In this document: positions 1 through 64,000 of the stretch, in pieces
Layout of the letters: each line of letters begins with the position of its first letter
How positions within the stretch are numbered: position 1 is the first letter of the stretch
From: a candidate division FCPU426 bacterium
Lineage (GTDB): Bacteria > Oederibacteriota > Muellerivitia > Muellerivitales > Muellerivitaceae
Assembly: GCA_030041545.1 (NCBI GenBank)
Contig: JASHNQ010000059.1
Span: 16,222 to 80,221 of the forward strand
Direction: 5' to 3'
DNA: 64,000 nt
The notes under the pieces: generated by a model
The model's database searches: none
What the model saw: the letters and a program-made list of their open reading frames with translations, nothing else
What the model was told of the DNA's origin: nothing
Program-made: the position numbers and the translations under genes

Positions 1-258
1 CTTTTCTTGAAATGGTACCTGTGCCGGGAAACATTGATGAGGAACAAAAAAATCAAAAAACTGCTGGAAGAAATGGACGAAGGGAAGGTGTCCGATCCGG
101 AGCGTTGGGCCAGTCTATTGAGGCTGCGGATTTTAGGGGAAGCCTTCACCGCTTTGAGCAGCCTTTTGGAAAGGCGCTTGAACCCCACCGAGGTGGTCCA
201 TCTTTTCCAACGGGTCGAGGAATTCGTCCAGTTGTACGCCGTGGGGTTGAAAACCTAG
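1..258 (+). CDS. 3' end of an unidentified CDS truncated by the window edge (helical, Leu/Glu-rich)
   Basis: Open frame runs in from position 1 with no upstream stop, to the stop at 256-258. No recognisable motif. Confidence 0.2.
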   Translation, partial: LFLKWYLCRETLMRNKKIKKLLEEMDEGKVSDPERWASLLRLRILGEAFTALSSLLERRLNPTEVVHLFQRVEEFVQLYAVGLKT

Positions 259-342
259 GGAAAAGCCCCAAGGCCCTGAATTTTCTGGAGCCCCCCGCCT
301 CCCTGCGGGGAAAGGCTCCCAACCAGATAAAGGAGAAAAGAC

Positions 343-759
343 ATGTTGAACCGAAAAAAAGGAATTTTCCTGGCCGTCGGTATGGCCTCCCTCTTGGGGG
401 TTTGCGGCTGCGGCCAGAAACGGATCGAGGGAACCGAGGTGCCGAAGCAGCCGGGCGCGCCGGAGGCGGCCCAGGCGCCCGCGCCTTCGGGACATTACGT
501 CGTGAAAAGGCAAGATTGCCTTTGGACGATCGCTGAAAAACCCATGATCTACGGCGATTCGTTCCAATGGCCGCTGCTTTTCAAGGCCAACCGGGACCAA
601 ATCCAGGACCCGGATTTGATCTACCCGCGGCAGGTCCTGAAGGTGGCGAGGGGATTTTCGGCGGAAGAAATCAGCCACGCCCGGCAAATGGCTTCACTGA
701 CGCCCAAATACGTCCCCCACTCCAAGCCACGGGAGACCCTGCCGTTGGATTACTTCTGA
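343..759 (+). CDS. LysM domain lipoprotein (peptidoglycan-binding)
   Basis: Signal peptide with lipobox LLGVCGCG. LysM-like block YVVKRQDCLWTIAEK...IYPRQVLKV. Confidence 0.7.
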   Translation: MLNRKKGIFLAVGMASLLGVCGCGQKRIEGTEVPKQPGAPEAAQAPAPSGHYVVKRQDCLWTIAEKPMIYGDSFQWPLLFKANRDQIQDPDLIYPRQVLKVARGFSAEEISHARQMASLTPKYVPHSKPRETLPLDYF

Positions 760-933
760 TTTCCTCACCTCCCCTTAGGCTCGGTACCCCAAGGCCGAGC
801 CGCGCCCGGTTCCCAAGGCCGGGCGTTTGATCCATCCCCGGCTCGAAGCGGGGGTAGTGGAAGGTTGGCAAGGGCCGCGGCTCAGGGGAGCCGCGGCTCC
901 TCTCCAAAAAAAAAAACGAAAAGGAGGTTGGCT

Positions 934-1143
934 ATGAAAAAGTTGGTTTGTTCGTTGGCGTCCGTTTTGTTTTTAACGGCGGTTTCGGCCCCTGTGATGT
1001 ACGCCCAAACCGGGACGGCGGCAACACCCACGGCCAAAAGCATGAAAAAGAAAGGTAGTTCGGCGCACAAAAAAGGAACCCATAAGGGGACCAAACACAA
1101 AAAAAGTTCCACTAAAAAACAAGTCACACCTTCCGCTCAATGA
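934..1143 (+). CDS. small secreted lysine-rich protein
   Basis: RBS AAGGAGG 7 nt upstream of ATG 934. Signal peptide MKKLVCSLASVLFLTAVSAPVMYAQ, then a K/T/S-rich basic tail. Confidence 0.4.
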   Translation: MKKLVCSLASVLFLTAVSAPVMYAQTGTAATPTAKSMKKKGSSAHKKGTHKGTKHKKSSTKKQVTPSAQ

Positions 1144-1282
1144 CGCGTTTCTTTCATCCCTTTCCCTTGGGGAGGAAAGGGGTGGAAGGAAAAGTGGGAA
1201 GCCCGAAAACCGAGTTTTTCAAGTTGAAAAGCCGCCCCTGAGCGGCAAGGTCCCGAAGGAAATCAAACGGAGGAATAAGATC

Positions 1283-1795
1283 ATGAAAAAGAATTGGTCT
1301 TGGATGTGGTTTGGATTATCGGTGGCCTTGGCCGGCTGTGGAACGACCCGCAGCGTCACCAAGGCCCCTGCCGTTCCCCCCAACAAGATGCAGGCCCAAC
1401 TGCCGGATTTTTCGGCGCTGGGCCAGGCCTCGTTGGCCAATGGGGAGGTTCAACTGGCCGTCGCGGGCGACAGCTTGTTTAAACCCGGCCATACTTATTT
1501 GAACCAGGAAGGCGTTAAAACCATCGACGCCTTGGCCGCGGTTTTGGGGAAATACCCGGCGGATTCGGTGACGGTGGCGGTTTACACGGACAACAGCGGC
1601 GGGGACGCCGAAAACCTGAAGGTTTCCCAGCGCCGGGCGGACCATATTAAGAAAGAATTGGTCAAGCAGGGGGTATCGGTGGACCGCATCACGGCCTTGG
1701 GCAAGGGGGACGTCGATCCGGTGGGGGACAATACCACGGAGGCGGGACGGGCCCAAAACCGCCGCGCCGAATTCCAGGTAACGACCATATCCTAA
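1283..1795 (+). CDS. OmpA-family (Pal-like) lipoprotein
   Basis: Lipobox LAGC. C-terminal OmpA/MotB peptidoglycan-binding motif: NLKVSQRRADHIKKELVKQGV...NRRAEFQV. Confidence 0.8.
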   Translation: MKKNWSWMWFGLSVALAGCGTTRSVTKAPAVPPNKMQAQLPDFSALGQASLANGEVQLAVAGDSLFKPGHTYLNQEGVKTIDALAAVLGKYPADSVTVAVYTDNSGGDAENLKVSQRRADHIKKELVKQGVSVDRITALGKGDVDPVGDNTTEAGRAQNRRAEFQVTTIS

Positions 1796-1940
1796 ACCTT
1801 CCATCGTTTTTCGCGCTTCCTGCGCGAAAACCGCCCCGCCGGGAAAGAAAACCGCCTTTTGGATGACGGGCGGCCTTGCGGCGGGGTGGTTTCTTCTTTA
1901 AACTCAGGCCTCAAATCCACCGAAATGGAATTGCCTTTCC

Positions 1941-4910
1941 ATGCGATCGAAGAACCGGTTTAGCCCCCCCCTCCTGGCCTTGGGCCTTCTCCTCGCGACC
2001 ATCCCAACCGTGGCGGGGCCGCCCGGCGTTCCGCCGCCGTCGCCCACCGACGAAGGCAGGGCCCTCCTGCGGGCCCGCGCTTATGCCCTGGCCATGCAAA
2101 GATTCCGGCTCGTGCAAGAAAAGAGCGAAAACGTGGCCGAGCAGGCCATGGCCCTTCGACTTATCGGCGAAACCCAATTCCGGGACAAGGATTACGCCTC
2201 GGCTTACCAGGCTTACCAGCAATCCCTGCGCTTAAACCCCCTTACGACCGGCGCCTTGGGGTTGGAATTCAAGTCCGCCGTGGCCCTGGTCTATCTCAAG
2301 GATTACAGGCTCGCCGTCGAAAAATTCCAGGCCCTGGAGAAGAGGGCTTATGAAACCGACACCCTTTGCGATCTCTATTTCTGGGAAGCCGAGTGTTATT
2401 TCCAACTCGAGCAATATTTGGACGCGGCGGAACGGTATGGAAAGATCATCGACTTAAACCCCCATTACCAATGGACCGACCTGGTCAAATACCTCCAAGC
2501 CTGGTGCTTTTACCAACGAAAGGATTATGCCAAGGCCCTGGAGGGCTTCGGCGTGGTGCTGGGGGGGACCTCGAATGAAACCCTTAAAAAACTGACACTT
2601 TTCCAGGTGGCGGAAACCCAGTTCCGCCTGGAGGATTACGACGACGCCAAGGAACGGTACGAGGAATTCCTGCGTAAGTACCCGAAGGATTTCCTCCAAG
2701 TTCCGGCCCTTTATGGCCTTGGCTGGACACAGGAAAAACAAAGCGACCACGAAGCGGCCGCCAAGACCTTCGGTCGAATCCTGTCGGAAGATTCGGACCA
2801 TCCCCTGGCTCCTTGGGCGGCGGTGCGGCTGGGAGTGGAGGATTCCACCGCGGCTCGATACGGGGACGCTCGAAACGATTATGCCAAGGGATTAGAGCTG
2901 GCCAAGGGCAAGTCCCCCGCCGATTTGCTGGAATACGGCCTTGGATGGTTGGATTACTCGGACCAGAAATACCCCGATGCCGCCGGGCATTTTTCCAGCG
3001 TCGCGCGGTTTTCCCCTGAAAGCGGCCTGAAATGGGAAGCCCAATACCTCCTGGCGGGCTGCGATTACCTGCAGGGAAAATATGACGACGCCAAGGCCCA
3101 ATACGCCTTGGTGACCCAAGGCGCGGCCGGGGATTTAGCCCAGGACGCGGCCTACGGGAAGGGCTGGTGCGACTACGCCCTGGGCCGGTATGACAAGGCC
3201 ATTGCGGAATTCAAGGATGTAGCGTCGGCCGCGGTGGGCGACCTCAAGTGCCGGACCCTTTGGTCCCAAGCCGAGGCCACCTACGCGCTGGGGGATTACC
3301 CGGGGGCCGCCGGCGATTACCAAAAAGCCCTCGACAACGGGGCTTCCGGCAAGCTGGCCGTCAATTGTTATTCGGGATTGGGCTGGAGCCATTTCCAGCA
3401 GGAAAGATACGCCGACGCCCTCCAAGCCTTCCAAAAGGCCGCCCAGGAAGGTTCCTCCTCGCCCATCGGCGACGAGGCCCAGTTGAGGGCCGGCGACTGC
3501 CTGTACAACCTCCACCGTTACGGCGAGGCGGACGCGACCTATAAGGTGTTGGTGGAAAAAAACGCGCCGGACCCCTACGACCTGGATGCTCTGGAGCAAA
3601 TGGGCTGGTGCAGCTACCGCCAGGAAAAATTCCAGGCGGCCATCCAGACTTGGGCCGGCCTGATGCAAAAACCCGGCACCGACAGTCGCCAGTCCCGGCT
3701 CTTGTATTGGACGGCTTGGGCGTATTTCCGCCAAAAGGATTTCGCGGACGCGGCGGAGGAATTCAAGAAGGTGGAAGCCCAATATCCCCAGGATCCCCTG
3801 GCCCCCGAATCCCACCTCCGGGAGGCGGACTGTTACTTTAACCTCCAAAAGTTCCAAGATTCCAAGCAGGCCTACCAGAGCTTCCTGGACACCTATCCCC
3901 AAAGCCCGCTTCTGCCCGACGCGCTTTACGGCCTGCAGTGGTCCGCGGAGAAACTGGGGGAAAAGGACGTCGCCGCCGCCGTGGCCAAGGACTTCCTGCA
4001 AAAATTTCCATCCAGTCCCTTCGCCTCCACCGTGCAGTACCGCATGGCCGAGGGGCTTTACCACGACGGGAAATACGAGGAGGCCGTCCAGGCCTATAAG
4101 GACTTATTGGCCAAGTACCCGGACAGCGCCGAGGCTCCCCGCGCGCTTTTCTGGATGGGCACGGCCTTCGTCAAGGAGGACCAGGGCGTGGACGCCGAGC
4201 CCGTCTTCCAGGAACTTTTGTCCAAATACCCCAGCGATCCCCTGGCCCTGGAGGGGGAATTTAGTTTGGGAACGGTCTATTTCGAGGCGGGCGACTACCC
4301 CAAGGCCTTGAACGCCTATACCGACATCTATACCCATTACCCCGACCACCGGCTGGCCACCCACGCGCTTTTCAACAGCGCGGTGTGCGAAAAACAACTC
4401 AAGCACCTGGATAAGGCCATCGAGGACTACCAAAAACTCCAGAAAGATTACGGCAATGACCCCCTGGCCCAGGAAGCGGGCCTACAGGCCGGGTTGTTGT
4501 TGGAGAAGGAAGGGAACGACGAAGAGGCCCTCCACTCCTACGAAGACACCATGAAATCCCCGGATAAAGACCTCGCCGTGGAAGCTTCCTATTACCATGC
4601 GGACCTTTTGCAAAAGGAAAAAAAATACGATGCGGCCCGATCGGAATTCGACCGTTTGATCACGGACTTCCCCTCCGAGGACCAATGGGTCGTGACGGCC
4701 TACGCCAAGATCGCGGAAAGCTACGAGGCGCAACGGGAATACGCCAAGGCCGCCGCCGAGTACCGGGAGATTCTGAAATACACCAGGGTCAAGGTCTACC
4801 GCGACGCCACTTACAAGCGGCTGAGGGCCTTGAAGCCCTTCCTGAAGATAAAATCGAAAAATCCGGGAGGGCAACCGCCGGCTTCCACGAGTGGAGGAAC
4901 CCCGCCATGA
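1941..4910 (+). CDS. large periplasmic tetratricopeptide-repeat protein (989 aa)
   Basis: Signal peptide, then dozens of TPR-like 34-aa units (recurrent W/Y..A...Y...G.Y..A patterns). Stop overlaps the next start (ATGA at 4907-4910). Confidence 0.8.
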   Translation: MRSKNRFSPPLLALGLLLATIPTVAGPPGVPPPSPTDEGRALLRARAYALAMQRFRLVQEKSENVAEQAMALRLIGETQFRDKDYASAYQAYQQSLRLNPLTTGALGLEFKSAVALVYLKDYRLAVEKFQALEKRAYETDTLCDLYFWEAECYFQLEQYLDAAERYGKIIDLNPHYQWTDLVKYLQAWCFYQRKDYAKALEGFGVVLGGTSNETLKKLTLFQVAETQFRLEDYDDAKERYEEFLRKYPKDFLQVPALYGLGWTQEKQSDHEAAAKTFGRILSEDSDHPLAPWAAVRLGVEDSTAARYGDARNDYAKGLELAKGKSPADLLEYGLGWLDYSDQKYPDAAGHFSSVARFSPESGLKWEAQYLLAGCDYLQGKYDDAKAQYALVTQGAAGDLAQDAAYGKGWCDYALGRYDKAIAEFKDVASAAVGDLKCRTLWSQAEATYALGDYPGAAGDYQKALDNGASGKLAVNCYSGLGWSHFQQERYADALQAFQKAAQEGSSSPIGDEAQLRAGDCLYNLHRYGEADATYKVLVEKNAPDPYDLDALEQMGWCSYRQEKFQAAIQTWAGLMQKPGTDSRQSRLLYWTAWAYFRQKDFADAAEEFKKVEAQYPQDPLAPESHLREADCYFNLQKFQDSKQAYQSFLDTYPQSPLLPDALYGLQWSAEKLGEKDVAAAVAKDFLQKFPSSPFASTVQYRMAEGLYHDGKYEEAVQAYKDLLAKYPDSAEAPRALFWMGTAFVKEDQGVDAEPVFQELLSKYPSDPLALEGEFSLGTVYFEAGDYPKALNAYTDIYTHYPDHRLATHALFNSAVCEKQLKHLDKAIEDYQKLQKDYGNDPLAQEAGLQAGLLLEKEGNDEEALHSYEDTMKSPDKDLAVEASYYHADLLQKEKKYDAARSEFDRLITDFPSEDQWVVTAYAKIAESYEAQREYAKAAAEYREILKYTRVKVYRDATYKRLRALKPFLKIKSKNPGGQPPASTSGGTPP

Positions 4911-6829
4911 AAAAAATCATGACTGGCCGGGGAAAAGTCCTTTTCAAACTGGGGTTGTGCATTGGCCTAAAGGGCCAAGCGTGGTTGGCCTGTCATCGGC
5001 GAGTCCCTATTCGGGGCTCATTCCTCGCAATGACCGCATTTTTAGTTTTTTCAATTTTATGGGGGCAGGATTCGCCCACGCCTTCCCCCACATCGGCGAC
5101 GCCGGCGGCCGACCTCACCGGCGAATCCGCGCCGGCGACAACGGTTTCCGAGGCCCCCGCCACGCTTTCCAATCCCGAGGCCGTTCCTACGGAAGCCGGC
5201 CAATCCCCCTCCTCCGAACAAAAGCCGTCCCAAGGGGAGGGCGAAAAGGCGCCCGTTATCAGCCGCCCCACGGCCGTGCCCGAGTTCTCCCTGCCCGAAG
5301 TGGTGATCACGGGAGAGAATGAACTGACCATCAGCGCCCAACGGCTGGACCGCAAAGAAAACGACGTCACCTTGGGAAGCCACGACTTGACGGGCGTCGA
5401 CCGGGCCTTCAACGACCTTCCGGGGTTGAGCAAGACCTTCACGGCCCTTGCCACGGAGGAAGCGGGGCCTTCCCAAGATACCGCCTTGGTGCTGCACCTG
5501 GGCGGTGGGATCCCCGGCACCTACGGTGGATGGGGCCTTTTCGGGCAGGAATTCAAGGATATCCAGTACCTCCTGTCGGGGTTTGATTCCACCTGGGGCG
5601 GTGAAGCCACGGCTTCCGGGTTTGACGGGGACAAACGATATGGGTTCGGCGGCCAGATCAGCCTTTTCCCCCAAGCCCCCCAAAACCTGATTTTGTCGGG
5701 CGATTTCAAACGCCTGGACGCCGAACTGCCTTATCAAAACTCCACGCAGGAAACCCATGATGGGATCAACCTCAACCTGGAAGGGCATTGGAAGCTGTCG
5801 GACTTGACCCAGGCCCAACTGAACGTGACAAACCAGGACACCTACCTCGGTTATTGGGACCAATCGGCCCTTACCAACCAGACCCAGGAATGGGAAGGGC
5901 ACTTTAAATTGGTGGCCGACGGCCTGGGCGCCTTTTTCAACCGGTTCACGCTGGACACGGGACTAAGGCACGCCACGTCGGATTTCGCCGTTCCCGCGGC
6001 CAGCGACTACGACTGGGGCTGGCTGGGGGCCCAGGCCTACCTGAAAAGCGGGGAAAATTTGGGGTTGACCCTCAAGCTGCAGGCCCAGGCCGGCGACGGC
6101 CTCAACCTGCCCGCTAAGTTCTACCCGGAGGCCGACTTCATGTGGCGGGTTTTCGGCAACAGCCAGTTGAACCTTTACTGGAAGTCCGACCGATACGTGG
6201 ATAGCTTCAACAAAACTTTCATGGGGGAGGAACACGTCAGCCCGGTGGAAGGGTTCCCCTCGCCCACCGAAGTGACCGGGGAATGGGGTGGCCGGTTCAC
6301 GCAAAAGCTGGCGGAAGCCGTGTTGTTCTCCTTGTCCGCTTCCACGGCCCAAATCCAGGGTTACCACCAATGGACGGACATCAACCCGGCCAACCCCGTC
6401 TTCCTACAGGATTATTCCACCCTGGCCCAAGTGAAGATGAACAAGGCCGCGGCCAACCTTCAATGGAACTTCCAAAAAGACTGGCAGGCCTCTGCCACCT
6501 ATGAGTGGACCCAGGGATTGAACCAGGGCGGAACGCAAAATCTAACCAACCTCCCCGTGAACCAGGGCGTCCTTTCCCTTTACCGGGGCGATGAGACTTG
6601 GGAGGCGCGGTTGGAGCTTCAATTGGCCTCTCCGCGGCAGGCCTTCGCAACCCTCCCGGAAACACTTCCGGCTTACGCCACCCTGGGCCTTGACGCCACC
6701 TACCATTTGAGCAAGACTTTTTCCCTGTGGCTGAACGCGGACAACCTGTGGGGAGAAGCCTACGAGATCCAACCGGGTTATCTGGAACCCGAGTATCACA
6801 TCCGCGGTGGAGTGGAAGTCATCTTCTGA
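4907..6829 (+). CDS. outer-membrane beta-barrel protein, TonB-dependent-receptor-like C-terminus
   Basis: ATGA overlap with the TPR gene. Disordered S/P/T/A/E-rich N-terminus, a VVITG motif, alternating beta-strand pattern, C-terminal ...GGVEVIF ending in Phe. Sits just upstream of exbB-exbD-tonB. Confidence 0.55.
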   Translation: MKKIMTGRGKVLFKLGLCIGLKGQAWLACHRRVPIRGSFLAMTAFLVFSILWGQDSPTPSPTSATPAADLTGESAPATTVSEAPATLSNPEAVPTEAGQSPSSEQKPSQGEGEKAPVISRPTAVPEFSLPEVVITGENELTISAQRLDRKENDVTLGSHDLTGVDRAFNDLPGLSKTFTALATEEAGPSQDTALVLHLGGGIPGTYGGWGLFGQEFKDIQYLLSGFDSTWGGEATASGFDGDKRYGFGGQISLFPQAPQNLILSGDFKRLDAELPYQNSTQETHDGINLNLEGHWKLSDLTQAQLNVTNQDTYLGYWDQSALTNQTQEWEGHFKLVADGLGAFFNRFTLDTGLRHATSDFAVPAASDYDWGWLGAQAYLKSGENLGLTLKLQAQAGDGLNLPAKFYPEADFMWRVFGNSQLNLYWKSDRYVDSFNKTFMGEEHVSPVEGFPSPTEVTGEWGGRFTQKLAEAVLFSLSASTAQIQGYHQWTDINPANPVFLQDYSTLAQVKMNKAAANLQWNFQKDWQASATYEWTQGLNQGGTQNLTNLPVNQGVLSLYRGDETWEARLELQLASPRQAFATLPETLPAYATLGLDATYHLSKTFSLWLNADNLWGEAYEIQPGYLEPEYHIRGGVEVIF

Positions 6830-6854
6830 AGATCAATTCCGTTGGGAGGTTTCG

Positions 6855-7469
6855 ATGAGCCAGGATTTTTCGTTGATCGCCGTGATGATGAAAGGGGGAT
6901 GGACTATAGGAGTTTTGATCCTCATGTCCATCGTGGTCTTCGCGGTCCTTTGGGAGCGCTGGATCTATTTCAAGGCGAGATTCAAAGGCCGGGAGGAAGT
7001 CCTCGCCGACCTGGAGCCGTTCCTCAACAAGCGCAACTACCAGGAATGCATGGAGGCCTGCGACCGGAACGGGTCTTTCCTGGCCCGGATCATCCGGGCC
7101 GGCCTCAAGGCCCGTGCCGATAAGATGGATGTCGCCCAAGGCATGGAACGGGAGACCAAAATCGAGCTTTTAAAACTGGAGCAGCGGCTGCCCCTTTTGG
7201 CCACCATCGGCTCCATCGCCCCCTTTGTGGGCCTTTTTGGGACGGTGATCGGCATTATCCGGGCTTTCCGCGACCTGGCCCTGGCCAACGCCGGCGGCGC
7301 GGCCGTGGTGTCCCAGGGCATCGCGGAGGCCTTGATTGCCACCGCCTCGGGGCTTTTCGTGGCCATTACGGCGGTCTTCATCTACAACTGGTTCCAGGCC
7401 CGCTTGAATGCCATGGCCCAAGAGGCGGAAATCGTCATTTCGGAGATTTCCGAGCGCATAGAGCCTTAA
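6855..7469 (+). CDS. exbB: MotA/TolQ/ExbB proton-channel protein
   Basis: RBS GGGAGG. Three TM helices. ExbB/TolQ signature region ...IAPFVGLFGTVIGIIRAF... Confidence 0.85.
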   Translation: MSQDFSLIAVMMKGGWTIGVLILMSIVVFAVLWERWIYFKARFKGREEVLADLEPFLNKRNYQECMEACDRNGSFLARIIRAGLKARADKMDVAQGMERETKIELLKLEQRLPLLATIGSIAPFVGLFGTVIGIIRAFRDLALANAGGAAVVSQGIAEALIATASGLFVAITAVFIYNWFQARLNAMAQEAEIVISEISERIEP

Positions 7470-7556
7470 ATTTCACTGAGGAATTAGGTTTGGAGATAAG
7501 GTTAAAAAAAACTCCTAATTTCAAACCCTAACTCCTCACTCATCCCGGAGGAATGT

Positions 7557-7976
7557 ATGCAATCCCGCTTAAGACCCGCTACCAAACTTATGGCCGAAAT
7601 CAACATGGTGCCCTTTACGGACGTGGTGCTGGTGCTTTTGGTCATCTTTATGGTGACCACGCCTTTCCTTTTCCAAGGGGATTTCCAGGTGAAGTTGCCC
7701 AAGGTGGCGGCACCTTCGCCCAACCTGCCCGAGACCGTGACACTTACCATCACCCAAGGCGGTAAGGTCTACTTGAACGACAAGGAAACCTCCATGGACG
7801 AGTTGGCTGGGGTCCTGACCCAGATGATGCGCTCCAAGCCCGAGGCCCTGGTCATGATCAACGCCGACAAGAATGTTTCCCATGGAACTGTGGCGGAGGT
7901 CATGTCCAAAGCCTATTTGGCTGGCGTGACAAAAGTGGGGATCGCGGTGGAATTAGACAACAGCGATCCAAAATAA
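7557..7976 (+). CDS. exbD: ExbD/TolR biopolymer transport protein
   Basis: N-terminal EINMVPFTDVVLVLLVIFMV TM helix typical of ExbD/TolR. About 139 aa. Confidence 0.85.
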   Translation: MQSRLRPATKLMAEINMVPFTDVVLVLLVIFMVTTPFLFQGDFQVKLPKVAAPSPNLPETVTLTITQGGKVYLNDKETSMDELAGVLTQMMRSKPEALVMINADKNVSHGTVAEVMSKAYLAGVTKVGIAVELDNSDPK

Positions 7977-7995
7977 CTTTGAGTCAAGGCGTTGA

Positions 7996-8763
7996 ATGGA
8001 TAAACAATTCCGAAACTCCCTCTTTTATTCCACCCTTTTTCATGGGTTGCTGTTGCTTGTCCTATTCCTCCTGTACCGTTCCTTCCTGGTGGCGAATACG
8101 CCCCTCATGATGCAGTTGACCTTGATCGGCCAGATGTCCAAAGGATACGGTTTAGGTTCGCCCGAGGCGAAAAGCGGGGAGGCGCCCAACGTTCTTCCAC
8201 CGGCGGCCACCAATGGCGAATTCGGATCCACCAGCCAAACCCGGTCCAATCCACCCCTGCCCAACGCCGAAAAGCCCGAAGTTGCGGTCAAAAGGCCCCT
8301 GAGTCCTAAAAGAAACTCGGGCAGCGCGCCGTCGGAGAAGTACCTGGAAAGCCTGAATAACGAAGCCCCTATCGGCCTGGAAGAGCAAAAAAATCCCAAT
8401 GACCAGATCAAGACCTCCACGGGTGTGGGCCCATCGGGCGTGGCGGGCTCGCCTGAGGGTAGCCCCACCATCGAGGGCGAACTGGCGGCCCGCGCCATCA
8501 AACACCAAGTGGATCCGGTTTATCCGGATTGGGCGAAAAAGCAGGGCATCGAGGCCGTGGTTAAGTTCCGGCTGACGGTGCTGCCCAACGGGCTCCTGAG
8601 GGAGGATGACCTCCAATTGGACCAAACTTCAGGCTACCGCGAACTGGACCGGGCGGTCTATGACGCCCTTGTGCAGTGGCAATTCCAGCCCCTGGACCCC
8701 AGCGTTCCGCAGGTGGACCAATCGGGCGTCATCACTTTTTCCTTTAGCCTTAAAAACCAATAA
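7996..8763 (+). CDS. tonB: energy transducer TonB (or TolA-like)
   Basis: N-terminal TM anchor, Pro-rich linker, C-terminal TonB-C-like domain (VDPVYPDWAKKQGIEAVVKFRLTVLPNG...). Confidence 0.75.
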   Translation: MDKQFRNSLFYSTLFHGLLLLVLFLLYRSFLVANTPLMMQLTLIGQMSKGYGLGSPEAKSGEAPNVLPPAATNGEFGSTSQTRSNPPLPNAEKPEVAVKRPLSPKRNSGSAPSEKYLESLNNEAPIGLEEQKNPNDQIKTSTGVGPSGVAGSPEGSPTIEGELAARAIKHQVDPVYPDWAKKQGIEAVVKFRLTVLPNGLLREDDLQLDQTSGYRELDRAVYDALVQWQFQPLDPSVPQVDQSGVITFSFSLKNQ

Positions 8764-8867
8764 AACCCAACTCGAACCACAGACCAAGAACCTATAATAA
8801 AATCTCTTTAATCTTAAATCTTAAAACCAAAGGGACACCGCCAAAATTTTTCCTGTAGGATGGGCTT

Positions 8868-9365
8868 ATGGTGAAAAAAGCCGCTTGGGTTTGGTTGTTG
8901 GCCTTCGGAGTCACGACCGCTTATTTCTTTGGAACCTATGGGAACCTTCCCGACAGGCTCGCAACCCACTTTGACGCGGTGGGGAACCCCAATGGTTTCC
9001 AGACCAAAACCGGCTACCTTGTTTTTTCCCTCACCTTCAACTTCATGATCAACGCCCTGCTGGGGTTGGTTTCTTTGCTGGTGTCCCGGATTCCGGTTTC
9101 GCGGATGAACATCCCCAATAAGGATTATTGGCTGGCCCAACCGGAAAGGGCGGCGGAACTGCGCCGGAGGGTCACGGCGATTCTGGCCTTTGCAGCCATT
9201 TTTACCAATGCCGCCTTTCTTTTCGCCGAACAGGTCGTCTACCAGCAAAACACGCCCGATCCCTTATGGAAAATCCCCATCAACGGCGGTGTTTTTCTGC
9301 TCTTGGCCGGTTCGGTAGCCTTGGTGATTTTTTCCCTGCTCGTTTTACGGCCCTCTGAAAAGTAA
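8868..9365 (+). CDS. DUF1648-like integral membrane protein
   Basis: Four TM segments. N-terminal THFDAVGNPNGF motif resembling the DUF1648/SdpI N-terminal family. Confidence 0.5.
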   Translation: MVKKAAWVWLLAFGVTTAYFFGTYGNLPDRLATHFDAVGNPNGFQTKTGYLVFSLTFNFMINALLGLVSLLVSRIPVSRMNIPNKDYWLAQPERAAELRRRVTAILAFAAIFTNAAFLFAEQVVYQQNTPDPLWKIPINGGVFLLLAGSVALVIFSLLVLRPSEK

Positions 9366-9516
9366 AAAAGGGCTTTCACCAGCCTAAAATCTTAAAATCG
9401 GCCGGTTTTTAGGCGAAAAAAATCCAAAATTCTCATAGTTGAAACATTAAAACGTTTGAAGTGCTATACAATAATTACTATAGGTTAACCGTATTTCCAT
9501 TTTTAAAGGACCACCA

Positions 9517-10797
9517 TTGATTTATACCTCCGATTTCAGCGACCTGGATTTCAAGGCGATCTTGAACCGCGAACTGATAGAAGTCCATTTCCAACCCATT
9601 TTCTCCATCCGCGAAAAAAAAGTCGTCGGTTTTGAGGGTCTCTCCCGCGGCGTCCACCCCGAATCGGGAAATCTGATCCCGCCCTTAGCGCTCTTGAAGT
9701 CAGCAAAGGATTCAGGCCTGACCCTGGAACTGGACCAGCTTTTCCGCAAGAAGGTCCTGGAAACTTTCAAGCGCTGCTGTCCATCGCCCCAGGAACTCAT
9801 CCTCACGCTTAACTTCGAGACCTCCGTCATCGACCAGGAAATTGGCACGCTTAACCTGCTTCACCTTTGCCGCCAGCTGGGCATGGACCCCTCGGGCATC
9901 GTCATTGAAATCTTGGAATCTAAGGTCAAGAACACCGAAGCCTTAAGCCGCTTCGTGCACATTTACCGAGAACACGGTTTCCTGGTGGCGCTCGACGACG
10001 TTGGCAAGGGCCACTCCAACCTGGACCGCATCCCGGTCATCCAGCCCGACATCCTCAAAATCGACCGGTCCCTGGTCATGAACCTGGAATCGGACTATCA
10101 CCGCCAGGAGGTCTTCAAGGCCCTCGTGGGCCTTTCCCATAAGATCGGGGCCATGGTCTTAGCCGAGGGAGCGGAAACCGAGGAGGAGACCCTGGAGGCC
10201 ATGGAACTAGGCGCGGACCTCATCCAGGGGTATTACATCTCCAAACCCCAGGAGGCCACCGCGAAGTTCGTGGAGGTGGCCACCCATGTCCTGGATCCCC
10301 TGGCCGGCAAGTTCCGCAAGCGCATGGTGGACAAGTTCAACATCCGCAAGATGCAACATGAACGCTATAGCCTGGTGATGGAATCCCTGGTGGGGGATTT
10401 TTCGACTTTCTCCCTGGGGGAAATGGACGGAAGACTTCCAGGCGCCCTAGCCAGCCATTCCATCGCCGAAGCCCTTTATGTCCTGGATGAGAAGGGGCTC
10501 CAGGCCACCCTCATGGCCTGCAAAAAGGTCCAACGCATTCAAAAGGGTATTTTCCGCCTGCCGCCTAAAGGAACCGATTATTCCATGCGGGACTACTACT
10601 ACCACCTAGTGGAAGCCCATTTCGACCGGGAAACCTACACCAGCGAACCCTATATCTCCCCCGCCACCGGCCTTTTCTGCCTAACCATCGCCACCCGGTT
10701 CAAGGATCGTGACGACGTGCCCCTTATCCTTTGCGTGGATGTGGTGCCCAACTACCTCAAGCATATGGGCCGCATCATGACCCTTTTCGGCGGCTGA
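9517..10797 (+). CDS. EAL-domain c-di-GMP phosphodiesterase with an uncharacterised C-terminal domain
   Basis: TTG start. EAL motifs present: FEGLSR (EALxR position), DDVGKGHSNLDRI (DDFGTGYSS), ILKIDRSLV, AEGAETEEE, IQGYYISKP. About 175 aa after the EAL domain has no recognisable motif. Confidence 0.8.
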   Translation: MIYTSDFSDLDFKAILNRELIEVHFQPIFSIREKKVVGFEGLSRGVHPESGNLIPPLALLKSAKDSGLTLELDQLFRKKVLETFKRCCPSPQELILTLNFETSVIDQEIGTLNLLHLCRQLGMDPSGIVIEILESKVKNTEALSRFVHIYREHGFLVALDDVGKGHSNLDRIPVIQPDILKIDRSLVMNLESDYHRQEVFKALVGLSHKIGAMVLAEGAETEEETLEAMELGADLIQGYYISKPQEATAKFVEVATHVLDPLAGKFRKRMVDKFNIRKMQHERYSLVMESLVGDFSTFSLGEMDGRLPGALASHSIAEALYVLDEKGLQATLMACKKVQRIQKGIFRLPPKGTDYSMRDYYYHLVEAHFDRETYTSEPYISPATGLFCLTIATRFKDRDDVPLILCVDVVPNYLKHMGRIMTLFGG

Positions 10798-10919
10798 GGC
10801 ATCCTCCCCCACTTCCCCCAAACTAACGCTTCTGGTTTAACCTCAGCTCATTGTATAGTTAATCGAGCTTTCAGCAACGGCTTGCTTGAAACGTTATAAA
10901 CCCGTACTCCGGAGCCTTC

Positions 10920-11627
10920 ATGACCACCCCCCTTTGGAATAAAAAAGTCAAATGCCCCTTCTGCCAGTTCGAGTTCGAGACCACGCGCATGCGCTCCTCG
11001 GTCATCAAGATTAAGGAAAAAATGACCGATTTTGGCAATATCTACGACGGCGAATGCGCCTATTTCTACGCGGTCACGGTCTGTCCCCAATGCACTTTCG
11101 CGGCCCTAAACAAGGATTTCGATTCCATCCGCGCCGATTACGAACCCAAAGTGGTTGAAGCCACCAAGAAGATCCGCCAAGCCAACGTGAAAAGGCCGGA
11201 CATTTTCACGCTGGGGCACTTGACGCCGGAAGCCACCGCCAAACGGCACGAGCTGGCCATCGCTTTCACGAAAATGCGCACTTACTCTGAACTGGGCGCC
11301 TTGGCCGGCCTATACATGCACTTAGTGTGGATTTACCGCCTGTCGGGAAACCGCGAAAAGGAAAGGACAGCCATGACCGATGCCGTCAAGGCCTACCAGG
11401 AATTCCATGAAAAAGGCGCGGACCTGCCGGAAAAGCTGGGGGAACCGGGGGTTTTATACCTCATTGGAGAGCTTTACCGCCGACTGGGGCAATTCAAGGA
11501 GGCGCGGACTTATTATGGAAGAGCATTGGCCAGCAAGGAAATAAACCTTTATCCCGCCATCGCCGAAATGACACGCGACATGATGCTGGCCGCCAAGAAA
11601 GCCATGGGAGAAGCCGAAACGGCTTAA
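10920..11627 (+). CDS. DUF2225-like zinc-ribbon protein
   Basis: CPFC...CPQC zinc-ribbon pair, then a helical TPR-like region. Resembles the DUF2225 architecture. Confidence 0.5.
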   Translation: MTTPLWNKKVKCPFCQFEFETTRMRSSVIKIKEKMTDFGNIYDGECAYFYAVTVCPQCTFAALNKDFDSIRADYEPKVVEATKKIRQANVKRPDIFTLGHLTPEATAKRHELAIAFTKMRTYSELGALAGLYMHLVWIYRLSGNREKERTAMTDAVKAYQEFHEKGADLPEKLGEPGVLYLIGELYRRLGQFKEARTYYGRALASKEINLYPAIAEMTRDMMLAAKKAMGEAETA

Positions 11628-11699
11628 ACCCTTCGCCCGTGAATTGGGCCCACACCCGGGAGACATTTGCCGGAAACCGCCATTCCCGCCTTTACACTT

Positions 11700-12035
11700 T
11701 TATTCGAAACGACGATGGGGGGCCTGGGCCCTCTTCTGGGCCTCCCTCAACCCCATTTCCAAGGCCATTTTTTGACGTGACTCACTGGTCAGACGGGGAA
11801 GGGCCTGGGCATAGCGGAAATCGGGCGCGGGGCCGCCGGGTAAAAGGGCCGTTTCCTTCAAGTGTTCTACGGCGGCCATGGCCCCATAAATCACCGTGGG
11901 GGCCTCAGCGTTTGAGAGAAAAATGCGGAATTCATAGCCGCTCTGAACTCGTTGCACTTGGGCGGTAGGCGGGAGAATTTTCCAAAGCTCTGCATAGGGA
12001 TCGGAAACTTCAAAAGGGGGAAACATAGGCTCCAT
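11700..12035 (-). CDS. hypothetical protein
   Basis: ORF with an internal ATG at 12035 (MEPMFPPFEV...). No motif; coding-like composition. Confidence 0.3.
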   Translation of the reverse strand: MEPMFPPFEVSDPYAELWKILPPTAQVQRVQSGYEFRIFLSNAEAPTVIYGAMAAVEHLKETALLPGGPAPDFRYAQALPRLTSESRQKMALEMGLREAQKRAQAPHRRFE

Positions 12036-12502
12036 GATTAACTTTCTCCTTGATGCTTCGGTAACAGGGTAAGGTTTAAAGCTAGTTTTCGTCAAGCGAA
12101 GTGAATGGAATAGTGTCTTTTTTAAAATGTATACATCAAAACAAAAAAGCCACAATTTAGGCGGTCTTAAATTCCGGGAAAATGCTGAGCGGGGAAACGG
12201 ATTACCTTTGATGGGATCTACAGATGTTTACGTATTTCATTCCTCAACCATCCTCCTTGTTATTTTTCTGGTGCCGGGAAAAGGGCAGCCATTTTAACCA
12301 ATGAGGCAATGAGGTCCGCCGAAGAAAACGGTTCAAATACCGCGGAAAGGGAAACGATTCAAGCCCGCTCAAAATCGCGAAGGCGACCTTATTAAACCAC
12401 GTCCAACCGATCTAAGGCCTCGTTCCTAAAACCCGGGATTCTCACGGTCCCAAAACCTGCTAAACTACGGCCTTATTTCAAGCTCTTAAAGGACTCGCGA
12501 CC

Positions 12503-13441
12503 ATGGCCCGCATTGCCGCCATTTTTCCCAATGAAGGCTCCCAGTACGTAGGAATGGCAAAGGAGTTCTATGCGAAATCCCTCACCGTTCGGGACACCTT
12601 TGACAAGGCTGAGAAGCTTTTGGAGCGTAAGATTGCCAAGGTTTGCTTCCTGGGCCCCAAGGAAGAGCAAGACCAACTGGTGAACGCCCACTTGATCACC
12701 TTTTTGTGCGACTTCGCCTTTTTCGATCTTCTCGTGCAAAATCGCCGAAAACCTGAAGTCGTGACCGGCATCGGCGTGGGGGAAGTGTCGGCACTGACAG
12801 CCGCTGAATGCCTACCTTATCCCAACGCCCTGCAATATGTGGTGAAGCGGGCGCAATTGCTGGAAAAATTCAGCCAAAAGGCGGGTGGGGCCGCGCTTTT
12901 CATCACCGGTGTTCCCTTGGAGCAACTCCAGCCCCTTTTGACCCGTGAGGAGGGGGAACTGACCATCACCCAATACTTGGCGCCCGATACCTTTATCGTT
13001 TGGGGGCCCAAGGAAGCCGTGGAATCCCTCCGGGCCGAGGCCCAGGGGATAAGGCAGATCAAAACCAACTTTCAGCCGCCCCGGGGCCCCCTTTTTTCAC
13101 CCAAGGCCGCCGAACTGGAGGCGGATTTAGACCGGCTTTTGACCGAATGCCTGGATGGCAAGCAACTCAACCCCCCCAAAATCACCTTTCACCGCGCCAA
13201 TGATGGGGAATACGTTGGAACCCCCGAGATGGTTCGGGATGTCCTGACCAGACAGTATTCCCGGCCCGTGGATTGGGTCAAGACCGTCCACGCCGTCAAT
13301 TTTCGGGGATTCCGCACATGGGTGGAAGTGGGGCCGGGAAGAATTTACGGCACCTTAGTGCGGAAAATCGATACGGACAACCGGATCACCAACGTGGAAG
13401 ACTTAAAAAGCCTTTCGACCACCGTCAAGGTCACCGGCTGA
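12503..13441 (+). CDS. FabD-like (malonyl-CoA:ACP transacylase fold) protein lacking the catalytic Ser and His
   Basis: FPNEGSQ aligns with FabD FPGQGSQ. GIGVGEVSAL replaces GHSLGEYSAL (Ser->Val). The SH of SHCALM becomes SP. The Arg117 equivalent (VVKRAQLLEKF) is retained. Confidence 0.7.
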   Translation: MARIAAIFPNEGSQYVGMAKEFYAKSLTVRDTFDKAEKLLERKIAKVCFLGPKEEQDQLVNAHLITFLCDFAFFDLLVQNRRKPEVVTGIGVGEVSALTAAECLPYPNALQYVVKRAQLLEKFSQKAGGAALFITGVPLEQLQPLLTREEGELTITQYLAPDTFIVWGPKEAVESLRAEAQGIRQIKTNFQPPRGPLFSPKAAELEADLDRLLTECLDGKQLNPPKITFHRANDGEYVGTPEMVRDVLTRQYSRPVDWVKTVHAVNFRGFRTWVEVGPGRIYGTLVRKIDTDNRITNVEDLKSLSTTVKVTG

Positions 13442-13479
13442 AGATTTACTACCATGACGGCGAAGAACTCGAAAACAAC

Positions 13480-14259
13480 ATGGATTTGAAATTAAGCAAC
13501 ATCATATTTGGGGTTTCTTTAAGAACCGCCTTTTTTCCTTTTCTTCGGATTCTTCGGATCTCCGCGGTGATATTTATTATTCATATTCCGGTTTGGGCGC
13601 AGGAAGACGCCTTGTCAGCGCCCACCCCTCCCCCGGCTATCCCATTAAACGCCGTCGGTTCCAATCCATTTTCCAGAAGCGGCGCCGGTACTCAAGCCGC
13701 GCCCGCGGATGTGGTTGACCCAAACGGCCAACCGGCTCCGGCCGCAGAGCCCACGGTTACCTCCCTGGAAACTCCCGATGATTCCAGGTCTCCTACCCCG
13801 TTGGTAACATCCGTTGGAATCCAAAATTCTCCAGCGCAAACTAAAACTGCGACTCCAACAGCGACCCCCTCTCCGACACCCACGAAGACCGCCACAAAAA
13901 CCCCCTCTCCCCGTTCCCATCCTGGCGGCGCGCCCACCCTAACCCCGACGCCGTCCTTGCCCCGAGTGACGGCTATCCCCAATCCGGCTTATGGCGATAA
14001 AGTGATCTTCCGGGTGATGAGCAAAGGCCCGGCCAAGGCCCGCGTTGTGGTTTACGACCGGTTCTTCAGTAAGGTCGCCGACCTCTCGGGGGAAGGGGAC
14101 CGTCTTTTCGATATTCTTTGGAGTTTAAAGAATGTCGCGGAAGGCATTTACTACTATCAAACCGAAGTGATAGACGCCGCTACTGGACAAAGCCAGATCC
14201 TGAAGATGCAGAGTTTTGCAGTGATGAGGGACCAGACCAACCCCGCCGACGCTTATTAA
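13480..14259 (+). CDS. secreted Pro/Thr-rich protein with a C-terminal FlgD-Ig/T9SS-like sorting domain
   Basis: Signal peptide, PT-rich linker (TATPTATPSPTPTKTATKTPSP), and a C-terminal 85-aa block IPNPAYGDKVIFRV...RVVVYDRFFSKV...EGIYYYQTEVID...ILKMQSFAVMR. Confidence 0.5.
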   Translation: MDLKLSNIIFGVSLRTAFFPFLRILRISAVIFIIHIPVWAQEDALSAPTPPPAIPLNAVGSNPFSRSGAGTQAAPADVVDPNGQPAPAAEPTVTSLETPDDSRSPTPLVTSVGIQNSPAQTKTATPTATPSPTPTKTATKTPSPRSHPGGAPTLTPTPSLPRVTAIPNPAYGDKVIFRVMSKGPAKARVVVYDRFFSKVADLSGEGDRLFDILWSLKNVAEGIYYYQTEVIDAATGQSQILKMQSFAVMRDQTNPADAY

Positions 14260-14407
14260 TCAGCCTGAACCGTTGCTACCCCATGTTATTTTAGCCCTTG
14301 TAAAAGCCGTGTCTTTTGGTTCCTAAGGCCTTCCTTTTAAAGTAGAATCCCAAACGCATCCGTTGTCTTTTCCCCTTCCCTGGGGCTAATACTTTTCCGG
14401 AGTTCTC

Positions 14408-15847
14408 GTGCCTTCCTCTTTGCCTGAAGTGCTTATCGTGGGACGGCCCAACGTGGGCAAATCCACCCTTTTCAACCGGCTGGCCGGAAAATCCTTGGCC
14501 TTGGTGGACAACCAGCCCGGTTCCACGCGGGACTTGAAAAGTTTCGAAACGGATTGGAATGGCACTTCCTTCACCGTGACGGATTCGGGCGGCTGGGTAC
14601 CGGGCGAGAAGGATTCTATCGCCCTGAAAGTAGGAGAAATGCTGGAAAAAAAGATTCGCCAGGCCTCAGCCCTGCTACTGGTGGTGGACGGCCTTGAGGG
14701 AATGACCCCGGCGGATGAGCTGATGGCCCGGTCTATCCGCAAATACGGCCTGCCGACCTGGGTGGCGGTGAACAAGGCCGACCAGCCTGAAAAAGCCGGG
14801 GAATCCGCCGCCGAATTCCTAAAGCTTGGATTTGAGAACTGCATCCCCATATCCGCCATGCACGGCATCGGCGTGGACGACCTGCTAGATTCGCTGGTGT
14901 CAAGCCTTCTCAAATCTCCTCTCCCCAAGGAACCGGAAAAAGAGGAAAAACGACCCTTGCGCTTGGCGGTGCTGGGCAAACCCAATGTGGGCAAATCCTC
15001 GCTGGTCAACGCCATTTTGGGCGAAAACCGAGTGATCGTGGACGACCTGCCCGGCACCACCCATGACGCTGTGCCCGTCATTATCGAAACGGGGGATACA
15101 CCTATAGTTATGGTGGACACGGCCGGCATCCGACAGCAATTGAAACAGGACAGCCGCATCGAAAAAATCAGCGTGGAGCAGGCCCTTTACGAGCTGAAAA
15201 CCTGCCAGGTCGTGCTGATGGTGGTGGACGGGGAAAAGGGCATCACGCACCAGGATGTTTCCATCAGCCGAATCATCGGCGAGGCTTTCCGGCCCGTGGT
15301 GGTGGTCGTCAACAAATGGGATATACATCCCCCTGGGGCGGAACAGGCCCGGGCCGAGAGGATCGCCAAGAGGGAACTGCGGTCCATTCATTTCGCGCCG
15401 GTTTTATTCGTTTCGGCCAAGACTGGGCTGAACCTTCAGAAAATCCTGCCCACGGTTTACGCCGTTTACGAGGAAAGCTGCCGCGAAACCCCCACCCGCA
15501 AGGTCAATTTGGCCCTCCAGGAGGCGGTTTCCAAGCAATCCCCGCCCTTTCGGGGCGGGCACCAGATTAAAATACTTTATGGCTATCAGAGGGTGGGACA
15601 CCCACCCGCGTTTGAAGTTTTTGCCAACCAGTCCGCGAGTGCTACGCCGGCTTACCTTCGCTACTTGGAAGCCGAGGTACGCAAGGCATTGGACCTGGAA
15701 AATACGCCTTTACAGATCGTCTTAAAGGAAAAAGCTGATAAACACGAATTTAAGAACAAGAATTTCAAGCGAAACTTCGTCCTAAAAGCCTCAAAAAACC
15801 AAAAATCAAAGAAGAACGAAGCGAAGAGTTCAAAGAACAAAAATTAA
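14408..15847 (+). CDS. der: ribosome-associated GTPase Der (EngA) with a lysine-rich C-terminal tail
   Basis: Two G domains (GRPNVGKST..., GKPNVGKSS...), a KH-like C-terminus, then a K-rich extension. Confidence 0.9.
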   Translation: MPSSLPEVLIVGRPNVGKSTLFNRLAGKSLALVDNQPGSTRDLKSFETDWNGTSFTVTDSGGWVPGEKDSIALKVGEMLEKKIRQASALLLVVDGLEGMTPADELMARSIRKYGLPTWVAVNKADQPEKAGESAAEFLKLGFENCIPISAMHGIGVDDLLDSLVSSLLKSPLPKEPEKEEKRPLRLAVLGKPNVGKSSLVNAILGENRVIVDDLPGTTHDAVPVIIETGDTPIVMVDTAGIRQQLKQDSRIEKISVEQALYELKTCQVVLMVVDGEKGITHQDVSISRIIGEAFRPVVVVVNKWDIHPPGAEQARAERIAKRELRSIHFAPVLFVSAKTGLNLQKILPTVYAVYEESCRETPTRKVNLALQEAVSKQSPPFRGGHQIKILYGYQRVGHPPAFEVFANQSASATPAYLRYLEAEVRKALDLENTPLQIVLKEKADKHEFKNKNFKRNFVLKASKNQKSKKNEAKSSKNKN

Positions 15848-15858
15848 AGGATTTTTAA

Positions 15859-16464
15859 ATGCTCCGCGGGATCATCTTGCTGGCCGCCTACTGTGTGGGC
15901 TCTATCCCCTTCGGCTTCTTGTTGGTCAAATGGGCCAAGGGCGTGGATGTGCGCACCCAGGGAAGCGGCAATATCGGCATGACCAACGTCTGGCGGGTGG
16001 TCGGCGCCGGGTGGGGAATCGCAACCCTGTTGCTTGACATCTCCAAAGGCGCCCTTGCGGTGTGGCTGCCTCAGCATTTCGCCCCCCTGGACAGCCTTTT
16101 GGAGGTACTTTGTGGGTTGGCTGGGCTTTTGGGCAACATTTTTCCGATTTTCCTCCAGTTCAAGGGGGGAAAGGGCATTGGGGTGAGCGTGGGAGTGTTT
16201 TTCACCCTTTTACCACTGGAAAGCGCCGCAGGACTGGTGGCGTTTACTCTGGCCGTGGCTGCCACCCGGATGATTTCAGTGGGAAGTCTTTTGGGCGTGA
16301 CTACCATGGCTCTCCTGACCATTTACTTGGAAAAAGGCCTCAATTGGTTCTCCGGCTTGGCTTTGTTCGCCATGATTTTAATTTGGTGGACCCATCGCCA
16401 AAACATTAAACGGATATTGAACGGCACGGAAAACAAGATCGGGAAAAAAGGCCTTAACCGATGA
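15859..16464 (+). CDS. plsY: glycerol-3-phosphate acyltransferase PlsY
   Basis: GSGNIGMTNVWR motif, multi-TM. Confidence 0.9.
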   Translation: MLRGIILLAAYCVGSIPFGFLLVKWAKGVDVRTQGSGNIGMTNVWRVVGAGWGIATLLLDISKGALAVWLPQHFAPLDSLLEVLCGLAGLLGNIFPIFLQFKGGKGIGVSVGVFFTLLPLESAAGLVAFTLAVAATRMISVGSLLGVTTMALLTIYLEKGLNWFSGLALFAMILIWWTHRQNIKRILNGTENKIGKKGLNR

Positions 16465-17468
16465 AACTCTGCGTCTTAGGGGCCGGAAGTTGGGGAATCG
16501 CGTTAAGTGTTCACCTCTACCGCGCAGGGCATAATATCAGCCTTTGGGAGCATGACCCGGTAAAGGCCGAAAAACTAGGGCAAAGCCGGGAAAACAAGGT
16601 TCTCCTTCCGGGCATCTTACTGCCAGCCGGCATTCAGGTTACTTCGAGCATTGAAGAGGCACTCAAGGGCGGGGAAGGGGTGGTTTTGGTGGTTCCTTCC
16701 CACGTTGTCCGGGACACGATCCAAAAGGCGTTTTCTTTTTGGCCCCAAGGCGCCTGGGTGGTCTGCACTACCAAAGGCTTGGAGGAGAACAGCCACTTGC
16801 GCATGAGCCAGGTGTTAAAGGAATACATTAAAGACGAGGATTTGATTTCTGTTTTATCCGGCCCAAGCCATGCCGAGGAAGTGTCGCAAAAAATGCCGAC
16901 AACCGTTGTGTCGGCCTCCGTCAACCAAGCCCTGGTCCATACGGTCCAAGGTATTTTCCACTCCGATTATTTCAGGGTCTACACCTCCCCGGATGTCATC
17001 GGAGTGGAACTGGGTGGATCCTTGAAAAACGTCATCGCGATTGCCGCAGGCATTTCGGACGGCCTGGGATTGGGCGACAATTCTAAGGCGGCCCTCATGA
17101 CCCGTGGATTACATGAAATCACCCGGCTGGGGGTGGCGCTGGGAGCCCAGCCTCCTACCTTCGCAGGGCTGGCCGGGATGGGGGACCTTATTGTCACCTG
17201 CTGCAGTCGGCACAGCCGAAACCGCCTCTTGGGTGAAAAAATAGGGAAGGGGGCTACTTTTCAACAAGCCCTGAAGGAAATGGTGATGGTGGCCGAGGGC
17301 ATCAAAACATCCCACGCTGCCGTGGAACTTGCTCAGAGAGCCCAATTGGAAGTGCCTATCACCCGGGAAGTTTATAGCGTTCTTTTCGAGGGAAAAGGCG
17401 CCAAGGAAGCCGTCAAGTCGCTTTTGGCGCGGGCGGCCAAGGCTGAGCAGGATCCGACGGTTTGGTAA
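16461..17468 (+). CDS. gpsA: NAD(P)H-dependent glycerol-3-phosphate dehydrogenase
   Basis: MKLCVLGAGSWG Rossmann motif. Full-length GpsA similarity. 4-nt overlap with plsY. Confidence 0.9.
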   Translation: MKLCVLGAGSWGIALSVHLYRAGHNISLWEHDPVKAEKLGQSRENKVLLPGILLPAGIQVTSSIEEALKGGEGVVLVVPSHVVRDTIQKAFSFWPQGAWVVCTTKGLEENSHLRMSQVLKEYIKDEDLISVLSGPSHAEEVSQKMPTTVVSASVNQALVHTVQGIFHSDYFRVYTSPDVIGVELGGSLKNVIAIAAGISDGLGLGDNSKAALMTRGLHEITRLGVALGAQPPTFAGLAGMGDLIVTCCSRHSRNRLLGEKIGKGATFQQALKEMVMVAEGIKTSHAAVELAQRAQLEVPITREVYSVLFEGKGAKEAVKSLLARAAKAEQDPTVW

Positions 17469-17502
17469 GCAAGGCGCCCGAAACTCGGCTGAAGGGGTTC
17501 GA

Positions 17503-17790
17503 TTGACCCGCAAAGAAATGATTAAAAGCCTTATGCGACTGAGACTGGCCCGGCCGCAAGCCCGATCGGCCTTGGATTCCTTCTTTGGTTCCATTACGGC
17601 CGCCTTGAGAGAGGGACACAAAGTTTCTATAGTGGGTTTGGGATCGTGGGAATGGCGCAAAAGGCGGGCCCGGATCGCCCGGGACCCCAAGACGGGAAAG
17701 CGGATGGCCCTGGCATCCCGGCAAGTACTTTTCTTCAAACCTGCGCCCAGCCTTCGCCAAAAATTGAATAGACCTAGCGATAGGGATTAA
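17503..17790 (+). CDS. HU/IHF family DNA-binding protein
   Basis: RBS AAGGGG before TTG 17503 (alternative ATG 17518). ...VSIVGLGSWEWRKRRARIARDPKTGKRMALASRQVLFFKPAPSLRQKL matches the HU/IHF arm. Confidence 0.75.
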   Translation: MTRKEMIKSLMRLRLARPQARSALDSFFGSITAALREGHKVSIVGLGSWEWRKRRARIARDPKTGKRMALASRQVLFFKPAPSLRQKLNRPSDRD

Positions 17791-17812
17791 TTCCAATTTC
17801 ACGGAGAGGTGA

Positions 17813-18232
17813 ATGCCGGAGGAAGAAAAACTCTTTTACACCATCGGCGAAGCGGCCCAACGGATCGATGTTAAACCCTACGTGCTTCGGTATTGGGAGA
17901 CGGAATTCCGCAAACTCAATCCGCAAAAATCCGTGACAGGGCAGCGGGCCTACCGCAAAAGGGATCTTCAGGTGGCCCTGACTATCAGAAGGCTTTTGTA
18001 CGGCGAAAAATATACCATCGCGGGAGCTGTAAAAAAACTGGACGAATTGGACGAAAAAGGGGCTCTGGAGCAGTTGGAAGGGCCCTCCAACTCACCGGCC
18101 GATGAGCGTGCGCCCGAACTTCCGCCCAAGGCGGAGGAAAACTTACCGCCCATCCTCAAGGAAAAAGTCAGGGAAATGAAAAATCTGATCGCCTCCACCA
18201 AGGCGATTTTGAAGAAATACGGGTTGAATTGA
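17813..18232 (+). CDS. MerR family transcriptional regulator
   Basis: N-terminal HTH YTIGEAAQRIDVKPYVLRYWETEF, then a coiled-coil C-terminus. Confidence 0.75.
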   Translation: MPEEEKLFYTIGEAAQRIDVKPYVLRYWETEFRKLNPQKSVTGQRAYRKRDLQVALTIRRLLYGEKYTIAGAVKKLDELDEKGALEQLEGPSNSPADERAPELPPKAEENLPPILKEKVREMKNLIASTKAILKKYGLN

Positions 18233-18328
18233 AGGCCCTTTGAGGGTCTTTTTTCGCACGCTTCTTTTCTTGATCAAGGCCTCGATTTCACTTATAGTAG
18301 GCCTCCCCTCAGGGAGAGGTTTTCTGGA

Positions 18329-18404
<76 letters not shown>

Positions 18405-18460
18405 GAAAACTGTTCTGGCTGGTCTTACCGTCCGGTGGTTAAGTTCCTTGGATGATCCGT

Positions 18461-18537
18461 CGGGGCGTGGCGCAGCCCGGTAGCGCAGTTGCATGGGGTG
18501 CAAAAGGTCGCAGGTTCAAATCCTGCCGCCCCGACCA
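18461..18537 (+). tRNA. tRNA-Pro (anticodon GGG)
   Basis: Acceptor CGGGGCG/CGCCCCG, anticodon loop ATGGGGT, T arm GCAGG-TTCAAAT-CCTGC, encoded CCA. One mismatch at the top of the anticodon stem. Confidence 0.8.
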
Positions 18538-18685
18538 TTTAAAAGGGTCGTTTCTCGGATCTTCGAATCAAAACCTTACTTTTCCCAGTTTCCCCCCCTA
18601 CCACAAATCTTTAAAAAGTCAAAAAAAAGCCCCCTTAATTCAAAAAACTGACAAAACGAACCTTGGGTTTTCATGGAGGTTTCAC

Positions 18686-18961
18686 ATGTTTAACGCTTTC
18701 ACAGGATCAGTCCATGGAAGAGTCCAGGGGGTCGGATTTCGTTATTTTTCCAAGGATTGCGCCGAACAGTTGAATTTAACAGGCTGGGTGCGGAATTTGC
18801 CTGATGGAAGCGTAGAAATATTTGCCAACGGCCCACTGTCGGCGCTGGAACAGTTTATGCAAAGATTAAAAGTGGGTCCCATTGGAAGCCGGGTTGAACA
18901 GACCAAGTTCCAATGGCTGGAAACAACGGAAAGGCTAGAAGGGTTTGAAATCCGAGCTTAA
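18686..18961 (+). CDS. acyP: acylphosphatase
   Basis: VHGRVQGVGFR and GWVRNLPDGSVE signatures. 91 aa. Confidence 0.8.
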   Translation: MFNAFTGSVHGRVQGVGFRYFSKDCAEQLNLTGWVRNLPDGSVEIFANGPLSALEQFMQRLKVGPIGSRVEQTKFQWLETTERLEGFEIRA

Positions 18962-18976
18962 TAGCAAGGTGAGTCC

Positions 18977-19933
18977 ATGGGCTTAAAAAAACGTTTGAAG
19001 GTAAGTTCCACACGGCGGATTATTACGCCGTTGGTCCCCCTGATCGAAAAAGAGACGCCCGCAACCGAATCCAAGTCCTTTGATCGCGTCACCACGGATA
19101 GCCTGAAACTGTATTTTCGCGAGATTTCCAGGGTCAAATTACTCACTGCCCAAGAAGAAGTGGCCTTAGCCAAGCGCATTGAGAAGGGCGACTTGAAGGC
19201 CAAACAGGCATTGATTGCCGCCAACCTCCGCTTGGTCATCAAAGTGGCCAAGAAATACATGAATCAGGGCCTTTCCTTCCAAGATTTGATCGAGGAAGGC
19301 AACTTGGGCCTCATCAAGGCCAGTGAGAAGTTTTCTTGGCGCCGGGGGTTCAAGTTCAGCACTTATGCGACGTGGTGGATCCGCCAGGCCATCACCCGGG
19401 CCCTTTCCAACCAATCACGGACGGTGCGCGTTCCTGTCCATGTTTCCGAGGACATCAACCGTTTTGAACGCATCTCCCGCGACCTCACCCGTAAACTGGG
19501 GCGCGACCCAAGCCTCATTGAGATATCCAAGGCCGGCAAACTGAAATTCGAAAAGATCCATCGCCTACAGCGCTTGGCCCAAAGGAATATATCCTTGGAA
19601 GTCCCGGTGGGGGACGAGGCGAATTCCAAATCCATCGCCGACTTCATCGAAGACAAATCGGTCTGCAGCCCGGCTCAGAATGTCTTTGACCAGTTACGTT
19701 CCGAAAAGCTCAAAAAACTCATCGGCGCGCTCAACGAGAAGGAGCAAAAAGTCATCCTGATGCGCTTCGGTTTTGACCAGGACCTGCCCAAGACACTGGA
19801 ACAGACCGGATCCCTCTTGGGGGTCACCCGCGAGCGGATCCGCCAAATCGAGGAAAAGGCCCTTCAAAAAATCCGCTTCCTGATGAAGTCCAGCAGTGAA
19901 GAATATCGTGAACTTTTAAACGAATTTGTGTAA
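18977..19933 (+). CDS. RNA polymerase sigma factor, sigma-70 family (RpoD/RpoS-like, no region 1.1)
   Basis: Region 2 [14 protein letters not shown], region 3, region 4 [24 protein letters not shown]. Confidence 0.85.
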
Positions 19934-20062
19934 ACTTCCCGCCTGTTAGAAAATACCCAACATCCAAAAGTAAGAAAATTTTAAAAGTGTGAAGGGAGAC
20001 AAAGAACCCTTTTGTCTATTATGTTACCTTTTCACTTTTCATTCCTTAGTTATAAGGAAACC

Positions 20063-20575
20063 ATGGACCTCAAGAACTTCATCCGTGACGTGCAGGATTT
20101 CCCCAAAAAGGGAGTCATCTTCAAGGACATCACTCCTCTTTTAAAACATCCCCAAGCCTTCCGGGAAGTCATCCGCCAGATGGGAGAAAAATATCGGGCT
20201 CAAAAAGTGGATACCATCGTGGCTATGGAGTCCCGGGGCTTCATCCTGGGAGGCGCCTTGGCCGCCCACCTGGGCGTTTCCTTTGTTCCCGTGCGCAAGC
20301 CCGGCAAGCTGCCCTGGAAGACCCTTCGGGAAACCTACGATCTGGAATACGGCAGGGACACCTTGGAAATCCACGAGGATTCCATCGCCCAAGGCGATAG
20401 GGTGCTGGTTTTGGACGACGTTTTGGCCACCGGCGGCACCGCCGCAGCCACTGTCCGGTTGGTGGAAAGAGCCGGGGGCCAGGTTGTGGGGGCCTGTTTC
20501 CTCATTCATTTGGGTTTCCTGAACGGCCATGAAAAATTGAAAAGCATCCCCGTTTTCTCTATACTCCACTACTGA
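20063..20575 (+). CDS. apt: adenine phosphoribosyltransferase
   Basis: PRTase motif VLVLDDVLATGGTAAA. Apt-length protein. Confidence 0.85.
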   Translation: MDLKNFIRDVQDFPKKGVIFKDITPLLKHPQAFREVIRQMGEKYRAQKVDTIVAMESRGFILGGALAAHLGVSFVPVRKPGKLPWKTLRETYDLEYGRDTLEIHEDSIAQGDRVLVLDDVLATGGTAAATVRLVERAGGQVVGACFLIHLGFLNGHEKLKSIPVFSILHY

Positions 20576-20615
20576 TTTTTAAAGGTTTCCTTTACCAAGG
20601 TGTTTTACAAGAAAA

Positions 20616-20692
20616 GGCCCTCGTAGCTCAGTTGGATAGAGCGACCCTTTCCTAAAGGGTAGGTCACGCGTTCGATTCGCGTCGAGGGTACC
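20616..20692 (+). tRNA. tRNA-Arg (anticodon CCT)
   Basis: Acceptor GCCCTCG/CGAGGGT (G1-U72 wobble), D arm GCTC-AGTTGGATA-GAGC, anticodon loop TTCCTAA, T arm ACGCG-TTCGATT-CGCGT, encoded CCA. Confidence 0.8.
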
Positions 20693-20790
20693 ATTCGGAT
20701 GAGGCCTTCCCAATCCGGGAAGGCTTCGATTTCCAGGCATTGTTCAAAGGCGTTCTTCGCCAGAAACCCGTGCCTTCACAAGGACTTTGA

Positions 20791-21490
20791 AATGGCGACT
20801 CATTTGGGCGGTTTGAAACCGCTGTTGCGCGAAAAATCCAAGACTGAGAAATGGCTGGACTGGGCCAAAGCCCACCAGGAATTCATCATGGTGACGGGCA
20901 TTGTCCTTTTGTTGTTGGCGATCGGCATTCCTTATGTCCTCCACAGCCGGGAGCAAAGCGAAAAAGACGCCCAAGGCGTTCTTTCCCTGGGCCAATACTA
21001 CTTCCACTCTCCGGTGGACCCCAAAAACGGGCCTTTCAAAACCGATGTGGAACGCCTGCAGCAAACCCTCCAAACTTTTCAGCGCATCCTGACCGATTAT
21101 TCCTCAACCCAGGCCGCCAAACTGGCACGCTATTACGTGGCCAAGTGCCAGTATTCCTTGGGCCAATATACCCAGGCTTACGCCAATTTCGACCTCTGCA
21201 CCCAGGAATTAAGGGACGTTCCACTGGGGGAGGAGGCCTATTTGGGTAAGATTCTATGCCTGGAGGCCCAAAATGAATTCCCCCAGGCCGCGACCTGGGC
21301 CGAAACCTTCCTCAAGGAGCATCCCGACAGTTTCCTGACCGCTGAGATAAGACTGGACCTTTCGGATATTTACCTAAAATCCAACGACAAGGCCCGGGCC
21401 ATGGACCAACTCAAAACCCTCGCCAAAACCGATGCCGATGATGATTGGGGTAAGGAAGCTGAACGGCGGCTGAAGGAAATGCAATCCTAA
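20791..21490 (+). CDS. membrane-anchored TPR-like protein
   Basis: Single N-terminal TM helix (FIMVTGIVLLLLAIGIPYVL) and TPR-like helical repeats. Confidence 0.5.
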
Positions 21491-21573
21491 ACACATTCAA
21501 AAAGTGCGAAGGTGTGAAAGTTCAAACGGGAACGCTCGGCGGTAGAATTTCCACTTTCATGCTTTTTTAATTT

Positions 21574-22743
21574 TTACGCCTTTTCTAAATATTTTCGGAT
21601 CCTGACCACCCCCTCCTGAAACACTTCCATCGGGGGTAAAAGGCTTAAAACTAAGAAACAACCTTCTGGAAAGTCATAAAAGGCCCCGGGTTGAACTAGG
21701 ACCCGGTGCTTTTCCAATAGTTCCAGCACAATAGTGTCATCCGCGTCCCCTTTTTCCCTTATTTCCACCAAAGCGTACCAGCCCCCTTGGGAGGGCCAAA
21801 GGCGGGTCTGGCCCACCCCTTGAAGTCTTTCTTCTAGGAACTGCCGGTTCCCCAACACCCTTTTCAGCAACTGGTTCTGGAAAGAGTCTGTGGATTTGAA
21901 CAGTTGGGGAAGGGACAACTGGACGGGTGTATTCACCGACAGGTAAGTGTCCGCGACCAATTCCAAGCGCTCCCGGCATTCCGCAAGGGCCTCTTGGGGG
22001 CCGTCCATGACGATCCAGGACAGTTTTAGTTGAGGCAATCCAAGGCTCTTGGAAAGGCCGCCCAGGCGGAAAGAAAGGGTTCCGCTGGGGGTCCAAGGCG
22101 TGAAGGCATGGCCGGGGTAGGCATAATCCGAAAAGACCTCGTCCGATATATAGGCCCATTGGTTTTCCTCGCAGAGCCGGCCCAGGAAATTCCGGTCCGC
22201 GGCGCTTAAAAAGGCGCCAGTCGGGTTATGGGGATTGACAACCACCAGCCCCCGGCAGGCGGCGGTCCCCGCCTTTCTCGTCGCTTCAAGGTCAACGGGC
22301 CAATTAGGCGTGGCACGCAATGGATAAGGGACCATTTCCAAGCCTTCCAGGCGTAACAAGTGCTCCAGGAGGGGATAGCCGGGCGTGGGAACGAGGAAAC
22401 GGTTGCCGGGATTTCCCAAGAGCTTAAAGAGATAGGAATAAGCTTCGCTGGTGCTGGCGGTCAAAACGACTTTTTCTGCATCGACCTTTTGTCCTTTGGC
22501 CTTTAGGTAGCCCGCCACGGCTTGTCGGGCACAGGGAAGCCCTAAGGGATGGGGATCATAAGTGAACGCGTCCGGTTGAGCCAAGGAGTCCAGGAGAGAA
22601 GGGGGGTAATGAAAACCGCATTGGGTTGGATTGGATTCGGTGAGATCCAAAATTCCTTTTCCAGCCGCCCGCTGAATGGCTTGGGCGACGGGGTTGGAAC
22701 TTAAATCCCCGGGAGTCCGGCTGGAAAAATCCATTCCATACAC
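21574..22743 (-). CDS. class I/II PLP-dependent aminotransferase
   Basis: Fold-type I aminotransferase core (...SLSKSLGLPQLKLSW... lysine region). 389 aa. Confidence 0.8.
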   Translation of the reverse strand: MYGMDFSSRTPGDLSSNPVAQAIQRAAGKGILDLTESNPTQCGFHYPPSLLDSLAQPDAFTYDPHPLGLPCARQAVAGYLKAKGQKVDAEKVVLTASTSEAYSYLFKLLGNPGNRFLVPTPGYPLLEHLLRLEGLEMVPYPLRATPNWPVDLEATRKAGTAACRGLVVVNPHNPTGAFLSAADRNFLGRLCEENQWAYISDEVFSDYAYPGHAFTPWTPSGTLSFRLGGLSKSLGLPQLKLSWIVMDGPQEALAECRERLELVADTYLSVNTPVQLSLPQLFKSTDSFQNQLLKRVLGNRQFLEERLQGVGQTRLWPSQGGWYALVEIREKGDADDTIVLELLEKHRVLVQPGAFYDFPEGCFLVLSLLPPMEVFQEGVVRIRKYLEKA

Positions 22744-23174
22744 CTCAAGTAAAACTTTAGGGGCTCAAGGAAAGTTATAGGAGATCTTCACGTAAAGCCT
22801 TCAATGTTGAAAATCTCAAGGCTTTCAGGCAAAACCAAACCTCTTGCACAAACATTAAGCCGTATTGAGCTCCAGCGGGGAAGAGTTCGAGCCGTTTCCG
22901 CGAAGTTTTCCAAGGCCGTTTCTAGCCGATTTTAGGCGTCGAGACAAGAAGTACGGGAATCGCTAACGGTAAAAAATCTTTCAAATAAACACCGTTTAAA
23001 TGCAAAATCGGCCCATTTCGGGCTCTTTGATTTTAGTCCAAGTCTTGAACCGTCCCGCGACCTTGTTGGAAAGGCCAATTTATTCTCATAAACCATCACT
23101 TAAGGAACATCTGGTAAGTCCCAAAGACGCTTGGGGATATCGTTGTCGGTGCCCAGGGAGTAACCCACAAGGGA

Positions 23175-24200
23175 CTAGCGGTTCAAAGCCCGGTGGCGTT
23201 TCAGGAGCAAGGAACTCCAGGAATAATCCTCCAATCTCAGGTGATGAAGCTTGCCACCATCCCCAAAAGCCTTTTGGTGGGCGGATCGGGCCTTGGTGGA
23301 GGCCAGCTTCACGTAGTTTTCACTGACCATGATGCTGGAATGGCCCATCAAGTCCCGTATTTCATAAACGCTGGCGCCCGATTCGGCTAATTGGGTGCCG
23401 AAGGAATGCCGTAACACGTGCACGGTCAGTTCGTCCGGGTTTTCCAAGTGGGCCCACTTTGCCGCTTTCTTGACCCATGACTCCAGGTAATCCGGATGAA
23501 TGGGTTTTTGGGCGCTTCTTGGACTTGCGAAAAGATAGGGGCTCTGGGGTTTGTCCTGGTTTGCCAAATAACGCTTTAGCAACTCCTTCAAGGTCTCGGT
23601 CATAGGCACGGTGCGTTCCTTGTCGCCCTTACCAATGACTGTGACCAAGCCCTGGGCAAGGTCCAAATCACGGGTCCGCAAATGGGCGATCTCCGAAACC
23701 CTCAAGCCGCAATGGTAGCCTAAAAGGACGGTCAGACTAATTTTTTGACCCTCTAAGTTATCTGTTTGGAGGCTCTTGACTAATGCTTCGCGATCCCGGG
23801 GCGACAAAGGATGGGGGTTTCTCTGGGGGCTTCGGATGGAAAGGTTGTGGAAAACGGCGGTAGGATCGTTGGTGATGTGCTGGGTCGAAGCCAAGAAACG
23901 GTAAAAGGACCGGGTGGAGGCCAGAATGCGTTTCATGGACCGAGTGGAATAAGCGTTCCGGAACTTACCGCTCGGGGTTTTGCCAGCTTTGGTCAAAGAC
24001 CCAGCAAAGCGGACCATATGTTCTGGTTTTGCGCCAGCAGGGCCCAAGATGTCGTTCTGGTCCAGGAATAGCTTTAAAACGCGAAGGTCTTGATGATAAT
24101 TTTCCTTGGTGTGGGAGGATTTGCACAACGCCAGAAAACCATCATAGGGCTTGATTTCCAAAAGATTGAGCGGGTTGGGAGCTTGTGATTGGGGGTTCAT
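23175..24200 (-). CDS. tyrosine-type site-specific recombinase/integrase (XerC/D-like)
   Basis: R...GKGDKERTVP box I and LRHSFGTQLAESGASVYEIRDLMGHSSIMVSENY box II with the catalytic Tyr. The start could instead be 24323. Confidence 0.75.
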   Translation of the reverse strand: MNPQSQAPNPLNLLEIKPYDGFLALCKSSHTKENYHQDLRVLKLFLDQNDILGPAGAKPEHMVRFAGSLTKAGKTPSGKFRNAYSTRSMKRILASTRSFYRFLASTQHITNDPTAVFHNLSIRSPQRNPHPLSPRDREALVKSLQTDNLEGQKISLTVLLGYHCGLRVSEIAHLRTRDLDLAQGLVTVIGKGDKERTVPMTETLKELLKRYLANQDKPQSPYLFASPRSAQKPIHPDYLESWVKKAAKWAHLENPDELTVHVLRHSFGTQLAESGASVYEIRDLMGHSSIMVSENYVKLASTKARSAHQKAFGDGGKLHHLRLEDYSWSSLLLKRHRALNR

Positions 24201-24424
24201 AAACTCGGTATAACTGTAATTATACCAAGTTTTGGAACCGAATGGGAAGAGAATTATTTTTGTATTTTTTTCCGCAGACAGTGCAGACCAGGTTTTCTTC
24301 GTAATAACCTCTTCTAGGTCCACCCATAGGGTCCTCTCAACTGGCGATTTTGCATTTGAAGGCGGTTTTTTTCGACGATCATACGGCGAGGTAAGCCGTC
24401 ATATTCCGTCGAACGGCGCTTTTT

Positions 24425-25201
24425 TTACAGCGTCTTGGACAGGAAACGGTCCAGGATTTTTTGGAAGGAACCTGGATCTTCCAGAGGAAGCAAGTGCCCG
24501 GCGCCCTCCAAAATCTCCAGTTGGCTGAGCCGGATGACCTTGGCCATGGCCTCGGACTCGGAAACCGGGATCAAAGCATCCTCCCGGCCAGCCAAGATGA
24601 GCGTGGGCACCCTTAAGGCTGGCAAAAGGCTTGTCTGGTCGCGCCGGACCGCCATGGCCCGTTGGGCCAAGGCCACGGCTTCCGGGGACGTGCCCTGGAT
24701 CCATTGGGCCACTTGGTCCTTAACTTCGGGTTTTTCCGATAAAGTTGTCTTACCAAGCAGGCCCGGGATCATGGCGGCCACCATGAACTCCGTGCCTTCT
24801 TTCAGGACCTTTTCCGCCATCTTCAAGCGGTTTTCCCGCGCTTCAGGTTTGTCCGCCCCAGCCCTGGTCGAGATGAACAAGGCCTTGTTCACTTGGGATG
24901 GAAATTGCCTCAAGAACTCCATAGCCCAATAACCGCCCATGGAGATGCCGCCTAAGGAAATCGGCCCTTTGATTTTCAATTCGTGTAGGTGGTTTTCCAG
25001 GCTTTGGGCCGCCATTTCCAACGTCAATCCCTCTGGGGCCAAGGGAGCCCCTCCGAAGCCCGGAAAATCCGTCAAAATCAGCGAATATCCCTTGGGAGAT
25101 TTCAGGTTTTTCCAAATTTGGTGGGACAACGGGAAGGCGTGCAAAAGCACAAGGGGTTTTCCGGTTCCAATGACTTTGGAGTGAAGGGACGGCACAGCCA
25201 T
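24425..25201 (-). CDS. alpha/beta-fold hydrolase
   Basis: LVLLHAFP and GGISMGG nucleophile-elbow motifs. Confidence 0.75.
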   Translation of the reverse strand: MAVPSLHSKVIGTGKPLVLLHAFPLSHQIWKNLKSPKGYSLILTDFPGFGGAPLAPEGLTLEMAAQSLENHLHELKIKGPISLGGISMGGYWAMEFLRQFPSQVNKALFISTRAGADKPEARENRLKMAEKVLKEGTEFMVAAMIPGLLGKTTLSEKPEVKDQVAQWIQGTSPEAVALAQRAMAVRRDQTSLLPALRVPTLILAGREDALIPVSESEAMAKVIRLSQLEILEGAGHLLPLEDPGSFQKILDRFLSKTL

Positions 25202-25271
25202 GAAAACCCTTTTAAATCTTTGATTTAACCATGAATTCTTGAAGCTTTACTTTAAGACTTGAGATTATAGA

Positions 25272-26228
25272 TTAATAGGTGAAAACGGGTGTCTTGGGCC
25301 GTCGTCCCGACAAAACCAGGTCGATATTCTCGGCGGCTAAGAGGGCCATTGCAGTGCGGGTTTCCACTGTGGCGCTCCCAATATGCGGCAACAGCGTGCA
25401 GTTTTCCAGGCGCAACAGTCTTTTTTCAATCTGGGGTTCGTTTTCGTAAACATCAAGCCCGGCTGAGTAAAGCCACCTCTTTTCAAGCGCCTCCGCCAGA
25501 TCTTTTTCCCGGTGGATGGCTCCCCGCCCGGTATTGATGAAGATGGCGGTTTTCTTCATCTTCCGGAATTCCTTCTTGGCGAACCGTTGGCGGGTGTCCG
25601 GGGTGAGGGGGCTGTTCACGCTCAGGAAGTCTGAATTTCGTAAAAGGGTATTGAAGGACACATAACGCGCGTTTAATCCCCTTTCAACTTTTGGGTTTTC
25701 CCGGTGTCGCTGGTGGTAGAGGATTTTCATGTTCCATCCCCTTCCCCGCCGGGCTACGGCCTTCCCGATGCGCCCAAAGCCGTAGATCCCAAGAGTTTTT
25801 CCCGCCAAGTCCACTCCCAAAAGCATTAGGGGATGGGCCCCCTGGAATTTTCCAGCCCGGACCAAACGGTCCCCCTCTGGTATCCTCCGGGCGCAGGACA
25901 AAAGGAGCGCCCAGGCGGTATCGGCCGTTGCTTCGGTCAGGACTTCGGGGGTATGGGTCACCCATATGCGCCGGGCTCGGGCTGCCTCCAGGTCGATGTT
26001 GTTGAATCCCACGGCGCAATTGGCCACGCATTTCAAACGCGGGGCCGCAAGAACCATTTTGGTGACGGGATCGGCCAGTGTGGTTAAAAGCGCGTCAAAG
26101 AGCCTGGATCTGGAAATAAGCTGGGTTTCGGTCAACTGGTGCTTATTCCAAACAACCTGGTATTTTTGGCGGAGGAGAAGAAAGGCGGAATCCGGCAATT
26201 GGTTGGTGATCAAAACCCGTTTTTTCAC
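25272..26228 (-). CDS. D-isomer-specific 2-hydroxyacid dehydrogenase (glyoxylate/hydroxypyruvate reductase-like)
   Basis: GIYGFGRIGKAVARR NAD-binding motif and the catalytic His/Glu region. Confidence 0.85.
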   Translation of the reverse strand: MKKRVLITNQLPDSAFLLLRQKYQVVWNKHQLTETQLISRSRLFDALLTTLADPVTKMVLAAPRLKCVANCAVGFNNIDLEAARARRIWVTHTPEVLTEATADTAWALLLSCARRIPEGDRLVRAGKFQGAHPLMLLGVDLAGKTLGIYGFGRIGKAVARRGRGWNMKILYHQRHRENPKVERGLNARYVSFNTLLRNSDFLSVNSPLTPDTRQRFAKKEFRKMKKTAIFINTGRGAIHREKDLAEALEKRWLYSAGLDVYENEPQIEKRLLRLENCTLLPHIGSATVETRTAMALLAAENIDLVLSGRRPKTPVFTY

Positions 26229-26309
26229 GGTGAAACCTTTCGGGGACCAGGAAAGACGGCAGGAGGGCTGATATTACGCGGTTTTACCAGGTGGTTCAAG
26301 CCAAGCGGG

Positions 26310-27056
26310 TTAGGTGCCGGGGGTCACGGTCCCAGTCGGAGTGATGGTTTCCTTGGGATTGACGATATTGGTGATCTTCTGCCACAGGCTCGGCGGGGGC
26401 GTGGGGGTGACGGTGGGGCTAGGGGTCGGCGTAGGTGAAATGCGGCCGTCCAGCAGCAGGACCGTGTCGTGCCCGCCGGTCTTAAAAACGGGCGTTCCCA
26501 CCGGGTCCACGTGCGAGGACACCTGGGATACCTCGATCACGTCCACCGCGATGGCGTATTCGGACTCCACTAGGTTGTAAAACCGGCCATAAATGACGAC
26601 TTTCAGTCCTTTGGAAAGTTGGTCCAACTGGTGCAGGTCCCCGGTGGCCGTGTGGAAAAGCAGGATGGGAAAGGAATAATGATAGCCGTCCTTTTCCTCA
26701 AGGGTCATTTGGACGAGGTTATAGTCCTCGACGTTGTCCCCGATGCGGGAAAGCCTCGATTTGTATTCGTAGGGTGAAAGCCACTTGTAGGAATCGAAGG
26801 TTCCCTCGATTTGGATGGGGCGGCCGTTATTGATTTCGGTGTAATGGGTCCTCAGGAAATCCAGGTCCATGATTCCATAGTCCGAGATGTAATCCCGGGA
26901 CTCGGATTGGGCAACCAGGGTACCGGCCAGCAGAAGGAACGCAAAGGCGGTTAAAAGGGCGGCTTTTTTCACGAACCGGCTCCCACCAATGGACAGGGTT
27001 TGAAAGGCTTCCGCGCTAAGCTTTGCAAGGATGATCTTAATGAGAGGCTCGGACAA
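26310..27056 (-). CDS. hypothetical secreted protein with a Pro/Thr-rich C-terminus
   Basis: Signal-like segment AALLTAFAFLLLAGTLVAQ. PTPTPSPTVTPTPPP tail. Confidence 0.4.
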   Translation of the reverse strand: MSEPLIKIILAKLSAEAFQTLSIGGSRFVKKAALLTAFAFLLLAGTLVAQSESRDYISDYGIMDLDFLRTHYTEINNGRPIQIEGTFDSYKWLSPYEYKSRLSRIGDNVEDYNLVQMTLEEKDGYHYSFPILLFHTATGDLHQLDQLSKGLKVVIYGRFYNLVESEYAIAVDVIEVSQVSSHVDPVGTPVFKTGGHDTVLLLDGRISPTPTPSPTVTPTPPPSLWQKITNIVNPKETITPTGTVTPGT

Positions 27057-27160
27057 AGACGGGCATCATTATAGCCCCCCTCTCCCTCCCCCACCAACTG
27101 GTTTTTAAGGCCGGGCATTCCCCCACCCTAGGGCCCGCGTGCCGCGGGAGCGCGTCGATT

Positions 27161-30100
27161 TTAAAACATCGGGGCCAGGTTGAAGTCGAATTCCGGGGGA
27201 CTCGATTGGGTCAGGGCCCAAGCCACATCGAAACGGAACATCACAAGGGCCCTCTGGTCGAAAAAGGTATAGAAGCGGATTCCCGTTCCAAGGCTGGCCA
27301 GCACCGGCGAATAAGGCAGGTCCTGGACCTCGTTGGAAACAATCCCCGCGTCCATGAATCCCGCCAGCTCCACGTCCTTGATGAGCAGGAAGGAAAGGGG
27401 CTGGGGAATGAAGTTCATGTTGGTGGCGATGGGATAGCGCAACTCGGAATTCACGAGCCCCAGGTCGCTGCCGAAAAAAGTGGCGCCGTTGTAGCCCCGG
27501 ATGGTGGTGAAGTAGCCTCCCAGCAAGGTGTTGGCCACGTCGTCGTCGCCGATGAAGAAGGTCTGGGGATTGGGTCCTTGGGAGGTCATGGCGATGACGC
27601 GGTTGGCCCAGACCAGGTGGTTGAGAAAGCTGAAGTCGGCGAAAACGTCGGTCTCGAACAACAGGTTGGCGAAGGAGGCGTTGTAATCGAAGACCGGGAG
27701 CGCGTGCAGCAGGGTGAAATTCAGGCCGTACCCGCTGCTGGGCCAGAACTGGGTGCCCTGGCGCCGGTCCTGAACGAAGGAGAGCCGGTAGAAATTGGCC
27801 ACCGTCCACTGTTGGTTGAGGTTATAGTTGGAGATGCCCTCGGAAAACTGCAGGTAAAGCGGGCTTCCCAGGAACCGCTCGGTGCCTACCCCATATTCCA
27901 CGCGGGTGTAGGTGTCGATGGGATAGCTGAAATTCAGCGTGAAGCCGTTGGCGTTGAAATGGTAGGCCGTCGTGAGGAGCCCCGTTTGGGGGTTGTACAG
28001 GTTGTAGTAGTTCTGGTAGTAAAAGAAGTTCAAGTCCACTGTAGTGCGCCATTGGGAGAATTCATAACTGGCGTCCACCCCCGTGTCCACCCCCGGGACC
28101 GTGTCGCCCTCAATCCCCAGGCGGTGGTCCCCCAACTCGTCGCTCATTTCCACCAGCCCCCCGCCCACGAAGCCGAAGGCGCTGTCGTAGCCGGCCAGGA
28201 AAAGCAGCAGGTCGGGGGTGAGGCTGAACTGGTAGTCCTTGGCGGCTACCTTGAAGGACGGGCGGGCCTCCACGGTGGGGGAGGGGGGGCTTTCCCCCAA
28301 TTTGTTGACGGCGGTAACGTAGTAGAAATAGGCGCCTCCGATCCGCACGTCGTAATCAATGTACAAGCCGCGCCGGAGGCTGGGGGCTGTTCCCAGGTAG
28401 GTGAAGGTGGCCCCGGCCGCCGCCGCGCGGTAAACGCGGTAACTGTCCACCGAGTCCTCCGTGGCGCCGGTGGTGGGCCATTGGAGCTCCACGATGTTGG
28501 ACTCTTCGGCCACGGCCAGGCTGGCGACGGCGGCGGGGGCATGGGTCGGCGTTTTCTTCTCGACGACGATCTCGGGTTCCTCCCGTTCCGCCGGGTTGGG
28601 CGGCAGCTCCACCTCCTGGACGGTTTCCGTGACGGGATGGACCGCGATCACCTTGGAGGCGTCCTGGAAAGAATTGGAGATGTAGGAAAATTCCTGGGTC
28701 ATGGTCTCAAAAACGGAATTGGGCCATTCCTGCCCTTCCAAATTGGCCCCATCGAAGGCGTAGAGGGACTCCATGCCCTTCTGGTAGCAAACCGCGTAAA
28801 GTTTTTTCCCTTCCGGGTCGGGCAACGCGCTCACCACGTCGGCGAAAGTGTTGGTGAGCTGGGTCAGGTGGCCCCCGTCCAAATCCGTTTGGAAGACGTT
28901 GAAAATCCTCCGGCTCAAATCCGAGGTGAAGGTCAGGTGGCCGGAGCGCGCCGTAAGTGAGGTCAGGGTCCCTAAATTCCTTCCCACGGCCTGGGGTCCA
29001 CCCGTGGGAATCCCCTGGTCGTTGAGGGCGCTCCTAAGGATTTCCTGCCGCCCCGCCTCTTCGTTGATGAAGTAAAGTGATTTCCCGTCCGGGCCGTATT
29101 GGGCCCAGCTTTTGTAGTCCCGGTCGTGGGTGAGGCGTTCCACCTTTCCCGTGGCGACCTCGTAGCGGTACAGATCGGTGGTTTCGTAGTCGAAGCCGCT
29201 GAAGACGATGAATTTTTGGTCGGGCGACCAGCCCGGCGAGGCGATGACCGGCAGGCCTTGGAGCGGGCATTCCCGCAATTGGCGGTTGTCGATCCGGTAG
29301 AGGCAAAGACGGTATTCACCGTTCCGGTCGGCGGCGAAAGCCAGCGTCTTGCCGTCGGGCGACCATGCCACGCCCGACCCCTCGGTCTGGAAATGCCGGT
29401 TGAGCAGGACCGTTTTGTTCTTGTCCGCCAGACGGAGGAGGGACAGTTCCCTTCCCTTCAAGAGGGCCAGGGTTTTGCCGTCCGGGGAAAGGGCCCCTTT
29501 GAGGGCCGAGGTGGGGGTTCCCTTTTCCAGGGCATCGCCGTATTTTTCCGGCGCGGGAAGGCCGTTGATGCGGGACCAGGCCTGGGTACGCATGAAAAAA
29601 TGCCAGTTGTTGTAAAGCTGGTCCAGGGAAACCCCCAGCACGGCCTTCGTGGCCGTGTCCGGTGACTGGTTGGCCGCCATGTGCTTGAACAACTGCACGA
29701 CCTTTCCGTTCCCGTACACCTGGGTGACGTAATCCAAAACGCTCTGGGATTCCTTGTAAGCCGTGTACACCTGGGGAAAGTGATCGAAGGATTCCATCAG
29801 CGAAAGGGGCATGACCAGGTCGTTCAATACGGCGTCCCGGAGGACCATTTCTCCCTGGGCGTCCAGGTGCTGGGCGTTCCATTCCGCCATCCCCTCCATC
29901 ATCCAAGTGGGTACGAAGACGGGCCTTAGGAGGTTTACCGACCGCCACCCTTCGCCGTAGATGAGGTCGTATTGGAAGGCGTGGGTCAGCTCGTGGTGGA
30001 TGACCTTTTCGAACTCGTGGTAGGAGCCGTCCATGGGCACCACGATGCGGTTCTTGAACACTTCGGTGAACCCCCCCACGCCCTCGGAGAGGATCTCCGG

Positions 30101-30454
30101 GGTGATGTTGGTTTCCTCGAACTCCAGGGGGGTGGCGTAAACGAACAAGGGGATCCGGGTCTTGGGCACATAGTCGAAGGCCTGGCAGGTCCCCACGAAG
30201 GCCCTTTCGGCCATGTCGGCGGCGGCCTCGGCCAGCGCTTGGCAGTGGTCGTAATAATAAACGTCGAAGTGCTCCGTCTCGATGCATTTCCAATGGTGGT
30301 CGGTGTGGTAACGGACCTTGTTTTGACCGAAATCCAGGCCCCAGCAAGGGGAAAAAGGGATTACAAAGGCGAGGGTCAGGAAAAGGGCGGCTGCGGGGTT
30401 CAGGCGCCGGCTTTTCCCGGGCGGACCGTCAATTCGGGCGCTGGGGTCCCACAA
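27161..30454 (-). CDS. multidomain outer-membrane protein: HExxH peptidase-like domain + PD40/TolB-like propeller + FN3-like + C-terminal Omp85/BamA-type beta-barrel
   Basis: VIHHELTHAFQYD HExxH motif. SPDGKTLAL and WSPDGKTLAF repeats. YRVYRAAAAGATFTYLG FN3-like segment. C-terminal barrel with GFMDAGIV and LGTGIRFY motifs, ending ...LAPMF. Confidence 0.7.
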   Translation of the reverse strand: MWDPSARIDGPPGKSRRLNPAAALFLTLAFVIPFSPCWGLDFGQNKVRYHTDHHWKCIETEHFDVYYYDHCQALAEAAADMAERAFVGTCQAFDYVPKTRIPLFVYATPLEFEETNITPEILSEGVGGFTEVFKNRIVVPMDGSYHEFEKVIHHELTHAFQYDLIYGEGWRSVNLLRPVFVPTWMMEGMAEWNAQHLDAQGEMVLRDAVLNDLVMPLSLMESFDHFPQVYTAYKESQSVLDYVTQVYGNGKVVQLFKHMAANQSPDTATKAVLGVSLDQLYNNWHFFMRTQAWSRINGLPAPEKYGDALEKGTPTSALKGALSPDGKTLALLKGRELSLLRLADKNKTVLLNRHFQTEGSGVAWSPDGKTLAFAADRNGEYRLCLYRIDNRQLRECPLQGLPVIASPGWSPDQKFIVFSGFDYETTDLYRYEVATGKVERLTHDRDYKSWAQYGPDGKSLYFINEEAGRQEILRSALNDQGIPTGGPQAVGRNLGTLTSLTARSGHLTFTSDLSRRIFNVFQTDLDGGHLTQLTNTFADVVSALPDPEGKKLYAVCYQKGMESLYAFDGANLEGQEWPNSVFETMTQEFSYISNSFQDASKVIAVHPVTETVQEVELPPNPAEREEPEIVVEKKTPTHAPAAVASLAVAEESNIVELQWPTTGATEDSVDSYRVYRAAAAGATFTYLGTAPSLRRGLYIDYDVRIGGAYFYYVTAVNKLGESPPSPTVEARPSFKVAAKDYQFSLTPDLLLFLAGYDSAFGFVGGGLVEMSDELGDHRLGIEGDTVPGVDTGVDASYEFSQWRTTVDLNFFYYQNYYNLYNPQTGLLTTAYHFNANGFTLNFSYPIDTYTRVEYGVGTERFLGSPLYLQFSEGISNYNLNQQWTVANFYRLSFVQDRRQGTQFWPSSGYGLNFTLLHALPVFDYNASFANLLFETDVFADFSFLNHLVWANRVIAMTSQGPNPQTFFIGDDDVANTLLGGYFTTIRGYNGATFFGSDLGLVNSELRYPIATNMNFIPQPLSFLLIKDVELAGFMDAGIVSNEVQDLPYSPVLASLGTGIRFYTFFDQRALVMFRFDVAWALTQSSPPEFDFNLAPMF

Positions 30455-30525
30455 AGGGTTCTCTCCGAAAACGTAAAATGAAGCGGGGGGACTTCCGCAT
30501 CCATGGGTTTACCGGGTTCCGCCCG

Positions 30526-32460
30526 TCAGCGCAAGGCCGCCACCCAAATCCCATGTCCCAACGAAGGGTACCACAAACCTTCGCCGGCGATAAAGGCCAC
30601 CTTTACCCCGTCGGAAGCCATGGCCGGCGACCCCGTTGAAAATTGCGGCGGGAGCAGGTACTGGCAGGTTCCAAGGTTCGCGTCCAGAAGCCTGGACGTG
30701 GTGACGGTGCTGAAGAAACCAAAGTCCCAGCCGGGGTGAACTTCCTCGAAGAGGATTTGTTGAGCGTTCGGGTTCCACACCAGGTCCCGGACCCCGGCGT
30801 TAGTCTGGAAAATAGGGACCCGCTTGGTTCCGTCGGCCAGCACCAGCCAAAGGGTGCTTTTTTTGCCGTCCTGTTCGAGGTAAAGGTAGCGGAACCCGTC
30901 TGGCGCTGGAATGACTTCCCCCACCTTCCCTACGGCGGAGAACTTATTCCCCAGGTCCCTTTCCGCCTCGGACATCAGGGGTTCCTTGAATCCGGATTTC
31001 ACGTCCACGACGTAAAACAAGCCGTGGATCCCGTCGGCGTAAGCCACTTCCTGCTCCGGGTAAACCCCCGATGGATTGTAGGGTGGGTTCAAGGGCCTCA
31101 CCCAGGACGGGGTATGGATGGGGTTTTCGGAGGTCATGAGCACCTTCGACTTACCGGTGGCCAAGGTGAGCGCGTTCAGAAAGTACCTTTCGCCCGGATG
31201 AGTCACATAGAGGAACTGTCCGCGGGTTTTAGACCATGGCACGCCGTCCTCAATGGGTTCAATCTCCTGCCTCAGGAGCGTAGCCTTGCCCGTGGCAGTG
31301 TTCACCTTCCAAAGCCCCCGCCCGCCGTTTCGGGACAGGTCAGCCAGCACCAGGCTTCCGTTTTCAATGAACAGAGGCCGAAAAGCCTCCTCCCCGGCTT
31401 GGACTTTAAGAAGGGTCGTGGACACGGGCGACGAAGCGGCTGGATTCAGGAGGTATTGGCGGGAAAGCAGGGCGGTCAGGATCGCCAGGCTCCATTCCCC
31501 TTTTTCGTTTTGGGCAAAGGCGATTTCGTCTTTCAGGTGATCCGCCTCGGCGAAATAATCGAGGTTCTGGACCTCACCTGGAAGCTTCTCAGTGGCCAGT
31601 TTCAAATCCACCAGGTCGGCGGTGGGATAGCCGAAAGGAAGGGCATAATAGGTGATGTGGCCCAGCATGAAAACCGAAACGGCCAGCATAAGTTTGTGGG
31701 GCCAAAACCCTTTCTGCTCGACTCCCTTGATGCGGATGAGGACGGCCGCCAAAAGAGCGAAGATGGCCAAAAGCCCCACTAGCAGCGCAGGAAAAACCCA
31801 TTGGGGCACGGACCAAAGGAAAAAGGCGAAAAACGAGAGAAACAAGGTCACAATTGCCATCCGCAGCCGCGCAATGGCGGGAAGGCGGTTCACGGAGTGC
31901 GCGATGATGTACCACAAAGCGTAAAGGAAGCCCAGGAAAAGGATCCAAACCATCGCCATCAGGTTTTCAACCGGTGGAAATCCCCCCAGGCTCACGGGGA
32001 GGGCATAGAGGAAGCAAGCTATTTCAAACAAGAAGACCTGGAATCCCACCAGTGGGATTTTCCAGGCGTGTGGGAAACGCCGGTTCTTGCGGTAGTCGGC
32101 GATCAGCCCGCTCACGGCCATACTACGGGCCCAACCTAGGAAAAATAAGCCCACCCCGACGGGGAAATAAGGCGGGTGCGGAAAAATCATCTCCAGGGGG
32201 GGTTTTAAGGCTCCAGGGAGAAGTTGGGGGTACTTGCGGATCAGGATTCCAATCAGAACCAGCCCAAGGCCCAAAAGCAGGAAAAAGGTTGAGGTAAAAA
32301 GCCGGGCAAATCTCGCCAGGAAACGTCTGGCCGCACTACGGAAAGCGGACGCGGCAAGCGGTGCTGCGGGGGGTGCGGGTGGAGCCGCAGCCGGGGCCGG
32401 CGGTGGAGCCGCAGGTGCGTTGGACGGATTCGCTGTTTCGGCCACGATGCCCTCCATCAA
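30526..32460 (-). CDS. polytopic membrane protein with Ala/Pro-rich N-terminus and a C-terminal beta-propeller-like periplasmic domain
   Basis: APAAPPPAPAAAPPAPPAAP low-complexity start, about 8 TM helices, then about 330 aa of beta-rich repeats. Confidence 0.55.
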   Translation of the reverse strand: MMEGIVAETANPSNAPAAPPPAPAAAPPAPPAAPLAASAFRSAARRFLARFARLFTSTFFLLLGLGLVLIGILIRKYPQLLPGALKPPLEMIFPHPPYFPVGVGLFFLGWARSMAVSGLIADYRKNRRFPHAWKIPLVGFQVFLFEIACFLYALPVSLGGFPPVENLMAMVWILFLGFLYALWYIIAHSVNRLPAIARLRMAIVTLFLSFFAFFLWSVPQWVFPALLVGLLAIFALLAAVLIRIKGVEQKGFWPHKLMLAVSVFMLGHITYYALPFGYPTADLVDLKLATEKLPGEVQNLDYFAEADHLKDEIAFAQNEKGEWSLAILTALLSRQYLLNPAASSPVSTTLLKVQAGEEAFRPLFIENGSLVLADLSRNGGRGLWKVNTATGKATLLRQEIEPIEDGVPWSKTRGQFLYVTHPGERYFLNALTLATGKSKVLMTSENPIHTPSWVRPLNPPYNPSGVYPEQEVAYADGIHGLFYVVDVKSGFKEPLMSEAERDLGNKFSAVGKVGEVIPAPDGFRYLYLEQDGKKSTLWLVLADGTKRVPIFQTNAGVRDLVWNPNAQQILFEEVHPGWDFGFFSTVTTSRLLDANLGTCQYLLPPQFSTGSPAMASDGVKVAFIAGEGLWYPSLGHGIWVAALR

Positions 32461-32463
32461 AAA

Positions 32464-32546
32464 AGTTTTGAGTTGATGAGAATTTTCATCCGTGAAACGG
32501 ATGAAAATTTCCCAAACTCATAACTCAGCACTCTGAACTCAAAACT
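32464..32546. repeat. intergenic hairpin repeat element (family copy 1)
   Basis: AGTTTTGAGTT...central perfect palindrome AATTTTCATCCG-TGAAA-CGGATGAAAATT...ATAACTCAGCACTCTGAACTCAAAACT. Shares the ATAACTCA/CTGAACTCAAAACT core with copies 2 and 3. Confidence 0.5.
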
Positions 32547-32550
32547 GACG

Positions 32551-33540
32551 TCAAAAGGCCCTGTATTCCAACAAACAGCCGTTTTGGAACATCGATTTCA
32601 GGGTGGAAAAAGGCGTCATATTCTTCAGGAATTCCTCGACGGGAGAGGGCCGGTCCAAACGCACCGTCGGTTCCCCCTTGATTCCGGCCAAGTCGGCGGT
32701 CAATTGCACGGCGTCCTCATAGTCCCCCAGTTGGTCCACCAAGCCCAATTCATAGGCCTTTTGACCGGTTAAAACCCGACCATCCGCGTAGGGCAAAAGG
32801 TAGCTGCGTATCTCCAAATCCGTGACGGCCGAAGCCTTCTTGCCCAGGGTTTTGGAAAGTTTCTGCTGGAGCACCTTACGGCGGCCGTCAATCACGGCAT
32901 TCAAGAACTGGTTGAAAACCTCATTAATGGTGCCCTGGATATAGGCCTTTTCCTGGGGGGTCATGGGCCGGCTGATGGAACCGGTGTCCTTGAATTTGCC
33001 GCTTTTAACCACCTGATAATCCACTCCTATCTTCTTAAGGAGGCCGGCGGCTTCGGGAAGCTCGAAAATGACCCCGATGGAACCCGTCAAGGTGCCCGGG
33101 TTGGCCACGATTTTGTTGCAGGCGGAGGCGATGTAATAAGCGCCCGAGGCAGCCAGGCTGCCCATGCTGGCCACCACGATCTTCTTGTCTTCCCGGGCTT
33201 TCAAAATTTCAGAATAAACCTCCTGGGAAGGGGCCACCACCCCGCCCGGACTGTCGATGCGCAACAGCAGGGCCTTTTTGGACCCGGTACGGAACCGCTT
33301 GATGAGCCGCACCAAGTCGTCGCTTTCGTAGATCGGGCCTTGGATTTCCACCAGGCTGATCTCGTTGCCGTCGGAAATCAGGGATGTGGCGCCCGTGCCG
33401 GTCAAGGCGTGCTGGACCGCGAAAACCACCACGACCAGGCTCAAGAAAAGCAGGCCCACGAGGATGACCATGGCCCAAAGAAGGGCATGGTTTCGGGACG
33501 TGGCCGGTGAGGGGGTTGGGGATACGGTAGAAGTCGCCAT
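32551..33540 (-). CDS. sppA: signal peptide peptidase SppA (S49, 36K type)
   Basis: S49 motifs SPGGVVAPSQEVY and GSLAASGAYYIASAC (Ser nucleophile). Internal Met 33540 chosen as start. Confidence 0.8.
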   Translation of the reverse strand: MATSTVSPTPSPATSRNHALLWAMVILVGLLFLSLVVVVFAVQHALTGTGATSLISDGNEISLVEIQGPIYESDDLVRLIKRFRTGSKKALLLRIDSPGGVVAPSQEVYSEILKAREDKKIVVASMGSLAASGAYYIASACNKIVANPGTLTGSIGVIFELPEAAGLLKKIGVDYQVVKSGKFKDTGSISRPMTPQEKAYIQGTINEVFNQFLNAVIDGRRKVLQQKLSKTLGKKASAVTDLEIRSYLLPYADGRVLTGQKAYELGLVDQLGDYEDAVQLTADLAGIKGEPTVRLDRPSPVEEFLKNMTPFSTLKSMFQNGCLLEYRAF

Positions 33541-33644
33541 AAGGAGGCTATGGTAACAGACCCCTAAAACCGATGCAACACGCCAATCGGGATGATAGAG
33601 GCTCATCGCAGCTTTGAGTCGCCGCGCCGCTTGCCCCTGGGGCG

Positions 33645-35030
33645 CTACGGCCCACTGCGCATTAAAACCATCTTCCTTAAGAATCGGCCATCCTTGGACA
33701 AAACGGCGGAATAAAGTCCAGGCGGCGCTTCCAGGCCCAGGCCTTCCAGCCCATCCCATGAAGCCCAGGCTTCCTTTTCCGTCGTGATTTTTTTATCGAA
33801 AACCGTTTGTATCAACTGGCCGTGGTTGTCCCAAATGCAGAGTTGGTACTCCCCTACCCCGTCCCGGAAGCCCATATAAATGTTGATGGGAAAAACACTG
33901 AAGACCAACGTTGAGGGAGCCCCCGCGGAAATGGGAATATTTTGGGCTGGAGAAGGACCGCCCACCGACAGGAAACTTCCACCGGTCGGTGTCAAAGAGG
34001 GCAAGGGTAGGGTGGGAAAGGCCGTGGGAATGGGCTTGCCCTTCCCCACCGGGGTTTGGCCGGAAAGCGCCGGCAAGGCCGCTTCCGTGCAGGGGCATCC
34101 ACCCTCCCCCAGCCATTGGGCCACGGCGGGGAAAAAGGCCCGGGTCACCTCCTTGGCCTCCCGCACGTGCTGGGCCAGGGAGGCGGTGGAGCGGATGTTT
34201 CCGGGCGCCCAGGCCGAATCGTCCCAAATGGGGGGGGGGTTCTCCGCCCCGCCGTACATCCCCGGCTGCCAAAGGGTCCACATGGTGGCATCCCAAACCA
34301 TGAAAAACCTGCCTCGGCCGCACAAACCGCTCGTCACGGCCCCGCCCAATTGGTTGCCCGACCAGCCGGAAACCATGGACCGGTCCGCTTGGTCGCTGAC
34401 CCAATCCTCCGATGTGTCCACGAAGTTGGTTCCTGTTAAATAGTCCAGCGGGATTCCTCCCACCATATTTCCATAAAATCGGCGGGGGCCCAGGCCGTTC
34501 CGGACCTTGTAAAAACCCTCGCCGGTGGTGCTGCTGTTGCCCCGGGGCGATGGCGGACAGGGATCATATCCCGGCTTGACCGCGTGGATTTCTTGGAGGA
34601 AGGCATAGACCCCCTCATCCCGGTCCGCGTAGGGGAAATATTCCGCGGCCAGGAAAAGTTTGCCGCAATGGTTGAGGAAGGAAACGGCCTTGGACCGCCA
34701 GCGGCCGTCGAAGTAATCCGCGGCCTGGGGCTGGCCGCTGCCGCACTCCCTGGAATCCCGGTCCACGAACCGCATATCCCATACCTGGTCGTAGGGGGCG
34801 CCCCAATCGTCGCTGCGCGGGTCGCGGTTCTTCCCGTCCACGTCCACGGTGGTCACGCGGTGGCCGGCGTTCTGGAGGATGGTCACGCATTCCAAAAGCG
34901 CGCCATTGGTGCCGTCGCCGCTATTGTAGTAAAAAAGGATGTTGTAGGCATGGGCCGTTAAAGGCCGGATAAAAAGGGATGAGGTCAAAAAGGTAAAAAG
35001 GAAAAAAAGGAATCGTGGCGGGAATTTCAT
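33645..35030 (-). CDS. secreted protein with a C-terminal FlgD-Ig/T9SS-like sorting domain
   Basis: Signal peptide MKFPPRFLFFLFTFLTSSLF. C-terminal block PINIYMGFRDGVGEYQLCIWDNHGQLIQTV...GLYSAVLSKDGRFLRKMVLMR. Confidence 0.5.
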   Translation of the reverse strand: MKFPPRFLFFLFTFLTSSLFIRPLTAHAYNILFYYNSGDGTNGALLECVTILQNAGHRVTTVDVDGKNRDPRSDDWGAPYDQVWDMRFVDRDSRECGSGQPQAADYFDGRWRSKAVSFLNHCGKLFLAAEYFPYADRDEGVYAFLQEIHAVKPGYDPCPPSPRGNSSTTGEGFYKVRNGLGPRRFYGNMVGGIPLDYLTGTNFVDTSEDWVSDQADRSMVSGWSGNQLGGAVTSGLCGRGRFFMVWDATMWTLWQPGMYGGAENPPPIWDDSAWAPGNIRSTASLAQHVREAKEVTRAFFPAVAQWLGEGGCPCTEAALPALSGQTPVGKGKPIPTAFPTLPLPSLTPTGGSFLSVGGPSPAQNIPISAGAPSTLVFSVFPINIYMGFRDGVGEYQLCIWDNHGQLIQTVFDKKITTEKEAWASWDGLEGLGLEAPPGLYSAVLSKDGRFLRKMVLMRSGP

Positions 35031-35109
35031 GACCAAGTCCACAGTTGTCCATTTGCAGTTGAGGGGCGTTTTTGGCTGCCGACTGTGGACTGTTAGCTGG
35101 CGACTGCCT

Positions 35110-35991
35110 TTAGTGGTAGTAATCGCCCTTGTCCACGAATTGGGATTTGGAGGCATCCCACTGGTAAACCGTGGTCATGCGCCGGAAGGGCCCGGCGAAG
35201 TCGTTGTCCGTCAGCTGGTAGCGTTCCTGGGCCTGCGTCTTCAAATCCGGCGGGTAAAGGACGTCGGTGGTGTTGATGATCTCCAGGGTGCCGTCGTGGT
35301 TCAGGTCCCGGTAAAGGGTGTAGCCCTCCAGCCACACGTTCAGCTCGAGTTCTTCCTTCACGTATTTTTGCACGTCCACCAGTTCGGGACGGTTGTAAAG
35401 CTCGTCCGGAACGCCCTGGAGGGCGTCGGTGACCAGCCGGTAAAAGGTCCTATCACAGCGGCTTCCCCCGCCGTAAGTGCCCACCTCGAAGAAAACGGGC
35501 ATTTCCTTGCCCAGGCTGACCAGGCGGGCGCAGCCGGGGTAACCTTGCCCGTGGAAGAGGTGCCGCCATTCCAGCCCGATTTTGATGTAGATCTCCGAGC
35601 TGCAGTGCCGGATGTCCCATTCGTCGGCGTAATCGGCCGTCAGGAAGGATTGTCCTTCGGCCTTGGAGTACCCCAGGAAGACCAGGGGAACCTCCGCTCC
35701 GTTGGCAGTGAGGGCCGTCAAGGGAATGCCGAACCTTGGGGCCAGCCCCGGGAGCAGCCGCCGCATGGCCACCAGGCGCCGGTGCCGCGAGGCGATGAAG
35801 TACACGTGAGGCTTGACCCGGATACCCCGGATGGCGCTTTGGAGGGATGGGTCCAGTTTGGCGTTGTGCCGGTCCACCCAAACCTGCGACATTTCCAAAC
35901 GGTCCATGGTCTCGTTTTCCGAAATCGCCCGCAAACCTCCGGGGAAAAACGCGCAGGCCAAGAGGATCGATAGGATGAGGGTTCTTTTCAT
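35110..35991 (-). CDS. hypothetical secreted protein
   Basis: Signal peptide MKRTLILSILLACAFFPGGLRA. No motif. Confidence 0.45.
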   Translation of the reverse strand: MKRTLILSILLACAFFPGGLRAISENETMDRLEMSQVWVDRHNAKLDPSLQSAIRGIRVKPHVYFIASRHRRLVAMRRLLPGLAPRFGIPLTALTANGAEVPLVFLGYSKAEGQSFLTADYADEWDIRHCSSEIYIKIGLEWRHLFHGQGYPGCARLVSLGKEMPVFFEVGTYGGGSRCDRTFYRLVTDALQGVPDELYNRPELVDVQKYVKEELELNVWLEGYTLYRDLNHDGTLEIINTTDVLYPPDLKTQAQERYQLTDNDFAGPFRRMTTVYQWDASKSQFVDKGDYYH

Positions 35992-35999
35992 GGACTCCT

Positions 36000-36217
36000 C
36001 CCAAAATTGTTTGAGGGACAATTATAAATGTAAAATGAACAAATAACGAAAAATAGTGAAATGGTTTTTGATGATTTTTCAGTACTGAAAATCTACAAAA
36101 ATGCCAATAAAGAGAATGTCCCTTTTTCAAAAGAACTTCCGGACGTCGTCTTAAACAATGTTACAATATGACTGTACTTATTAATAACTACATACAATTT
36201 ATAACATAGGCAAAGAC
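36000..36217 (+). promoter_or_regulatory. AT-rich leader/promoter region upstream of abiEi (left edge of the island)
   Basis: Sharp GC drop relative to both flanks. Direct TACAAT-containing repeats GTTACAATATGA and ATACAATTTATAA upstream of ATG 36218. Confidence 0.35.
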
Positions 36218-36820
36218 ATGAAAACAGCACCTAAAATCTCTATCCCCAAAACCCTTTTCCAAAAGGGCGTCCTGCGTCCCCGCGACATCCTCCAACAAGG
36301 GATCAGCCGGATGCGCCTGAAAAGGCTGGTGGACCAAGGCGTCCTAGTGCGTGAGGCGCGGGGGGTATACCGCGTTCCCGGCCATGAACCTTCCGAAAAG
36401 GAAAGCCTCGTCCAGGCCTGCGAAAGAGTGCCGGGCGGCATTCTTTGCCTGCTGACGGCGCTCCAATTCCATGGCATGACAACCCAATTCCCCCATGAAA
36501 TCTGGATGGCGATTGACGTGTGGGCCCGCAAGCCCCATGCGGAACATCTTCCCATCCGTTTTGTCCGTGCTTCCGGCAAATCCCTCGCTTCCGAGGTGGA
36601 GGAACACACCGTCCAAGGCGGGCGCATCCGGGTTTATAGCGCGGCGAAAACAGTTGCCGATTGCTTCAAGTACCGGAACAAGATCGGCCTGGACGTGGCG
36701 CTGGAAGCCCTGAAAGCCTTCCAAACCGGCCACAAAGGAAAGATGGATGATCTTTGGAGGAGCGCCCGCGTTTGCCGCGTGTCAAATATCATCCGGCCTT
36801 ATTTGGAGGCCCTGGCTTGA
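36218..36820 (+). CDS. abiEi: AbiEi family antitoxin (type IV TA / abortive infection)
   Basis: N-terminal wHTH region (GISRMRLKRLVDQGVLVREARGVYRV) and C-terminal conserved domain typical of AbiEi_4. Confidence 0.8.
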   Translation: MKTAPKISIPKTLFQKGVLRPRDILQQGISRMRLKRLVDQGVLVREARGVYRVPGHEPSEKESLVQACERVPGGILCLLTALQFHGMTTQFPHEIWMAIDVWARKPHAEHLPIRFVRASGKSLASEVEEHTVQGGRIRVYSAAKTVADCFKYRNKIGLDVALEALKAFQTGHKGKMDDLWRSARVCRVSNIIRPYLEALA

Positions 36821-37685
36821 AGAAAAAAAAAAGATCAAAAACCTCCCAGCTTCTGTGCGTCAGCGGCTCTATAACATCTCCAAAACTCGCAAGGAGGAAT
36901 TCGAATATGTCCTCACACGGTACGCCCTGGAAAGGTTCCTTTACCGCCTGGGCCGGTCAGTCCACCAAAAGAGGTTCGTTTTGAAAGGGGCCATGCTTTT
37001 CCAAGCCTGGTCACCCGAGATCCACCGTATGACCAGGGATTTGGACCTCCTGGATTCCAACAACCATGAAGCCCAAAAGGTCGTCCATGCTATCCGGGAA
37101 GTGTTGAATTCAAAAGTCCCAGATGACGGATTGGTTTTCAACGGTAAGTCGATTAAGTGGGGAGCCATCCGGCAGGGGCAAGCCTATCATGGGGTCCGCC
37201 TTCACTTTAAGGCCAAATTGACCCCGGCGGTCATCCCCCTCCAAGTAGATGTGGGTTTCGGCGACGCGATTGTGCCAAAGCCCAAGCGCATCCGTTACCC
37301 GACCCTTTTGGGTTTCCCATCCCCACATGTCCTGGCTTATGCCAAAGAAACCGTGGTCGCGGAAAAGCTCCATGCCATCGTGCTACTGGGCATGACGAAC
37401 AGCCGCTTGAAGGATTACTTCGACCTGTCGGTGCTCCTGAAAGGCGAAACCCTCGACGCCGACATGCTGGCCCAAGCGATTAAGGCAACGTTCAAGCGCC
37501 GCAGCATGCCCGTTCCCGCCGAACTGCCGATCGGTCTCACGGACGAATTCTCGCACGATCCATCGCAACAGGCGCTATGGCGTGCGTTCGTCAAGAGGAA
37601 CGGACTCGACCTCGAACCTTTGGCCGCCGTCGTGGAGCGACTGCGGACGGCCTTGGGACCGGCATTGAGCCGGGCCGGTCTATGA
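36747..37685 (+). CDS. abiEii: nucleotidyltransferase AbiEii/AbiGii toxin family protein
   Basis: NLPASVRQRLYN...YALERFLYRL N-terminal signature. DLD(L)LD NTase-like motif. First ATG overlaps abiEi by 74 nt; the true start may be a non-ATG codon nearer 36820. Confidence 0.8.
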   Translation: MIFGGAPAFAACQISSGLIWRPWLEEKKKIKNLPASVRQRLYNISKTRKEEFEYVLTRYALERFLYRLGRSVHQKRFVLKGAMLFQAWSPEIHRMTRDLDLLDSNNHEAQKVVHAIREVLNSKVPDDGLVFNGKSIKWGAIRQGQAYHGVRLHFKAKLTPAVIPLQVDVGFGDAIVPKPKRIRYPTLLGFPSPHVLAYAKETVVAEKLHAIVLLGMTNSRLKDYFDLSVLLKGETLDADMLAQAIKATFKRRSMPVPAELPIGLTDEFSHDPSQQALWRAFVKRNGLDLEPLAAVVERLRTALGPALSRAGL

Positions 37686-40600
37686 CAACCGCTTCTTTCG
37701 TATCCATTGACCTGGAAGTCGGCCGCGACAGCGGACGCATCCACCAGTTGGCTGGGGTACATAGCAATGGCATCGCCTCCCTTGCCTTTCCGCCCGGTAC
37801 GCTGTCTGATGCGCTTGATGCCTTGGATCGCCTCGCCGACGGCGCTACATTTGTTATCGGGCACAACCTGATCGCCTTCGACTTGCCGCAGTTGCGCGCG
37901 GCCCAGCCCAATCTGCGGCTACTGGATAAACCCGCGGTTGATACGCTACGCCTCAATCCCCTAGCCTTCCCGCGAAACCCCTACCACCACCTCGTCAAGC
38001 ACTACCAGGACGGCGCCTTGCTCGGCAACCGCCGCAATAATCCATTTTTGGACGCTGAACTCGCCTTGCAAGTCTTTGCCGACCAACACGCCAGCCTGAA
38101 AGCGATGCAGCACACCATGCCCGACTTGTTGCTCGCGTGGCATTGGCTGACAGCCCAGAATGACGGTGTTGGCGGATTTGATCGCTTCTTTACCGAAGTT
38201 CGCGGCACCGGCAAGCCGGATGCGGCACAGGTTGGGGCTGCATTTAGCCGTTTGCTGGACAACACGGCCTGCACACGAGCCAGTGCAAAAATCATCTCCG
38301 AAGCGGCGCAATCCCCCTGGTCTTTGGCCTATGCACTCGCCTGGATATCCGTGGCGGGGGGTAATTCGGTGGTGTCGCCGTGGGTGCGTCACCAGTTCCC
38401 TGAAACTGGACGGTTGATCCGGGCCCTGCGCGACACGCCCTGCGCCGATCCGGCCTGCGCCTGGTGCCGACGCGAACACGACTCTCTGGCCCAGTTGAAG
38501 CAGTGGTACGGCAAGGATTACGACTTTCGCTCCGAGCCGGTGGATAAGTCCAGCGGCCTGCCCTTGCAGCGGGTGATCGTCGAAGCGGCAATTCGCGGCG
38601 AGCACGCGTTAGGCATTTTGCCCACCGGCACCGGTAAGTCGCTGTGTTACCAGGTGCCCGCCCTGTCGCGTTTCGTGCGCACCGGAGCGTTGTCCATCGT
38701 CATCTCGCCATTGGTGGCGCTGATGGAAGACCAAGTAATGGGACTCCGCGAGCGCGGCATCGAAGGCTGCGCGGCGATCAACGGCCTGTTGTCCATGCCC
38801 GAGCGCGCGGACGTGCTGGACCGGGCACGCCTGGGTGATGTCGGCATCCTCCTCATCGCGCCGGAGCAGTTGCGCAACAAGAGCGTGCGAAAAGTTCTGG
38901 CACAGCGCGAGATCGGCGCTTGGATTTTCGACGAGGCCCACTGCCTGTCTAAGTGGGGACAGGATTTTCGCCCCGATTACCGTTATGTCGCCCGCTTCAT
39001 TCGTGAAAGCGCCGAGGCCAGTCCAAGCGGCGAACTGCCGCTGATCCAATGCCTGACCGCCACTGCCAAGCCCGAGGTCGTGGCCGACATCGTGGGCCAC
39101 TTCCGCGAAAGACTTGGTGTGGAGCTGCGCGTGTTCGACGGCGGATCGAAGCGTGACAACCTCGAATTCGATGTGATCGAAACCACCCCCGGCCAAAAAT
39201 TCGACCAAGTCGCCCACCTGATCGAGCGCGACTTGCCCGCCGGAATGTTCGGCGGGGCCATCGTTTACTGCGCCACGCGCAACCGGACGGAAGACCTGGC
39301 CGGTTTTCTGTGCGAAAAAGGGATGGCTGCCGCCCCTTACCACGCGAAATTGAAACCGGAAACCAAGAAGGAGACGCAGAAAGCATTCATTATGGGTACG
39401 CTACGCGTCATCGCGGCGACCAATGCTTTCGGCATGGGGATCGACAAGCCCGACGTGCGTCTTGTCGTCCATGCCGACATTCCCGGCTCGCTGGAAAATT
39501 ATTTGCAGGAGGCAGGCCGCGCCGGGCGTGACCGCGCACAGGCGCGCTGCGTGCTGCTCTACGCCCCCGATGACGTAGAGCGCCAGCACGGCATGTCGGC
39601 GGCCTCTCGCCTGTCGCGGCGCGACATCCAGAGCGTACTGCGCGCCTTGCGCCAGTTGCAGCGCAAGAAGGAACGCGATCAGGCGCTGGTCGCCACTGCC
39701 GGTGAAATCCTGAACGAGAATGAAGAAGGCGAGTTCAAACGCGACGGTGCCACCGACGACACCCGCGTGCGCACAGCCGTCGCGTGGCTGGAGGAAGCCG
39801 GATTGTTGCGCCGCGAGGAAAACACGGTTCAAATCTTCCCTTCGTCGCTCCGTGTCAAAAACCTGGCCGACGCTGAGCGCAAGCTGGCGGGCGTCGATGC
39901 CATATACCGCCAGAAATGCCTGGACCTGGTCCAAATCCTGTTGGCCGCCCCAGCGAATGAAGGACTGTCCACCGACGAACTAATGGCAGCCACCGGCCTT
40001 CATGCCGATGCCCTGCGCGAAACCCTGTTCCTTTTCGACCGCCTGGACATTGCCGGCAACGACACGGCGATGACCGCCTACGTCCACGTCGCGGTCGAAA
40101 ATTCGTCGAAGAAACGTTTTGACGAAGCCTGCGCGTTGGAGCAGGCCGTGATCGCCGCCCTACGGGAAGAAGCACCCGACCTCGGGGCGGGCGACGCCTC
40201 GCCGTTGCACCTGCGCCTGCTGGCCCAGCGGCTGAAAGACCAGGGCTTTCCTGCGCTGCCCCAACGGCTGCGCCAGGTCATCGCTGGGCTGGCGGGTGAC
40301 GGTCGCGACGGCGAGGATGGCAAGGGAAGCCTTACCTTGAAGCGCGGTGCCGATCCCGAGACGATTCATGTCACGCTCAACCGTCCATGGAACACTCTGG
40401 AAAAGATTGCCGAGCGTCGCCGCAGCGCCGCCCGAAGGCTGCTGGAGCATTGGCTGTCCGCCCTGCCGCAAGGTGCACGCGGCGTCGATCAACTGGCGGA
40501 AACCACGCTCGGCAAACTAACCGCCAGCGTCGCGGGCGATGCCATCCTCTCCGCCGAAACCCCGGACATACGCAAGCTAGTCGATCGGGCTCTGCTATGG

Positions 40601-42778
40601 CTGCACGAGCAGGAAGTGCTACGCCTGAACAAGGGGCTGGCCATCTTTCGCGCCGCAATGACTTTACATCTGGAACCCAACTGGAAGTTGCAATTTGAAA
40701 AAAACAACTACCAGCCACTGGCCATGCACTACGACGAACTGACCCGGCAAATCCACATCATGGCGGAATACGCCGAGCTTGGCGTCAAGAAAATGGCCGA
40801 TGCTCTGCGCCTGGCGGTGGACTATTTCCGCCTGTCACGCGAGGAGTTTTGTCGGCGATGGCTGCCGGGCCGCGAAGACGAACTAACCCGCCAGACCACG
40901 CCCCAGTCCTGGGACACCATCGTCGAAACCCTGTCCCGACCTCACCAACGCAGGATCGTCGCCGATGACCGGGAGGACACCAACGTGCTGGTGCTTGCCG
41001 GACCCGGCTCGGGCAAGACCCGCGTGCTCGTCCACCGCATCGCCTACCTAGTGCGTATACGCCGCGAAAACCCCCGGGCCATTCTGGCCCTGGCCTACAA
41101 CCGCCATGCGGCGCTGGAGATCCGCAAGCGATTGATAGAACTCATCGGCGGCGACGCACGCGGCGTCACTGTGCACACCTGCCACGGACTGGCCATGCGC
41201 CTGATGGGTGCGAGCTTTGCAAATCGCAGAGGCGAGGATGCCGACTTCGACGCCGTTCTGAAGGAGGCAACAGCCCTGCTCGAAGGCCACGGCTTGCCGC
41301 CGGAAGATGCCGACGTTCAGCGCGACCGCCTGCTGGCGGGTTTTCGCTGGATATTGGTGGACGAGTACCAGGATATCGACCCCGGCCAGTACGCGCTGAT
41401 CTCGGCGCTGGCTGGGCGCAAGCGCAACGACGAGGATGGACGCCTCAACCTGTTCGCGGTGGGCGATGACGATCAGAACATCTACGCTTTTGCGGGTGCC
41501 TCGGTAGAGTTCATCCGCCGCTTTACCGAGGACTACAAGGCCAAAACGGAACTCCTGGTCGAAAACTACCGCAGCACACGCCACATCATCGACGCCGCCA
41601 ACCGCGTGATAATCCGTGCTGCGTCGCGGATGAAGACTGAAGCGATCCGAGTAAACACCGCCCGCGCCCAATGCGCGCCTGGCGGCGATTGGCAACGGAT
41701 CGACCCTGTGGTACAGGGCCGCGTACAGATACTCCCCACTGGCAACAGCGCGCAACAGCAGGCACTGGCCATCTACACCGAACTGCGGCGCATGATGGCG
41801 CTTGGCCTCGATCCAGCCAAAACGGCGGTCATCGCCCGCCAGTGGAAATTCCTCGATCCCCTGCGCGCGGCGCTGGAAGCCGCCGATATCCCCGTCGCTA
41901 TGGCCGATGAAGAGGCGCCACTCCTGTGGCGTTTACGCGAAACGCAGGCGCTGCTGGCTTTTCTCGATGAACGGCAAACAGCTTCCGGCTCCCGGTTGCT
42001 CAAAGCGGATGACCTTCAATCCTGGCTGGCAACGCAGGACAGCACGGGCTGGTGGCCCATGCTCAGCGAAGCCATAGCCGCCTTTGCCGAGGACACCCAG
42101 GGTGCGGAAGTATTGCTTGCCTCCTTCCGCGACTGGTTGGCCGAATGGGGCCGCGCTAGCCGCCGCCTGCAAACCGGCATCCTGCTTCTGACCGCGCACC
42201 GCGCTAAAGGGCTGGAGTTCGACCATGTGTTCATTCTTGACGGCGAATGGCAGGCCGGCAAGAACGAGGATCAGGATGGGGCGCGACGCCTCTATTACGT
42301 CGCCATGACCCGCGCCCGCGCCACCCTGGCGCTGGCGCGCATGAATACGGGGAATGCCATGCTCGATGGCCTGGCTGATCATCCTGCCCTGTTGCGCCGT
42401 CCTCTAACGCAATGGTTGCCACCCCCCGGACCAATGGAACGCTATTATCGGATGCCCGGACTGGAAGAGATCAACCTCGGTTTCGCGGGTCGGCAGGACG
42501 TAGGCCACCGGGTGCACCGCGCCATCGCCAGCCTACGCATTGGTGATGCGCTGCGCTACGTCGGGGACGAACTGGGTCATCGGCTCGAAAACACGTCCGG
42601 CGTGACCGTCGGGCGCTTGTCGAAAAATTTCGAACCGCCGCCCGGATTGCGTTGCCAAGCGGCTCGGGTGCGCGCCATTCTGGTCTGGCGCAAATCTGAC
42701 AGCGCGCCGGAATATCAGGCCCAATGCCGCAGTGAAACTTGGGAAGTCGTTCTGCCGGAACTGGTTTTCGCACCTTGA
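37682..42778 (+). CDS. fusion protein: DnaQ-like 3'-5' exonuclease + RecQ-family helicase + UvrD/PcrA-family helicase (WRN-like with extra SF1 helicase)
   Basis: ATG overlaps the abiEii stop (ATGA at 37682-37685). Exo motifs FVSIDLEV and GHNLIAFDLPQL. RecQ motifs ILPTGTGKSLCYQVPAL, DEAHCLSKWGQDFRPDY, LTATA, HADIPGSLENYLQEAGRAGRD. UvrD motifs LAGPGSGKTRVLVHRIAYLV, ILVDEYQDIDP, VGDDDQNIYAFAG, ENYRST, LLTAHRAKGLEFDHVFI, YYVAMTRAR. Confidence 0.85.
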   Translation: MTTASFVSIDLEVGRDSGRIHQLAGVHSNGIASLAFPPGTLSDALDALDRLADGATFVIGHNLIAFDLPQLRAAQPNLRLLDKPAVDTLRLNPLAFPRNPYHHLVKHYQDGALLGNRRNNPFLDAELALQVFADQHASLKAMQHTMPDLLLAWHWLTAQNDGVGGFDRFFTEVRGTGKPDAAQVGAAFSRLLDNTACTRASAKIISEAAQSPWSLAYALAWISVAGGNSVVSPWVRHQFPETGRLIRALRDTPCADPACAWCRREHDSLAQLKQWYGKDYDFRSEPVDKSSGLPLQRVIVEAAIRGEHALGILPTGTGKSLCYQVPALSRFVRTGALSIVISPLVALMEDQVMGLRERGIEGCAAINGLLSMPERADVLDRARLGDVGILLIAPEQLRNKSVRKVLAQREIGAWIFDEAHCLSKWGQDFRPDYRYVARFIRESAEASPSGELPLIQCLTATAKPEVVADIVGHFRERLGVELRVFDGGSKRDNLEFDVIETTPGQKFDQVAHLIERDLPAGMFGGAIVYCATRNRTEDLAGFLCEKGMAAAPYHAKLKPETKKETQKAFIMGTLRVIAATNAFGMGIDKPDVRLVVHADIPGSLENYLQEAGRAGRDRAQARCVLLYAPDDVERQHGMSAASRLSRRDIQSVLRALRQLQRKKERDQALVATAGEILNENEEGEFKRDGATDDTRVRTAVAWLEEAGLLRREENTVQIFPSSLRVKNLADAERKLAGVDAIYRQKCLDLVQILLAAPANEGLSTDELMAATGLHADALRETLFLFDRLDIAGNDTAMTAYVHVAVENSSKKRFDEACALEQAVIAALREEAPDLGAGDASPLHLRLLAQRLKDQGFPALPQRLRQVIAGLAGDGRDGEDGKGSLTLKRGADPETIHVTLNRPWNTLEKIAERRRSAARRLLEHWLSALPQGARGVDQLAETTLGKLTASVAGDAILSAETPDIRKLVDRALLWLHEQEVLRLNKGLAIFRAAMTLHLEPNWKLQFEKNNYQPLAMHYDELTRQIHIMAEYAELGVKKMADALRLAVDYFRLSREEFCRRWLPGREDELTRQTTPQSWDTIVETLSRPHQRRIVADDREDTNVLVLAGPGSGKTRVLVHRIAYLVRIRRENPRAILALAYNRHAALEIRKRLIELIGGDARGVTVHTCHGLAMRLMGASFANRRGEDADFDAVLKEATALLEGHGLPPEDADVQRDRLLAGFRWILVDEYQDIDPGQYALISALAGRKRNDEDGRLNLFAVGDDDQNIYAFAGASVEFIRRFTEDYKAKTELLVENYRSTRHIIDAANRVIIRAASRMKTEAIRVNTARAQCAPGGDWQRIDPVVQGRVQILPTGNSAQQQALAIYTELRRMMALGLDPAKTAVIARQWKFLDPLRAALEAADIPVAMADEEAPLLWRLRETQALLAFLDERQTASGSRLLKADDLQSWLATQDSTGWWPMLSEAIAAFAEDTQGAEVLLASFRDWLAEWGRASRRLQTGILLLTAHRAKGLEFDHVFILDGEWQAGKNEDQDGARRLYYVAMTRARATLALARMNTGNAMLDGLADHPALLRRPLTQWLPPPGPMERYYRMPGLEEINLGFAGRQDVGHRVHRAIASLRIGDALRYVGDELGHRLENTSGVTVGRLSKNFEPPPGLRCQAARVRAILVWRKSDSAPEYQAQCRSETWEVVLPELVFAP

Positions 42779-42828
42779 TCGGCGGTGCACAAGTCGCACG
42801 AAATTAACCTGACTTTCGCAACTAAAGA

Positions 42829-42912
42829 GTGTGACCAAATAGGTTTTTTGGCATGCCCGTGGGGCGATTAAGGAAAAGCCAAGGATGAAAACGGCTAAAT
42901 ACTTTTTCATAA
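42829..42912 (-). pseudogene. orphan duplicate of the signal-peptide coding segment of the downstream Thr/Pro-rich protein gene
   Basis: About 84 nt with about 90% identity to 43651-43733. Encodes MKKYLAVFILGFSLIAPRACQKTYLVT against MKKYLAVFILGFSLTAPWACKRTYLVT. Downstream reading frame is antisense to the helicase 3' end. Confidence 0.45.
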
Positions 42913-42940
42913 TGGAATGGCCCTATCGGGAGGGCCTGGC

Positions 42941-43732
42941 TTATACGGAAATGGCGGAAGAACCCACCTGCCATTGGACCGGCAGGTTCATCAGTGGCAC
43001 GACGACGGCCACGTACCCGTACGGTATTAGGGGTGCGGGAGTCGAGGTTAGCTCAGAGTAAACCAAAAAAACACTAACTGTCACTTGGGTGGCGTTCCAA
43101 CAAACGCTCAAAACTCCGACGCCAGTGGTGGGGTTGGTCGGAGGCTCGTATACAAGAACCATTTGGGTGGAAAAATCCACGGCCGGGGGCGTGGAGGACC
43201 CATAAATCGACTGCCAGGCGGCTTGATTGGTAATGACCAGGGTCGTTCCTGAAACTGGTTGACCGGGCGCAATGGGGACAAAGTCACCGGCGGTGAGGGG
43301 GGCGTAAGGGACGTTCCAAGTGGGCATGGAGACCGACGTGAATCCGCAATTGGTGGCGATCGGGGTGAAGGTAACTGTTGGTGTGGAAGTCGTCGTAGGC
43401 GTATTGGTCCAAGTGGGGGTAGGGGTGGGTGGGACCTGGGTATTGGTCGGCGAGGGAGTCGGGGTGGCGGTGGAAGTAAAGCTTGGTGTAAAAGTGGAAA
43501 GGGTGGAAGGCGTAAAGGTGGGCGTGGAAGTGGGCGTGGGCGATGGCGCGGCCGTTATTGAAGTCGTCAGGAAATAATAAGTGTAAATGGGGGAAGGCGA
43601 AAAACTAGGCGTGGGCGATGGTGTGGCCGCCATTGAAGTCGGCGACAGGGGTGTGACCAAATAGGTTCTTTTGCATGCCCATGGTGCGGTTAAGGAAAAG
43701 CCAAGGATGAAGACGGCTAAATATTTTTTCAT
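42941..43732 (-). CDS. secreted Thr/Pro-rich repetitive protein
   Basis: Signal peptide, long TPTPT/STPT low-complexity linker, beta-rich C-terminal domain. Confidence 0.55.
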   Translation of the reverse strand: MKKYLAVFILGFSLTAPWACKRTYLVTPLSPTSMAATPSPTPSFSPSPIYTYYFLTTSITAAPSPTPTSTPTFTPSTLSTFTPSFTSTATPTPSPTNTQVPPTPTPTWTNTPTTTSTPTVTFTPIATNCGFTSVSMPTWNVPYAPLTAGDFVPIAPGQPVSGTTLVITNQAAWQSIYGSSTPPAVDFSTQMVLVYEPPTNPTTGVGVLSVCWNATQVTVSVFLVYSELTSTPAPLIPYGYVAVVVPLMNLPVQWQVGSSAISV

Positions 43733-44004
43733 ATCGGCATCCTGCGCTGAGACATACATTTTTAAGCTTATAGACGGTCGTGTCAAGTTCGGCCGCGATC
43801 CATGGAGTCCACGACCAGCTATCGAACCTAAAAAAACGCAATTTCAGGGCCTTTGTATCATTAAACTTCCATCGCTTTCGCTTACGCCTTTTCCGGCTGG
43901 AACCAGCTGAGTACACAAAGTAAGTCGAAAATGTCTTGAAAAAGAATTCGGTTTACTTCGTGGTCTTCGTGTACTTCGTGGTGAGAGAGGTTTTGAAACA
44001 GGTT

Positions 44005-44460
44005 CTAGTCTTTCCATCGGTTCCCCAGGTACCGGCATCCCCCGGGCCATTGGTTAGCCAATCCTTCCAGGATTTCCGCTTTCACGTCCGGGGTAACCGA
44101 CATTCCTCCAAAGTCCTTCAGCGGATGGAAGGCGGCGCTCTTTAAAATCGCGTCGGGCGTCACATGGATGTTGAAATGGCGCGCGGAAACCAGGAAATAA
44201 AGGTTCAATACCTGCCGGTGGCGGTTGGGCGGAATGGAATCGTGAGCCAGAACCAGTTTCCCGACCTGGATGGGGAGGCCCACTTCCTCCCGGAATTCCC
44301 GGATGAGGGCCTCCTCCACGCTTTCGCCGAAATCAACGCCGCCACCAGGAAGAAGCCAATAACTTTTGCCATTTTTTTCGTGGCGGACAAGCAGGATTTC
44401 CCCGTCTTTGACGAGGATTCCCGCGGCGCGGATGCGGATATTTTGCAAAAAATCCTCCAT
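44005..44460 (-). CDS. NUDIX hydrolase
   Basis: NUDIX box GGGVDFGESVEEALIREFREEVGL. Confidence 0.75.
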   Translation of the reverse strand: MEDFLQNIRIRAAGILVKDGEILLVRHEKNGKSYWLLPGGGVDFGESVEEALIREFREEVGLPIQVGKLVLAHDSIPPNRHRQVLNLYFLVSARHFNIHVTPDAILKSAAFHPLKDFGGMSVTPDVKAEILEGLANQWPGGCRYLGNRWKD

Positions 44461-44559
44461 CCGCCAGGCTGTCGGCGGATGCCCTCCGAAGCCTTGGCGA
44501 AGGAGGGCAAAAAGGCCCCACAGGCTATGCCCGTGGGGCTCCATTGAAAATTCAGGTTG

Positions 44560-45504
44560 TCAGCTTTCTCCGGCTGCCATTATTTTATCGATTTCATCCA
44601 CAGCCTTCCCCATGTTTTCGTAATCATCCAGGTTGATCCACCGAACTTTATGCTGGTGCTTGAACCATGTCCACTGGCGCTTGGCGTATTGGCGCGTGCG
44701 GCGGAACATCCTTTCCAAGGCCTCCCCTTCCCGCAGTTCCCCCTTTTGGAAGGCCAGGGCTTCGGCGTAGCCGATGGCGCCCCAAATCGGATGGTCCGGG
44801 GCCAGGCCCCTGCCGGAAAGCCTTTGGGCTTCCTCCAAAAGGCCGTTTTTCCACATGGATTCCACCCGGGCCCTCAACATCAAGTCCAGGCGGTCCCGGG
44901 AGCGCTCTAAACCCAAAAATAAAACCACTGGATCGCCCAAGGGCCGGTAACCCGCGTCCTCCGACCCCTTTTCGTAGGTCTTTTCCAAGGCCCGACAGAG
45001 CCGCTGGAGATCGTTGGAATGGAGCCTTCGGGCGGCCGCGGGATCCCTTTCCTCCAACCAGGCATGGGCCTTTTCATTTCCCAATTTCAGGACCTTCGCT
45101 AAAACCCAGGCCCGGACTTCCGGCAGGGGAGCCTTGCCTTGCGGGGGGCCTTCCACGAGGGCGCGCAGGTAAAAGCCCGATCCTCCCACGAGGATGAAGC
45201 GTTTCCCATGGTTTTGTCCTTCCTGGAGGACGCGGCTGGCCTCCCGTGCGAACTCCACGGCGTTCCAAGCTTTGCGGGGATCCCGCGTGCCCACCAGATG
45301 GTGCGGAATTTCCTTTTGCCATTCTTTTGGAGGCTGCGCCGTACCCACCTCCAAACCCCGGTAGACCTGGAAAGCATCCGCCGAAAGGATTTCGGCCTTC
45401 CATCTTTTGGCCAGGAGGAACGCCGCTTCCGATTTACCGACGCCGGTGGGCCCCACCAGGATGGGTAGTTTTAAGTTTTGAGTTCCGGGTTTTGAGTTTT
45501 TCAA
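44560..45504 (-). CDS. miaA: tRNA dimethylallyltransferase
   Basis: P-loop GPTGVGKS, typical MiaA length, position downstream of mutL. The first 13 codons overlap a repeat element, so the start is uncertain. Confidence 0.85.
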   Translation of the reverse strand: MKNSKPGTQNLKLPILVGPTGVGKSEAAFLLAKRWKAEILSADAFQVYRGLEVGTAQPPKEWQKEIPHHLVGTRDPRKAWNAVEFAREASRVLQEGQNHGKRFILVGGSGFYLRALVEGPPQGKAPLPEVRAWVLAKVLKLGNEKAHAWLEERDPAAARRLHSNDLQRLCRALEKTYEKGSEDAGYRPLGDPVVLFLGLERSRDRLDLMLRARVESMWKNGLLEEAQRLSGRGLAPDHPIWGAIGYAEALAFQKGELREGEALERMFRRTRQYAKRQWTWFKHQHKVRWINLDDYENMGKAVDEIDKIMAAGES

Positions 45505-45595
45505 GATGTATTCTAGGCCGGCAAAAATCCCTGGTTTTGAACCTTTGGTTCAAAACATACAATAACTCAAAACCCTGAACTCAAAACTTAAAACT
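45467..45595. repeat. intergenic inverted-repeat (MITE/REP-like) element (family copy 2) between mutL and miaA
   Basis: Terminal inverted repeats AGTTTTAAGTTTTGAGTTCCGGGTTTTGAGTT / AACTCAAAACCCTGAACTCAAAACTTAAAACT. Internal palindrome GGTTTTGAACC-TTT-GGTTCAAAAC. Confidence 0.5.
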
Positions 45596-45602
45596 GCCGT
45601 TC

Positions 45603-47438
45603 TCAATGCCTATCGAACCGGCGGTAAAGCTCGGAGAGTGGAATGGAAAGGATCGTGGGCCTTCCGTGGGGGCAGGTGAAAGGCAGGTTGGCGGCCCTCA
45701 TCTGGTCAACCAGGCGGCGCATTTGTTCCTCATTGAGCTTGTCCCCGGCCATGACCGCGCTGCGGCAGGACATGAAAGTCGCCGCCCTTTCCCGCGCCTG
45801 GTCCAGGCGGTTGGAGGCCTTGACCCCCAAGGCGTCCTGGGCGGCCAGGTCATCCACCAAATCCCTCACCAGGTTTACCAAGTTCTTCCCCGACAGGTCG
45901 GCCGGGACGCTTCGTACGAGGAAGGTGTTGCCGCCAAAAGGCGCCACTTCCATGCCCAATTCCATCAGCGTGTCCAGGTTGTTTTTCAAAACCTGGGCTT
46001 CCTTGGCGCTTAACTCCACGGTGACGGGCATCAGCAGGGGTTGCACCTCCAAGGCCTTTTCCCGCGCCCCTTTCATAAGGCGCTCGTAATTCAGCCTTTC
46101 ATGCACGGTGTGCTGGTCCGCGATGAACATTTCGCTGTCGGACTGGAAAACAATGAAGGTATTGAACAACTGGTTGAAATTATAAAGTGGTACTTGAGGG
46201 TCGATTCGGCGGGCCTGCAAGGAGGCTTTTCCCAATCCGTATTCCTCAAAAGCGGCCATATGAGCCGAAGCCCCCCCTTCCCCGTTTGTCAAAGGGGGGT
46301 GGAAGGAGCTTTTCGGCTCATTCCCCGGATGTTTTTCGGCGATCCGATCGTAAAGCGTGGCAGCGGGGGCTTCGTTCAGGAAACCCGGCTGGACCGGGGC
46401 GTCACCGTAGTCCTGGGAAGTTGGAGAGGCCGGGGCGGGTTGAAGGGCCCCGGACGCCGATAACAAGGTTCCCCGCACGGCCTTGACCACCGCGTCGTAA
46501 ACCGCCCGGTCCTGGGAAAATTTCACTTCCCTCTTGGTGGGATGCACGTTCACGTCCACCTCGTCTTCTGGCACTTCCAAAAAAAGAACGGCTACCGGGA
46601 ACCGCCGGGTAGGAAGCAGGGTATGGAAGGCGGTCATCACCGCGTGGCCCAAGGAGGCGTTGGTGATCCAGCGCCGGTTGACGAAATAAAGCATGTTTTC
46701 GCGGGTGGGTTTGGTGACCGTGGGCCCGCTGACCACGCCGCGGATCCGCGCCCCCGGCCCCGCGTAGTCCAAAGGCAGGAAGGATTGGGCCGTTTCCCTT
46801 CCAAAAACCTTGGAAAGCCGGCCCGGGAAATCCGACGGCGGGGCTTGGAGGGCCTCCTTGCCGTCCAGGGTCAGTTTGAACCCGACTTCCGGGAAAGCCA
46901 GGGCGTAGGTGCTGACCACCATGACGATGTGGTTTTCCTCGGTGGATCGCTTTTTCATGAATTTCAGCCGGGCCGGGGTGTTGAAGAAAAGATTGGAGAC
47001 CGCTAGGGTCGTGCCCACGGGCCGGCCGGTTTCAATGGGTTTGGGAGCGCCCCCGCCCTTGATTTTCAGGGAAACGCCCGAAAGGGCGTCGGCGGTTCGG
47101 GTGGAAAGCTCGAAGTGGGAGACGGAGGCGATGCTGGCCAGGGCCTCGCCCCGGAACCCGAAGGTATGGAGGTTCGACAGGTCCTCAACCGAGAAAATCT
47201 TGCTGGTGGCGTGCTTTTGGACGGACAGTTGGGCGTCCTCGGGCGTCATGCCTTCCCCGTTGTCGGAGACCTTGATGAGCTTGAGTCCGCCTTCCTGGAT
47301 CTCCACCTCCACCCAGGTCGCCTTGGCGTCCAGGGCGTTTTCCACCAGTTCCTTGACCACCGAGGAGGGGCGCTCCACCACCTCGCCGGCCGCGATCTGG
47401 TTGATGACTTTTACAGGGAGGGATTTAATTTTTCCCAT
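45603..47438 (-). CDS. mutL: DNA mismatch repair protein MutL
   Basis: GHKL ATPase N-terminus VINQIAAGEVVERPSSVVKELVENALDA and C-terminal dimerisation domain. Confidence 0.9.
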   Translation of the reverse strand: MGKIKSLPVKVINQIAAGEVVERPSSVVKELVENALDAKATWVEVEIQEGGLKLIKVSDNGEGMTPEDAQLSVQKHATSKIFSVEDLSNLHTFGFRGEALASIASVSHFELSTRTADALSGVSLKIKGGGAPKPIETGRPVGTTLAVSNLFFNTPARLKFMKKRSTEENHIVMVVSTYALAFPEVGFKLTLDGKEALQAPPSDFPGRLSKVFGRETAQSFLPLDYAGPGARIRGVVSGPTVTKPTRENMLYFVNRRWITNASLGHAVMTAFHTLLPTRRFPVAVLFLEVPEDEVDVNVHPTKREVKFSQDRAVYDAVVKAVRGTLLSASGALQPAPASPTSQDYGDAPVQPGFLNEAPAATLYDRIAEKHPGNEPKSSFHPPLTNGEGGASAHMAAFEEYGLGKASLQARRIDPQVPLYNFNQLFNTFIVFQSDSEMFIADQHTVHERLNYERLMKGAREKALEVQPLLMPVTVELSAKEAQVLKNNLDTLMELGMEVAPFGGNTFLVRSVPADLSGKNLVNLVRDLVDDLAAQDALGVKASNRLDQARERAATFMSCRSAVMAGDKLNEEQMRRLVDQMRAANLPFTCPHGRPTILSIPLSELYRRFDRH

Positions 47439-47503
47439 AATGAGTGGTTATCGAAGATTCGGAAGGAAGTGTCAACAGGGAAAAGAAACTACCGTTGTCT
47501 GGC

Positions 47504-48586
47504 TCAAGGAGGGGGAGTGGGGGTCGGATTATTTTGGTTGCAGTAGGTCGCGCCGTAGGTGGTCTGGTCGAACTTCATGTAGTTCAGCCCTTGATTGTTA
47601 TAAACAAACCAAAAATAAAGCTGGGTACTGCCGGGTAGAGTTATTCCGCAATTATTTTCAGGCGTGAATTGGACCCAAGCGGTCGCGTTCGTGGATAAAA
47701 CCTTCACCGCGAAAATATCGTTCGCCGCGAGGGTAGCCGCCGCCGAACCCACGGCCGCGGTCTTGGCCTGGAGCGTATTGGGGTAATAAACCGCGTTGGA
47801 GGGGATCAAGGGGAAATCCACCAAGTCTCCATTGCCCAAATAGGTGAAGATGGAGGGAGCGGGCGAGATGGCCACATCCTGGCTTACGGGCCCGGCCAGG
47901 TAAGTCGAAAGGGTGGTCTGGTCGAATAGGGCTTGCACGTCTCCAGTTCCTAAGGATGTTGAATCGGATGTGACTCCTGAGTTGAATGAATAAAGGTCAC
48001 CGAAGCCCAAAGTCACCTCACAATCGGTATTGTCGGTAATGGTCGTGGTGTAACAACTGTCTTCATCGTAGCCGATGTCCTCCATACTCAGGGTGAAGGA
48101 GGTGGTCCCTTGGACATTCACCTCGTCCGCCCCCACGAACTCCGGACTGGCGGAGGAATATCCTGGCACGGTCAGCTTGGCACTTACCGCCTTTTTCACG
48201 CCCGCGGTGGTGAGGCTATTTAACTGAAACCACTCGGCCGATACCACCCACACCCCCGCTTTGGGCAGGTTGATGAAGATATTCCCCACATCCGACCCGC
48301 TGGTAAATGTGATGACTCCCGTGACCGGGGTTTCCCCGGCCGTGGCCAGGTAATACTCCAAAGCCCCCGCGCTGGGGTTGGGTACACCCCCCGAGGAACT
48401 GGGGGTCACGGGGACGGCCTGGGATTTCACATTGGAAAGAGTATTAAGGATTTGCGGCGGGATCACTAGGTTCAGCACCGCCGCATTGACGGGCACCACG
48501 GGGCTGGAAGACTTGTTGCAACCCGCCAGGATGGAGGCCATTCCGACGCAACAAGCTAACCCCCCCCAAAAAATTTTTTTCACCAT
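47504..48586 (-). CDS. hypothetical lipoprotein
   Basis: Lipobox LAGC. Ser/Thr-rich. PTPTPPP C-terminus. Confidence 0.5.
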   Translation of the reverse strand: MVKKIFWGGLACCVGMASILAGCNKSSSPVVPVNAAVLNLVIPPQILNTLSNVKSQAVPVTPSSSGGVPNPSAGALEYYLATAGETPVTGVITFTSGSDVGNIFINLPKAGVWVVSAEWFQLNSLTTAGVKKAVSAKLTVPGYSSASPEFVGADEVNVQGTTSFTLSMEDIGYDEDSCYTTTITDNTDCEVTLGFGDLYSFNSGVTSDSTSLGTGDVQALFDQTTLSTYLAGPVSQDVAISPAPSIFTYLGNGDLVDFPLIPSNAVYYPNTLQAKTAAVGSAAATLAANDIFAVKVLSTNATAWVQFTPENNCGITLPGSTQLYFWFVYNNQGLNYMKFDQTTYGATYCNQNNPTPTPPP

Positions 48587-49746
48587 TTGAATCCCACGTT
48601 CGTTCCGAAAGTGAACCGCTGGTAGGTGATGGTTTGGTTGTTGACCCCGGCGTTGACATTAGCGATGTAATGGTAAAGCCCGGCCAGGTTCCAGAAGGTT
48701 GAAGAAGAGAGTTGGAAGGTGATGCTTTGTTCGGCCCCCAAAAGGTTTCCCCCTCCCTCGTAATATTCCGTGCTGGACTGGGGATACCCGTTGGGCTGGA
48801 TCCAGTCCCAAACCAACCCGCTTTCCAGCACCACGCCCGGGCCCGCGGAATAGCCGAAGATGGGATGGATTTCCAGCTTGTCCCCAAAATAAGGCCCTGG
48901 GTCCGCGGCGAGGGAATAGGGGGCCGTTGTCTGGGCCGTGTTGCCGGTCCCGTAAAAGCTGTAGGAGGCGTTGATTACCAGCTTGTCCTTCCCCATTTGG
49001 CTGATCCATTGGGTGGTGAGAATATTGCTGGCATCCTCGGTAAAATCCTCCGACGCGGTGGAATAGGTCGACTCAAAGGGGAAAGTGCGCACGTAGCGGA
49101 AGGCCCAAATATCGGCGGCCGACATGCGCAGCCCTAGGGTGGCTAGGGCCACTGCGTTGTCGCCCGGGCTGAAGGTGCCTTGTGCGGAAAGGGTCGTGTC
49201 GTAGGTGGCCGTGGACATGAACCCACCGCCCAGGCCATACTCGACGCCGGGACTTGAAACCGAAAGGGTGTAAAAAACGTCGCCACCCCAGCCCGCGCCA
49301 TGGTAGTAGCTCGGCTCAAAGATAAAGGGGATGGCCCCGACCAGCTCCGCGATTTCCCACCGGTTGTCGCCCGTGGGGATGTTCAGGATGCCGGAAAAGG
49401 TGGACCGCACGGAGTTGCCCATGTCCAGCCCCCAGTTGACGCCCAGGCTGGTGTCGGAAAACTCGCTGGAACTATAGCTGGAGCCCGCGATGCCAAAGCT
49501 GGGGTCCGCGTCCTGCACATAGTCCCCCGCCACGAAGGCCGTGTTCAGGGAAAGGGAAAGGTCTGGCGAGGAGAAATAATAGGACAGGGGGACCCGGTTC
49601 TCGGTCCCGTTGTAAAGCGAGTTGCTATTCCAAAAATCGAAGACATAGCCCGCCTGCAGCTCCTCTTGGTCGGCCCGCGACGGTCCCCCGGCTAAAAACA
49701 GGCCCAAGGCCAGGACCGCCGTGATACCGCATTGTCTCAGGTTCAT
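48580..49746 (-). CDS. putative outer-membrane beta-barrel protein
   Basis: Signal peptide. Alternating hydrophobic beta-strand pattern. C-terminal ...NVGFKW aromatic end. Confidence 0.5.
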   Translation of the reverse strand: MNLRQCGITAVLALGLFLAGGPSRADQEELQAGYVFDFWNSNSLYNGTENRVPLSYYFSSPDLSLSLNTAFVAGDYVQDADPSFGIAGSSYSSSEFSDTSLGVNWGLDMGNSVRSTFSGILNIPTGDNRWEIAELVGAIPFIFEPSYYHGAGWGGDVFYTLSVSSPGVEYGLGGGFMSTATYDTTLSAQGTFSPGDNAVALATLGLRMSAADIWAFRYVRTFPFESTYSTASEDFTEDASNILTTQWISQMGKDKLVINASYSFYGTGNTAQTTAPYSLAADPGPYFGDKLEIHPIFGYSAGPGVVLESGLVWDWIQPNGYPQSSTEYYEGGGNLLGAEQSITFQLSSSTFWNLAGLYHYIANVNAGVNNQTITYQRFTFGTNVGFKW

Positions 49747-49761
49747 AAAGTCGGTCTTTCG

Positions 49762-50550
49762 TTATTTCGTTAAAGGAAGGTATTGGGGGAATCCCAGTTG
49801 TAAATTCAGCAAGTTGTGGGCGCCCAGCGCCGCGATTCCCGTGTTGTGAACCTGGCCGGTGATCCCAGGCAACCCACTGGGCAGATCGGTCAGAGGAGTG
49901 TTGAACTCGTCCAAACCTGTGCCATTGAAACCGTAAAAAGGGTTGGAGGCAATGAAGCCCGGGTGAGGCAGATTGGTTCCCGTGGAAGGCGGCGTATGCG
50001 GCGTCCAGGTTCCGTTCAGGTAGGTGCCTCCCTGGCCCGCGTGGAATTCCTGGGTCTGGCCGTTGGCCGTGGACCAAACCGTGCCGTCGAGCACCAAGAC
50101 GTCCACCTTGCCCGTGGAGGGGTCGTAAAACATCGAGTATTCCGTGCCTCGCACGCCGCACACCACGCCCCCGGCCTCGATCTCGAAGGAGGATTTGGAC
50201 GTCAGCAACTTGCTCACGCTCGCCAAAAGCTTGCCCAGTTCCAGTTTGAATTGGATGACCTTGTCCTTGGGTCCGGGTTGCTGGAGCTTTTCCACCGTGA
50301 ACCCGGTATTGGGGCTGATTTGAAGTTGGGACCCGTCGAAGAGCTTCAGGGTGGCCTGGCCGTCGGCCCCGGCCTCGATACGGTCCCCTTCCGAAACCTG
50401 TCCATTGACCTTGGCTGGATGGGCCTTGTGGCTTTTGGCGGTCGTGAACGTGACCGTGCCCGTGACGGAAGTGAAAACGGCCCCGGTATCGGCCAGGGCC
50501 AATCCCGGAAGGATCAGTAGGAACGTTATAAGTGTGAGCAAGCGTTTCAT
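49762..50550 (-). CDS. periplasmic FecR-domain protein
   Basis: Signal peptide. FecR-like segment ATLKLFDGSQLQISPNTGFTV...FEIEAGGVVCGVRGTEY. No cytoplasmic anti-sigma N-domain. Confidence 0.55.
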   Translation of the reverse strand: MKRLLTLITFLLILPGLALADTGAVFTSVTGTVTFTTAKSHKAHPAKVNGQVSEGDRIEAGADGQATLKLFDGSQLQISPNTGFTVEKLQQPGPKDKVIQFKLELGKLLASVSKLLTSKSSFEIEAGGVVCGVRGTEYSMFYDPSTGKVDVLVLDGTVWSTANGQTQEFHAGQGGTYLNGTWTPHTPPSTGTNLPHPGFIASNPFYGFNGTGLDEFNTPLTDLPSGLPGITGQVHNTGIAALGAHNLLNLQLGFPQYLPLTK

Positions 50551-50823
50551 ACGAACCCCTTGGGCCCACGGGCCCTTTCTTGTTTACAATTTAAGCATAT
50601 CAAAAACAAGCCAAATCTTAGGTGAAACTCCGATTAAATTTTCCAAAAACAGGGATTTTTACGAAAATTAACCTTGCATTGATCACGCCTCTGGAAGGGA
50701 AAACGCTTCCTAGGGTCGGCGGCAAAAGAAGGCTCCCACCGAACTCCCCATAACCAAACGGATTTTTCGCCGTATGCCGATCCCACGAACTTGAAATGTA
50801 TTGAAGGAGCAAGAGCTAAGGGG

Positions 50824-52392
50824 TCAGGAGGGACCGGTAAGGCCCATGACTTCGTAGATTTGTACCTTCGCGGACTTACCCTTGAGGGAGACGGATTTCA
50901 ACTTGTTGACCTTGACGGCGTTTCCCAGTTCCTGGAAGGTCTCCTCCGTGATGAAGATCTGCCCGCCCTCGGTCTCCCCTTCCACGCGGGAGGCGGTGTT
51001 CACCATGTCGCCGATGGCCGTGTACTCCATCCGTCGCTCGCTGCCGATGTTGCCCACGATGGCCTCGCCGGTGTTGAGGCCGTAGCCCACCTGGATCTGG
51101 GGTTTCTTCTCGGCCTTCCACTTCTCGTTCAACTTGGCCAGCTTGTCACGCATCTCAATGGCCGTCTTGACGGCCTTATAGGCCCCGTCCTTCAGCTCCA
51201 GGGGCGCCCCGTAGATGGCCATGACGGCGTCGCCGATGAACTTGTCCAATGTGCCGTTGTTGGCGAAGATGACCTCGGACATGGCGCTGAAATACTCGTT
51301 GAGGAGGCCCACGATGGTTTCCACGGGCTCCTTCTCGGTGAGGGTGGTGAAACCGCGGATGTCGCAGAACAGGACCGAAATTTTCCTTTTCTCGCCGCCC
51401 AAGGAAAGCGCGCCCGTCTTCTCCACCATCTCGTCCACGAGGTTGGGGGAAAGGTAGCGCTGCAGCGAGGTGCGCAGGCGCTCCTCCCGCCTCACGTCGT
51501 CGAAGAGCTTGGCGTTGGCGATGGCCACCGCGGCCTGGTTGGCGAAGGCCGAGAGGAAGTACATGTCCTCCTCGTTGAAGGTGGTGGTGCCTTCCGCCTT
51601 GTCCACGTAAATGACGCCCACGATGTTTTCCCGCTCCCAGATGGGCACGCAGATGACCGAGGAGAGGGGCAGGGCCTTGAGGCTTTCACGGCCGGAGAAA
51701 CGCACGTCGTGGATGGCGTCCAGGACCAGCACGGGCACCCGCTCCCGCAGGACCGTGTCCACGATGGTCTGGCTGTAGGGGGCCTGGGCCTCGGCGGGGG
51801 TCAAGGCATGGGTGGCCGCGGGCTTAAGGTCGCCCGCCTTGTCCCGCAAGAGCAGGAAGCCCCGGTTGGCCTGCATGACCTTGATGGCCATGGCCATGAT
51901 GATGGAAAGCAGGGTCTTGAGTTCCAGCACCGAGTTGACGATGTTCCCCACCTCGTAAAGGGTGAGGAGCTTCTTGTGGGCCAGCTCGTCGATCTTAGGG
52001 GTCCGCGAGTCCTCCGAGTCCTTGGAGACCTCCAGGGCGAACCGCAGGCGGGTGCCGCCGATGGAAATCACGTCCTGGCTGCGCAAGGGGTTCTCGGTGA
52101 CGCGGGCGCCGTTCAGGAAGGTGCCGTTGGTGCTGCCCAGGTCCTTGAGGGAGATGCCGCCCATCCCCAGCATGATCTGGCAATGCTGCCGGGAGACCAG
52201 GGGATCGGTGACGACGATCTCGCAGGTGGTGGAGCGGCCCAGGATGGTGGTGGGCCGGGAGACCTTGAACACCTGCCCCTGCTCCGGCCCGGCCATGACG
52301 GTCAGGGTGATTTGCGGCTTGCCCGTGGACTTGGGGGGGGTGAGGATGATGCGGCCCGGAGTGGACGGTTCGGCGGATTGGGGAGAAGGCAT
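50824..52392 (-). CDS. FHA-GAF-adenylate/guanylate cyclase (class III) signalling protein
   Basis: FHA (TILGRSTTCEIVV...VSRQHCQI...GSTNGTFLNG), GAF, and cyclase motifs ISVLFCDIRGFT and FIGDAVMAIYGAP. Confidence 0.8.
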   Translation of the reverse strand: MPSPQSAEPSTPGRIILTPPKSTGKPQITLTVMAGPEQGQVFKVSRPTTILGRSTTCEIVVTDPLVSRQHCQIMLGMGGISLKDLGSTNGTFLNGARVTENPLRSQDVISIGGTRLRFALEVSKDSEDSRTPKIDELAHKKLLTLYEVGNIVNSVLELKTLLSIIMAMAIKVMQANRGFLLLRDKAGDLKPAATHALTPAEAQAPYSQTIVDTVLRERVPVLVLDAIHDVRFSGRESLKALPLSSVICVPIWERENIVGVIYVDKAEGTTTFNEEDMYFLSAFANQAAVAIANAKLFDDVRREERLRTSLQRYLSPNLVDEMVEKTGALSLGGEKRKISVLFCDIRGFTTLTEKEPVETIVGLLNEYFSAMSEVIFANNGTLDKFIGDAVMAIYGAPLELKDGAYKAVKTAIEMRDKLAKLNEKWKAEKKPQIQVGYGLNTGEAIVGNIGSERRMEYTAIGDMVNTASRVEGETEGGQIFITEETFQELGNAVKVNKLKSVSLKGKSAKVQIYEVMGLTGPS

Positions 52393-52442
52393 TTCATGAC
52401 CTTTCGAGGCGAATTATGAATTTTTAATTTTAAATTGTTGAA

Positions 52443-52500
52443 AGTTTTGATCCAAAGGTTCAACACTTTCCATAACTCGGAACTCACAACTCAAAACTTA
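52443..52500. repeat. intergenic repeat element (family copy 3) between the cyclase gene start and the kinase gene end
   Basis: AGTTTTGATCCAAAGGTTCAACAC...ATAACTCGGAACTCACAACTCAAAACTT. Same core as copies 1 and 2. Confidence 0.45.
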
Positions 52501-52508
52501 GAATTTGT

Positions 52509-54317
52509 TTATTTTTTCAACGCGTATACCAGCACGCTGCAGTTGGCGATGTCCGTCACGAAAAGGTTGTTCTCCGCGTCCAGGGTGACGCCGTAATACT
52601 TGGGGGCGGTGCGGTAATTGCCTTGGGGCGTTCCGAACTCGGTCAAATAATACCCCTCCGGGTCGAAAACTTGGATGCGCATGTCCCGGTCGGTCACGAA
52701 GATGTTGCGCTTGGAATCCACCGCCACGCCGATGGGCGCGGCGAACTCGCCCCTCCCTGACCCCCTTTTGCCGAACTTGTTCTTGAAGACGCCCCGGTAG
52801 GTGAAGACCTGGACCCGGTAGTTCTTCTCGTCCACCACCAGCAGGTTCTGGGCGCTGTCGGTGGTCAGGCCCGTCGGGCAGTTGAACTCGCCCAGCCGCG
52901 CGCCCTGGATGCCAAACTTGTTGATCACCTTCCCGGCGGAATTGAAGACCCGGATGCGGTGGTTGCCCGTATCCGAGACGTAGATGTTGTCCTTTTCGTC
53001 CAAGGCCAGGGCTTGGGGGTGGAAAAACCCCCCTGTCCCGATCTCAATTTTACCCGTTGTGGGCGAGGCAGGCTCGCCAAATTTCGCCAAAAGTTGCCCC
53101 ATTTTTCCGATAATTTGGACATTGCAGGTCTTGGCGTCCAAAACCACCAGGTTCCCCCCCTGGTCCACGGCCAGTGAAACCGGCATCAAGAAGGAGATTT
53201 CCTTGGGGTCCTGCACCTCCTTCCCGAATTTGCCCACGGAATAAAGGAATTTGCCGTCAAAATCAAAAACCTGTATGTTGCACTTGAGGGAATCGCAGAC
53301 GTAAATGCGTTTCTGTGAGTCCACGGCCACAGCCAGGGGCGAGATGAAGTTGCCGTCTTCCTTGCCCCGAGTCCCGATGGCTTTGATGAGCTTGTAATGG
53401 TAGCCCTGGTACCGCAGGGTGTTGATGTCCCCCGGATCCTTGGCCGCCTCTTTCTTGGTTTCCTCTTGAATGATGGTGTGGGTCAAAACCTCCTGGGTTT
53501 TACTGCCGATGCCAATAGGGGCGTCTAATACCTTGAGCGGCAGATTTTCCAGGTCGGCTTTCATCTCATTGGCCGTCTGATAACGTTTAGAGACTTCTTT
53601 TTGCAACGCTTTCATGATGACGGCTTCCAGTTCCTTGGGCAAATTGGCGTTTAACTTGTGGGGTTCGGTGACGTCATCCTTGAGGATCTTGTTAAGGACC
53701 ACCATGGGGACCTCATCGTAAAAGGGAAGCTTACCCGTCACCATTTCGTACAGGATGACCCCTACCGAATAAACATCCGAGGCCTTGGCCGGGTGCCCCA
53801 GCACCTGTTCCTTGGCCATGTAGTAAAGGGTGCCCCCAATGCCCGCCCCGTTTTTCCCCGCCTGGATGACGGCCGTGCCGAAATCGGTGATTTTGGCTTT
53901 TCGGTCGGAGGTCAGGAGGATATTGCCGGGCTTTAGGTCCCGGTGGATGACATTCTTGTCGTGGGCGTATTGGAGCGCGGAAAGGATTTGGATGACAATA
54001 TCGACGGCTTCCTTGAAAGTGAGGGGGGTTTCCTGGATGAGCTGGGCGAGGTTCTTCCCATCCACGTATTCCATGACCATGAAGAAAATGTTCTCGGCCC
54101 TGTCAACCGTCAGGATTTGGACGATATTGGGATGGTCCAGGGAGGCCAGCAGCTTGGGTTCAGCGATGAGGTTGGTGAACTCTTCTTTTTGGTTGTGGGG
54201 TATTTTGATGGCGACTTTCTTGCCGATCCAGGTGTCCTCGGCCAGCCAGACGGTGCCGAAGGTGCCGCTGCCCTTGATCTCAAGGAGTTTATATTTGTCG
54301 ATATTTCCCTGAAGCAT
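52509..54317 (-). CDS. Ser/Thr protein kinase with C-terminal NHL-repeat beta-propeller
   Basis: Kinase subdomains (GSGTFGTVWLA, VAIK, HRDLKPGNILL, DFGTA). Five or six NHL-like repeats (...NHRIRVFN..., ...YRVQVF..., ...MRIQVFD...). Confidence 0.85.
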   Translation of the reverse strand: MLQGNIDKYKLLEIKGSGTFGTVWLAEDTWIGKKVAIKIPHNQKEEFTNLIAEPKLLASLDHPNIVQILTVDRAENIFFMVMEYVDGKNLAQLIQETPLTFKEAVDIVIQILSALQYAHDKNVIHRDLKPGNILLTSDRKAKITDFGTAVIQAGKNGAGIGGTLYYMAKEQVLGHPAKASDVYSVGVILYEMVTGKLPFYDEVPMVVLNKILKDDVTEPHKLNANLPKELEAVIMKALQKEVSKRYQTANEMKADLENLPLKVLDAPIGIGSKTQEVLTHTIIQEETKKEAAKDPGDINTLRYQGYHYKLIKAIGTRGKEDGNFISPLAVAVDSQKRIYVCDSLKCNIQVFDFDGKFLYSVGKFGKEVQDPKEISFLMPVSLAVDQGGNLVVLDAKTCNVQIIGKMGQLLAKFGEPASPTTGKIEIGTGGFFHPQALALDEKDNIYVSDTGNHRIRVFNSAGKVINKFGIQGARLGEFNCPTGLTTDSAQNLLVVDEKNYRVQVFTYRGVFKNKFGKRGSGRGEFAAPIGVAVDSKRNIFVTDRDMRIQVFDPEGYYLTEFGTPQGNYRTAPKYYGVTLDAENNLFVTDIANCSVLVYALKK

Positions 54318-54541
54318 CAGGCCCCCTCACTGTCAGACTGGCTTATTTTATCAGAGCTTTTTCGGCCTGTAACCATCTTAACCTGGACGAGCCGGAACCA
54401 AACAGGGTTGCATCCGCTACTTTCACGGGTGAATCCACTGTAAAAGCGCCCGATCCCTTAGGTCGGGAAATTTTCGGCTTTTTGTATAAAATTTCACGAC
54501 TAAGAGACTAAAGGACCTTTTCAAGTCCTCCCTCCAGGGTT

Positions 54542-55114
54542 TTAAGTCGGCGAAAATTTTAAATCCACGGTGATTTGTTGGTTTTTGACGGCGATGCCTT
54601 CGCACGCCAAAAGCCTTATTTTCCATTCCAACCCGCTGCCATAGCCGCCCAAGAAGTTGCCCGAGGCAATAACACGGTGGCAGGGGATAAAGATAGGAAT
54701 AGGGTTGCGGTTCAGCGCCTGTCCCGTGGCCCGGAAGCCGCACGGCGACCCGGACTTTTGGGCCACCCAGCCGTAGGTTCGCACCTGGCCCCAGGGAATT
54801 TCGGTGGTGGACCTTAAAACTCTTTGCTGGAAGGGGGTCAGGAAGGAAAGGTCGAACCTCCTGAAATCAAAGGGCTTTCCGGCCAATGCCAGGCGGGTCT
54901 GTTTTTGGACCGCAGAGGGAACGGGGGCGGCGGGCTGGTTCCAGGTTTCCTCCGGCAGGGGCGGCAAATACCCGCGCAGCCCCTTGAGGGCCTGCTTCCG
55001 GCTGGGCCTGGGTAGGACCAGCGCCGCGAGACCCTTGGCCGTCCATGCCGCCGCGCAGCATTCCCGGCCCACGTGGAAAAAACCAAAGCGTAGTTTCGGC
55101 ATTTGAATCACCAA
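54542..55114 (-). CDS. ogt: methylated-DNA--protein-cysteine methyltransferase
   Basis: Active-site PCHRVI motif and the WGQVRTYGWVA helix-turn-helix region. Confidence 0.8.
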   Translation of the reverse strand: MVIQMPKLRFGFFHVGRECCAAAWTAKGLAALVLPRPSRKQALKGLRGYLPPLPEETWNQPAAPVPSAVQKQTRLALAGKPFDFRRFDLSFLTPFQQRVLRSTTEIPWGQVRTYGWVAQKSGSPCGFRATGQALNRNPIPIFIPCHRVIASGNFLGGYGSGLEWKIRLLACEGIAVKNQQITVDLKFSPT

Positions 55115-55146
55115 GGCACTCTATTAAAAGACTTTACCGGTTCAAA

Positions 55147-56775
55147 TTATTTTCTTCTTTTTGCCCTTTGCGCGTTGATCCAATCGTAACTTTGGCAGCC
55201 CAAGGCTTTGGCGGATAGGAAATAAGCCGCAGCCCCGGCGCCAATGGGCAGGAAGACCTCCCACACGCGGTTTCCCGGCGGATTCCAGGCTTTTAGGCCC
55301 CACAAAAAGGCTTCCGTCACCGCGGCCATCACCACAGTAGCCGAAAGAATCTTGCCCCCTTCCCGGAACACGGCCGGGAAGTCGAACTTCACCCCCTGGC
55401 GGATCAACCCGTGGCAAAGGAAAAAGAAGGTTGAAAAGACCCCGACGGTGGTGGCCAGGGGCAGGGCCAGGAATTTCAAGTGGGGGTCGTTGAGGAAAAG
55501 GAGGGCGGAAAGGTTCAAAAGCGCGGTGGAAACCATGCTCACCACGGCCGCCCAAAAGGGCCATTGGGGTTTTTGGAGGGGGTAAAAGGACTGTGCCGCG
55601 ATCTTGATGCCCGAATGCGCGAAGAGCCCCAGCGCGTAAAGGCAGGTGGCCTCCGAAACCAGTTGGGTGGCCTCCTCGCCGAAGTGACCGTGCTGGAAGG
55701 CCAGGCGGCAGATGGGCTGGCTGACAATGCAGAGTCCAACGGTGGCAGGGACCATGATGAAGGCCGCCGCCTCCAAGGATTGTCCCAAAGTCTGGCTGAA
55801 TCCGTCCCGGTCTCCTTCCGCCCATTGCCGGGACATGAGGGGCAGGACCACGGTGGCGATGGAAACCCCGAAAACGCCGTAGGGCAACTGCATGAGCCGG
55901 TTGCCGTAGTTCAGGCAGGTAATGCTTCCGTTTTGTAAAAAAGAGGCGAAGATTTGGTTGAGAAGGAAATCCACCTGGGTGACGGACAGGCTGATGACCG
56001 CGGGCGCCAGGAGCGTGAGGATTTCCTTGATTCCGGGATGGGTGGGAGGCCAAGCCAGCCGGAACCGCCCTCCGAGGGCGCGCACATCGGGCCATTGGAT
56101 GATCCATTGGAAGGCGAAACCCACGGTGGTGGCGATGGTCCAAAGGTAGATTTTGAGCGTCTCATCTTGTGAGGAGCGCAGGGAGGGCCAGAAATAAAGG
56201 TAAAGCCCTGTCAGTATCAGGGTAAGGTTCATGGCCATGGGCGCGAAAGCCGGTACCGCGAAACGGTTGAAGGAGTTCAAGGTGCCCATCCAAAGGGCCG
56301 CCATGGAGACGAAAAGGAGTACCGGGAAAAGGATGCGCGTCAGCGACACGGTGAGGGCGTATTTGGCGGGGTCGCCGGAGAACCCCGGGGCCACCACGTG
56401 CACCAGGAGCGGCGCCACCAGGATTCCCAGGCCTAGCGTCACTCCCACGGCCAAAAGCAGCGTGGTAAAGACCTGGGAAATGAGCTTCCAGGCTTCTTCG
56501 GGTTTTCCATCCTTAATCGCTTTGGAAAGGACCGGCACAAAGGCCGGTGAGAAGGCGCCTTCGGCAAAAAGATCCCGCAGCAGGTTGGGGATCCGGAGGG
56601 CCGCGAAATAGGAGTCGGAAACGAGCCCGGCCCCAAAAATCCACGAATTGAGCAGGTCCCGGCCGAAACCCGCGACGCGGCTGATGGAAGTGGCGATGGA
56701 CACCACCCGGAAATGCCCGGCCACCTGGTGGGCCGTCCGGCGCCCGGCTTTGACGCCCGCGCCCTCAATGGCCAT
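55147..56775 (-). CDS. murJ: lipid II flippase MurJ (MviN)
   Basis: 14-TM protein with N-terminal ...SRVAGFGRDLL...AFVPVLS... MurJ signature. Confidence 0.85.
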   Translation of the reverse strand: MAIEGAGVKAGRRTAHQVAGHFRVVSIATSISRVAGFGRDLLNSWIFGAGLVSDSYFAALRIPNLLRDLFAEGAFSPAFVPVLSKAIKDGKPEEAWKLISQVFTTLLLAVGVTLGLGILVAPLLVHVVAPGFSGDPAKYALTVSLTRILFPVLLFVSMAALWMGTLNSFNRFAVPAFAPMAMNLTLILTGLYLYFWPSLRSSQDETLKIYLWTIATTVGFAFQWIIQWPDVRALGGRFRLAWPPTHPGIKEILTLLAPAVISLSVTQVDFLLNQIFASFLQNGSITCLNYGNRLMQLPYGVFGVSIATVVLPLMSRQWAEGDRDGFSQTLGQSLEAAAFIMVPATVGLCIVSQPICRLAFQHGHFGEEATQLVSEATCLYALGLFAHSGIKIAAQSFYPLQKPQWPFWAAVVSMVSTALLNLSALLFLNDPHLKFLALPLATTVGVFSTFFFLCHGLIRQGVKFDFPAVFREGGKILSATVVMAAVTEAFLWGLKAWNPPGNRVWEVFLPIGAGAAAYFLSAKALGCQSYDWINAQRAKRRK

Positions 56776-56808
56776 GATTGACAGCCCTCCGCCCTTCGTT
56801 TATAAAGG

Positions 56809-56901
56809 CAGTCCACAGTCGACGGTCCACAGTCGACAGCAAGGCCGGCAAGGATTCGCTTGGAGGGCCTGGCTGTGAACTGTCGACCGTCGACTGTGAA
56901 C
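56809..56901 (+). promoter_or_regulatory. long imperfect inverted repeat built from four GTCGAC-centred 11-12 nt units, between murJ and rpsT
   Basis: TCCACAGTCGACGG TCCACAGTCGACAG ...(30 nt)... CTGTCGACCG TCGACTGTGAAC. Ends 12 nt before the rpsT RBS. Confidence 0.4.
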
Positions 56902-56920
56902 TTGCCTTTTTGGAGGATTC

Positions 56921-57181
56921 ATGCCGATCATCAAGTCGTCGATCAAGGATGTCCGCCGCATCAAGCGCCGCACCGCCCGCAACTCGGCGGAAAAGAACAA
57001 GATCCGAACCGTCATGAAATCCGTCCGTGCGGCCCCAAGCGCCGAGGAGGCATCCCAAAAATTGAAGGAAGCCATGCAGGTACTGGACAAGGCCCAGGCG
57101 CACGGCATCCTCAAACGCAATACCGCCTCCCGCCATGTTTCCCGCCTTTCTTCATTTGTTAACGCGAAATTCAAGAAGTAG
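56921..57181 (+). CDS. rpsT: 30S ribosomal protein S20
   Basis: RBS GGAGGA. MPIIKSSIKDVRRIKRR... typical S20. 86 aa. Confidence 0.9.
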   Translation: MPIIKSSIKDVRRIKRRTARNSAEKNKIRTVMKSVRAAPSAEEASQKLKEAMQVLDKAQAHGILKRNTASRHVSRLSSFVNAKFKK

Positions 57182-57238
57182 TTCGAAGTAGTTCACAGGC
57201 AACAGTTCACGGCTGACAGCTTGGCTCCCTTCCATCTG

Positions 57239-58261
57239 TCACCTGTGAGTTGTGAACGGGCGTTTCTTTCCCCATTTCAAAACCCACATCTCCAAGTAAA
57301 CGGCGGGCACGGCCTTGCCCAGGCGGCCGGTGACTACGCCGGCCTGCAGGCGGATCAGATCCCGCAGGGCGCCTTTCAGCTCCTCCGTTGAAAACTGGCC
57401 CGACTGCTCCCATAGGGCCTTGAGCCGAAAGGGATGCAGGCCCAGTTTTTGGGCCGCGTCCGCCTGGCTCATCCCCTTGGAGCGGCCCAGGGCCACGGCC
57501 AATAGTTCCCGGATGCGCCCATAAAGCAGCATGATGGTGCCCGTGTCCACACCCTCCCCCAGGCGGGCCATGAGCCCCAGGGCCTTCTCGGCCTGGCGCA
57601 GGCCCACCGCGTCCAGCAATGGGAAAATTTCGGATTCCACCCCAGGAACGGGCAGTTCCTTCACCATTTCCACATCAGTGGCCTTTTGGGGATAAACATA
57701 AAGGGCCAGTTGGTCCAGGGCCCGCCGCAGGTAGGCGATATCCGGGCCGGTCTTCTGCACCAGGAGCTGCGCCGCCTCCTCGGGAAGGGCCAGGCCCAGG
57801 GCCTGAGCCTGCTGCTTGAGCCATCCGGCGAGTTTCCATTCGGGCATGTCGGAGCACTGCACGGCCCAACCCATGCGCTCGGCCGCGGCCACGGCCCTAA
57901 CGGTTTTGCGCAGGCCCGGCGCCAGGAAGACCAAGTGGGAGGAGGGGTTGGGATTTTGGAAATATTCCTTGAGTTGCTCCAGGGCCGCCTCCGCATGCCC
58001 CCCCAGAATCTTTTCCCCGTGTTGCACTAGCAGCATCTGGGCGCCCGAGAACAGCGAGGCCGTCTGTGCCGCGGCCAGCACTTCCCCCAGCTTGTCCGAA
58101 CCGCCGTCATAGGTTTGGAGGGTGCCGTCCGGTGATTGCTTCCGGAATTGTTCCCTCAAGGCCCGGGCGCCTTCGGCGATGACTCCGTCGGATTCACCGA
58201 AAAGCAACACCAGGGCGGGCAGGCCGCCCTTCAATCGGTTCAAAAAATCGTCAAAATACAT
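57239..58261 (-). CDS. holA: DNA polymerase III delta subunit
   Basis: Delta-subunit-like N-terminal ...ALVLLFGESDGVI... and length. Conserved leuS-lptE-holA neighbourhood. Confidence 0.7.
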   Translation of the reverse strand: MYFDDFLNRLKGGLPALVLLFGESDGVIAEGARALREQFRKQSPDGTLQTYDGGSDKLGEVLAAAQTASLFSGAQMLLVQHGEKILGGHAEAALEQLKEYFQNPNPSSHLVFLAPGLRKTVRAVAAAERMGWAVQCSDMPEWKLAGWLKQQAQALGLALPEEAAQLLVQKTGPDIAYLRRALDQLALYVYPQKATDVEMVKELPVPGVESEIFPLLDAVGLRQAEKALGLMARLGEGVDTGTIMLLYGRIRELLAVALGRSKGMSQADAAQKLGLHPFRLKALWEQSGQFSTEELKGALRDLIRLQAGVVTGRLGKAVPAVYLEMWVLKWGKKRPFTTHR

Positions 58262-58267
58262 AATTGG

Positions 58268-58981
58268 CTATGGGATGTTTCTGGGGATGGGCCCGTGGGA
58301 AATCGGTGTGGCCATGGGCAGGGGTGTGGCCTGGGGTGGCACCGGTGGAATGGTGGAAACAGCCGTGGGCGTCTTGGGTTCCTCATTTTTCACGTAAAAG
58401 AAGGTGATGCCCACCAGCTGGCCGTCCACGGTCAGGTGGATGGTATAGAGGCCCAAGTCGCGGGGCAGGCCGGATTGGCCGTACTCGGAGTGCATGTGAT
58501 CCATGCCAAGGGTCAAATTGACCAGGAACCACTGGTAGGTTTCGTTTTGCACCGTCAGGAGCCGGTCGGTGAATCCCACCTGGAACTCCTGGTCGAACTT
58601 GGCGATACGGATATTGGAGGGCGAGTAGCACTCCACGGTGGCCGTGTGGATTCGGCTGGAGGGTTTGAGGAGGAAATAGGCGAAATAGCAGACCTGGTTG
58701 TTCTTGTCCGGGTAAAAATAGTTGACGCTGTCCGCGGGATAGTCGTCCACGACGCGCGTGCAGGTGATCATGTGGCTGACGATGATATCCTGGTTGGGCG
58801 CGGGGTTGGAGGCTTGGTCGGCGGGCGCGTCCTTGACCGTGGTGGCCGGGTTCTCGCCGGCGTTCTTGGGCACCCCACCGGTGATCCACTCCAAATCGGC
58901 CCCGGTTTTGGCCGCAAAAAAAAGAAACAGAACGGCCAAAACCCGGGCGGAAATTTTAAATTTGAATTTAACCATTTCCAA
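58268..58981 (-). CDS. hypothetical secreted protein
   Basis: Signal peptide ARVLAVLFLFFAA. No motif. Inserted between lptE and holA. Confidence 0.4.
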   Translation of the reverse strand: MEMVKFKFKISARVLAVLFLFFAAKTGADLEWITGGVPKNAGENPATTVKDAPADQASNPAPNQDIIVSHMITCTRVVDDYPADSVNYFYPDKNNQVCYFAYFLLKPSSRIHTATVECYSPSNIRIAKFDQEFQVGFTDRLLTVQNETYQWFLVNLTLGMDHMHSEYGQSGLPRDLGLYTIHLTVDGQLVGITFFYVKNEEPKTPTAVSTIPPVPPQATPLPMATPISHGPIPRNIP

Positions 58982-59019
58982 TCTTTCGTCTTTCCACCGT
59001 TAATTAAAAATTTAAAATT

Positions 59020-59057
59020 GAGAATTCAAAATTCCCATTTGGCTTTGCCAAATGGGT
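59020..59057 (-). terminator. putative rho-independent terminator downstream of lptE
   Basis: Perfect hairpin CCCATTTGGC-TTT-GCCAAATGGG abutting the lptE stop, followed on the minus strand by AATTTTGAATT. Confidence 0.4.
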
Positions 59058-59578
59058 CAGTTCCCTTCCAGCACCCTTCGCACCACCACGTAGGCCGTGT
59101 CGCCGGCCAGCTGGGTGACCGCCTGGTCCATGGTCATGTTGGGCGCTCCGGTGTATTGGGGCGTATAGAAGAAATAGCTGTGGATCTTGTTGTCGTCCTC
59201 CACGAAGGTTTTCTTCTCCTGCTCGTCCACGGCCGCCAGGTCGTAGACGACGGAAAGCCGGTACTCCAAAACGTAGTTGTTGGTGGCGTACATTTGGGGT
59301 TCCTGGACGTACTGGCGGAGGGTCATCTTGACCACCATGTCCGCCTTGTCCGGATCCACCACCGGCAGCCTCCCGTCGATCTGGAACTGGTGGATGATCG
59401 CCTGCGTGAAGATGGTATCCAGCCCGTAATAGCTGGTCCGGTTGTCCACCAGCGCCACGCCAACGCTTTGGATGTAGGACGGCACCACTAGGGCCGCCGG
59501 GTGGCAACCGGTCATTCCCACCAAAAGGCACGTTAAGGGAATCCAGGGAAAAATTTTCAGCCTTTTCATTCGTTCCAT
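59057..59578 (-). CDS. lptE: LptE-like LPS-assembly lipoprotein
   Basis: Lipobox VGMTGC. About 170 aa. Position between leuS and holA as in the proteobacterial leuS-lptE-holA synteny. Primary-sequence similarity is weak. Confidence 0.5.
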   Translation of the reverse strand: MERMKRLKIFPWIPLTCLLVGMTGCHPAALVVPSYIQSVGVALVDNRTSYYGLDTIFTQAIIHQFQIDGRLPVVDPDKADMVVKMTLRQYVQEPQMYATNNYVLEYRLSVVYDLAAVDEQEKKTFVEDDNKIHSYFFYTPQYTGAPNMTMDQAVTQLAGDTAYVVVRRVLEGN

Positions 59579-59718
59579 CGAACCTTCACCCTTTCCTGTT
59601 TCTAACCCTTTCTCTTTTTTCAGTTATAGCTATTTTCCCAAATTTTATACATTCACAATTTGAAAAATTTGTGGTGATGTCCGGTTTCGCCTGGCTGCCG
59701 ACGGCCAACCGTGAACCC

Positions 59719-62229
59719 TCAACCGCCTTTGACGATGAAATTAGCCAGTTTGTCCTTCACCCAAACCAGCTTGACGATTTCCCCGGTAACGGCCTTGGAG
59801 ACCCTCTCGTCCGTCCGGGCCAGCTCCCGGATGGCGGTTTCCTCCAGCCCCACGGGCACGCTCACCCGCGTGCGCACCTTGCCGTTGACCTGAACGGCGA
59901 TCTCTACGACTTCAGATCTCATCAATGCCGGGTCGTGCTTAGGCCAGCCCGCGTCCAGCAATTCCCCCTTGCCCAAGCGGCTCCATATTTCAGAGGCGAC
60001 ATGGGGGGTAAAGGGTCCCAAGAGCTTGACCAGGGACTCCACGGCCTCGCGGAGGATGGGCGTCCGGGCGGCCGGGTCCGCCTTGTAATCGTAAAGCAGG
60101 TTGATGAGTTCCATCATGGCGCTGATGGCCGTGTTGAACTTGAAGCCGCCGTCCATGTCCTGGGTGACCTTTTGGATGGTCTGGTGTGTCTTGCGGCGCA
60201 CTTCCTTGTCCCGCTCCGTGGCGGCTTGGGGGGCGCCGCCCGCGTTGAAGTCGGGCCTTTCCAAGAGTTCTTGGAAGAGCCTCCAGACGCGGTTGAGGAA
60301 GCGGAAGGCGCCTTCCACGGCCCGGTCGTCCCATTCCGCGTCCCGTTCGGGAGGGCCGATGAAGAGCGTGTAGAGTCGGAAGGTGTCCGAGCCGTACTTT
60401 TGGATGAGTTCGTCGGGCTGCACCGAGTTGCCCTTGCTCTTGGACATCTTCACCCCGCCCTTGGTGATCATGCCCTGGGTGAAGAGGCGCCGGAAGGGTT
60501 CGTCGAAGGAAATAAGGCCCAGGTCCTTGAGCACCTTGGTGATGAAGCGCGAGTAAAGCAGGTGCAGGATGGCGTGCTCCACGCCGCCGATGTACTGGTC
60601 CACGGGAAGCCACTGGTTGGCGGTTTGGGGGTCGAAGGCCTGTTTGGAATCCTTGGCCGAGACGTAGCGCAGGAAATACCAACTGGAATCCACGAAGGTG
60701 TCCATGGTGTCGGTTTCGCGCCGGGCTTCTCCGCCGCATTTGGGGCAGGCGGCCCTCACGAAGGAGGGCACGGCCTTCAAAGGCGACTCGCCGGTGGGCT
60801 TGAATTCCACGTCGTGGGGAAGCTTGACCGGAAGGTCCTTTTCAGGCACCGGAACCCAGCCGCATTTTCCGCAATGGATCATGGGGATAGGAGCGCCCCA
60901 GTAGCGCTGCCGGGAAATCAGCCAGTCCCTCAGGCGGTAGGTCACCGCGCCCTTGCCCAGCTTTTTTTCCGTGAGCCACTCGGTCATTTTTGTCTTGGCG
61001 ACTTCCACCTTGAGGCCGTCCAGGAACCCAGAGTTGATGAGCTTGCCATCGTCCGTGTAGGCCTCCTCCTGGGGGTCGAAAACGTGGCCCGAGGCTTTCC
61101 AAGCCCGCTTGACCTCGTCGTCCGGGTCGATGACCTGCACGATGTGGATTTTGTATTTCTGGGCGAAATCGAAGTCGCGGGTGTCGTGGGCCGGCACGGC
61201 CATGATGGCGCCCGTACCGTAGTCCATCAAGACGTAATTGGCGATATAAATCGGAATTGCCTTGCCATTGACCGGGTTGACGGCCTTCGCGCCCGTGTCC
61301 AGGCCCAGCTTTTCCGCGTTCTCGCCGGTTCGGTCCAGAGCGCTCTGCTTTTTGACGTCCTCCACGAAGGTCCGGACCTCGGCTTCCTTGGGCGTCCCCT
61401 TCACCAGTTCCGGAACCATGGGATGTTCGGGCGCCAGCACCATGTAGGTGGCCCCGAAAAGCGTGTCAGGCCGTGTGGTAAAAACCGTGATGATTTCGGA
61501 ACGGCTTTCCACCTGGAAGTTGACCGCCGCGCCCTCGCTTTGGCCGATCCAGTTTTTTTGCATGGTCTTGACCCGCTCGGGCCAATTTCCCAGCCGGGCG
61601 ATGTCGGCCAGGAGGCGCTCTGCGTAGGCCGTTATCTTGAGGAACCACTGTTCCAACTCCTTCTGGATAACCTCGCTGTCGCACCTTTCGCAATGGCCTT
61701 CAATCACTTGCTCGTTGGCAAGGACCGTCAGGCAGGAGGGGCACCAGTTCACGTAGGCCTTTTTGCGGTAGGCCAGGCCTTTCTCGTAGAGCTTCAGGAA
61801 AATCCATTGGGTCCAGCGGTAGTAATCGGGCAGGCAGGAAACCACTTCCTTGTCCCAGTCGTAGCCCATGCCCCAGTCGTAGAACTGGCCCTTCATGCGC
61901 TCGATGTTCTTGAGGGTCCAGTCCTCGGGGTGGATGCCCTTGTGGATGGCCGTGTTCTCAGCCGGCAGCCCGAAGGCGTCAAAACCCATGGGGTTCAGTA
62001 CGTTGTGGCCCAGGGCCCGGAAATAGCGGAACACCGCGTCGCCGATGATGTAGTTGCGGCCGTGGCCCGCGTGCAGGAAGTCCCCCGAGGGATAGGGGAA
62101 CATGACCAGGGTGTAGTACTTCTTGGCGGTCTTGGCGAGGTCGCAGGAAAAGACACGGCGGTCCTTCCAATGCTTTTTCCAGCGTTGCTCGATGTCGGTG
62201 AAGTTATAGGCTTCCATGGCGCCTTCCAA
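59719..62229 (-). CDS. leuS: leucine--tRNA ligase
   Basis: HIGH region (FPYPSGDFLHAGHG), KMSKS (VKMSKSKGN), CP1 editing domain. Likely true start is MEAYNF at 62217. Confidence 0.9.
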   Translation of the reverse strand: MEGAMEAYNFTDIEQRWKKHWKDRRVFSCDLAKTAKKYYTLVMFPYPSGDFLHAGHGRNYIIGDAVFRYFRALGHNVLNPMGFDAFGLPAENTAIHKGIHPEDWTLKNIERMKGQFYDWGMGYDWDKEVVSCLPDYYRWTQWIFLKLYEKGLAYRKKAYVNWCPSCLTVLANEQVIEGHCERCDSEVIQKELEQWFLKITAYAERLLADIARLGNWPERVKTMQKNWIGQSEGAAVNFQVESRSEIITVFTTRPDTLFGATYMVLAPEHPMVPELVKGTPKEAEVRTFVEDVKKQSALDRTGENAEKLGLDTGAKAVNPVNGKAIPIYIANYVLMDYGTGAIMAVPAHDTRDFDFAQKYKIHIVQVIDPDDEVKRAWKASGHVFDPQEEAYTDDGKLINSGFLDGLKVEVAKTKMTEWLTEKKLGKGAVTYRLRDWLISRQRYWGAPIPMIHCGKCGWVPVPEKDLPVKLPHDVEFKPTGESPLKAVPSFVRAACPKCGGEARRETDTMDTFVDSSWYFLRYVSAKDSKQAFDPQTANQWLPVDQYIGGVEHAILHLLYSRFITKVLKDLGLISFDEPFRRLFTQGMITKGGVKMSKSKGNSVQPDELIQKYGSDTFRLYTLFIGPPERDAEWDDRAVEGAFRFLNRVWRLFQELLERPDFNAGGAPQAATERDKEVRRKTHQTIQKVTQDMDGGFKFNTAISAMMELINLLYDYKADPAARTPILREAVESLVKLLGPFTPHVASEIWSRLGKGELLDAGWPKHDPALMRSEVVEIAVQVNGKVRTRVSVPVGLEETAIRELARTDERVSKAVTGEIVKLVWVKDKLANFIVKGG

Positions 62230-62340
62230 AGGGGGTTAAGGAGAGGAAATTATATAAAAGAAACCGGGAATTTTAAGGTTTTCTTGGGGTTGATTCCCAG
62301 GCTGGGTATGATTGCGGGTTTCTGAAAGTCCTGGCCATTC

Positions 62341-63831
62341 CTACGGTCTTGTCTTGGCCGAGGCTGGGAGATCCGGGAAATCAACCTTAAACCCCGCCTC
62401 TAAGAGCGTGTTGCCCAGCAGGTTGTCCACGTAGGGGTCATACAAGTAGGAAGCGTAATCCCTCAATTCGGTGTACAACGCGAAGTCCCGGTCCACCTGG
62501 AATTGGAGTCCCATGGCCACCTGCAAAGCCACTCCGATAAAATAACCCGCGCTGCTGGGCAGGTCCAATCCCACCCCACCGTAAAGGTAGGGCTCCACGA
62601 TCGTGTCGGTGGGAGAGGTCAATTGAAGGTTGGCCATCACCGCCCACTCCTGCGAGAATCTTTCCAGGTCGGCGAAAACCGAAACATTGTCGGGAAAATC
62701 ATAACCCAAAGCCCCGAAAAAGGTCCCAAGGGCCTGCGACGACCCGTTGTAGGAAACTGGATCCAGGGCGAATCCCCCGCCGGTCTTCACGAAAAACCCG
62801 CCATTGGGCATGGCCGGGGCTGGGCTGCGGCCCTGACCGTTCCAAGGGCTCAATATCAATCCGAGGTCGATTGGGTAGTCCAATGTCGTGAAACGGAAAG
62901 GAGGGAGAGAAGACCAAGTGTAGGTCAGGTTCTCAAATGCCACATTGGCCCCGGATTCCAGGAAAAGGCTGAGGCCCGGGTCCAAGGGGCATTCCAGCCC
63001 CACCCTTCCCCGGAGGGTCGGGGCTGGGGGCGCATACACGGGAGCATAGAATGGGTACTGGTAAGTGAAGAGGCCGTAACCAACGTAAAGGGGGGCAGTC
63101 CATCCCAAACCCGCCGTGAGATAAGGCCTGAGCAGTCCCCCCCCGAACCGATACCGGGCCGCCAAAAAGCCATCATCCAGGGTTGCGGGGAAAACGACCT
63201 GGCTTGCGGTTTGGATCTCGGGAAGACCGTAAAAACCACCCCCCAGCCAAAAGGACCACCGGTCGTCTAGGGCGTATCCCAGGGCGAATTCCCCGCCCCG
63301 TCCAAAGGTCCGGAAGGAGGTATCATAATTTTCCCCCAGAAAATCCAATCCCGGCCCCATTTGGAAACGGAAATGCTTCAGGACGTCCAAAAGAGGATCG
63401 GTTGGGGCGGGTACTTTAGAGGAAGGGCTTTTTTCAGGGACAAGGTCCGGCGGCGGGGGCATTTCAGCTTCTTGAGGGCCTTCCATGTAGGCCACGCTGC
63501 TGTTGACCCGCATTGCCCTGGGCGACGGGGATTCCAGCCATTGGACGAAATCCCTCAGCCGGGGGTTGCCCCCGTGGAGGAGGAGGCTCTCCCGGCACTC
63601 GTCCAAGGCCGCCTTCTCGTCGTTCATTCGGTAGTAGCAATAGCCCAGCAATTGGCGGACCTTCCAATTTTGGGAATCGCCCCGAAGGGCCAGTTGAAGG
63701 TTGACCGCCGATTGGGAATAACGGCCCCCTGCGTATTGGAACAAGGCGTCCTGGTAGTAAAAGCTGCTCTCGTCGGCGAAAAGCGGATAGACTGATAAGG
63801 AAAATAAAACCGCTAAGACGAGTGTTCGCAT
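62341..63831 (-). CDS. outer-membrane protein with N-terminal TPR segment and C-terminal beta-barrel-like domain
   Basis: Signal peptide, TPR-like helices (YYQDALFQYAGGRY...), then a Gly/aromatic-rich beta-strand region. Confidence 0.45.
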   Translation of the reverse strand: MRTLVLAVLFSLSVYPLFADESSFYYQDALFQYAGGRYSQSAVNLQLALRGDSQNWKVRQLLGYCYYRMNDEKAALDECRESLLLHGGNPRLRDFVQWLESPSPRAMRVNSSVAYMEGPQEAEMPPPPDLVPEKSPSSKVPAPTDPLLDVLKHFRFQMGPGLDFLGENYDTSFRTFGRGGEFALGYALDDRWSFWLGGGFYGLPEIQTASQVVFPATLDDGFLAARYRFGGGLLRPYLTAGLGWTAPLYVGYGLFTYQYPFYAPVYAPPAPTLRGRVGLECPLDPGLSLFLESGANVAFENLTYTWSSLPPFRFTTLDYPIDLGLILSPWNGQGRSPAPAMPNGGFFVKTGGGFALDPVSYNGSSQALGTFFGALGYDFPDNVSVFADLERFSQEWAVMANLQLTSPTDTIVEPYLYGGVGLDLPSSAGYFIGVALQVAMGLQFQVDRDFALYTELRDYASYLYDPYVDNLLGNTLLEAGFKVDFPDLPASAKTRP

Positions 63832-64000
63832 TCATACCCCCAGCCATATATCGCATCTTACCAACGATTTTATTTAATCATCTATTTCTTGGCCTGTTTC
63901 AGCCGATCCTTTACTCCAACGCCACCGGGCCCACGTGCCTCACCCGTCTTTTAAGGTCCAGCCATATTTCCCCGCCCATCTGGGTCCACCGCCTGCAAAA

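Follow-up and report, generated by a model that had tools for sequence, protein, structure and literature searches.

A widespread bacterial protein predicted to combine a DnaQ/DinG-type exonuclease fold, a RecQ-type core and a UvrD-type helicase

Introduction

Fusions of an exonuclease to a helicase, such as WRN and the DinG proteins of Firmicutes, have a central part in genome stability, and so do exonuclease-helicase pairs such as MrfAB and UvrD with ExoI. During E. coli mismatch repair, the 3'-5' helicase UvrD unwinds the strand that is degraded by the 3'-5' exonuclease ExoI or ExoX. The DinG protein of S. aureus is a proven 3'-5' exonuclease-helicase fusion (PMC12345164), and in B. subtilis the SF2 3'-5' helicase MrfA and the DEDDh exonuclease MrfB excise mitomycin C adducts (PMC12345164).

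We report here the computational analysis of a gene located in a 64,000-nucleotide stretch of DNA (the window) from a candidate division FCPU426 bacterium. The original prediction described its product as a WRN-like fusion of a DnaQ-type exonuclease to a RecQ core, followed by a UvrD helicase. Our literature search found no study of this Exo-RecQ-UvrD family and no biochemical or genetic data on any member.

Results

An intact gene encoding three enzymatic modules

The open frame spans 37577..42778 on the plus strand and, from the ATG at 37682 to the stop codon at 42776-42778, encodes without interruption a protein of 1698 aa (not 1684 aa, as first given) with the order Exo-RecQ-WH-UvrD-CTD. 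The deposited NCBI protein is the same as the window translation (100% identity, 100% coverage). The start codon overlaps by 4 nt (ATGA) the TGA of an upstream AbiEii ORF (36747..37685). The Pfam matches of the protein are UvrD-helicase (5.8e-41), DEAD (1.9e-27), AAA_19 (1.4e-25), Helicase_C (1.9e-20) and UvrD_C (1.9e-19); judged on sequence, its motif and Pfam matches are far above chance. An exonuclease fold, a RecQ-type core and a UvrD-type helicase, whose activities are predicted, were all recovered from this single polypeptide, and every motif originally quoted for them is present in the translation.

The chance that an assembly or frameshift artefact has joined separate recQ and uvrD genes, the outcome named at the outset as fatal to the fusion, is negligible. 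We found no evidence supporting it, and it is refuted by the uninterrupted frame, by homologues that are collinear over their full length and come from hundreds of independent genomes (complete chromosomes and plasmids included; at least 593 species) and by the conservation of the 450-aa family-specific linker between the two helicases. About 115 of the best 120 homologues measure 1674-1763 aa and have the same Pfam set. Positions 37682-42778 hold a real gene that is conserved, stands by itself and encodes a DNA-processing protein made as one polypeptide.

The N-terminal exonuclease domain

Sequence conservation, predicted structure and alignment to S. aureus DinG assign residues 1-145 (37682..38116, plus strand) to the DnaQ/DinG-type DEDD 3'-5' exonuclease fold. 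The RNase H-like exonuclease fold is that of the DEDDh (DnaQ-like) family, with confidence, and the best structural match is S. aureus DinG, over 230 residues. A WRN-type DEDDy exonuclease (RNase D / Pol A-exo branch, Y-x3-D) was considered and rejected. The acidic tetrad lies in Exo I (FVSIDLEV, residues 6-13; D10 in 219/219 and E12 in 223/223 sequences of the family alignment), Exo II (GHNLIAFDLPQL, residues 60-71; D67 in 251/253) and Exo III (D124 in 262/262). Also invariant are H61-N62, D87-T88-L89 and, in the loop preceding N119, Y101, H102 and K106.

The S. aureus DinG residues used for equivalence are D10, E12, H90, D95, H149 and D154 (PMC12345164). H61 is equivalent to the substrate-contacting H90, and N119 aligns with the His of AHRADEDA, which is H149 (PMC12345164). 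At position 119, the general-base His site of H-x4-D, 243 of 262 family sequences have Asn, 14 Ser, 2 Gln and 1 each Pro, Gly and Thr; none of the 262 has His or Tyr. The catalytic residues, expected to be intact if the prediction was right, are therefore so for the four acidic positions but not for the canonical fifth one, and, with this general base missing, the exonuclease might have little activity or none. A speculative possibility is that the invariant loop Y101-H102...K106 takes over the function of the missing His. The window protein has no match to Pfam RNase_T (PF00929) at E<=10; this model matches just 3 of 37 members (best E 0.043), and no Pfam exonuclease model is above threshold in any of the 37.

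The Cys4 subdomain and the RecQ-type core

Conservation and predicted structure delimit a helical subdomain at residues 146-268 (38117..38485, plus strand), in which four invariant cysteines, C197, C254, C259 and C262 (C-x56-C-x4-C-x2-C), probably hold a Zn or Fe-S site. It is followed by a RecQ-type SF2 helicase core (residues 270-635; 38489..39586, plus strand), supported by Pfam, NCBIfam and the match to solved RecQ structures. The core contains PTGTGKSLCYQ (residues 313-323; Walker A GTGKS, K318), DEAHC (416-420), LTATA (458-462), QEAGRAGRD (609-617) and a motif 0-like FR...Q identified by eye. It belongs to the RecQ family by its aromatic-rich loop SKWGQDFRPDY, located between motifs II and III and aligned to a loop of the SQWGHDFRPEY type in the solved bacterial RecQ 4tmu, and to the RecQ subfamily by motifs I, II (DEAH), III and VI and by its score against NCBIfam recQ_fam TIGR00614 (285.5 bits, cutoff 219.8).

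E. coli RecQ (1oyw) is matched at 3.1e-59 over its residues 28-345, and the alignment ends at about residue 632 of the window protein, ahead of the Zn-binding domain; the RecQ, BLM and WRN structures likewise align over the two RecA lobes only. RecQ_Zn_bind, RQC and HRDC have no Pfam match in the window protein, the only cysteines past the RecQ motifs are single ones (C623, C746), and the first winged helix after the core resembles generic wHTH folds only. A canonical RecQ orthologue was rejected, with 330 bits against the 640 of TIGR01389 and 247 against the 1015 of PRK11057. The WRN-like description thus holds in that an exonuclease precedes a homologous RecQ core, but fails in that the exonuclease is of the DnaQ/DinG type and the Zn-binding, RQC and HRDC signatures are absent; it is an analogy only.

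The winged-helix array, the UvrD-type module and the C-terminal domain

Between the two motors lie about four tandem winged-helix (wHTH) domains and a helical bundle (residues 636-1087; 39587..40942, plus strand), a region seen in the Exo-RecQ-UvrD family only. Its winged-helix nature had been guessed correctly, while its position had been put at residues 700-1150. The UvrD/PcrA-type SF1A helicase (residues 1088-1554; 40943..42343, plus strand) is supported by Pfam, NCBIfam and motif conservation, with GPGSGKT (residues 1107-1113; Walker A, K1112), VDEYQD (1226-1231), VGDDDQNIYAF (1260-1270), ENYRST (1294-1299), AHRAKGLEFDHVFI (1505-1518) and VAMTRAR (1540-1546); the motifs can also be read as DEYQD, NYRS, HRAKGLEF and YVAMTRA. 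Its assignment to SF1A follows from the Pfam scores for UvrD-helicase (141.4 bits, cutoff 23) and UvrD_C (70.7, cutoff 25.6). Orthology to UvrD, PcrA or Rep was rejected (167 vs 1144, 170 vs 911 and 132 vs 951 bits, respectively). The conserved C-terminal domain (residues 1555-1698; 42344..42775, plus strand), with an invariant W1687 and a WEV..PE tail, has no similarity in Pfam or PDB.

A large, slowly diverging and mobile family

Among the matches listed, more than 100 are collinear homologues of about 1700 aa with 59-84% identity. Judged by the N-domain, the family is present in at least 593 species-level genomes from many phyla and forms at least 1135 clusters at 50% identity, and 25 plasmids or megaplasmids carry the architecture, so that "very unusual", in terms of frequency, does not apply. 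All members bear the generic database label "RecQ family ATP-dependent DNA helicase", and automated annotation consequently counts the family, wrongly, as ordinary recQ. The helicase motifs of both motors, Walker residues included, are at least 90% conserved in 42 diverse sequences whose N-domains go down to about 33% identity.

Sequence divergence is unusually slow for a protein of 1700 aa. The inter-phylum identity of 77-87% over about 1700 aa indicates horizontal transfer and, as far as sequences tell, the family spreads between phyla. No natural split of the fusion was found, the sole apparent split gene examined being a frameshift, and the fusion appears from these sequences to be obligate. 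No full-length phage copy was found.

Genomic context

The gene stands by itself: the 80 loci compared share no conserved neighbour family, and its immediate neighbours are mostly ordinary metabolic or housekeeping genes. Those in the window are AbiEi/AbiEii, peptidases, a lipoprotein-like ORF and NUDIX, miaA and mutL; the gene adjoins NUDIX-miaA-mutL and its GC3 resembles that of core genes. The Microvirga copy sits between IS6 copies, the Sulfitobacter copy adjoins IS66 and VapC, and in a Vicinamibacterales MAG the copy lies within a duplicated segment of at least 15 kb (99.9%). Defence or toxin-antitoxin genes occur within 10 kb in the window (AbiEi/AbiEii) and at loci L003 (type I RM, McrBC, HipA), L004 (type I-D CRISPR, WYL), L005 (two RES, BrnT) and L006 (HipA); none was found near loci L001 and L002. 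About 7 of 37 sampled loci (a raw count by hand) have, no more than two genes away, AbiE, a methylase or a PDC candidate. Neither LexA box enrichment nor a shared upstream motif was found for the family genes, which provides no tie to the damage response.

Discussion

A single-polypeptide excision machine?

Our tentative reading, to which we give somewhat less than an even chance, is that of an accessory, horizontally acquired genome-maintenance enzyme that couples helicase action to the 3'-to-5' excision or resection of a strand. Duplex or branched DNA would be held by the winged-helix array together with the C-terminal domain. The two motors would engage the DNA at a nick, a gap, a fork or a 3' single-stranded tail and unwind it from there, RecQ-type SF2 and UvrD-type SF1A families both being 3'-to-5' translocases. 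The tethered DEDD exonuclease would then digest the unwound strand from its trailing 3' end, so that, overall, a strand would be excised or resected 3'-to-5'. Least certain is the last step, in which the protein would act at lesions, crosslinks or stalled forks rather than as a core housekeeping helicase. We favour this reading because the three modules keep their catalytic motifs with an invariant DEDD tetrad, DinG is the best structural match, the aromatic-rich loop is kept, a wHTH array lies between the motors and the fusion seems obligate. It is also favoured by the lack of a conserved neighbour, the mostly housekeeping neighbours, the slow divergence, the lack of full-length phage copies and, in the window, the adjoining NUDIX-miaA-mutL with core-like GC3. 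It leaves the division of labour unexplained, as two motors that share one polarity cannot travel together along both strands of one duplex end, and it is weakened by N119 and by the lack of a LexA box or shared upstream motif. The patchy, HGT-driven distribution and the frequent proximity of toxin-antitoxin, restriction-modification and CRISPR genes and of IS elements fit a conflict system at least as well.

Such a conflict system, acting in the manner of RecBCD, Gabija, Nhi or Hna, would be a stand-alone, single-gene defence against phages or plasmids. On recognising the ends or replication intermediates of foreign DNA, the protein would unwind and degrade them, and the gene would spread horizontally. 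The high inter-phylum identity, the plasmid copies, the IS6, IS66-VapC and duplicated-segment contexts, the defence and toxin-antitoxin genes in the window and at four of the loci named above, the 7 or so of 37 loci with such candidates within two genes, and the best PADLOC matches of the cores (DpdF/PsyrT and GajB) all point in this direction. We nevertheless consider it rather improbable, since the PADLOC models match generic helicase cores only and none over its full length, the immediate neighbours are mostly housekeeping or metabolic (L001 and L002 having no defence genes nearby), the family is, from general knowledge, far more conserved than typical defence proteins, and no toxic effector is obvious besides a possibly weakened exonuclease. 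Compatible with either physiological role, but unlikely, is that the N-domain is a non-catalytic pseudo-exonuclease, serving as a 3'-end or metal-dependent DNA-binding or sensing module in a pure dual-helicase remodeller. This would agree with a general base that is never His or Tyr, with the failure of all Pfam exonuclease models, with a predicted model that is weakest at residues 101-120, the Y101/H102 loop (pLDDT 71-79), and with the presence among the structural neighbours of Exuperantia (rank 13) and Maelstrom, DEDD-fold proteins without canonical exonuclease residues. Pseudo-nucleases, however, usually lose the metal-binding DEDD residues, so the invariant tetrad counts toward catalysis; the essentially invariant carboxylates, H61 and DTL motif are hard to explain without it, and Y101, H102 and K106 could replace the lost base.

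In its boldest form, which we hold to be possible but doubtful, the protein would be a one-protein pathway not recognised before, either of mobile-DNA immunity or of excision or fork processing independent of UvrABC and MutSL, in which RecQ and UvrD motors, mechanically coordinated on one chain, feed a rewired DEDD site; there, Asn could stand for the general-base His, with the invariant Y-H...K loop compensating. Carrying RecQ and UvrD motors along with a proofreading-type exonuclease on one chain, the protein would be a tractable single-polypeptide model for the cooperation between two helicases from different superfamilies and for the coupling of unwinding to degradation. The DEDD site, in which Asn takes the place of the catalytic His, is a clean case for testing how plastic active sites are in the DnaQ superfamily. 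Should the gene turn out to act in defence, the one-gene systems would gain a new member; should it turn out to act in repair, it would be a repair module traded horizontally.

Comparison with known systems

The best PADLOC v2 matches of the two cores are DpdF (1.6e-108), PsyrT (2.2e-84) and GajB (7.8e-53). DpdF and PsyrT/RqlH also have a RecQ core without RQC and HRDC, but with these and with GajB the generic ATPase cores alone align. The partner genes (dpd cluster, PsyrA, GajA) are neither adjacent in the window nor conserved across the 80 loci; the known Dpd, PsyrTA and Gabija systems were rejected for want of a full-length match and of partner genes nearby. Canonical bacterial RecQ shares all SF2 motifs and the aromatic-rich loop, but the window protein has about 2.8 times the length of the recQ model (TIGR01389), which counts 591 positions. 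The full SF1A motif set is shared with UvrD, PcrA and Rep, whereas the scores fall far below the equivalog cutoffs, the module is fused to others and the 144-aa C-terminal domain is different.

WRN likewise has a 3'-5' exonuclease followed by a RecQ-family core, and the cores are homologous, WRN helicase structures being matched at E about 1e-49, but WRN carries RQC and HRDC after the helicase core, unlike the window protein. The exonuclease-bearing DinG of Firmicutes (S. aureus, B. subtilis) has the canonical H149 where our family has N119, and lacks the Cys4 helical subdomain and the winged-helix array, both found in the family. Its helicase is XPD-like with 5'-3' polarity (PMC12345164), in contrast to the RecQ-type and UvrD-type motors here.

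The proposed mechanism would parallel those of WRN, exonuclease-bearing DinG, MrfA with MrfB, and UvrD with ExoI/ExoX, the last pair following the same functional logic. For a repair role, the closest functional analogy is MrfA with MrfB, which, compared by description only, are two proteins with a helicase that is not RecQ-type and no UvrD module. RecBCD, AddAB and AdnAB are also multi-motor helicase-nucleases with a UvrD-like SF1A motor (NCBIfam AddA and RecB give partial matches), but they are multi-subunit, with RecB-family (PD-D/ExK) nucleases and, in RecBCD, motors of opposite polarity, whereas the Exo-RecQ-UvrD protein has a DEDD exonuclease fold and two same-polarity motors of different superfamilies on one chain.

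A widespread gene encoding an exonuclease and two helicases in one chain

The helicase gene lies in an open frame spanning positions 37577..42778 of the forward strand of the window. Its start codon, the ATG at 37682, shares bases with the TGA that closes the ORF before it (36747..37685), the two reading ATGA. Translation from this ATG gives a protein of 1698 aa, already deposited at NCBI (P0001; 100% identity and coverage). All the motifs from which the original prediction had read an exonuclease, a RecQ core and a UvrD helicase were found in this translation, each at its predicted place. The Pfam and NCBIfam matches leave no doubt about the two helicase modules, with DEAD (residues 294-468, E = 1.9e-27) and Helicase_C (residues 523-617, E = 1.9e-20) for the one, and UvrD-helicase (E = 5.8e-41), AAA_19 (E = 1.4e-25) and UvrD_C (E = 1.9e-19) for the other. 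The generic recQ_fam subfamily is the only NCBIfam model passed (285.5 bits, cutoff 219.8); no equivalog cutoff is reached, both modules scoring far below those of RecQ, UvrD, PcrA and Rep. Judged by these sequence scores, the RecQ and UvrD modules are paralogous modules and not the housekeeping enzymes. The PADLOC v2 models cover only the ATPase cores. With a GC content of 0.625 the gene exceeds the window as a whole (0.57), but its GC3, at 0.734, falls among the values of core genes.

Lengths of 1674-1763 aa and the same set of Pfam domains are shared by about 115 of the 120 best homologues, which align to 97-100% of the query at 59-84% identity. The catalytic motifs of both helicases are at least 90% conserved in an alignment of 42 sequences, some of them with no more than about 33% identity in the N-terminal domain. 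When one genome per species was scanned with a pattern and the stretches were checked by tblastn, genomes of at least 593 species had a confirmed stretch (among at least 600 stretches listed); carriers among the matches listed belong to the Alpha-, Beta- and Gammaproteobacteria, Chloroflexota, Acidobacteriota, Binatia, Poribacteria, Latescibacterota and Nitrospinota. Full-length copies occur on 25 plasmids or megaplasmids, the annotated ones under the name "RecQ family ATP-dependent DNA helicase". The only apparent natural split, a pair of 1062 aa and 638 aa at one locus (L087), is a frameshift, since the homology continues in another frame, and was discarded as Rosetta-stone evidence. An artefactual joining of separate recQ and uvrD genes is therefore ruled out by the collinear homologues, the plasmid copies and the family-wide conservation of motifs. 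The description of the architecture as very unusual holds for what has been characterised, but not for its frequency.

Some family members are incomplete. One homologue (P0185, 1087 aa) ends early inside its UvrD domain, on a 5.4-kb contig. The frame is broken into pieces in seven loci from long-read MAGs (L008, L026, L036, L040, L054, L075 and L079), which could be sequencing indels or genuine pseudogenes, and the 400-840-aa "fragments" recovered by profile search with the middle region probably share this origin.

The exonuclease domain and the cysteine subdomain

Residues 1-293 have no Pfam match even at E = 10, and no PDB match in a single-sequence search. An exhaustive search with the N-terminal domain retrieved 1135 clusters at E<=1e-3, 749 at <=1e-10 and 220 at <=1e-30, from which 37 diverse full-length relatives (33-73% identity) were aligned. 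The resulting profile matched the exonuclease domain of S. aureus DinG (E = 2.4e-4) and, more weakly, the T7 and Pol II proofreading domains, TREX1-like proteins and Cas2-DEDDh. Because of these matches and of a confident AlphaFold model (pLDDT 91.7, pTM 0.88), the domain is assigned to the DnaQ/DinG type of DEDD fold, and the WRN/RNase D type was rejected.

Conservation was counted across 269 sequences of the family. The acidic catalytic residues proved essentially invariant, with D10 in 219/219, E12 in 223/223, D67 in 251 of 253 and D124 in 262/262, as did H61 (252/252), D87 and T88 (258/258 each). The catalytic residues of S. aureus DinG are D10, E12, D95, H149 and D154, and its H90 contacts the phosphate (PMC12345164). 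In a HMMER alignment H149 of DinG falls on residue 119 of the fusion protein; of 262 sequences, 243 have Asn at this position and 14 have Ser, and none has His or Tyr. The loop just upstream is invariant (Y101 and H102 in 260/261 each, K106 in 261/261) and coincides with the lowest confidence of the model (pLDDT 71-79 over the block of residues 101-120); that it supplies the missing general base is speculation. We consider it unlikely, whatever the role of the protein, that the exonuclease is catalytically dead.

The helical subdomain that follows the exonuclease core carries four invariant cysteines (C197, C254, C259 and C262), a probable Zn or Fe-S site. It is not the Zn-binding domain of RecQ, since it precedes, on the N-terminal side, a segment resembling motif 0 (FR...Q), which we located by eye.

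The RecQ core, the middle region and the C-terminus

The match of the RecQ module to solved structures comprises the two RecA lobes only. Residues ~294-632 align with residues 28-345 of E. coli RecQ (3.1e-59), followed by BLM, RECQ1, RECQ5 and WRN at 1e-47 to 1e-52; the aligned stretch takes in the aromatic-rich loop specific to RecQ (SKWGQDFRPDY) and stops just before the Zn-binding subdomain. The translation has no cysteine cluster after the RecQ core, and Pfam gives no match to RecQ_Zn_bind, RQC or HRDC in the fusion protein.

An alignment of the region between the motors showed no significant similarity of residues 636-1090 to any solved structure, and a profile search for this region in other architectures gave only fragments of the same family. 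The original prediction had guessed at a sensor or winged-helix region here, and the AlphaFold model agrees with the latter, predicting an array of about four helix-helix-helix-hairpin units followed by a terminal helical bundle. With a pLDDT of 82 but a pTM of only 0.50, the model can be trusted for each domain by itself, but not for how the domains are placed relative to one another. The C-terminal residues 1555-1698 are conserved, with an invariant W1687, and have no match in Pfam or, by profile, in the PDB.

Horizontal transfer and mobile surroundings

Full-length identity between members of different phyla reaches 77-87%: 87% between Vicinamibacterales and Binatia, 81% between Terriglobia and Alphaproteobacteria, and 77% both between Poribacteria and Dehalococcoidia and between Nitrospinota and Gammaproteobacteria. 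Such identities indicate horizontal transfer of the gene between phyla, with the reservation that the records compared are mostly MAGs. On plasmid pMVF16-5 of Microvirga sp. VF16 (L089, positions 1173-17374), two IS6-family transposase genes flank the helicase gene, a DNA topoisomerase gene and rnhA (RNase HI), in an arrangement like that of a composite transposon. A Sulfitobacter locus has IS66 and VapC near the helicase. A phage origin was rejected, no phage record covering at least 80% of the protein.

Several further observations concern these and related loci. The IS6-bounded stretch of pMVF16-5 also holds IS630 copies, and the RefSeq CDS of its helicase begins ~450 nt into the exonuclease domain, so that this copy may be N-terminally damaged. 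A Vicinamibacterales MAG contig (CBDCCO010000007.1) carries the helicase twice (L028 and L033), in 100% identical copies separated by ~0.77 Mb. Both belong to a duplicated segment (99.9% identical, at least 15 kb long) with a repeated 484-aa ORF without Pfam match, and the L028 copy is followed 3.6 kb downstream by a GmrSD-like restriction gene. The window itself encodes a tyrosine recombinase (23175-24323, minus strand; Phage_integrase with an N-terminal SAM-like domain) 2.5 kb from a tRNA-Arg(cct) gene (20617-20693), with two tRNA-Pro genes at 18329-18404 and 18461-18537. The position of the recombinase near the tRNA-Arg gene hints at an integrated element, the helicase gene being 13 kb away. 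A genomic island bounded by the tRNA-Arg was rejected, as its 3' end is not repeated elsewhere in the window.

Neighbouring genes

Directly upstream of the helicase gene the window has a complete pair of plus-strand genes for the AbiEi antitoxin (36218-36820; PADLOC E = 5.7e-76) and the AbiEii nucleotidyltransferase toxin (36747-37685; E = 7.1e-100). The overlap of the AbiEii stop with the helicase start codon suggests that the two are co-transcribed in this genome. Elsewhere, neither the AbiE pair (in 80 other loci) nor the two flanking unknown ORFs have homologues beside the helicase, and unrelated AbiEii genes adjoin it in 2-3 of 37 sampled loci. Peptidase genes precede the pair in the window; downstream of the helicase are a Thr/Pro-rich lipoprotein-like ORF and then NUDIX, miaA and mutL genes. 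Housekeeping genes surround the helicase in L001 and L002, and other loci have nearby a type I RM system, McrBC and HipA (L003), a type I-D CRISPR system and a WYL protein (L004), two RES toxins and BrnT (L005) or HipA (L006).

All-against-all clustering of the flanks of 80 loci from the species scan (greedy non-overlapping ORFs of at least 70 aa, up to 10 kb on each side) revealed no conserved operon partner: besides the helicase, every family is confined to 7 loci or fewer, and such recurrences are due to synteny shared among close relatives or to antisense ORFs. Most of the 146 immediate neighbours at 37 loci (two genes upstream, two downstream) are metabolic or housekeeping genes. SOS regulation was rejected, since LexA-box patterns of the beta/gamma-proteobacterial, alpha-proteobacterial and Gram-positive/Chloroflexi types do not occur upstream of the gene more often than within it (20 vs 14, 16 vs 17 and 18 vs 20, respectively). 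A search for a shared upstream motif by counting 9-mers yielded nothing beyond words rich in GC and what closely related Dehalococcoidia share by synteny.

Three other features of the window were observed. A 90-nt direct repeat (42829-42918 and 43651-43740, 89% identity) comprises upstream sequence and the first 34 codons of the Thr/Pro-rich ORF (42941-43786, minus strand), encoding a lipoprotein-type signal peptide (MKKYLAVFILGFSL.AP.AC). Its orphan copy starts 50 nt after the helicase stop and belongs to an ORF (42533-42910, minus strand) that runs antisense into the 3' end of the helicase gene with no further similarity; it looks like a rearrangement or insertion scar at the right edge of the gene. 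The NUDIX hydrolase ORF beside miaA (44005-44544, minus strand) partially matches the PADLOC candidate family PDC-S07 (1.2e-12), probably through generic NUDIX similarity. Unrelated to the helicase, a eukaryotic-type Ser/Thr protein kinase fused to NHL/beta-propeller repeats is encoded at 52509-54317 on the minus strand (Pkinase, 7.2e-53).

Possible role and comparison with known systems

The fusion thus combines three modules with intact catalytic signatures and a predicted winged-helix array between the motors in a stand-alone, horizontally spread gene. Helicases of the RecQ and UvrD/PcrA/Rep families travel along DNA in the 3'-to-5' direction, and DEDD nucleases digest strands from the 3' end. 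A motor tracking 3'-to-5' would leave the 3' end of its own strand behind, where a tethered 3'-5' exonuclease could degrade it. Coupled to the helicase in this way, a strand would be excised or resected, starting at a nick, gap, 3' tail or fork. Of two motors with the same polarity, each might take its own arm of a branched substrate; alternatively, one might strip proteins while the other unwinds.

Such an activity could serve repair or fork processing, or act against mobile DNA; the data fit either role, and we put each below even odds. Suggestive of a link to defence are matches of a minority of the immediate neighbours to defence models (AbiE, DNA methylases and PDC-M05A among them), at roughly 7 of the 37 loci in our own raw count of these loci alone. 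Repair or fork processing is rated slightly higher, as the sequence is strongly conserved, most neighbours are ordinary and a distinct toxic effector is lacking.

The protein, for which full-text literature searches on RecQ/UvrD/DEDD fusions turned up no paper, appears to be an uncharacterised helicase-nuclease fusion listed in databases under a generic name. Its reading as a WRN-type exonuclease and RecQ helicase did not survive, given the DnaQ/DinG-type N-terminal domain and the missing RQC and HRDC matches; WRN, which shares the domain order, is an analogue of the fusion and no relative. Among characterised proteins, those nearest to the fusion are the exonuclease-bearing DinG for the N-terminal domain and, for the cores only, the RecQ and UvrD families. 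The unwind-and-degrade logic proposed here would be the same as that of UvrD with ExoI/ExoX in mismatch repair and of MrfA with MrfB (PMC12345164 for the latter pair).

Follow-up and report, generated by a model that had tools for sequence, protein, structure and literature searches.

Tandem arrays of paralogous lipoprotein genes with conserved signal peptides are found in Borrelia and Mycoplasma. In the locus described here, from a member of candidate division FCPU426, an intact gene for a Pro/Thr-rich, lipoprotein-like protein is followed in the same orientation, 30 nt past its stop codon, by the ATG of an orphan copy of its own first 27 codons. Here the orphan is called copy A, its counterpart in the intact gene copy B, and the whole 64-kb stretch of DNA that was analysed the window (Table 1). 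As in the arrays, the signal peptide and lipobox form the most conserved segment among neighbouring family members on a soil-metagenome contig, L026, and by analogy 5' signal-peptide homology would be a natural substrate for recombination. Unlike the Borrelia and Mycoplasma arrays, the locus holds one intact gene and one apparent stump, with no sign of switching or cassette exchange.

In the dentilisin complex of Treponema denticola, PrcB, a lipoprotein of 23 kDa, binds PrtP and contributes to anchoring the complex (PMC8167434). Like PrcB (PF14343; NF033596), the product of the intact gene is a small lipoprotein-type protein with a C-terminal beta-rich domain; unlike PrcB, it has a long Pro/Thr linker and no direct Pfam or NCBIfam match. 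As no PrcA/PrtP-type protease gene lies beside the intact gene, whose neighbours are the NUDIX gene and a helicase gene, the function of PrcB is not transferable to it.

Copy A also resembles the 5' pseudogene stubs seen at foreign-DNA junctions, with which it shares a promoter-less start similar to that of an intact neighbour, an abrupt end, the lack of a domain or homologue, and decay. It is unlike them in that its state before the insertion was not recovered and the 'native' neighbour is itself missing from all relatives. The adjoining DNA encodes both domains of AbiE, a type IV toxin-antitoxin and abortive infection system, in an operon of overlapping genes, and unlike the canonical two-gene AbiE the operon includes a third, translationally coupled gene for a 1698-aa RecQ+UvrD helicase, as does that of another carrier, L020. 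In homology-facilitated illegitimate recombination, described for natural transformation, a one-sided homologous anchor is combined with an illegitimate join. The locus may be likened to such events, in that identity to other carriers is high from about 37345 (within AbiEii) to 42781, after which unmatched DNA (42779-42828) abuts a truncated resident gene, and in that there is no integrase or target duplication while resident DNA would have been lost, a likeness that we infer in its entirety.

A repeated signal-peptide segment beside the helicase gene

A repeat search of the window returned a direct repeat of 90 nt, 42829-42918 against 43651-43740, with 89% identity and a spacing of 822 nt. 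In a MAFFT alignment the block of identity runs from the minus-strand ATG of both copies through codon 27, and counted by hand from the ATGs, 74 of 81 nt (91%) and 23 of 27 residues are identical; three of the seven substitutions are synonymous, and copy A is distinguished by I15, R18, Q21 and K22. The 27-codon repeat of about 90% nucleotide identity described in the first-pass annotation is thus real, although its starts, given there as 42912 and 43733, belong at the ATGs 42910-42908 and 43732-43730, and the gap between the helicase stop codon (42776-42778) and the repeat is 50 nt, not 52. It was also correct that upstream promoter sequence is not common to the two copies, as identity falls to background within about 8 nt 5' of the ATG; it does so again straight after codon 27. 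The longest exact word that the copies share is 22 nt. With up to three mismatches allowed, a 44-nt probe matches only copies A and B within the 64-kb window, 0 of 100 dinucleotide shuffles give any match to it, and neither the probe nor tblastn with 24 family proteins reveals a further copy in the 64 kb. Beyond the window, the 22-nt word has 0 matches in metagenome contigs, scanning such contigs for a protein pattern turned up 0 relatives, and a signal-peptide alignment searched against 5.8e9 proteins yielded no candidate.

No Shine-Dalgarno sequence (AGGA/GGAGG) precedes the ATG of copy A, no promoter-like match was found there, and the sigma-70-like promoter match of the intact gene is not duplicated. 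The lipobox of copy A is APRAC, with Arg at -2, versus an uncharged residue at this position in 15 of 15 aligned family members. There is no terminator-like site in the spacer that separates copy A from the intact gene. On the other side, the nucleotide match to other carriers of the helicase takes in just the first 3 nt of the spacer next to the helicase gene, and local alignments of this spacer with the DNA 3' of the helicase in five other carriers score no higher than shuffles. Since all 15 aligned family members are Pro/Thr-rich past the Cys region and the continuation of copy A is not, the break is placed at about 42828/42829. The earlier claim that the body of the copy is replaced by sequence antisense to the helicase therefore holds further on but not directly, as the unrelated 50 nt come first. 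A search with Rfam over 35.9-44.2 kb gave no match, and the RNA fold of the junction has z = -0.6.

These data support copy A as a 5' gene fragment without function that belongs to the family of its intact neighbour. It resembles the adjacent intact 5' end in the same orientation (89% over 90 nt), and the rest of the gene is missing: the 3' part, which had been suggested to lie near 36.0 kb, was found neither there nor elsewhere in the window by tblastn with the 24 family proteins, whose only match is 42944-43372. An intact version in the orthologous place was seen in none of 16 FCPU426 loci, and the metagenome and protein searches gave no close relative.

Table 1. Features around copy A in the window (nucleotide positions of the window; strand left empty for regions)
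Feature	Position	Strand	Remarks
Lineage-specific segment	36026-44004		missing from 16/16 relatives; left edge about 36.02-36.07 kb, in the g303 promoter region; right edge, NUDIX stop
AbiEi and AbiEii	36218-37685	+	AbiEi 36218-36820; AbiEii ORF 36747-37685, start uncertain
RecQ+UvrD fusion helicase, 1698 aa	37682-42778	+	ATGA overlap with AbiEii stop
ORF of 125 aa beginning at copy A	42533-42910	-	judged spurious past codon 27
Spacer between helicase stop and copy A, 50 nt	42779-42828		in the frame of copy A reads LFSCESQVNFVRLVHRRS, not Pro/Thr-rich
Copy A, orphan first 27 codons	42830-42910	-	MKKYLAVFILGFSLIAPRACQKTYLVT; lipoprotein-type signal peptide; alignment, probe
Spacer between copy A and intact gene, 30 nt	42911-42940	-	6-bp hairpin 42919-42924 / 42931-42936, no U-tract
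Intact Pro/Thr-rich gene, 263 aa	42941-43732	-	signal peptide and Cys20, Pro/Thr linker about 28-125, C-terminal domain
Copy B, first 27 codons of intact gene	43652-43732	-	MKKYLAVFILGFSLTAPWACKRTYLVT; alignment, probe
Sigma-70-like promoter match	43758-43786	-	TTGACA-17-AAAAAT, 26 nt 5' of the intact-gene ATG; consensus match only

The intact gene and its lipoprotein-like family

The 263-aa protein (AF2 pLDDT 78) and 14 relatives have no Pfam or NCBIfam match at E<=1, and against 5.8e9 proteins the full sequence of the 263-aa protein finds low-complexity Pro/Thr matches only. Exact look-ups in the contig index left the Pro/Thr-rich protein, the 125-aa ORF, AbiEi, the product of g303 (a gene beyond the AbiE genes) and the helicase (P0003) all unmatched; only MutL was matched, on a contig of GCA_030051685.1 that is 3.1 kb long and breaks off within MiaA. 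The proteins predicted for the 104-kb source contig include the helicase, AbiEi, NUDIX and g303 products but not that of the intact gene.

An exhaustive search with the C-terminal 143 residues recovered 24 distant homologues of 29-49% identity. The members have in common an N-terminus that is first basic and then hydrophobic, a Cys at about residue 20 that is invariant and often part of 'APWAC', a Pro/Thr linker, and a domain of about 110 aa with the motifs ADWQxxYG, PPVDFxxQM, SVC and VPxSNLPVVW; in the alignment, Cys20, Cys129, W173, M191, C211, P251 and W254 are invariant. In the window the corresponding PrcB_C-like domain (about 135 aa) is encoded at 42944-43372. With its MKK start, hydrophobic core and Cys20, a Cys invariant in 15 members, the product is lipoprotein-like by sequence and a putative substrate of signal peptidase II; the residues at -3 and -2 of the APWAC lipobox (P-W) are non-canonical. 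The family profile aligns to a protein, P0140 (hhalign probability 94.6%, E=6.7e-8), that matches Pfam PrcB_C (E=4.5e-16) as well as the NCBIfam model 'dentilisin complex subunit PrcB', and through P0140 the family domain appears distantly linked to PrcB_C.

On the soil-metagenome contig L026 (also L027 and L028), three members stand head to tail (6001-6786, 6794-7330 and 7327-7935), the first two 7 nt apart and the next overlapping by 4 nt; in this array, the only one observed for the family, the genes are thus closer together than copy A and the intact gene. All three start ...APWACKPYP(L/I)LP, and their first 90 nt are 65-70% identical versus 46-60% elsewhere. Three of the four family contexts examined are single genes; tandem arrays in which the signal peptide is best conserved thus occur in the family and are not the rule. 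The second and third L026 members are near-identical over a stretch that begins at the lipobox and ends ~100 nt into the linker, with 3' ends at ~46%, a pattern that looks like a gene-conversion tract. According to the first-pass annotation, the tandem-remnant reading would be undone if the short copy began a genuine gene of a family with a conserved signal peptide; such a family does exist, but copy A starts no intact gene, and neither the Pro/Thr-rich gene nor its signal peptide has a close relative among the 5.8e9 proteins or the metagenome contigs.

Within the Pro/Thr linker, a segment (43509-43641) contains an internal 46-nt direct repeat (43521-43566 against 43596-43641, 80%), and local duplication seems to have lengthened the linker. 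The heptamer CTTCGTG occurs three times with a 9-nt period (43956, 43965 and 43974) 3' of the NUDIX stop codon, about 225 nt upstream of the Pro/Thr-rich gene, and may bind a regulator. Neither base composition nor codon usage discriminated between a native and a foreign origin of the Pro/Thr-rich gene.

The AbiE/helicase module within a lineage-specific block

Both AbiE proteins are confirmed by Pfam (AbiEi, PF13338, E=1.9e-12; AbiEii, PF08843, E=1.4e-43) and by PADLOC (E=5.7e-76 and E=7.1e-100, respectively). The same AbiEi-AbiEii-helicase operon, ATGA coupling included, is found in L020, where 4548-11094 matches 36218-42781 of the window with AbiEi at 50% and AbiEii at 55% amino acid identity. 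Nucleotide identity to L020 is 46-66% over 36218-37344 and about 81% from 37345 through the helicase, which indicates that recent sharing concerns the final third of AbiEii together with the helicase. The step at about 37345 suggests a recombination breakpoint inside AbiEii and a mosaic module. The helicase is 84% identical in amino acid sequence to homologues whose named relatives are Betaproteobacteria, with a conserved C-terminus and 100% coverage; its closest named homologues, also from Betaproteobacteria, are 79-82% identical. In nucleotide sequence it is about 82% identical to GC-rich carrier contigs, and this homology ends at 42781, 3 nt past the helicase stop codon. The helicase also occurs without AbiE in L024, and on proteobacterial megaplasmids at about 68% nucleotide identity. 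Based on these sequence relationships, it was probably transferred across phyla into candidate division FCPU426.

The 5' side of the module has features of its own. A run of about 11 A follows directly on the AbiEi stop codon (36821-36833). AbiEii has no canonical start at the 4-nt-overlap position used in L020, its only in-frame ATG being at 36747, in a 74-nt overlap with AbiEi; this could reflect start-codon ambiguity, slippage or a homopolymer error. The spacer at 36022-36217 is 28% GC and contains an overlapping AT-rich palindrome, 36148-36217, directly 5' of AbiEi, which may be an autoregulatory operator or promoter.

Scanning with MiaA yielded 18 loci, of which 17 are syntenic and belong to one and the same uncultured lineage, several being labelled candidate division FCPU426; 16 were informative. 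The order MutL-MiaA-NUDIX is kept among these relatives. In the four closest (L002, L003, L004 and L006) the NUDIX gene is followed, after about 50-180 nt, by g303-g503-g402, and in the other twelve directly by g402. Thus none of the 16 informative loci has a gene between NUDIX and the next conserved gene, nor a family member there, and the intact tandem pair that the first-pass annotation had predicted for relatives free of the island was not encountered. The match to L002 ends on one side with the stop codon of NUDIX (44003) and on the other at about 36017, just upstream of g303, whose true start is MKRTLILS with its ATG at 35991. With nothing in this place in 16 of 16 relatives, the whole of about 36.03-44.0 kb is lineage-specific, the Pro/Thr-rich gene and its 272-nt upstream region included; it contains AbiEi, AbiEii, the helicase and the lipoprotein gene only. 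The right boundary of the insertion had been put at about 42.83 kb; homology to other AbiE/helicase modules indeed ends close by, at 42781, but relative to the FCPU426 loci the edge is the NUDIX stop at about 44.0 kb. Copy A is therefore an internal seam of a composite lineage-specific block and not the outer edge of an island.

No mobility gene, tRNA or flanking repeat accompanies the block, the nearest tRNA being at 20.6 kb of the window. An attachment-site or target-duplication reading of the A/B repeats was rejected because they flank just the body of the Pro/Thr-rich gene and not the AbiE/helicase DNA; flanking direct repeats with an integrase or tRNA, as at att-type sites, were not found. 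The genes g303 and g503 (33645-35991) are present in only 4 of the 16 informative FCPU426 loci, and as NUDIX leads directly to g402 in the other twelve, the spacer past NUDIX is a site of recurrent gene gain or loss. On the far side of MiaA, the MutL-MiaA spacer contains a 38-nt inverted repeat (45464-45501 / 45561-45598, 92% complementary, 59-nt loop) that reaches into the annotated MiaA start.

Origin and meaning of copy A

We favour, with a probability of about 0.62, the explanation that copy A is what remains, as a dead 5' stump, of a second lipoprotein gene of the PrcB_C-like kind, a tandem paralogue just downstream of the intact gene. The paralogue would have lost its body where it was joined to helicase DNA of horizontal origin, so that its ATG, its signal peptide, its lipobox Cys and a further six codons are left, followed by 50 nt of foreign or filler DNA and then by the convergent 3' end of the helicase gene. 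The stump, with no promoter of its own, would be transcribed only when transcription of the intact gene runs on into it, and probably no useful product comes from it. The likely route, which we infer from one comparison, that with L020, would be one-sided homologous recombination, in which helicase DNA was anchored in a resident AbiEii by a crossover near 37345 and was joined illegitimately inside the paralogue, deleting all DNA between the paralogue and the AbiEii crossover. Such a route would account for the lack of an integrase, of a target duplication and of a 3' remnant. As no relative has them, the tandem lipoprotein genes would themselves be an earlier gain in this lineage.

Several lines of evidence argue for the stump. 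Similarity starts within about 8 nt of the ATG, as expected of paralogues that have diverged; a random segmental duplication would be unlikely to start there. The family forms tight tandem arrays with the N-terminus best conserved, as on L026, and copy A is co-oriented with the intact gene 30 nt past its stop codon with no terminator between. The Arg at -2 of the lipobox and the missing Shine-Dalgarno sequence are signs of decay. The break at 42828/42829 lies near the end of foreign homology, about 50 nt away; the helicase appears foreign and is missing from the locus in 16 FCPU426 genomes; and identity steps up inside AbiEii at about 37345. Against the stump stands the fact that three of the four family contexts are single genes. 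Given that no genome with an intact pair was found, nor anything closely related to the Pro/Thr-rich gene or its signal peptide, the full-length second gene is deduced, not seen. The remnant of a tandem paralogue proposed in the first-pass annotation thus survives as a same-family 5' fragment that abuts helicase DNA, without its intact pair.

As the signal-peptide regions of the two copies are more alike (91% of nucleotides) than those of the tandem L026 members (65-70%), it is possible that only the 5' end was duplicated, locally and recently. A short segment of the start of the intact gene would then have been copied, as filler or by slippage, during an illegitimate join of the helicase DNA, and a complete second gene would never have existed; the lack of a 3' remnant in the window and of an intact pair in any relative would agree with this. 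However, the 5' limit of similarity is the start codon, whereas a random copy rarely begins <=8 nt from an ATG, copy A lies past the stop codon at the spacing of a tandem gene, and seven substitutions, three of them synonymous, imply some age. We regard such a duplication as unlikely.

The junction that produced the stump could also predate its arrival, if it arose in some other genome and the 8 kb was then transferred as a whole. If 36.03-44.0 kb was acquired in one transfer, junction included, the junction would be uninformative on insertion here. The entire block is missing from the 16 relatives and sits in one intergenic spacer, and the Pro/Thr-rich gene has a GC3 of 0.61, below the 0.68-0.81 of host genes, as might be expected of a single arrival. 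Yet the block is mixed in composition and phylogeny: the helicase is about 82% identical in nucleotides to GC-rich contigs and its named protein relatives are from Betaproteobacteria, the same carrier shares just ~50-55% amino acid identity with AbiEi and the 5' part of AbiEii, and the Pro/Thr-rich gene is without a close relative. Given this, and the lack of a mobility gene, tRNA or flanking repeat, a ready-made arrival seems decidedly improbable.

It is very improbable that copy A starts a working gene, for a 125-aa lipoprotein overlapping the helicase tail or for a short secreted peptide, even though its ATG, hydrophobic core and Cys are kept and 125 codons are open. The frame is codon for codon antisense to the helicase, a GC-rich gene in whose in-register antisense stops are rare by codon bias (they arise from 18 of 1699 sense codons), and the corresponding antisense frame is also open in L020, a helicase carrier without the signal peptide. 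Moreover, the C-terminus of the helicase is conserved to its end, and the 125-aa ORF has no Pfam domain and no homologue in protein collections. The ORF past codon 27 is therefore a by-product, and the Arg in the lipobox, the missing Shine-Dalgarno sequence and the lack of a promoter match also speak against expression of copy A. It is more doubtful still that the stump is kept for a use, either as a signal-peptide recombination handle for swapping mature lipoprotein domains behind the one promoter and signal peptide of the intact gene, in the manner of cassette-type surface variation, or as part of a read-through transcript that would be antisense to the helicase 3' end. A chimeric assembly join in the repeated signal-peptide sequence can be dismissed as barely credible, despite the metagenome-assembled source contig, because the longest shared exact word is 22 nt and assembler k-mers are normally longer, even a chimera would call for a third copy of the signal peptide adjoining the helicase, and both flanks of the block join syntenic genes cleanly.

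The stump is of little importance in itself, as a pseudogene fragment of a kind often left where foreign DNA meets resident DNA. Its value is as a marker of a seam, which together with the identity step in AbiEii brackets the latest-acquired piece, at about 37.35-42.83 kb, in the larger 8-kb block. The analysis also brought to light a gene, missed in annotation, from a small PrcB_C-like family of lipoproteins for which Pfam and NCBIfam offer no model and whose 'APWAC' lipobox is unusual, a conserved operon of AbiEi, AbiEii and a giant helicase, and a probable cross-phylum transfer of that helicase to candidate division FCPU426.

Follow-up and report, generated by a model that had tools for sequence, protein, structure and literature searches.

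Hanks-type Ser/Thr kinases paired with FHA proteins are known from actinobacterial switches, i.e. PknB or PknG with GarA or OdhI, and Rv1747, and in the M. tuberculosis kinase PknD the NHL propeller is extracellular. In cell-surface signalling of the FecI-FecR-FecA type, a periplasmic FecR contacts an outer-membrane protein. In other phyla, CHASE2 sensors and FecR-domain proteins recur as partners (PMC9239204, PMC5192318), an association previously reported in Campylobacterota, Burkholderia and Sinorhizobium. In S. meliloti, CHASE2-cyclase signalling depends on the outer-membrane barrel NsrA (PMC7529298), and a secreted protein with a FecR domain, SMc02177, is part of the same cAMP circuit (PMC7529298, PMC5498481), while the Burkholderia BiofilmReg operon combines a LysM-FecR protein and a DUF4136 lipoprotein with a CHASE2 histidine kinase (PMC5192318).

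The window, a 64,000-nucleotide stretch of contig JASHNQ010000059.1 from a candidate division FCPU426 bacterium, contains five minus-strand ORFs running in the same direction, at exactly the coordinates of the original prediction. These encode a Ser/Thr kinase with NHL repeats (52509..54317, 602 aa; Pfam Pkinase 180 bits, NHL repeats 106 bits), an FHA-GAF cyclase (50824..52392, 522 aa; Pfam FHA 71, GAF 64 and Guanylate_cyc 97 bits), a FecR-domain protein (49762..50550, 262 aa; PF04773, 47.9 bits, gathering cut-off 24), an outer-membrane barrel (48580..49746, 388 aa) and a lipoprotein (47504..48586, 360 aa). All five assignments of the original prediction held, the last two by AlphaFold2/Foldseek and by the lipobox respectively, as neither protein has a Pfam or NCBIfam match. 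The genes surrounding the cluster are all housekeeping genes (LeuRS, HolA, MurJ, MGMT, MutL, MiaA, NUDIX), and the predicted absence of a FecI-type ECF sigma factor and of a TonB-dependent receptor from the cluster and its neighbours was borne out. The genes are co-directional as had been described, but they are tightly spaced at only two of the four junctions: FecR and barrel genes are 15 nt apart and barrel and lipoprotein genes overlap by 7 nt, whereas an AT-rich spacer of 116 nt (52393..52508) separates kinase and cyclase and a 273-nt intergenic region (50551..50823) separates cyclase and FecR genes. At orthologous loci the kinase/cyclase junction ranges from a 4-nt overlap up to 75 nt, and the sigma-70-like consensus match in the window spacer (52441-52413) is a mere pattern match. 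No terminator-like site was found in the 273-nt gap between the cyclase and FecR genes, so read-through co-transcription from the cyclase gene into the FecR gene is possible as judged from the sequence.

The kinase consists of a Hanks-type Ser/Thr kinase domain (residues 1-260), a Thr-rich linker in which T274, T279 and T281 are conserved in the alignment, and a C-terminal NHL beta-propeller (approximately 311-602). Its motifs are complete (Gly-rich loop G16-V23, the VAIK lysine K38, H125-R126-D127 and D145-F146-G147), and with no transmembrane segment in the protein (maximum KD19 hydropathy 1.3) it is predicted to be cytoplasmic and soluble. The cyclase likewise has no transmembrane segment in the hydropathy analysis, and comprises an FHA domain (about 28-120), a GAF domain (about 157-293) and a class IIIb catalytic domain (about 335-513), an architecture which is widespread: the search yielded over 5000 proteins at E <= 1e-20, and among the 120 that were listed nearly all contain the three domains. 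The FHA domain matches PDB chains of GarA, OdhI and Rv1747 at 40-48 bits, and its predicted phosphothreonine pocket is intact (R53, S67, H70 and N89, the first three of which make up the invariant set among 22 diverse homologues), in agreement with its original description as a phosphothreonine reader. The metal-binding (D344, D388), substrate (K384, T458) and transition-state residues (N465, R469) are all present, and all six are invariant in the same 22 homologues.

The best solved-structure matches of the cyclase are Synechocystis Cya2 (2w01, E 1e-42) and P. aeruginosa CyaB (3r5g, E 6e-39), and it shares all six catalytic positions with them. In the alignment, the position of K384 is taken by E488 in the guanylate cyclase Cya2 and by a lysine in the E488K construct 6fht and in CyaB; an E-to-K change at this position separates Cya2 from the adenylate-cyclase construct 6fht, and T458 aligns with the threonine of CyaB. 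The Lys/Thr pair is thus that of CyaB rather than the Glu/Gly pair of Cya2, which makes cGMP, and it indicates that the window enzyme is an ATP-specific class IIIb cyclase with cAMP as its predicted product, which settles the original choice between cAMP and cGMP in favour of the former. It differs from CyaB in having FHA and GAF domains in place of a MASE2 regulatory domain. The combination of a Hanks kinase with an FHA protein recalls the actinobacterial switches, and as in GarA a Thr-containing N-terminal tail precedes the FHA domain. What differs is the FHA effector, here a GAF-adenylate cyclase, and the sensor of the kinase, here an NHL propeller in the cytoplasm. The kinase adjoins the cyclase in all seven FCPU426 loci examined (window, L010, L025, L026, L027, L028 and L031) and also in one Gemmatimonadota MAG; an adjacent kinase was found at three of 36 other metagenomic FHA-GAF-cyclase loci, while 33 of the 36 cyclases outside the phylum had none. 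Sequence comparison therefore presents the kinase-cyclase pair as a unit conserved across this uncultured phylum, all sequences compared being MAG-derived.

The secreted FecR-domain protein has a signal peptide (residues 1-29, cleaved approximately between ALA and D) as its single hydrophobic segment, followed by the FecR domain (56-158), a G/P/N-rich linker and conserved C-terminal motifs (NPFYGFNG...LTDL and LNLQLGFPQYLP in an alignment of 22 family members). With the FecI-FecR-FecA system the locus shares the Pfam FecR domain and an adjacent outer-membrane barrel gene, the analogy being that of a periplasmic FecR contacting an outer-membrane protein; unlike in that system there is no ECF sigma factor, the FecR protein contains no cytoplasmic anti-sigma domain, transmembrane helix or further Pfam domain, and the barrel, with 388 aa and 16 strands, is without plug or TonB-box domains. 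Upstream of the FecR gene, a 63-nt stretch (50580-50642) is conserved with L010 and includes the -10-like TGATATGCT at 50594-50602. A related TAnnAT[G/A/T]C element, a pattern chosen post hoc, precedes 11 of 22 FecR genes versus 3.4 +/- 1.6 in shuffled sequences, and the window region is only a near match to it.

The barrel protein carries a signal peptide, and the GFKW at its C-terminus is conserved among its homologues. Its AlphaFold2 model (pLDDT 77.8) shows 16 long strands, and Foldseek aligns it to barrels of the porin, Occ and FadL types (E ~1e-8, TM 0.45-0.5); the sequence has no Pfam match to TonB_dep_Rec or Plug. Homologues are few (43 among 5.8 billion clusters, and 93 representatives among 1.84 billion), and the model points to an outer-membrane beta-barrel with 16 strands, whose family is undescribed and restricted to the lineage. 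An adjacent lipoprotein gene is also a feature of Slam proteins, but these have an N-terminal TPR and a DUF560 barrel of 14 strands, and the window barrel has no match to DUF560 or TPR. Some distant relatives of the barrel do carry an N-terminal TPR, the sole TPR_Slam match falling below the cut-off, and one distant relative (P0218) may be a FecR-barrel fusion, its FecR match of 21.5 bits also being below the cut-off. The lipoprotein has a lipobox (LAGC23) with a Cys invariant in 25 homologues and is all-beta, with conserved Cys178, Cys313 and Cys349 and one HmuY-like domain, to which its moderate similarity to HmuY is limited. In haemophore lipoproteins of the HmuY type, the all-beta fold goes with two His residues that ligate haem.

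Comparison of orthologous loci showed that the five genes are not co-conserved, an outcome which the original prediction had named as one that would refute it. In L025, L026, L027 and L028, with cyclases of 80%, 67%, 90% and 85% identity to that of the window, the order is MurJ-MGMT-kinase-cyclase-MutL-MiaA, and the cyclase-MutL spacer measures 28-95 nt and contains no gene. The FecR-barrel-lipoprotein triplet was found at this site only in the window, in the identical contig L001 and in L010 (93%). In one MAG a triplet (L018) lies on the same contig as the kinase-cyclase pair (L025), about 80 kb away. No triplet homologue was present at any of 80 metagenomic FHA-GAF-cyclase loci. The locus is thus probably composed of two independent units, juxtaposed in the window lineage by a recent insertion of 3.3 kb, of which the 273-nt intergenic region is the upstream boundary. 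Transmembrane segments are lacking in both kinase and cyclase, and the signal peptide is all that the FecR protein has in this respect. No gene here therefore spans the inner membrane, and no product encoded here appears able to carry a signal across it. Of the outside-in pathway originally proposed, the step from kinase to FHA-cyclase is supported by adjacency and intact residues, while the step from the envelope and FecR to the kinase finds no such backing, given the lack of co-conservation, the missing membrane span and the 273-nt gap.

The triplet is a unit of its own. Its gene order is kept at all of the approximately 20 other places examined, down to 39% barrel identity, with several copies per genome, and it has so far been found only in FCPU426 and closely related metagenomic sequences. 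The genes upstream of it differ from place to place (CHASE2 cyclase, a 462-aa cyclase, SDR, FKBP, GltD-like, LOG), but at four orthologous loci (L004, L006, L007 and L011) it is directly preceded by a membrane CHASE2 adenylate cyclase, in a conserved ABC-transporter/CHASE2-cyclase/triplet/MarC arrangement which holds over the full depth of the family (39-71% barrel identity); the L011 cyclase also carries a C-terminal TPR. In L022 the triplet lies directly downstream of the 462-aa cyclase, a similar cyclase being located 4-6 kb away in L002 and L024. The cyclase adjoining the window triplet has no CHASE2 domain in Pfam, and has FHA-GAF instead. In a neighbour-joining tree the window copy is nested among relocated copies, and it appears to be a relocated paralogue that is unlikely to be linked directly to the soluble kinase and cyclase. 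Three arrangements that look independent (CHASE2, FHA-GAF and 462-aa) nevertheless have the triplet directly 3' of a class III cyclase, which suggests that its landing beside a cyclase in the window may be no accident.

These arrangements add an HmuY-like lipoprotein and a new family of barrels to the FecR/CHASE2 association already known. In S. meliloti, too, an outer-membrane beta-barrel is needed for perception by inner-membrane CHASE2 adenylate cyclases (NsrA with CyaD1-CyaD2-CyaK and Clr), a secreted FecR-domain protein takes part and the output is cAMP (PMC7529298, PMC5498481), but the genes there do not form a FecR-barrel-lipoprotein operon, no sequence relationship linking NsrA to the window barrel came up, and the cyclase adjacent in the window is soluble and without CHASE2. 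The known outer-membrane-associated FecR/CHASE2 adenylate cyclase system has the FecR domain at the outer membrane, the CHASE2 cyclase link and TPR in common with the triplet loci, whereas here FecR and barrel are separate proteins, there is an extra dedicated lipoprotein and no phosphodiesterase is linked. Burkholderia BiofilmReg similarly places a secreted FecR protein and a small envelope protein beside a CHASE2 sensor, and differs in its two-component rather than cAMP output, the absence of a barrel and the LysM on its FecR protein (PMC5192318).

We envisage the kinase-cyclase unit as a cAMP module of the cytoplasm, gated by phosphothreonine: the soluble kinase would bind an intracellular ligand or protein through its NHL propeller and would phosphorylate threonines, with candidates either in its own linker (T274/T279/T281) or in the cyclase's conserved tail GRI[IV]LTPPKS (T18), the FHA domain would dock on the phosphothreonine, and FHA and GAF together would set the activity of the homodimeric class IIIb domain towards cAMP. 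The triplet would form an envelope complex, with the porin-like 16-strand barrel and the HmuY-like lipoprotein in or on the outer membrane and the FecR protein probably anchored to them through the conserved tail at its C-terminus, its FecR domain hanging in the periplasm. The ancestral partner would be the membrane CHASE2 adenylate cyclase. The contacts between FHA and phosphothreonine, FecR tail and barrel, and FecR domain and CHASE2 are those we infer. A bolder reading, possible but doubtful, makes the triplet an undescribed trans-envelope sensor, in which a surface-exposed lipoprotein and the barrel would capture an external cue and the tethered FecR protein would relay it to the periplasmic CHASE2 domain of the cyclase, the window copy perhaps being a duplicate midway through rewiring to a different cyclase.

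Alternatively, the triplet could be a non-signalling uptake or surface-capture system, i.e. a porin-like channel and a ligand-binding HmuY-like lipoprotein with the FecR protein as an accessory in the periplasm, and the proximity of cyclases a matter of shared regulation or chance. We regard this as a possible but doubtful explanation, as the CHASE2-cyclase linkage is kept at an orthologous locus across 39-71% barrel identity, FecR domains are known protein-protein signalling modules often paired with CHASE2 (PMC9239204, PMC5192318), and the HmuY similarity is moderate and concerns a single domain. It is improbable that the triplet is instead an output of cAMP signalling, an envelope regulon member 3' of cyclases like the Clr/cAMP-activated smc02177/smc02178 of S. 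meliloti: the FecR-domain protein of that species is indeed a cAMP/Clr target dispensable for signal perception (PMC5498481), and one triplet (L009) has a gene for a cNMP-binding protein beside it, but a CRP-type TGTGA-N6-TCACA site (<=2 mismatches; the motif of this phylum may differ) was found upstream of none of the 22 FecR genes, and there is no CRP-like regulator gene near the cluster in the window. A single outside-in pathway, from barrel, lipoprotein and FecR via the kinase to the FHA-cyclase and a cyclic nucleotide, is very improbable, since the contiguous co-directional order in three assemblies (window, L001 and L010), the gap without a terminator-like site and the recurrence of triplets beside cyclases of three architectures are outweighed by the absence of the triplet from this site in four of four genomes at 67-90% cyclase identity, the restriction of the arrangement to genomes with at least 93% cyclase identity, its absence from all 80 metagenomic loci and the lack of an encoded component crossing the inner membrane.

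The five-gene 'hybrid pathway' thus fails as a single system and should not be propagated by annotators. In FCPU426 an FHA-GAF cyclase is hard-wired to an NHL kinase, which makes this pair a clean candidate for a system where phosphothreonine controls cAMP synthesis. CHASE2 is a common sensor domain, and the CHASE2-cyclase/FecR/barrel/lipoprotein order adds two defined outer-membrane partners to its association with FecR and suggests that the input is a complex in the outer membrane and not a ligand free in the periplasm. If the trans-envelope sensor reading of the triplet is true, the triplet would have its counterpart in Fec-type cell-surface signalling, with cAMP as the output, and would give a concrete answer to what CHASE2 domains sense.

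Five minus-strand ORFs fill positions 47504-54317, and the original prediction had described both the genes and their domain content correctly: a 602-aa Ser/Thr kinase with NHL repeats (52509-54317; Pkinase 180 bits, NHL 106 bits), a 522-aa FHA-GAF cyclase (50824-52392; FHA 71, GAF 64 and Guanylate_cyc 97 bits), a 262-aa FecR-domain protein (49762-50550), which at 47.9 bits passes the FecR gathering cut-off of 24, a 388-aa barrel protein (48580-49746) and a 360-aa lipoprotein (47504-48586), the last two without Pfam or NCBIfam match. From kinase to lipoprotein the genes are separated by 116 nt, 273 nt and 15 nt, followed by a 7-nt overlap; MurJ and an MGMT-like gene lie upstream and MutL, MiaA and NUDIX downstream, and no paralogue of any of the five proteins was found within the window. 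All five had been joined into one outside-in pathway, from an envelope signal through FecR to the kinase, the FHA-cyclase and a cyclic nucleotide. The kinase-to-cAMP half of this interpretation is well supported by gene linkage and residue conservation, while the envelope-to-kinase half fails on co-conservation and topology. Domain content, residue conservation and gene order are read directly from MAG sequence; anything further is inferred from it.

In each of the seven FCPU426 loci recovered (the window, its close relative L010, L025-L028 and L031), the kinase gene sits next to the cyclase gene. The arrangement recurs in a Gemmatimonadota MAG, where a 1166-aa kinase with PEGA domains immediately precedes an FHA-GAF cyclase of 38% identity. 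Of a further 36 metagenomic loci, those with at least 2 kb of sequence upstream of the cyclase, only three have a kinase directly upstream, and the pairing is therefore fixed in the FCPU426 phylum and sporadic elsewhere, not universal. In orthologous loci the kinase and cyclase genes usually overlap by up to 4 nt or lie no more than 13 nt apart (in most, no more than 7 nt apart), and the AT-rich 116-nt spacer of the window (52393-52508) is unusual, with just 13 nt in its closest relative L010; it contains a pattern match to a sigma-70-like consensus. The five genes together are not co-conserved: kinase and FHA-GAF cyclase stand beside the FecR, barrel and lipoprotein genes (the triplet) only in L001, a contig identical to the window, and in L010, where the cyclase is 93% identical.

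In the four FCPU426 loci L027, L028, L025 and L026, the cyclases are 90, 85, 80 and 67% identical to that of the window. Here the order is MurJ, MGMT, NHL kinase, FHA-GAF cyclase, MutL and MiaA, with NUDIX next in three of the four, and the cyclase directly precedes MutL at a distance of just 28-95 nt, without a triplet. The triplet thus entered the cyclase-MutL junction of the window as a 3.3-kb block, and the insertion is confined to a lineage whose cyclases are at least about 93% identical. A 3.6-kb contig identical to the window sequence is present in GCA_030051685.1, and in one MAG a triplet (L018) and the kinase-cyclase pair (L025) share a contig about 80 kb apart. The insert is not flanked by direct or inverted repeats longer than expected by chance, and its GC content (0.56-0.59, neighbours 0.55-0.63) is not anomalous, which fits a relocation within the genome better than an arrival of foreign DNA. 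To trace where the 273-nt spacer came from, it was compared by blastn with all loci, and matches were limited to L001 and a 63-nt stretch of L010. That the window cyclase is a recombinant with a CHASE2 cyclase was rejected, since its entire length aligns at 80-93% identity with orthologues without a triplet.

Elsewhere in the window, an AbiEi/AbiEii toxin-antitoxin pair (36218-37685), a 1733-aa fusion of a DEAD-box and a UvrD-type helicase (37577-42778) and a Pro/Thr-rich secreted protein (42941-43786) follow each other between NUDIX and the S49 peptidase, two genes with little or nothing between them in L025 and L026; this block (36218-43786) looks like a second lineage-specific insertion, and is possibly a defence island. 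A tyrosine recombinase (Phage_integrase with SAM-like N domain) is encoded on the minus strand at 23175-24323. The stretch 1283-8763 encodes an OmpA-like protein, a multi-TPR protein of 989 aa, and ExbB, ExbD and TonB; an energy-transducing system is thus encoded about 40 kb away from the triplet, but the window revealed no TonB-dependent receptor. A stand-alone EAL-domain protein of the c-di-GMP phosphodiesterase type (9517-10797) is a further second-messenger gene.

With regard to the kinase-cyclase pair, the catalytic motifs of the kinase are complete (K38, D127, D145FG). No hydrophobic segment was found along its sequence, which places the NHL propeller in the cytoplasm, whereas the propeller of M. 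tuberculosis PknD is extracellular. In the cyclase, the sole hydrophobic stretch (residues 151-173) coincides with the initial helix of the GAF domain. The FHA pocket residues R53, S67, H70 and N89 are present, the first three invariant among 22 diverse homologues, as are cyclase residues D344, D388, K384, T458, N465 and R469. As to whether the enzyme makes cAMP or cGMP, K384 occupies the position of Glu488 in the guanylate cyclase Cya2 (2w01) and of the Lys in both the E488K adenylate-cyclase construct (6fht) and P. aeruginosa CyaB (3r5g), while T458 aligns with a Thr in CyaB and a Gly in Cya2; these specificity residues identify a predicted ATP-specific class IIIb enzyme. Candidate phospho-acceptor and docking sites, all conserved within the phylum, are three threonines of the kinase linker (T274, T279 and T281) and T18, which lies in the GRI[IV]LTPPKS tail preceding the FHA domain. 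The FHA-GAF-cyclase architecture is common (over 5000 proteins reach E <= 1e-20, with all three domains in nearly all of the 120 matches listed), and we found no literature uniting FHA, GAF and adenylate cyclase with a threonine kinase. A 542-aa plus-strand ORF antisense to the cyclase gene (50791-52419) has a third-position GC of 0.57, against about 0.7-0.8 for most ORFs taken as genes, and is most likely an artefact of GC-rich sequence rather than a gene.

The triplet was recovered at 24 loci, which correspond to about 20 different places, and the order FecR, barrel, lipoprotein is kept at every one, down to 39% barrel identity. The 22 aligned FecR proteins share a signal peptide, a highly conserved FecR core (SSFEIEAGGVVCGVRGTEY), a low-complexity Gly/Pro/Asn-rich linker and, in 22/22, the C-terminal motifs NPFYGFNG..DDF..LTDL and L.LQL.FPQYLP. 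Both motifs, which are undescribed so far, lie outside the Pfam FecR domain, in the C-terminal third of the protein (49762-50067 in the window), and this tail may serve as a tether or as a strand docking on the barrel. The barrel protein starts with a signal peptide and has GFKW at its C terminus, and its AlphaFold2 model (pLDDT 77.8) has 16 long strands, with Foldseek matches to porin, Occ and FadL barrels (E about 1e-8, TM 0.45-0.5). The family is small: a search of 5.8 billion clusters gave only 43 homologues, all unnamed, and its profile found only 93 representatives among 1.84 billion; the profile gave nothing meaningful against PDB sequences. A few of its distant relatives (P0218, P0221, P0223 and P0251) carry N-terminal TPR repeats, and one carries a sub-threshold FecR domain (21.5 bits), weakly suggesting that FecR or TPR modules act as one unit with the barrel, with fused versions hinted in other lineages. 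The lipoprotein has the lipobox LAGC23, its Cys23 invariant in 25 homologues. A barrel-lipoprotein pair of Slam or LptDE type found no support in any family match. Nor is the triplet a FecIRA system: the anti-sigma and transmembrane parts, an ECF sigma factor and a TonB-dependent transducer were sought and all were absent, with no ECF sigma factor or TonB-dependent receptor near the five genes.

What lies upstream of the triplet varies. A CHASE2 adenylate cyclase is found there in L004/L005, L006, L007/L017 and L011, which on account of their common ABC-transporter flanks are one orthologous locus. In L022 this position is taken by a 462-aa cyclase, and L002 and L024 have a similar cyclase 4-6 kb away. 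Other upstream neighbours are unrelated (SDR, FKBP, GltD-like, LOG, unknowns and giant NHL/PPC proteins). In a neighbour-joining tree of barrels the window copy groups with other relocated copies and the CHASE2-linked copies are scattered, which fits CHASE2 linkage as the probable ancestral state. Several MAGs have at least two triplets, partly in tandem (L004 6185-12111, L008 6395-11678, L020 7316-13228); the first tandem copy is highly divergent (27-28% barrel identity to the window), lacks its lipoprotein in L008, and L020 has two consecutive lipoprotein genes. At the locus which holds the CHASE2 cyclase in other genomes, triplets of L020 and L008 are immediately preceded by genes for giant secreted proteins (2077-2360 aa; L020 132-7214, L008 2-6235) that contain PPC and NHL-like repeats. 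The sole cyclic-nucleotide receptor seen near any copy is a 150-aa cNMP-binding-domain protein (L009 7136-7588), about 2 kb downstream of the triplet on the opposite strand.

Upstream of the 22 FecR genes there was no CRP-type site (TGTGA-N6-TCACA, up to 2 mismatches). A -10-like element, its pattern chosen after inspection of these regions, precedes 11 of the 22 by 40-70 nt (3.4 +/- 1.6 in shuffles), and since the window has just a near match (TGATATGCT, 50594-50602) it is a weak promoter candidate. No terminator-like site was found after the cyclase gene, and the window triplet is likely to be transcribed separately.

Secreted FecR-domain proteins beside CHASE2 sensors have already been described in three settings: Campylobacterota, Burkholderia and Sinorhizobium. 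In Burkholderia, a LysM-FecR protein occurs with a CHASE2 histidine kinase and a DUF4136 protein (PMC5192318), while in S. meliloti the outer-membrane barrel NsrA is required for CyaD1, CyaD2 and CyaK signalling, and the FecR-domain protein SMc02177 belongs to the cAMP/Clr circuit (PMC7529298, PMC5498481). The FCPU426 triplet differs from these in its split FecR protein, new barrel family and dedicated lipoprotein. In the window itself a link between the triplet and the soluble cyclase is improbable. Across the family, three apparently independent arrangements have the triplet immediately after a class III cyclase, which makes a general functional tie to cAMP signalling plausible.
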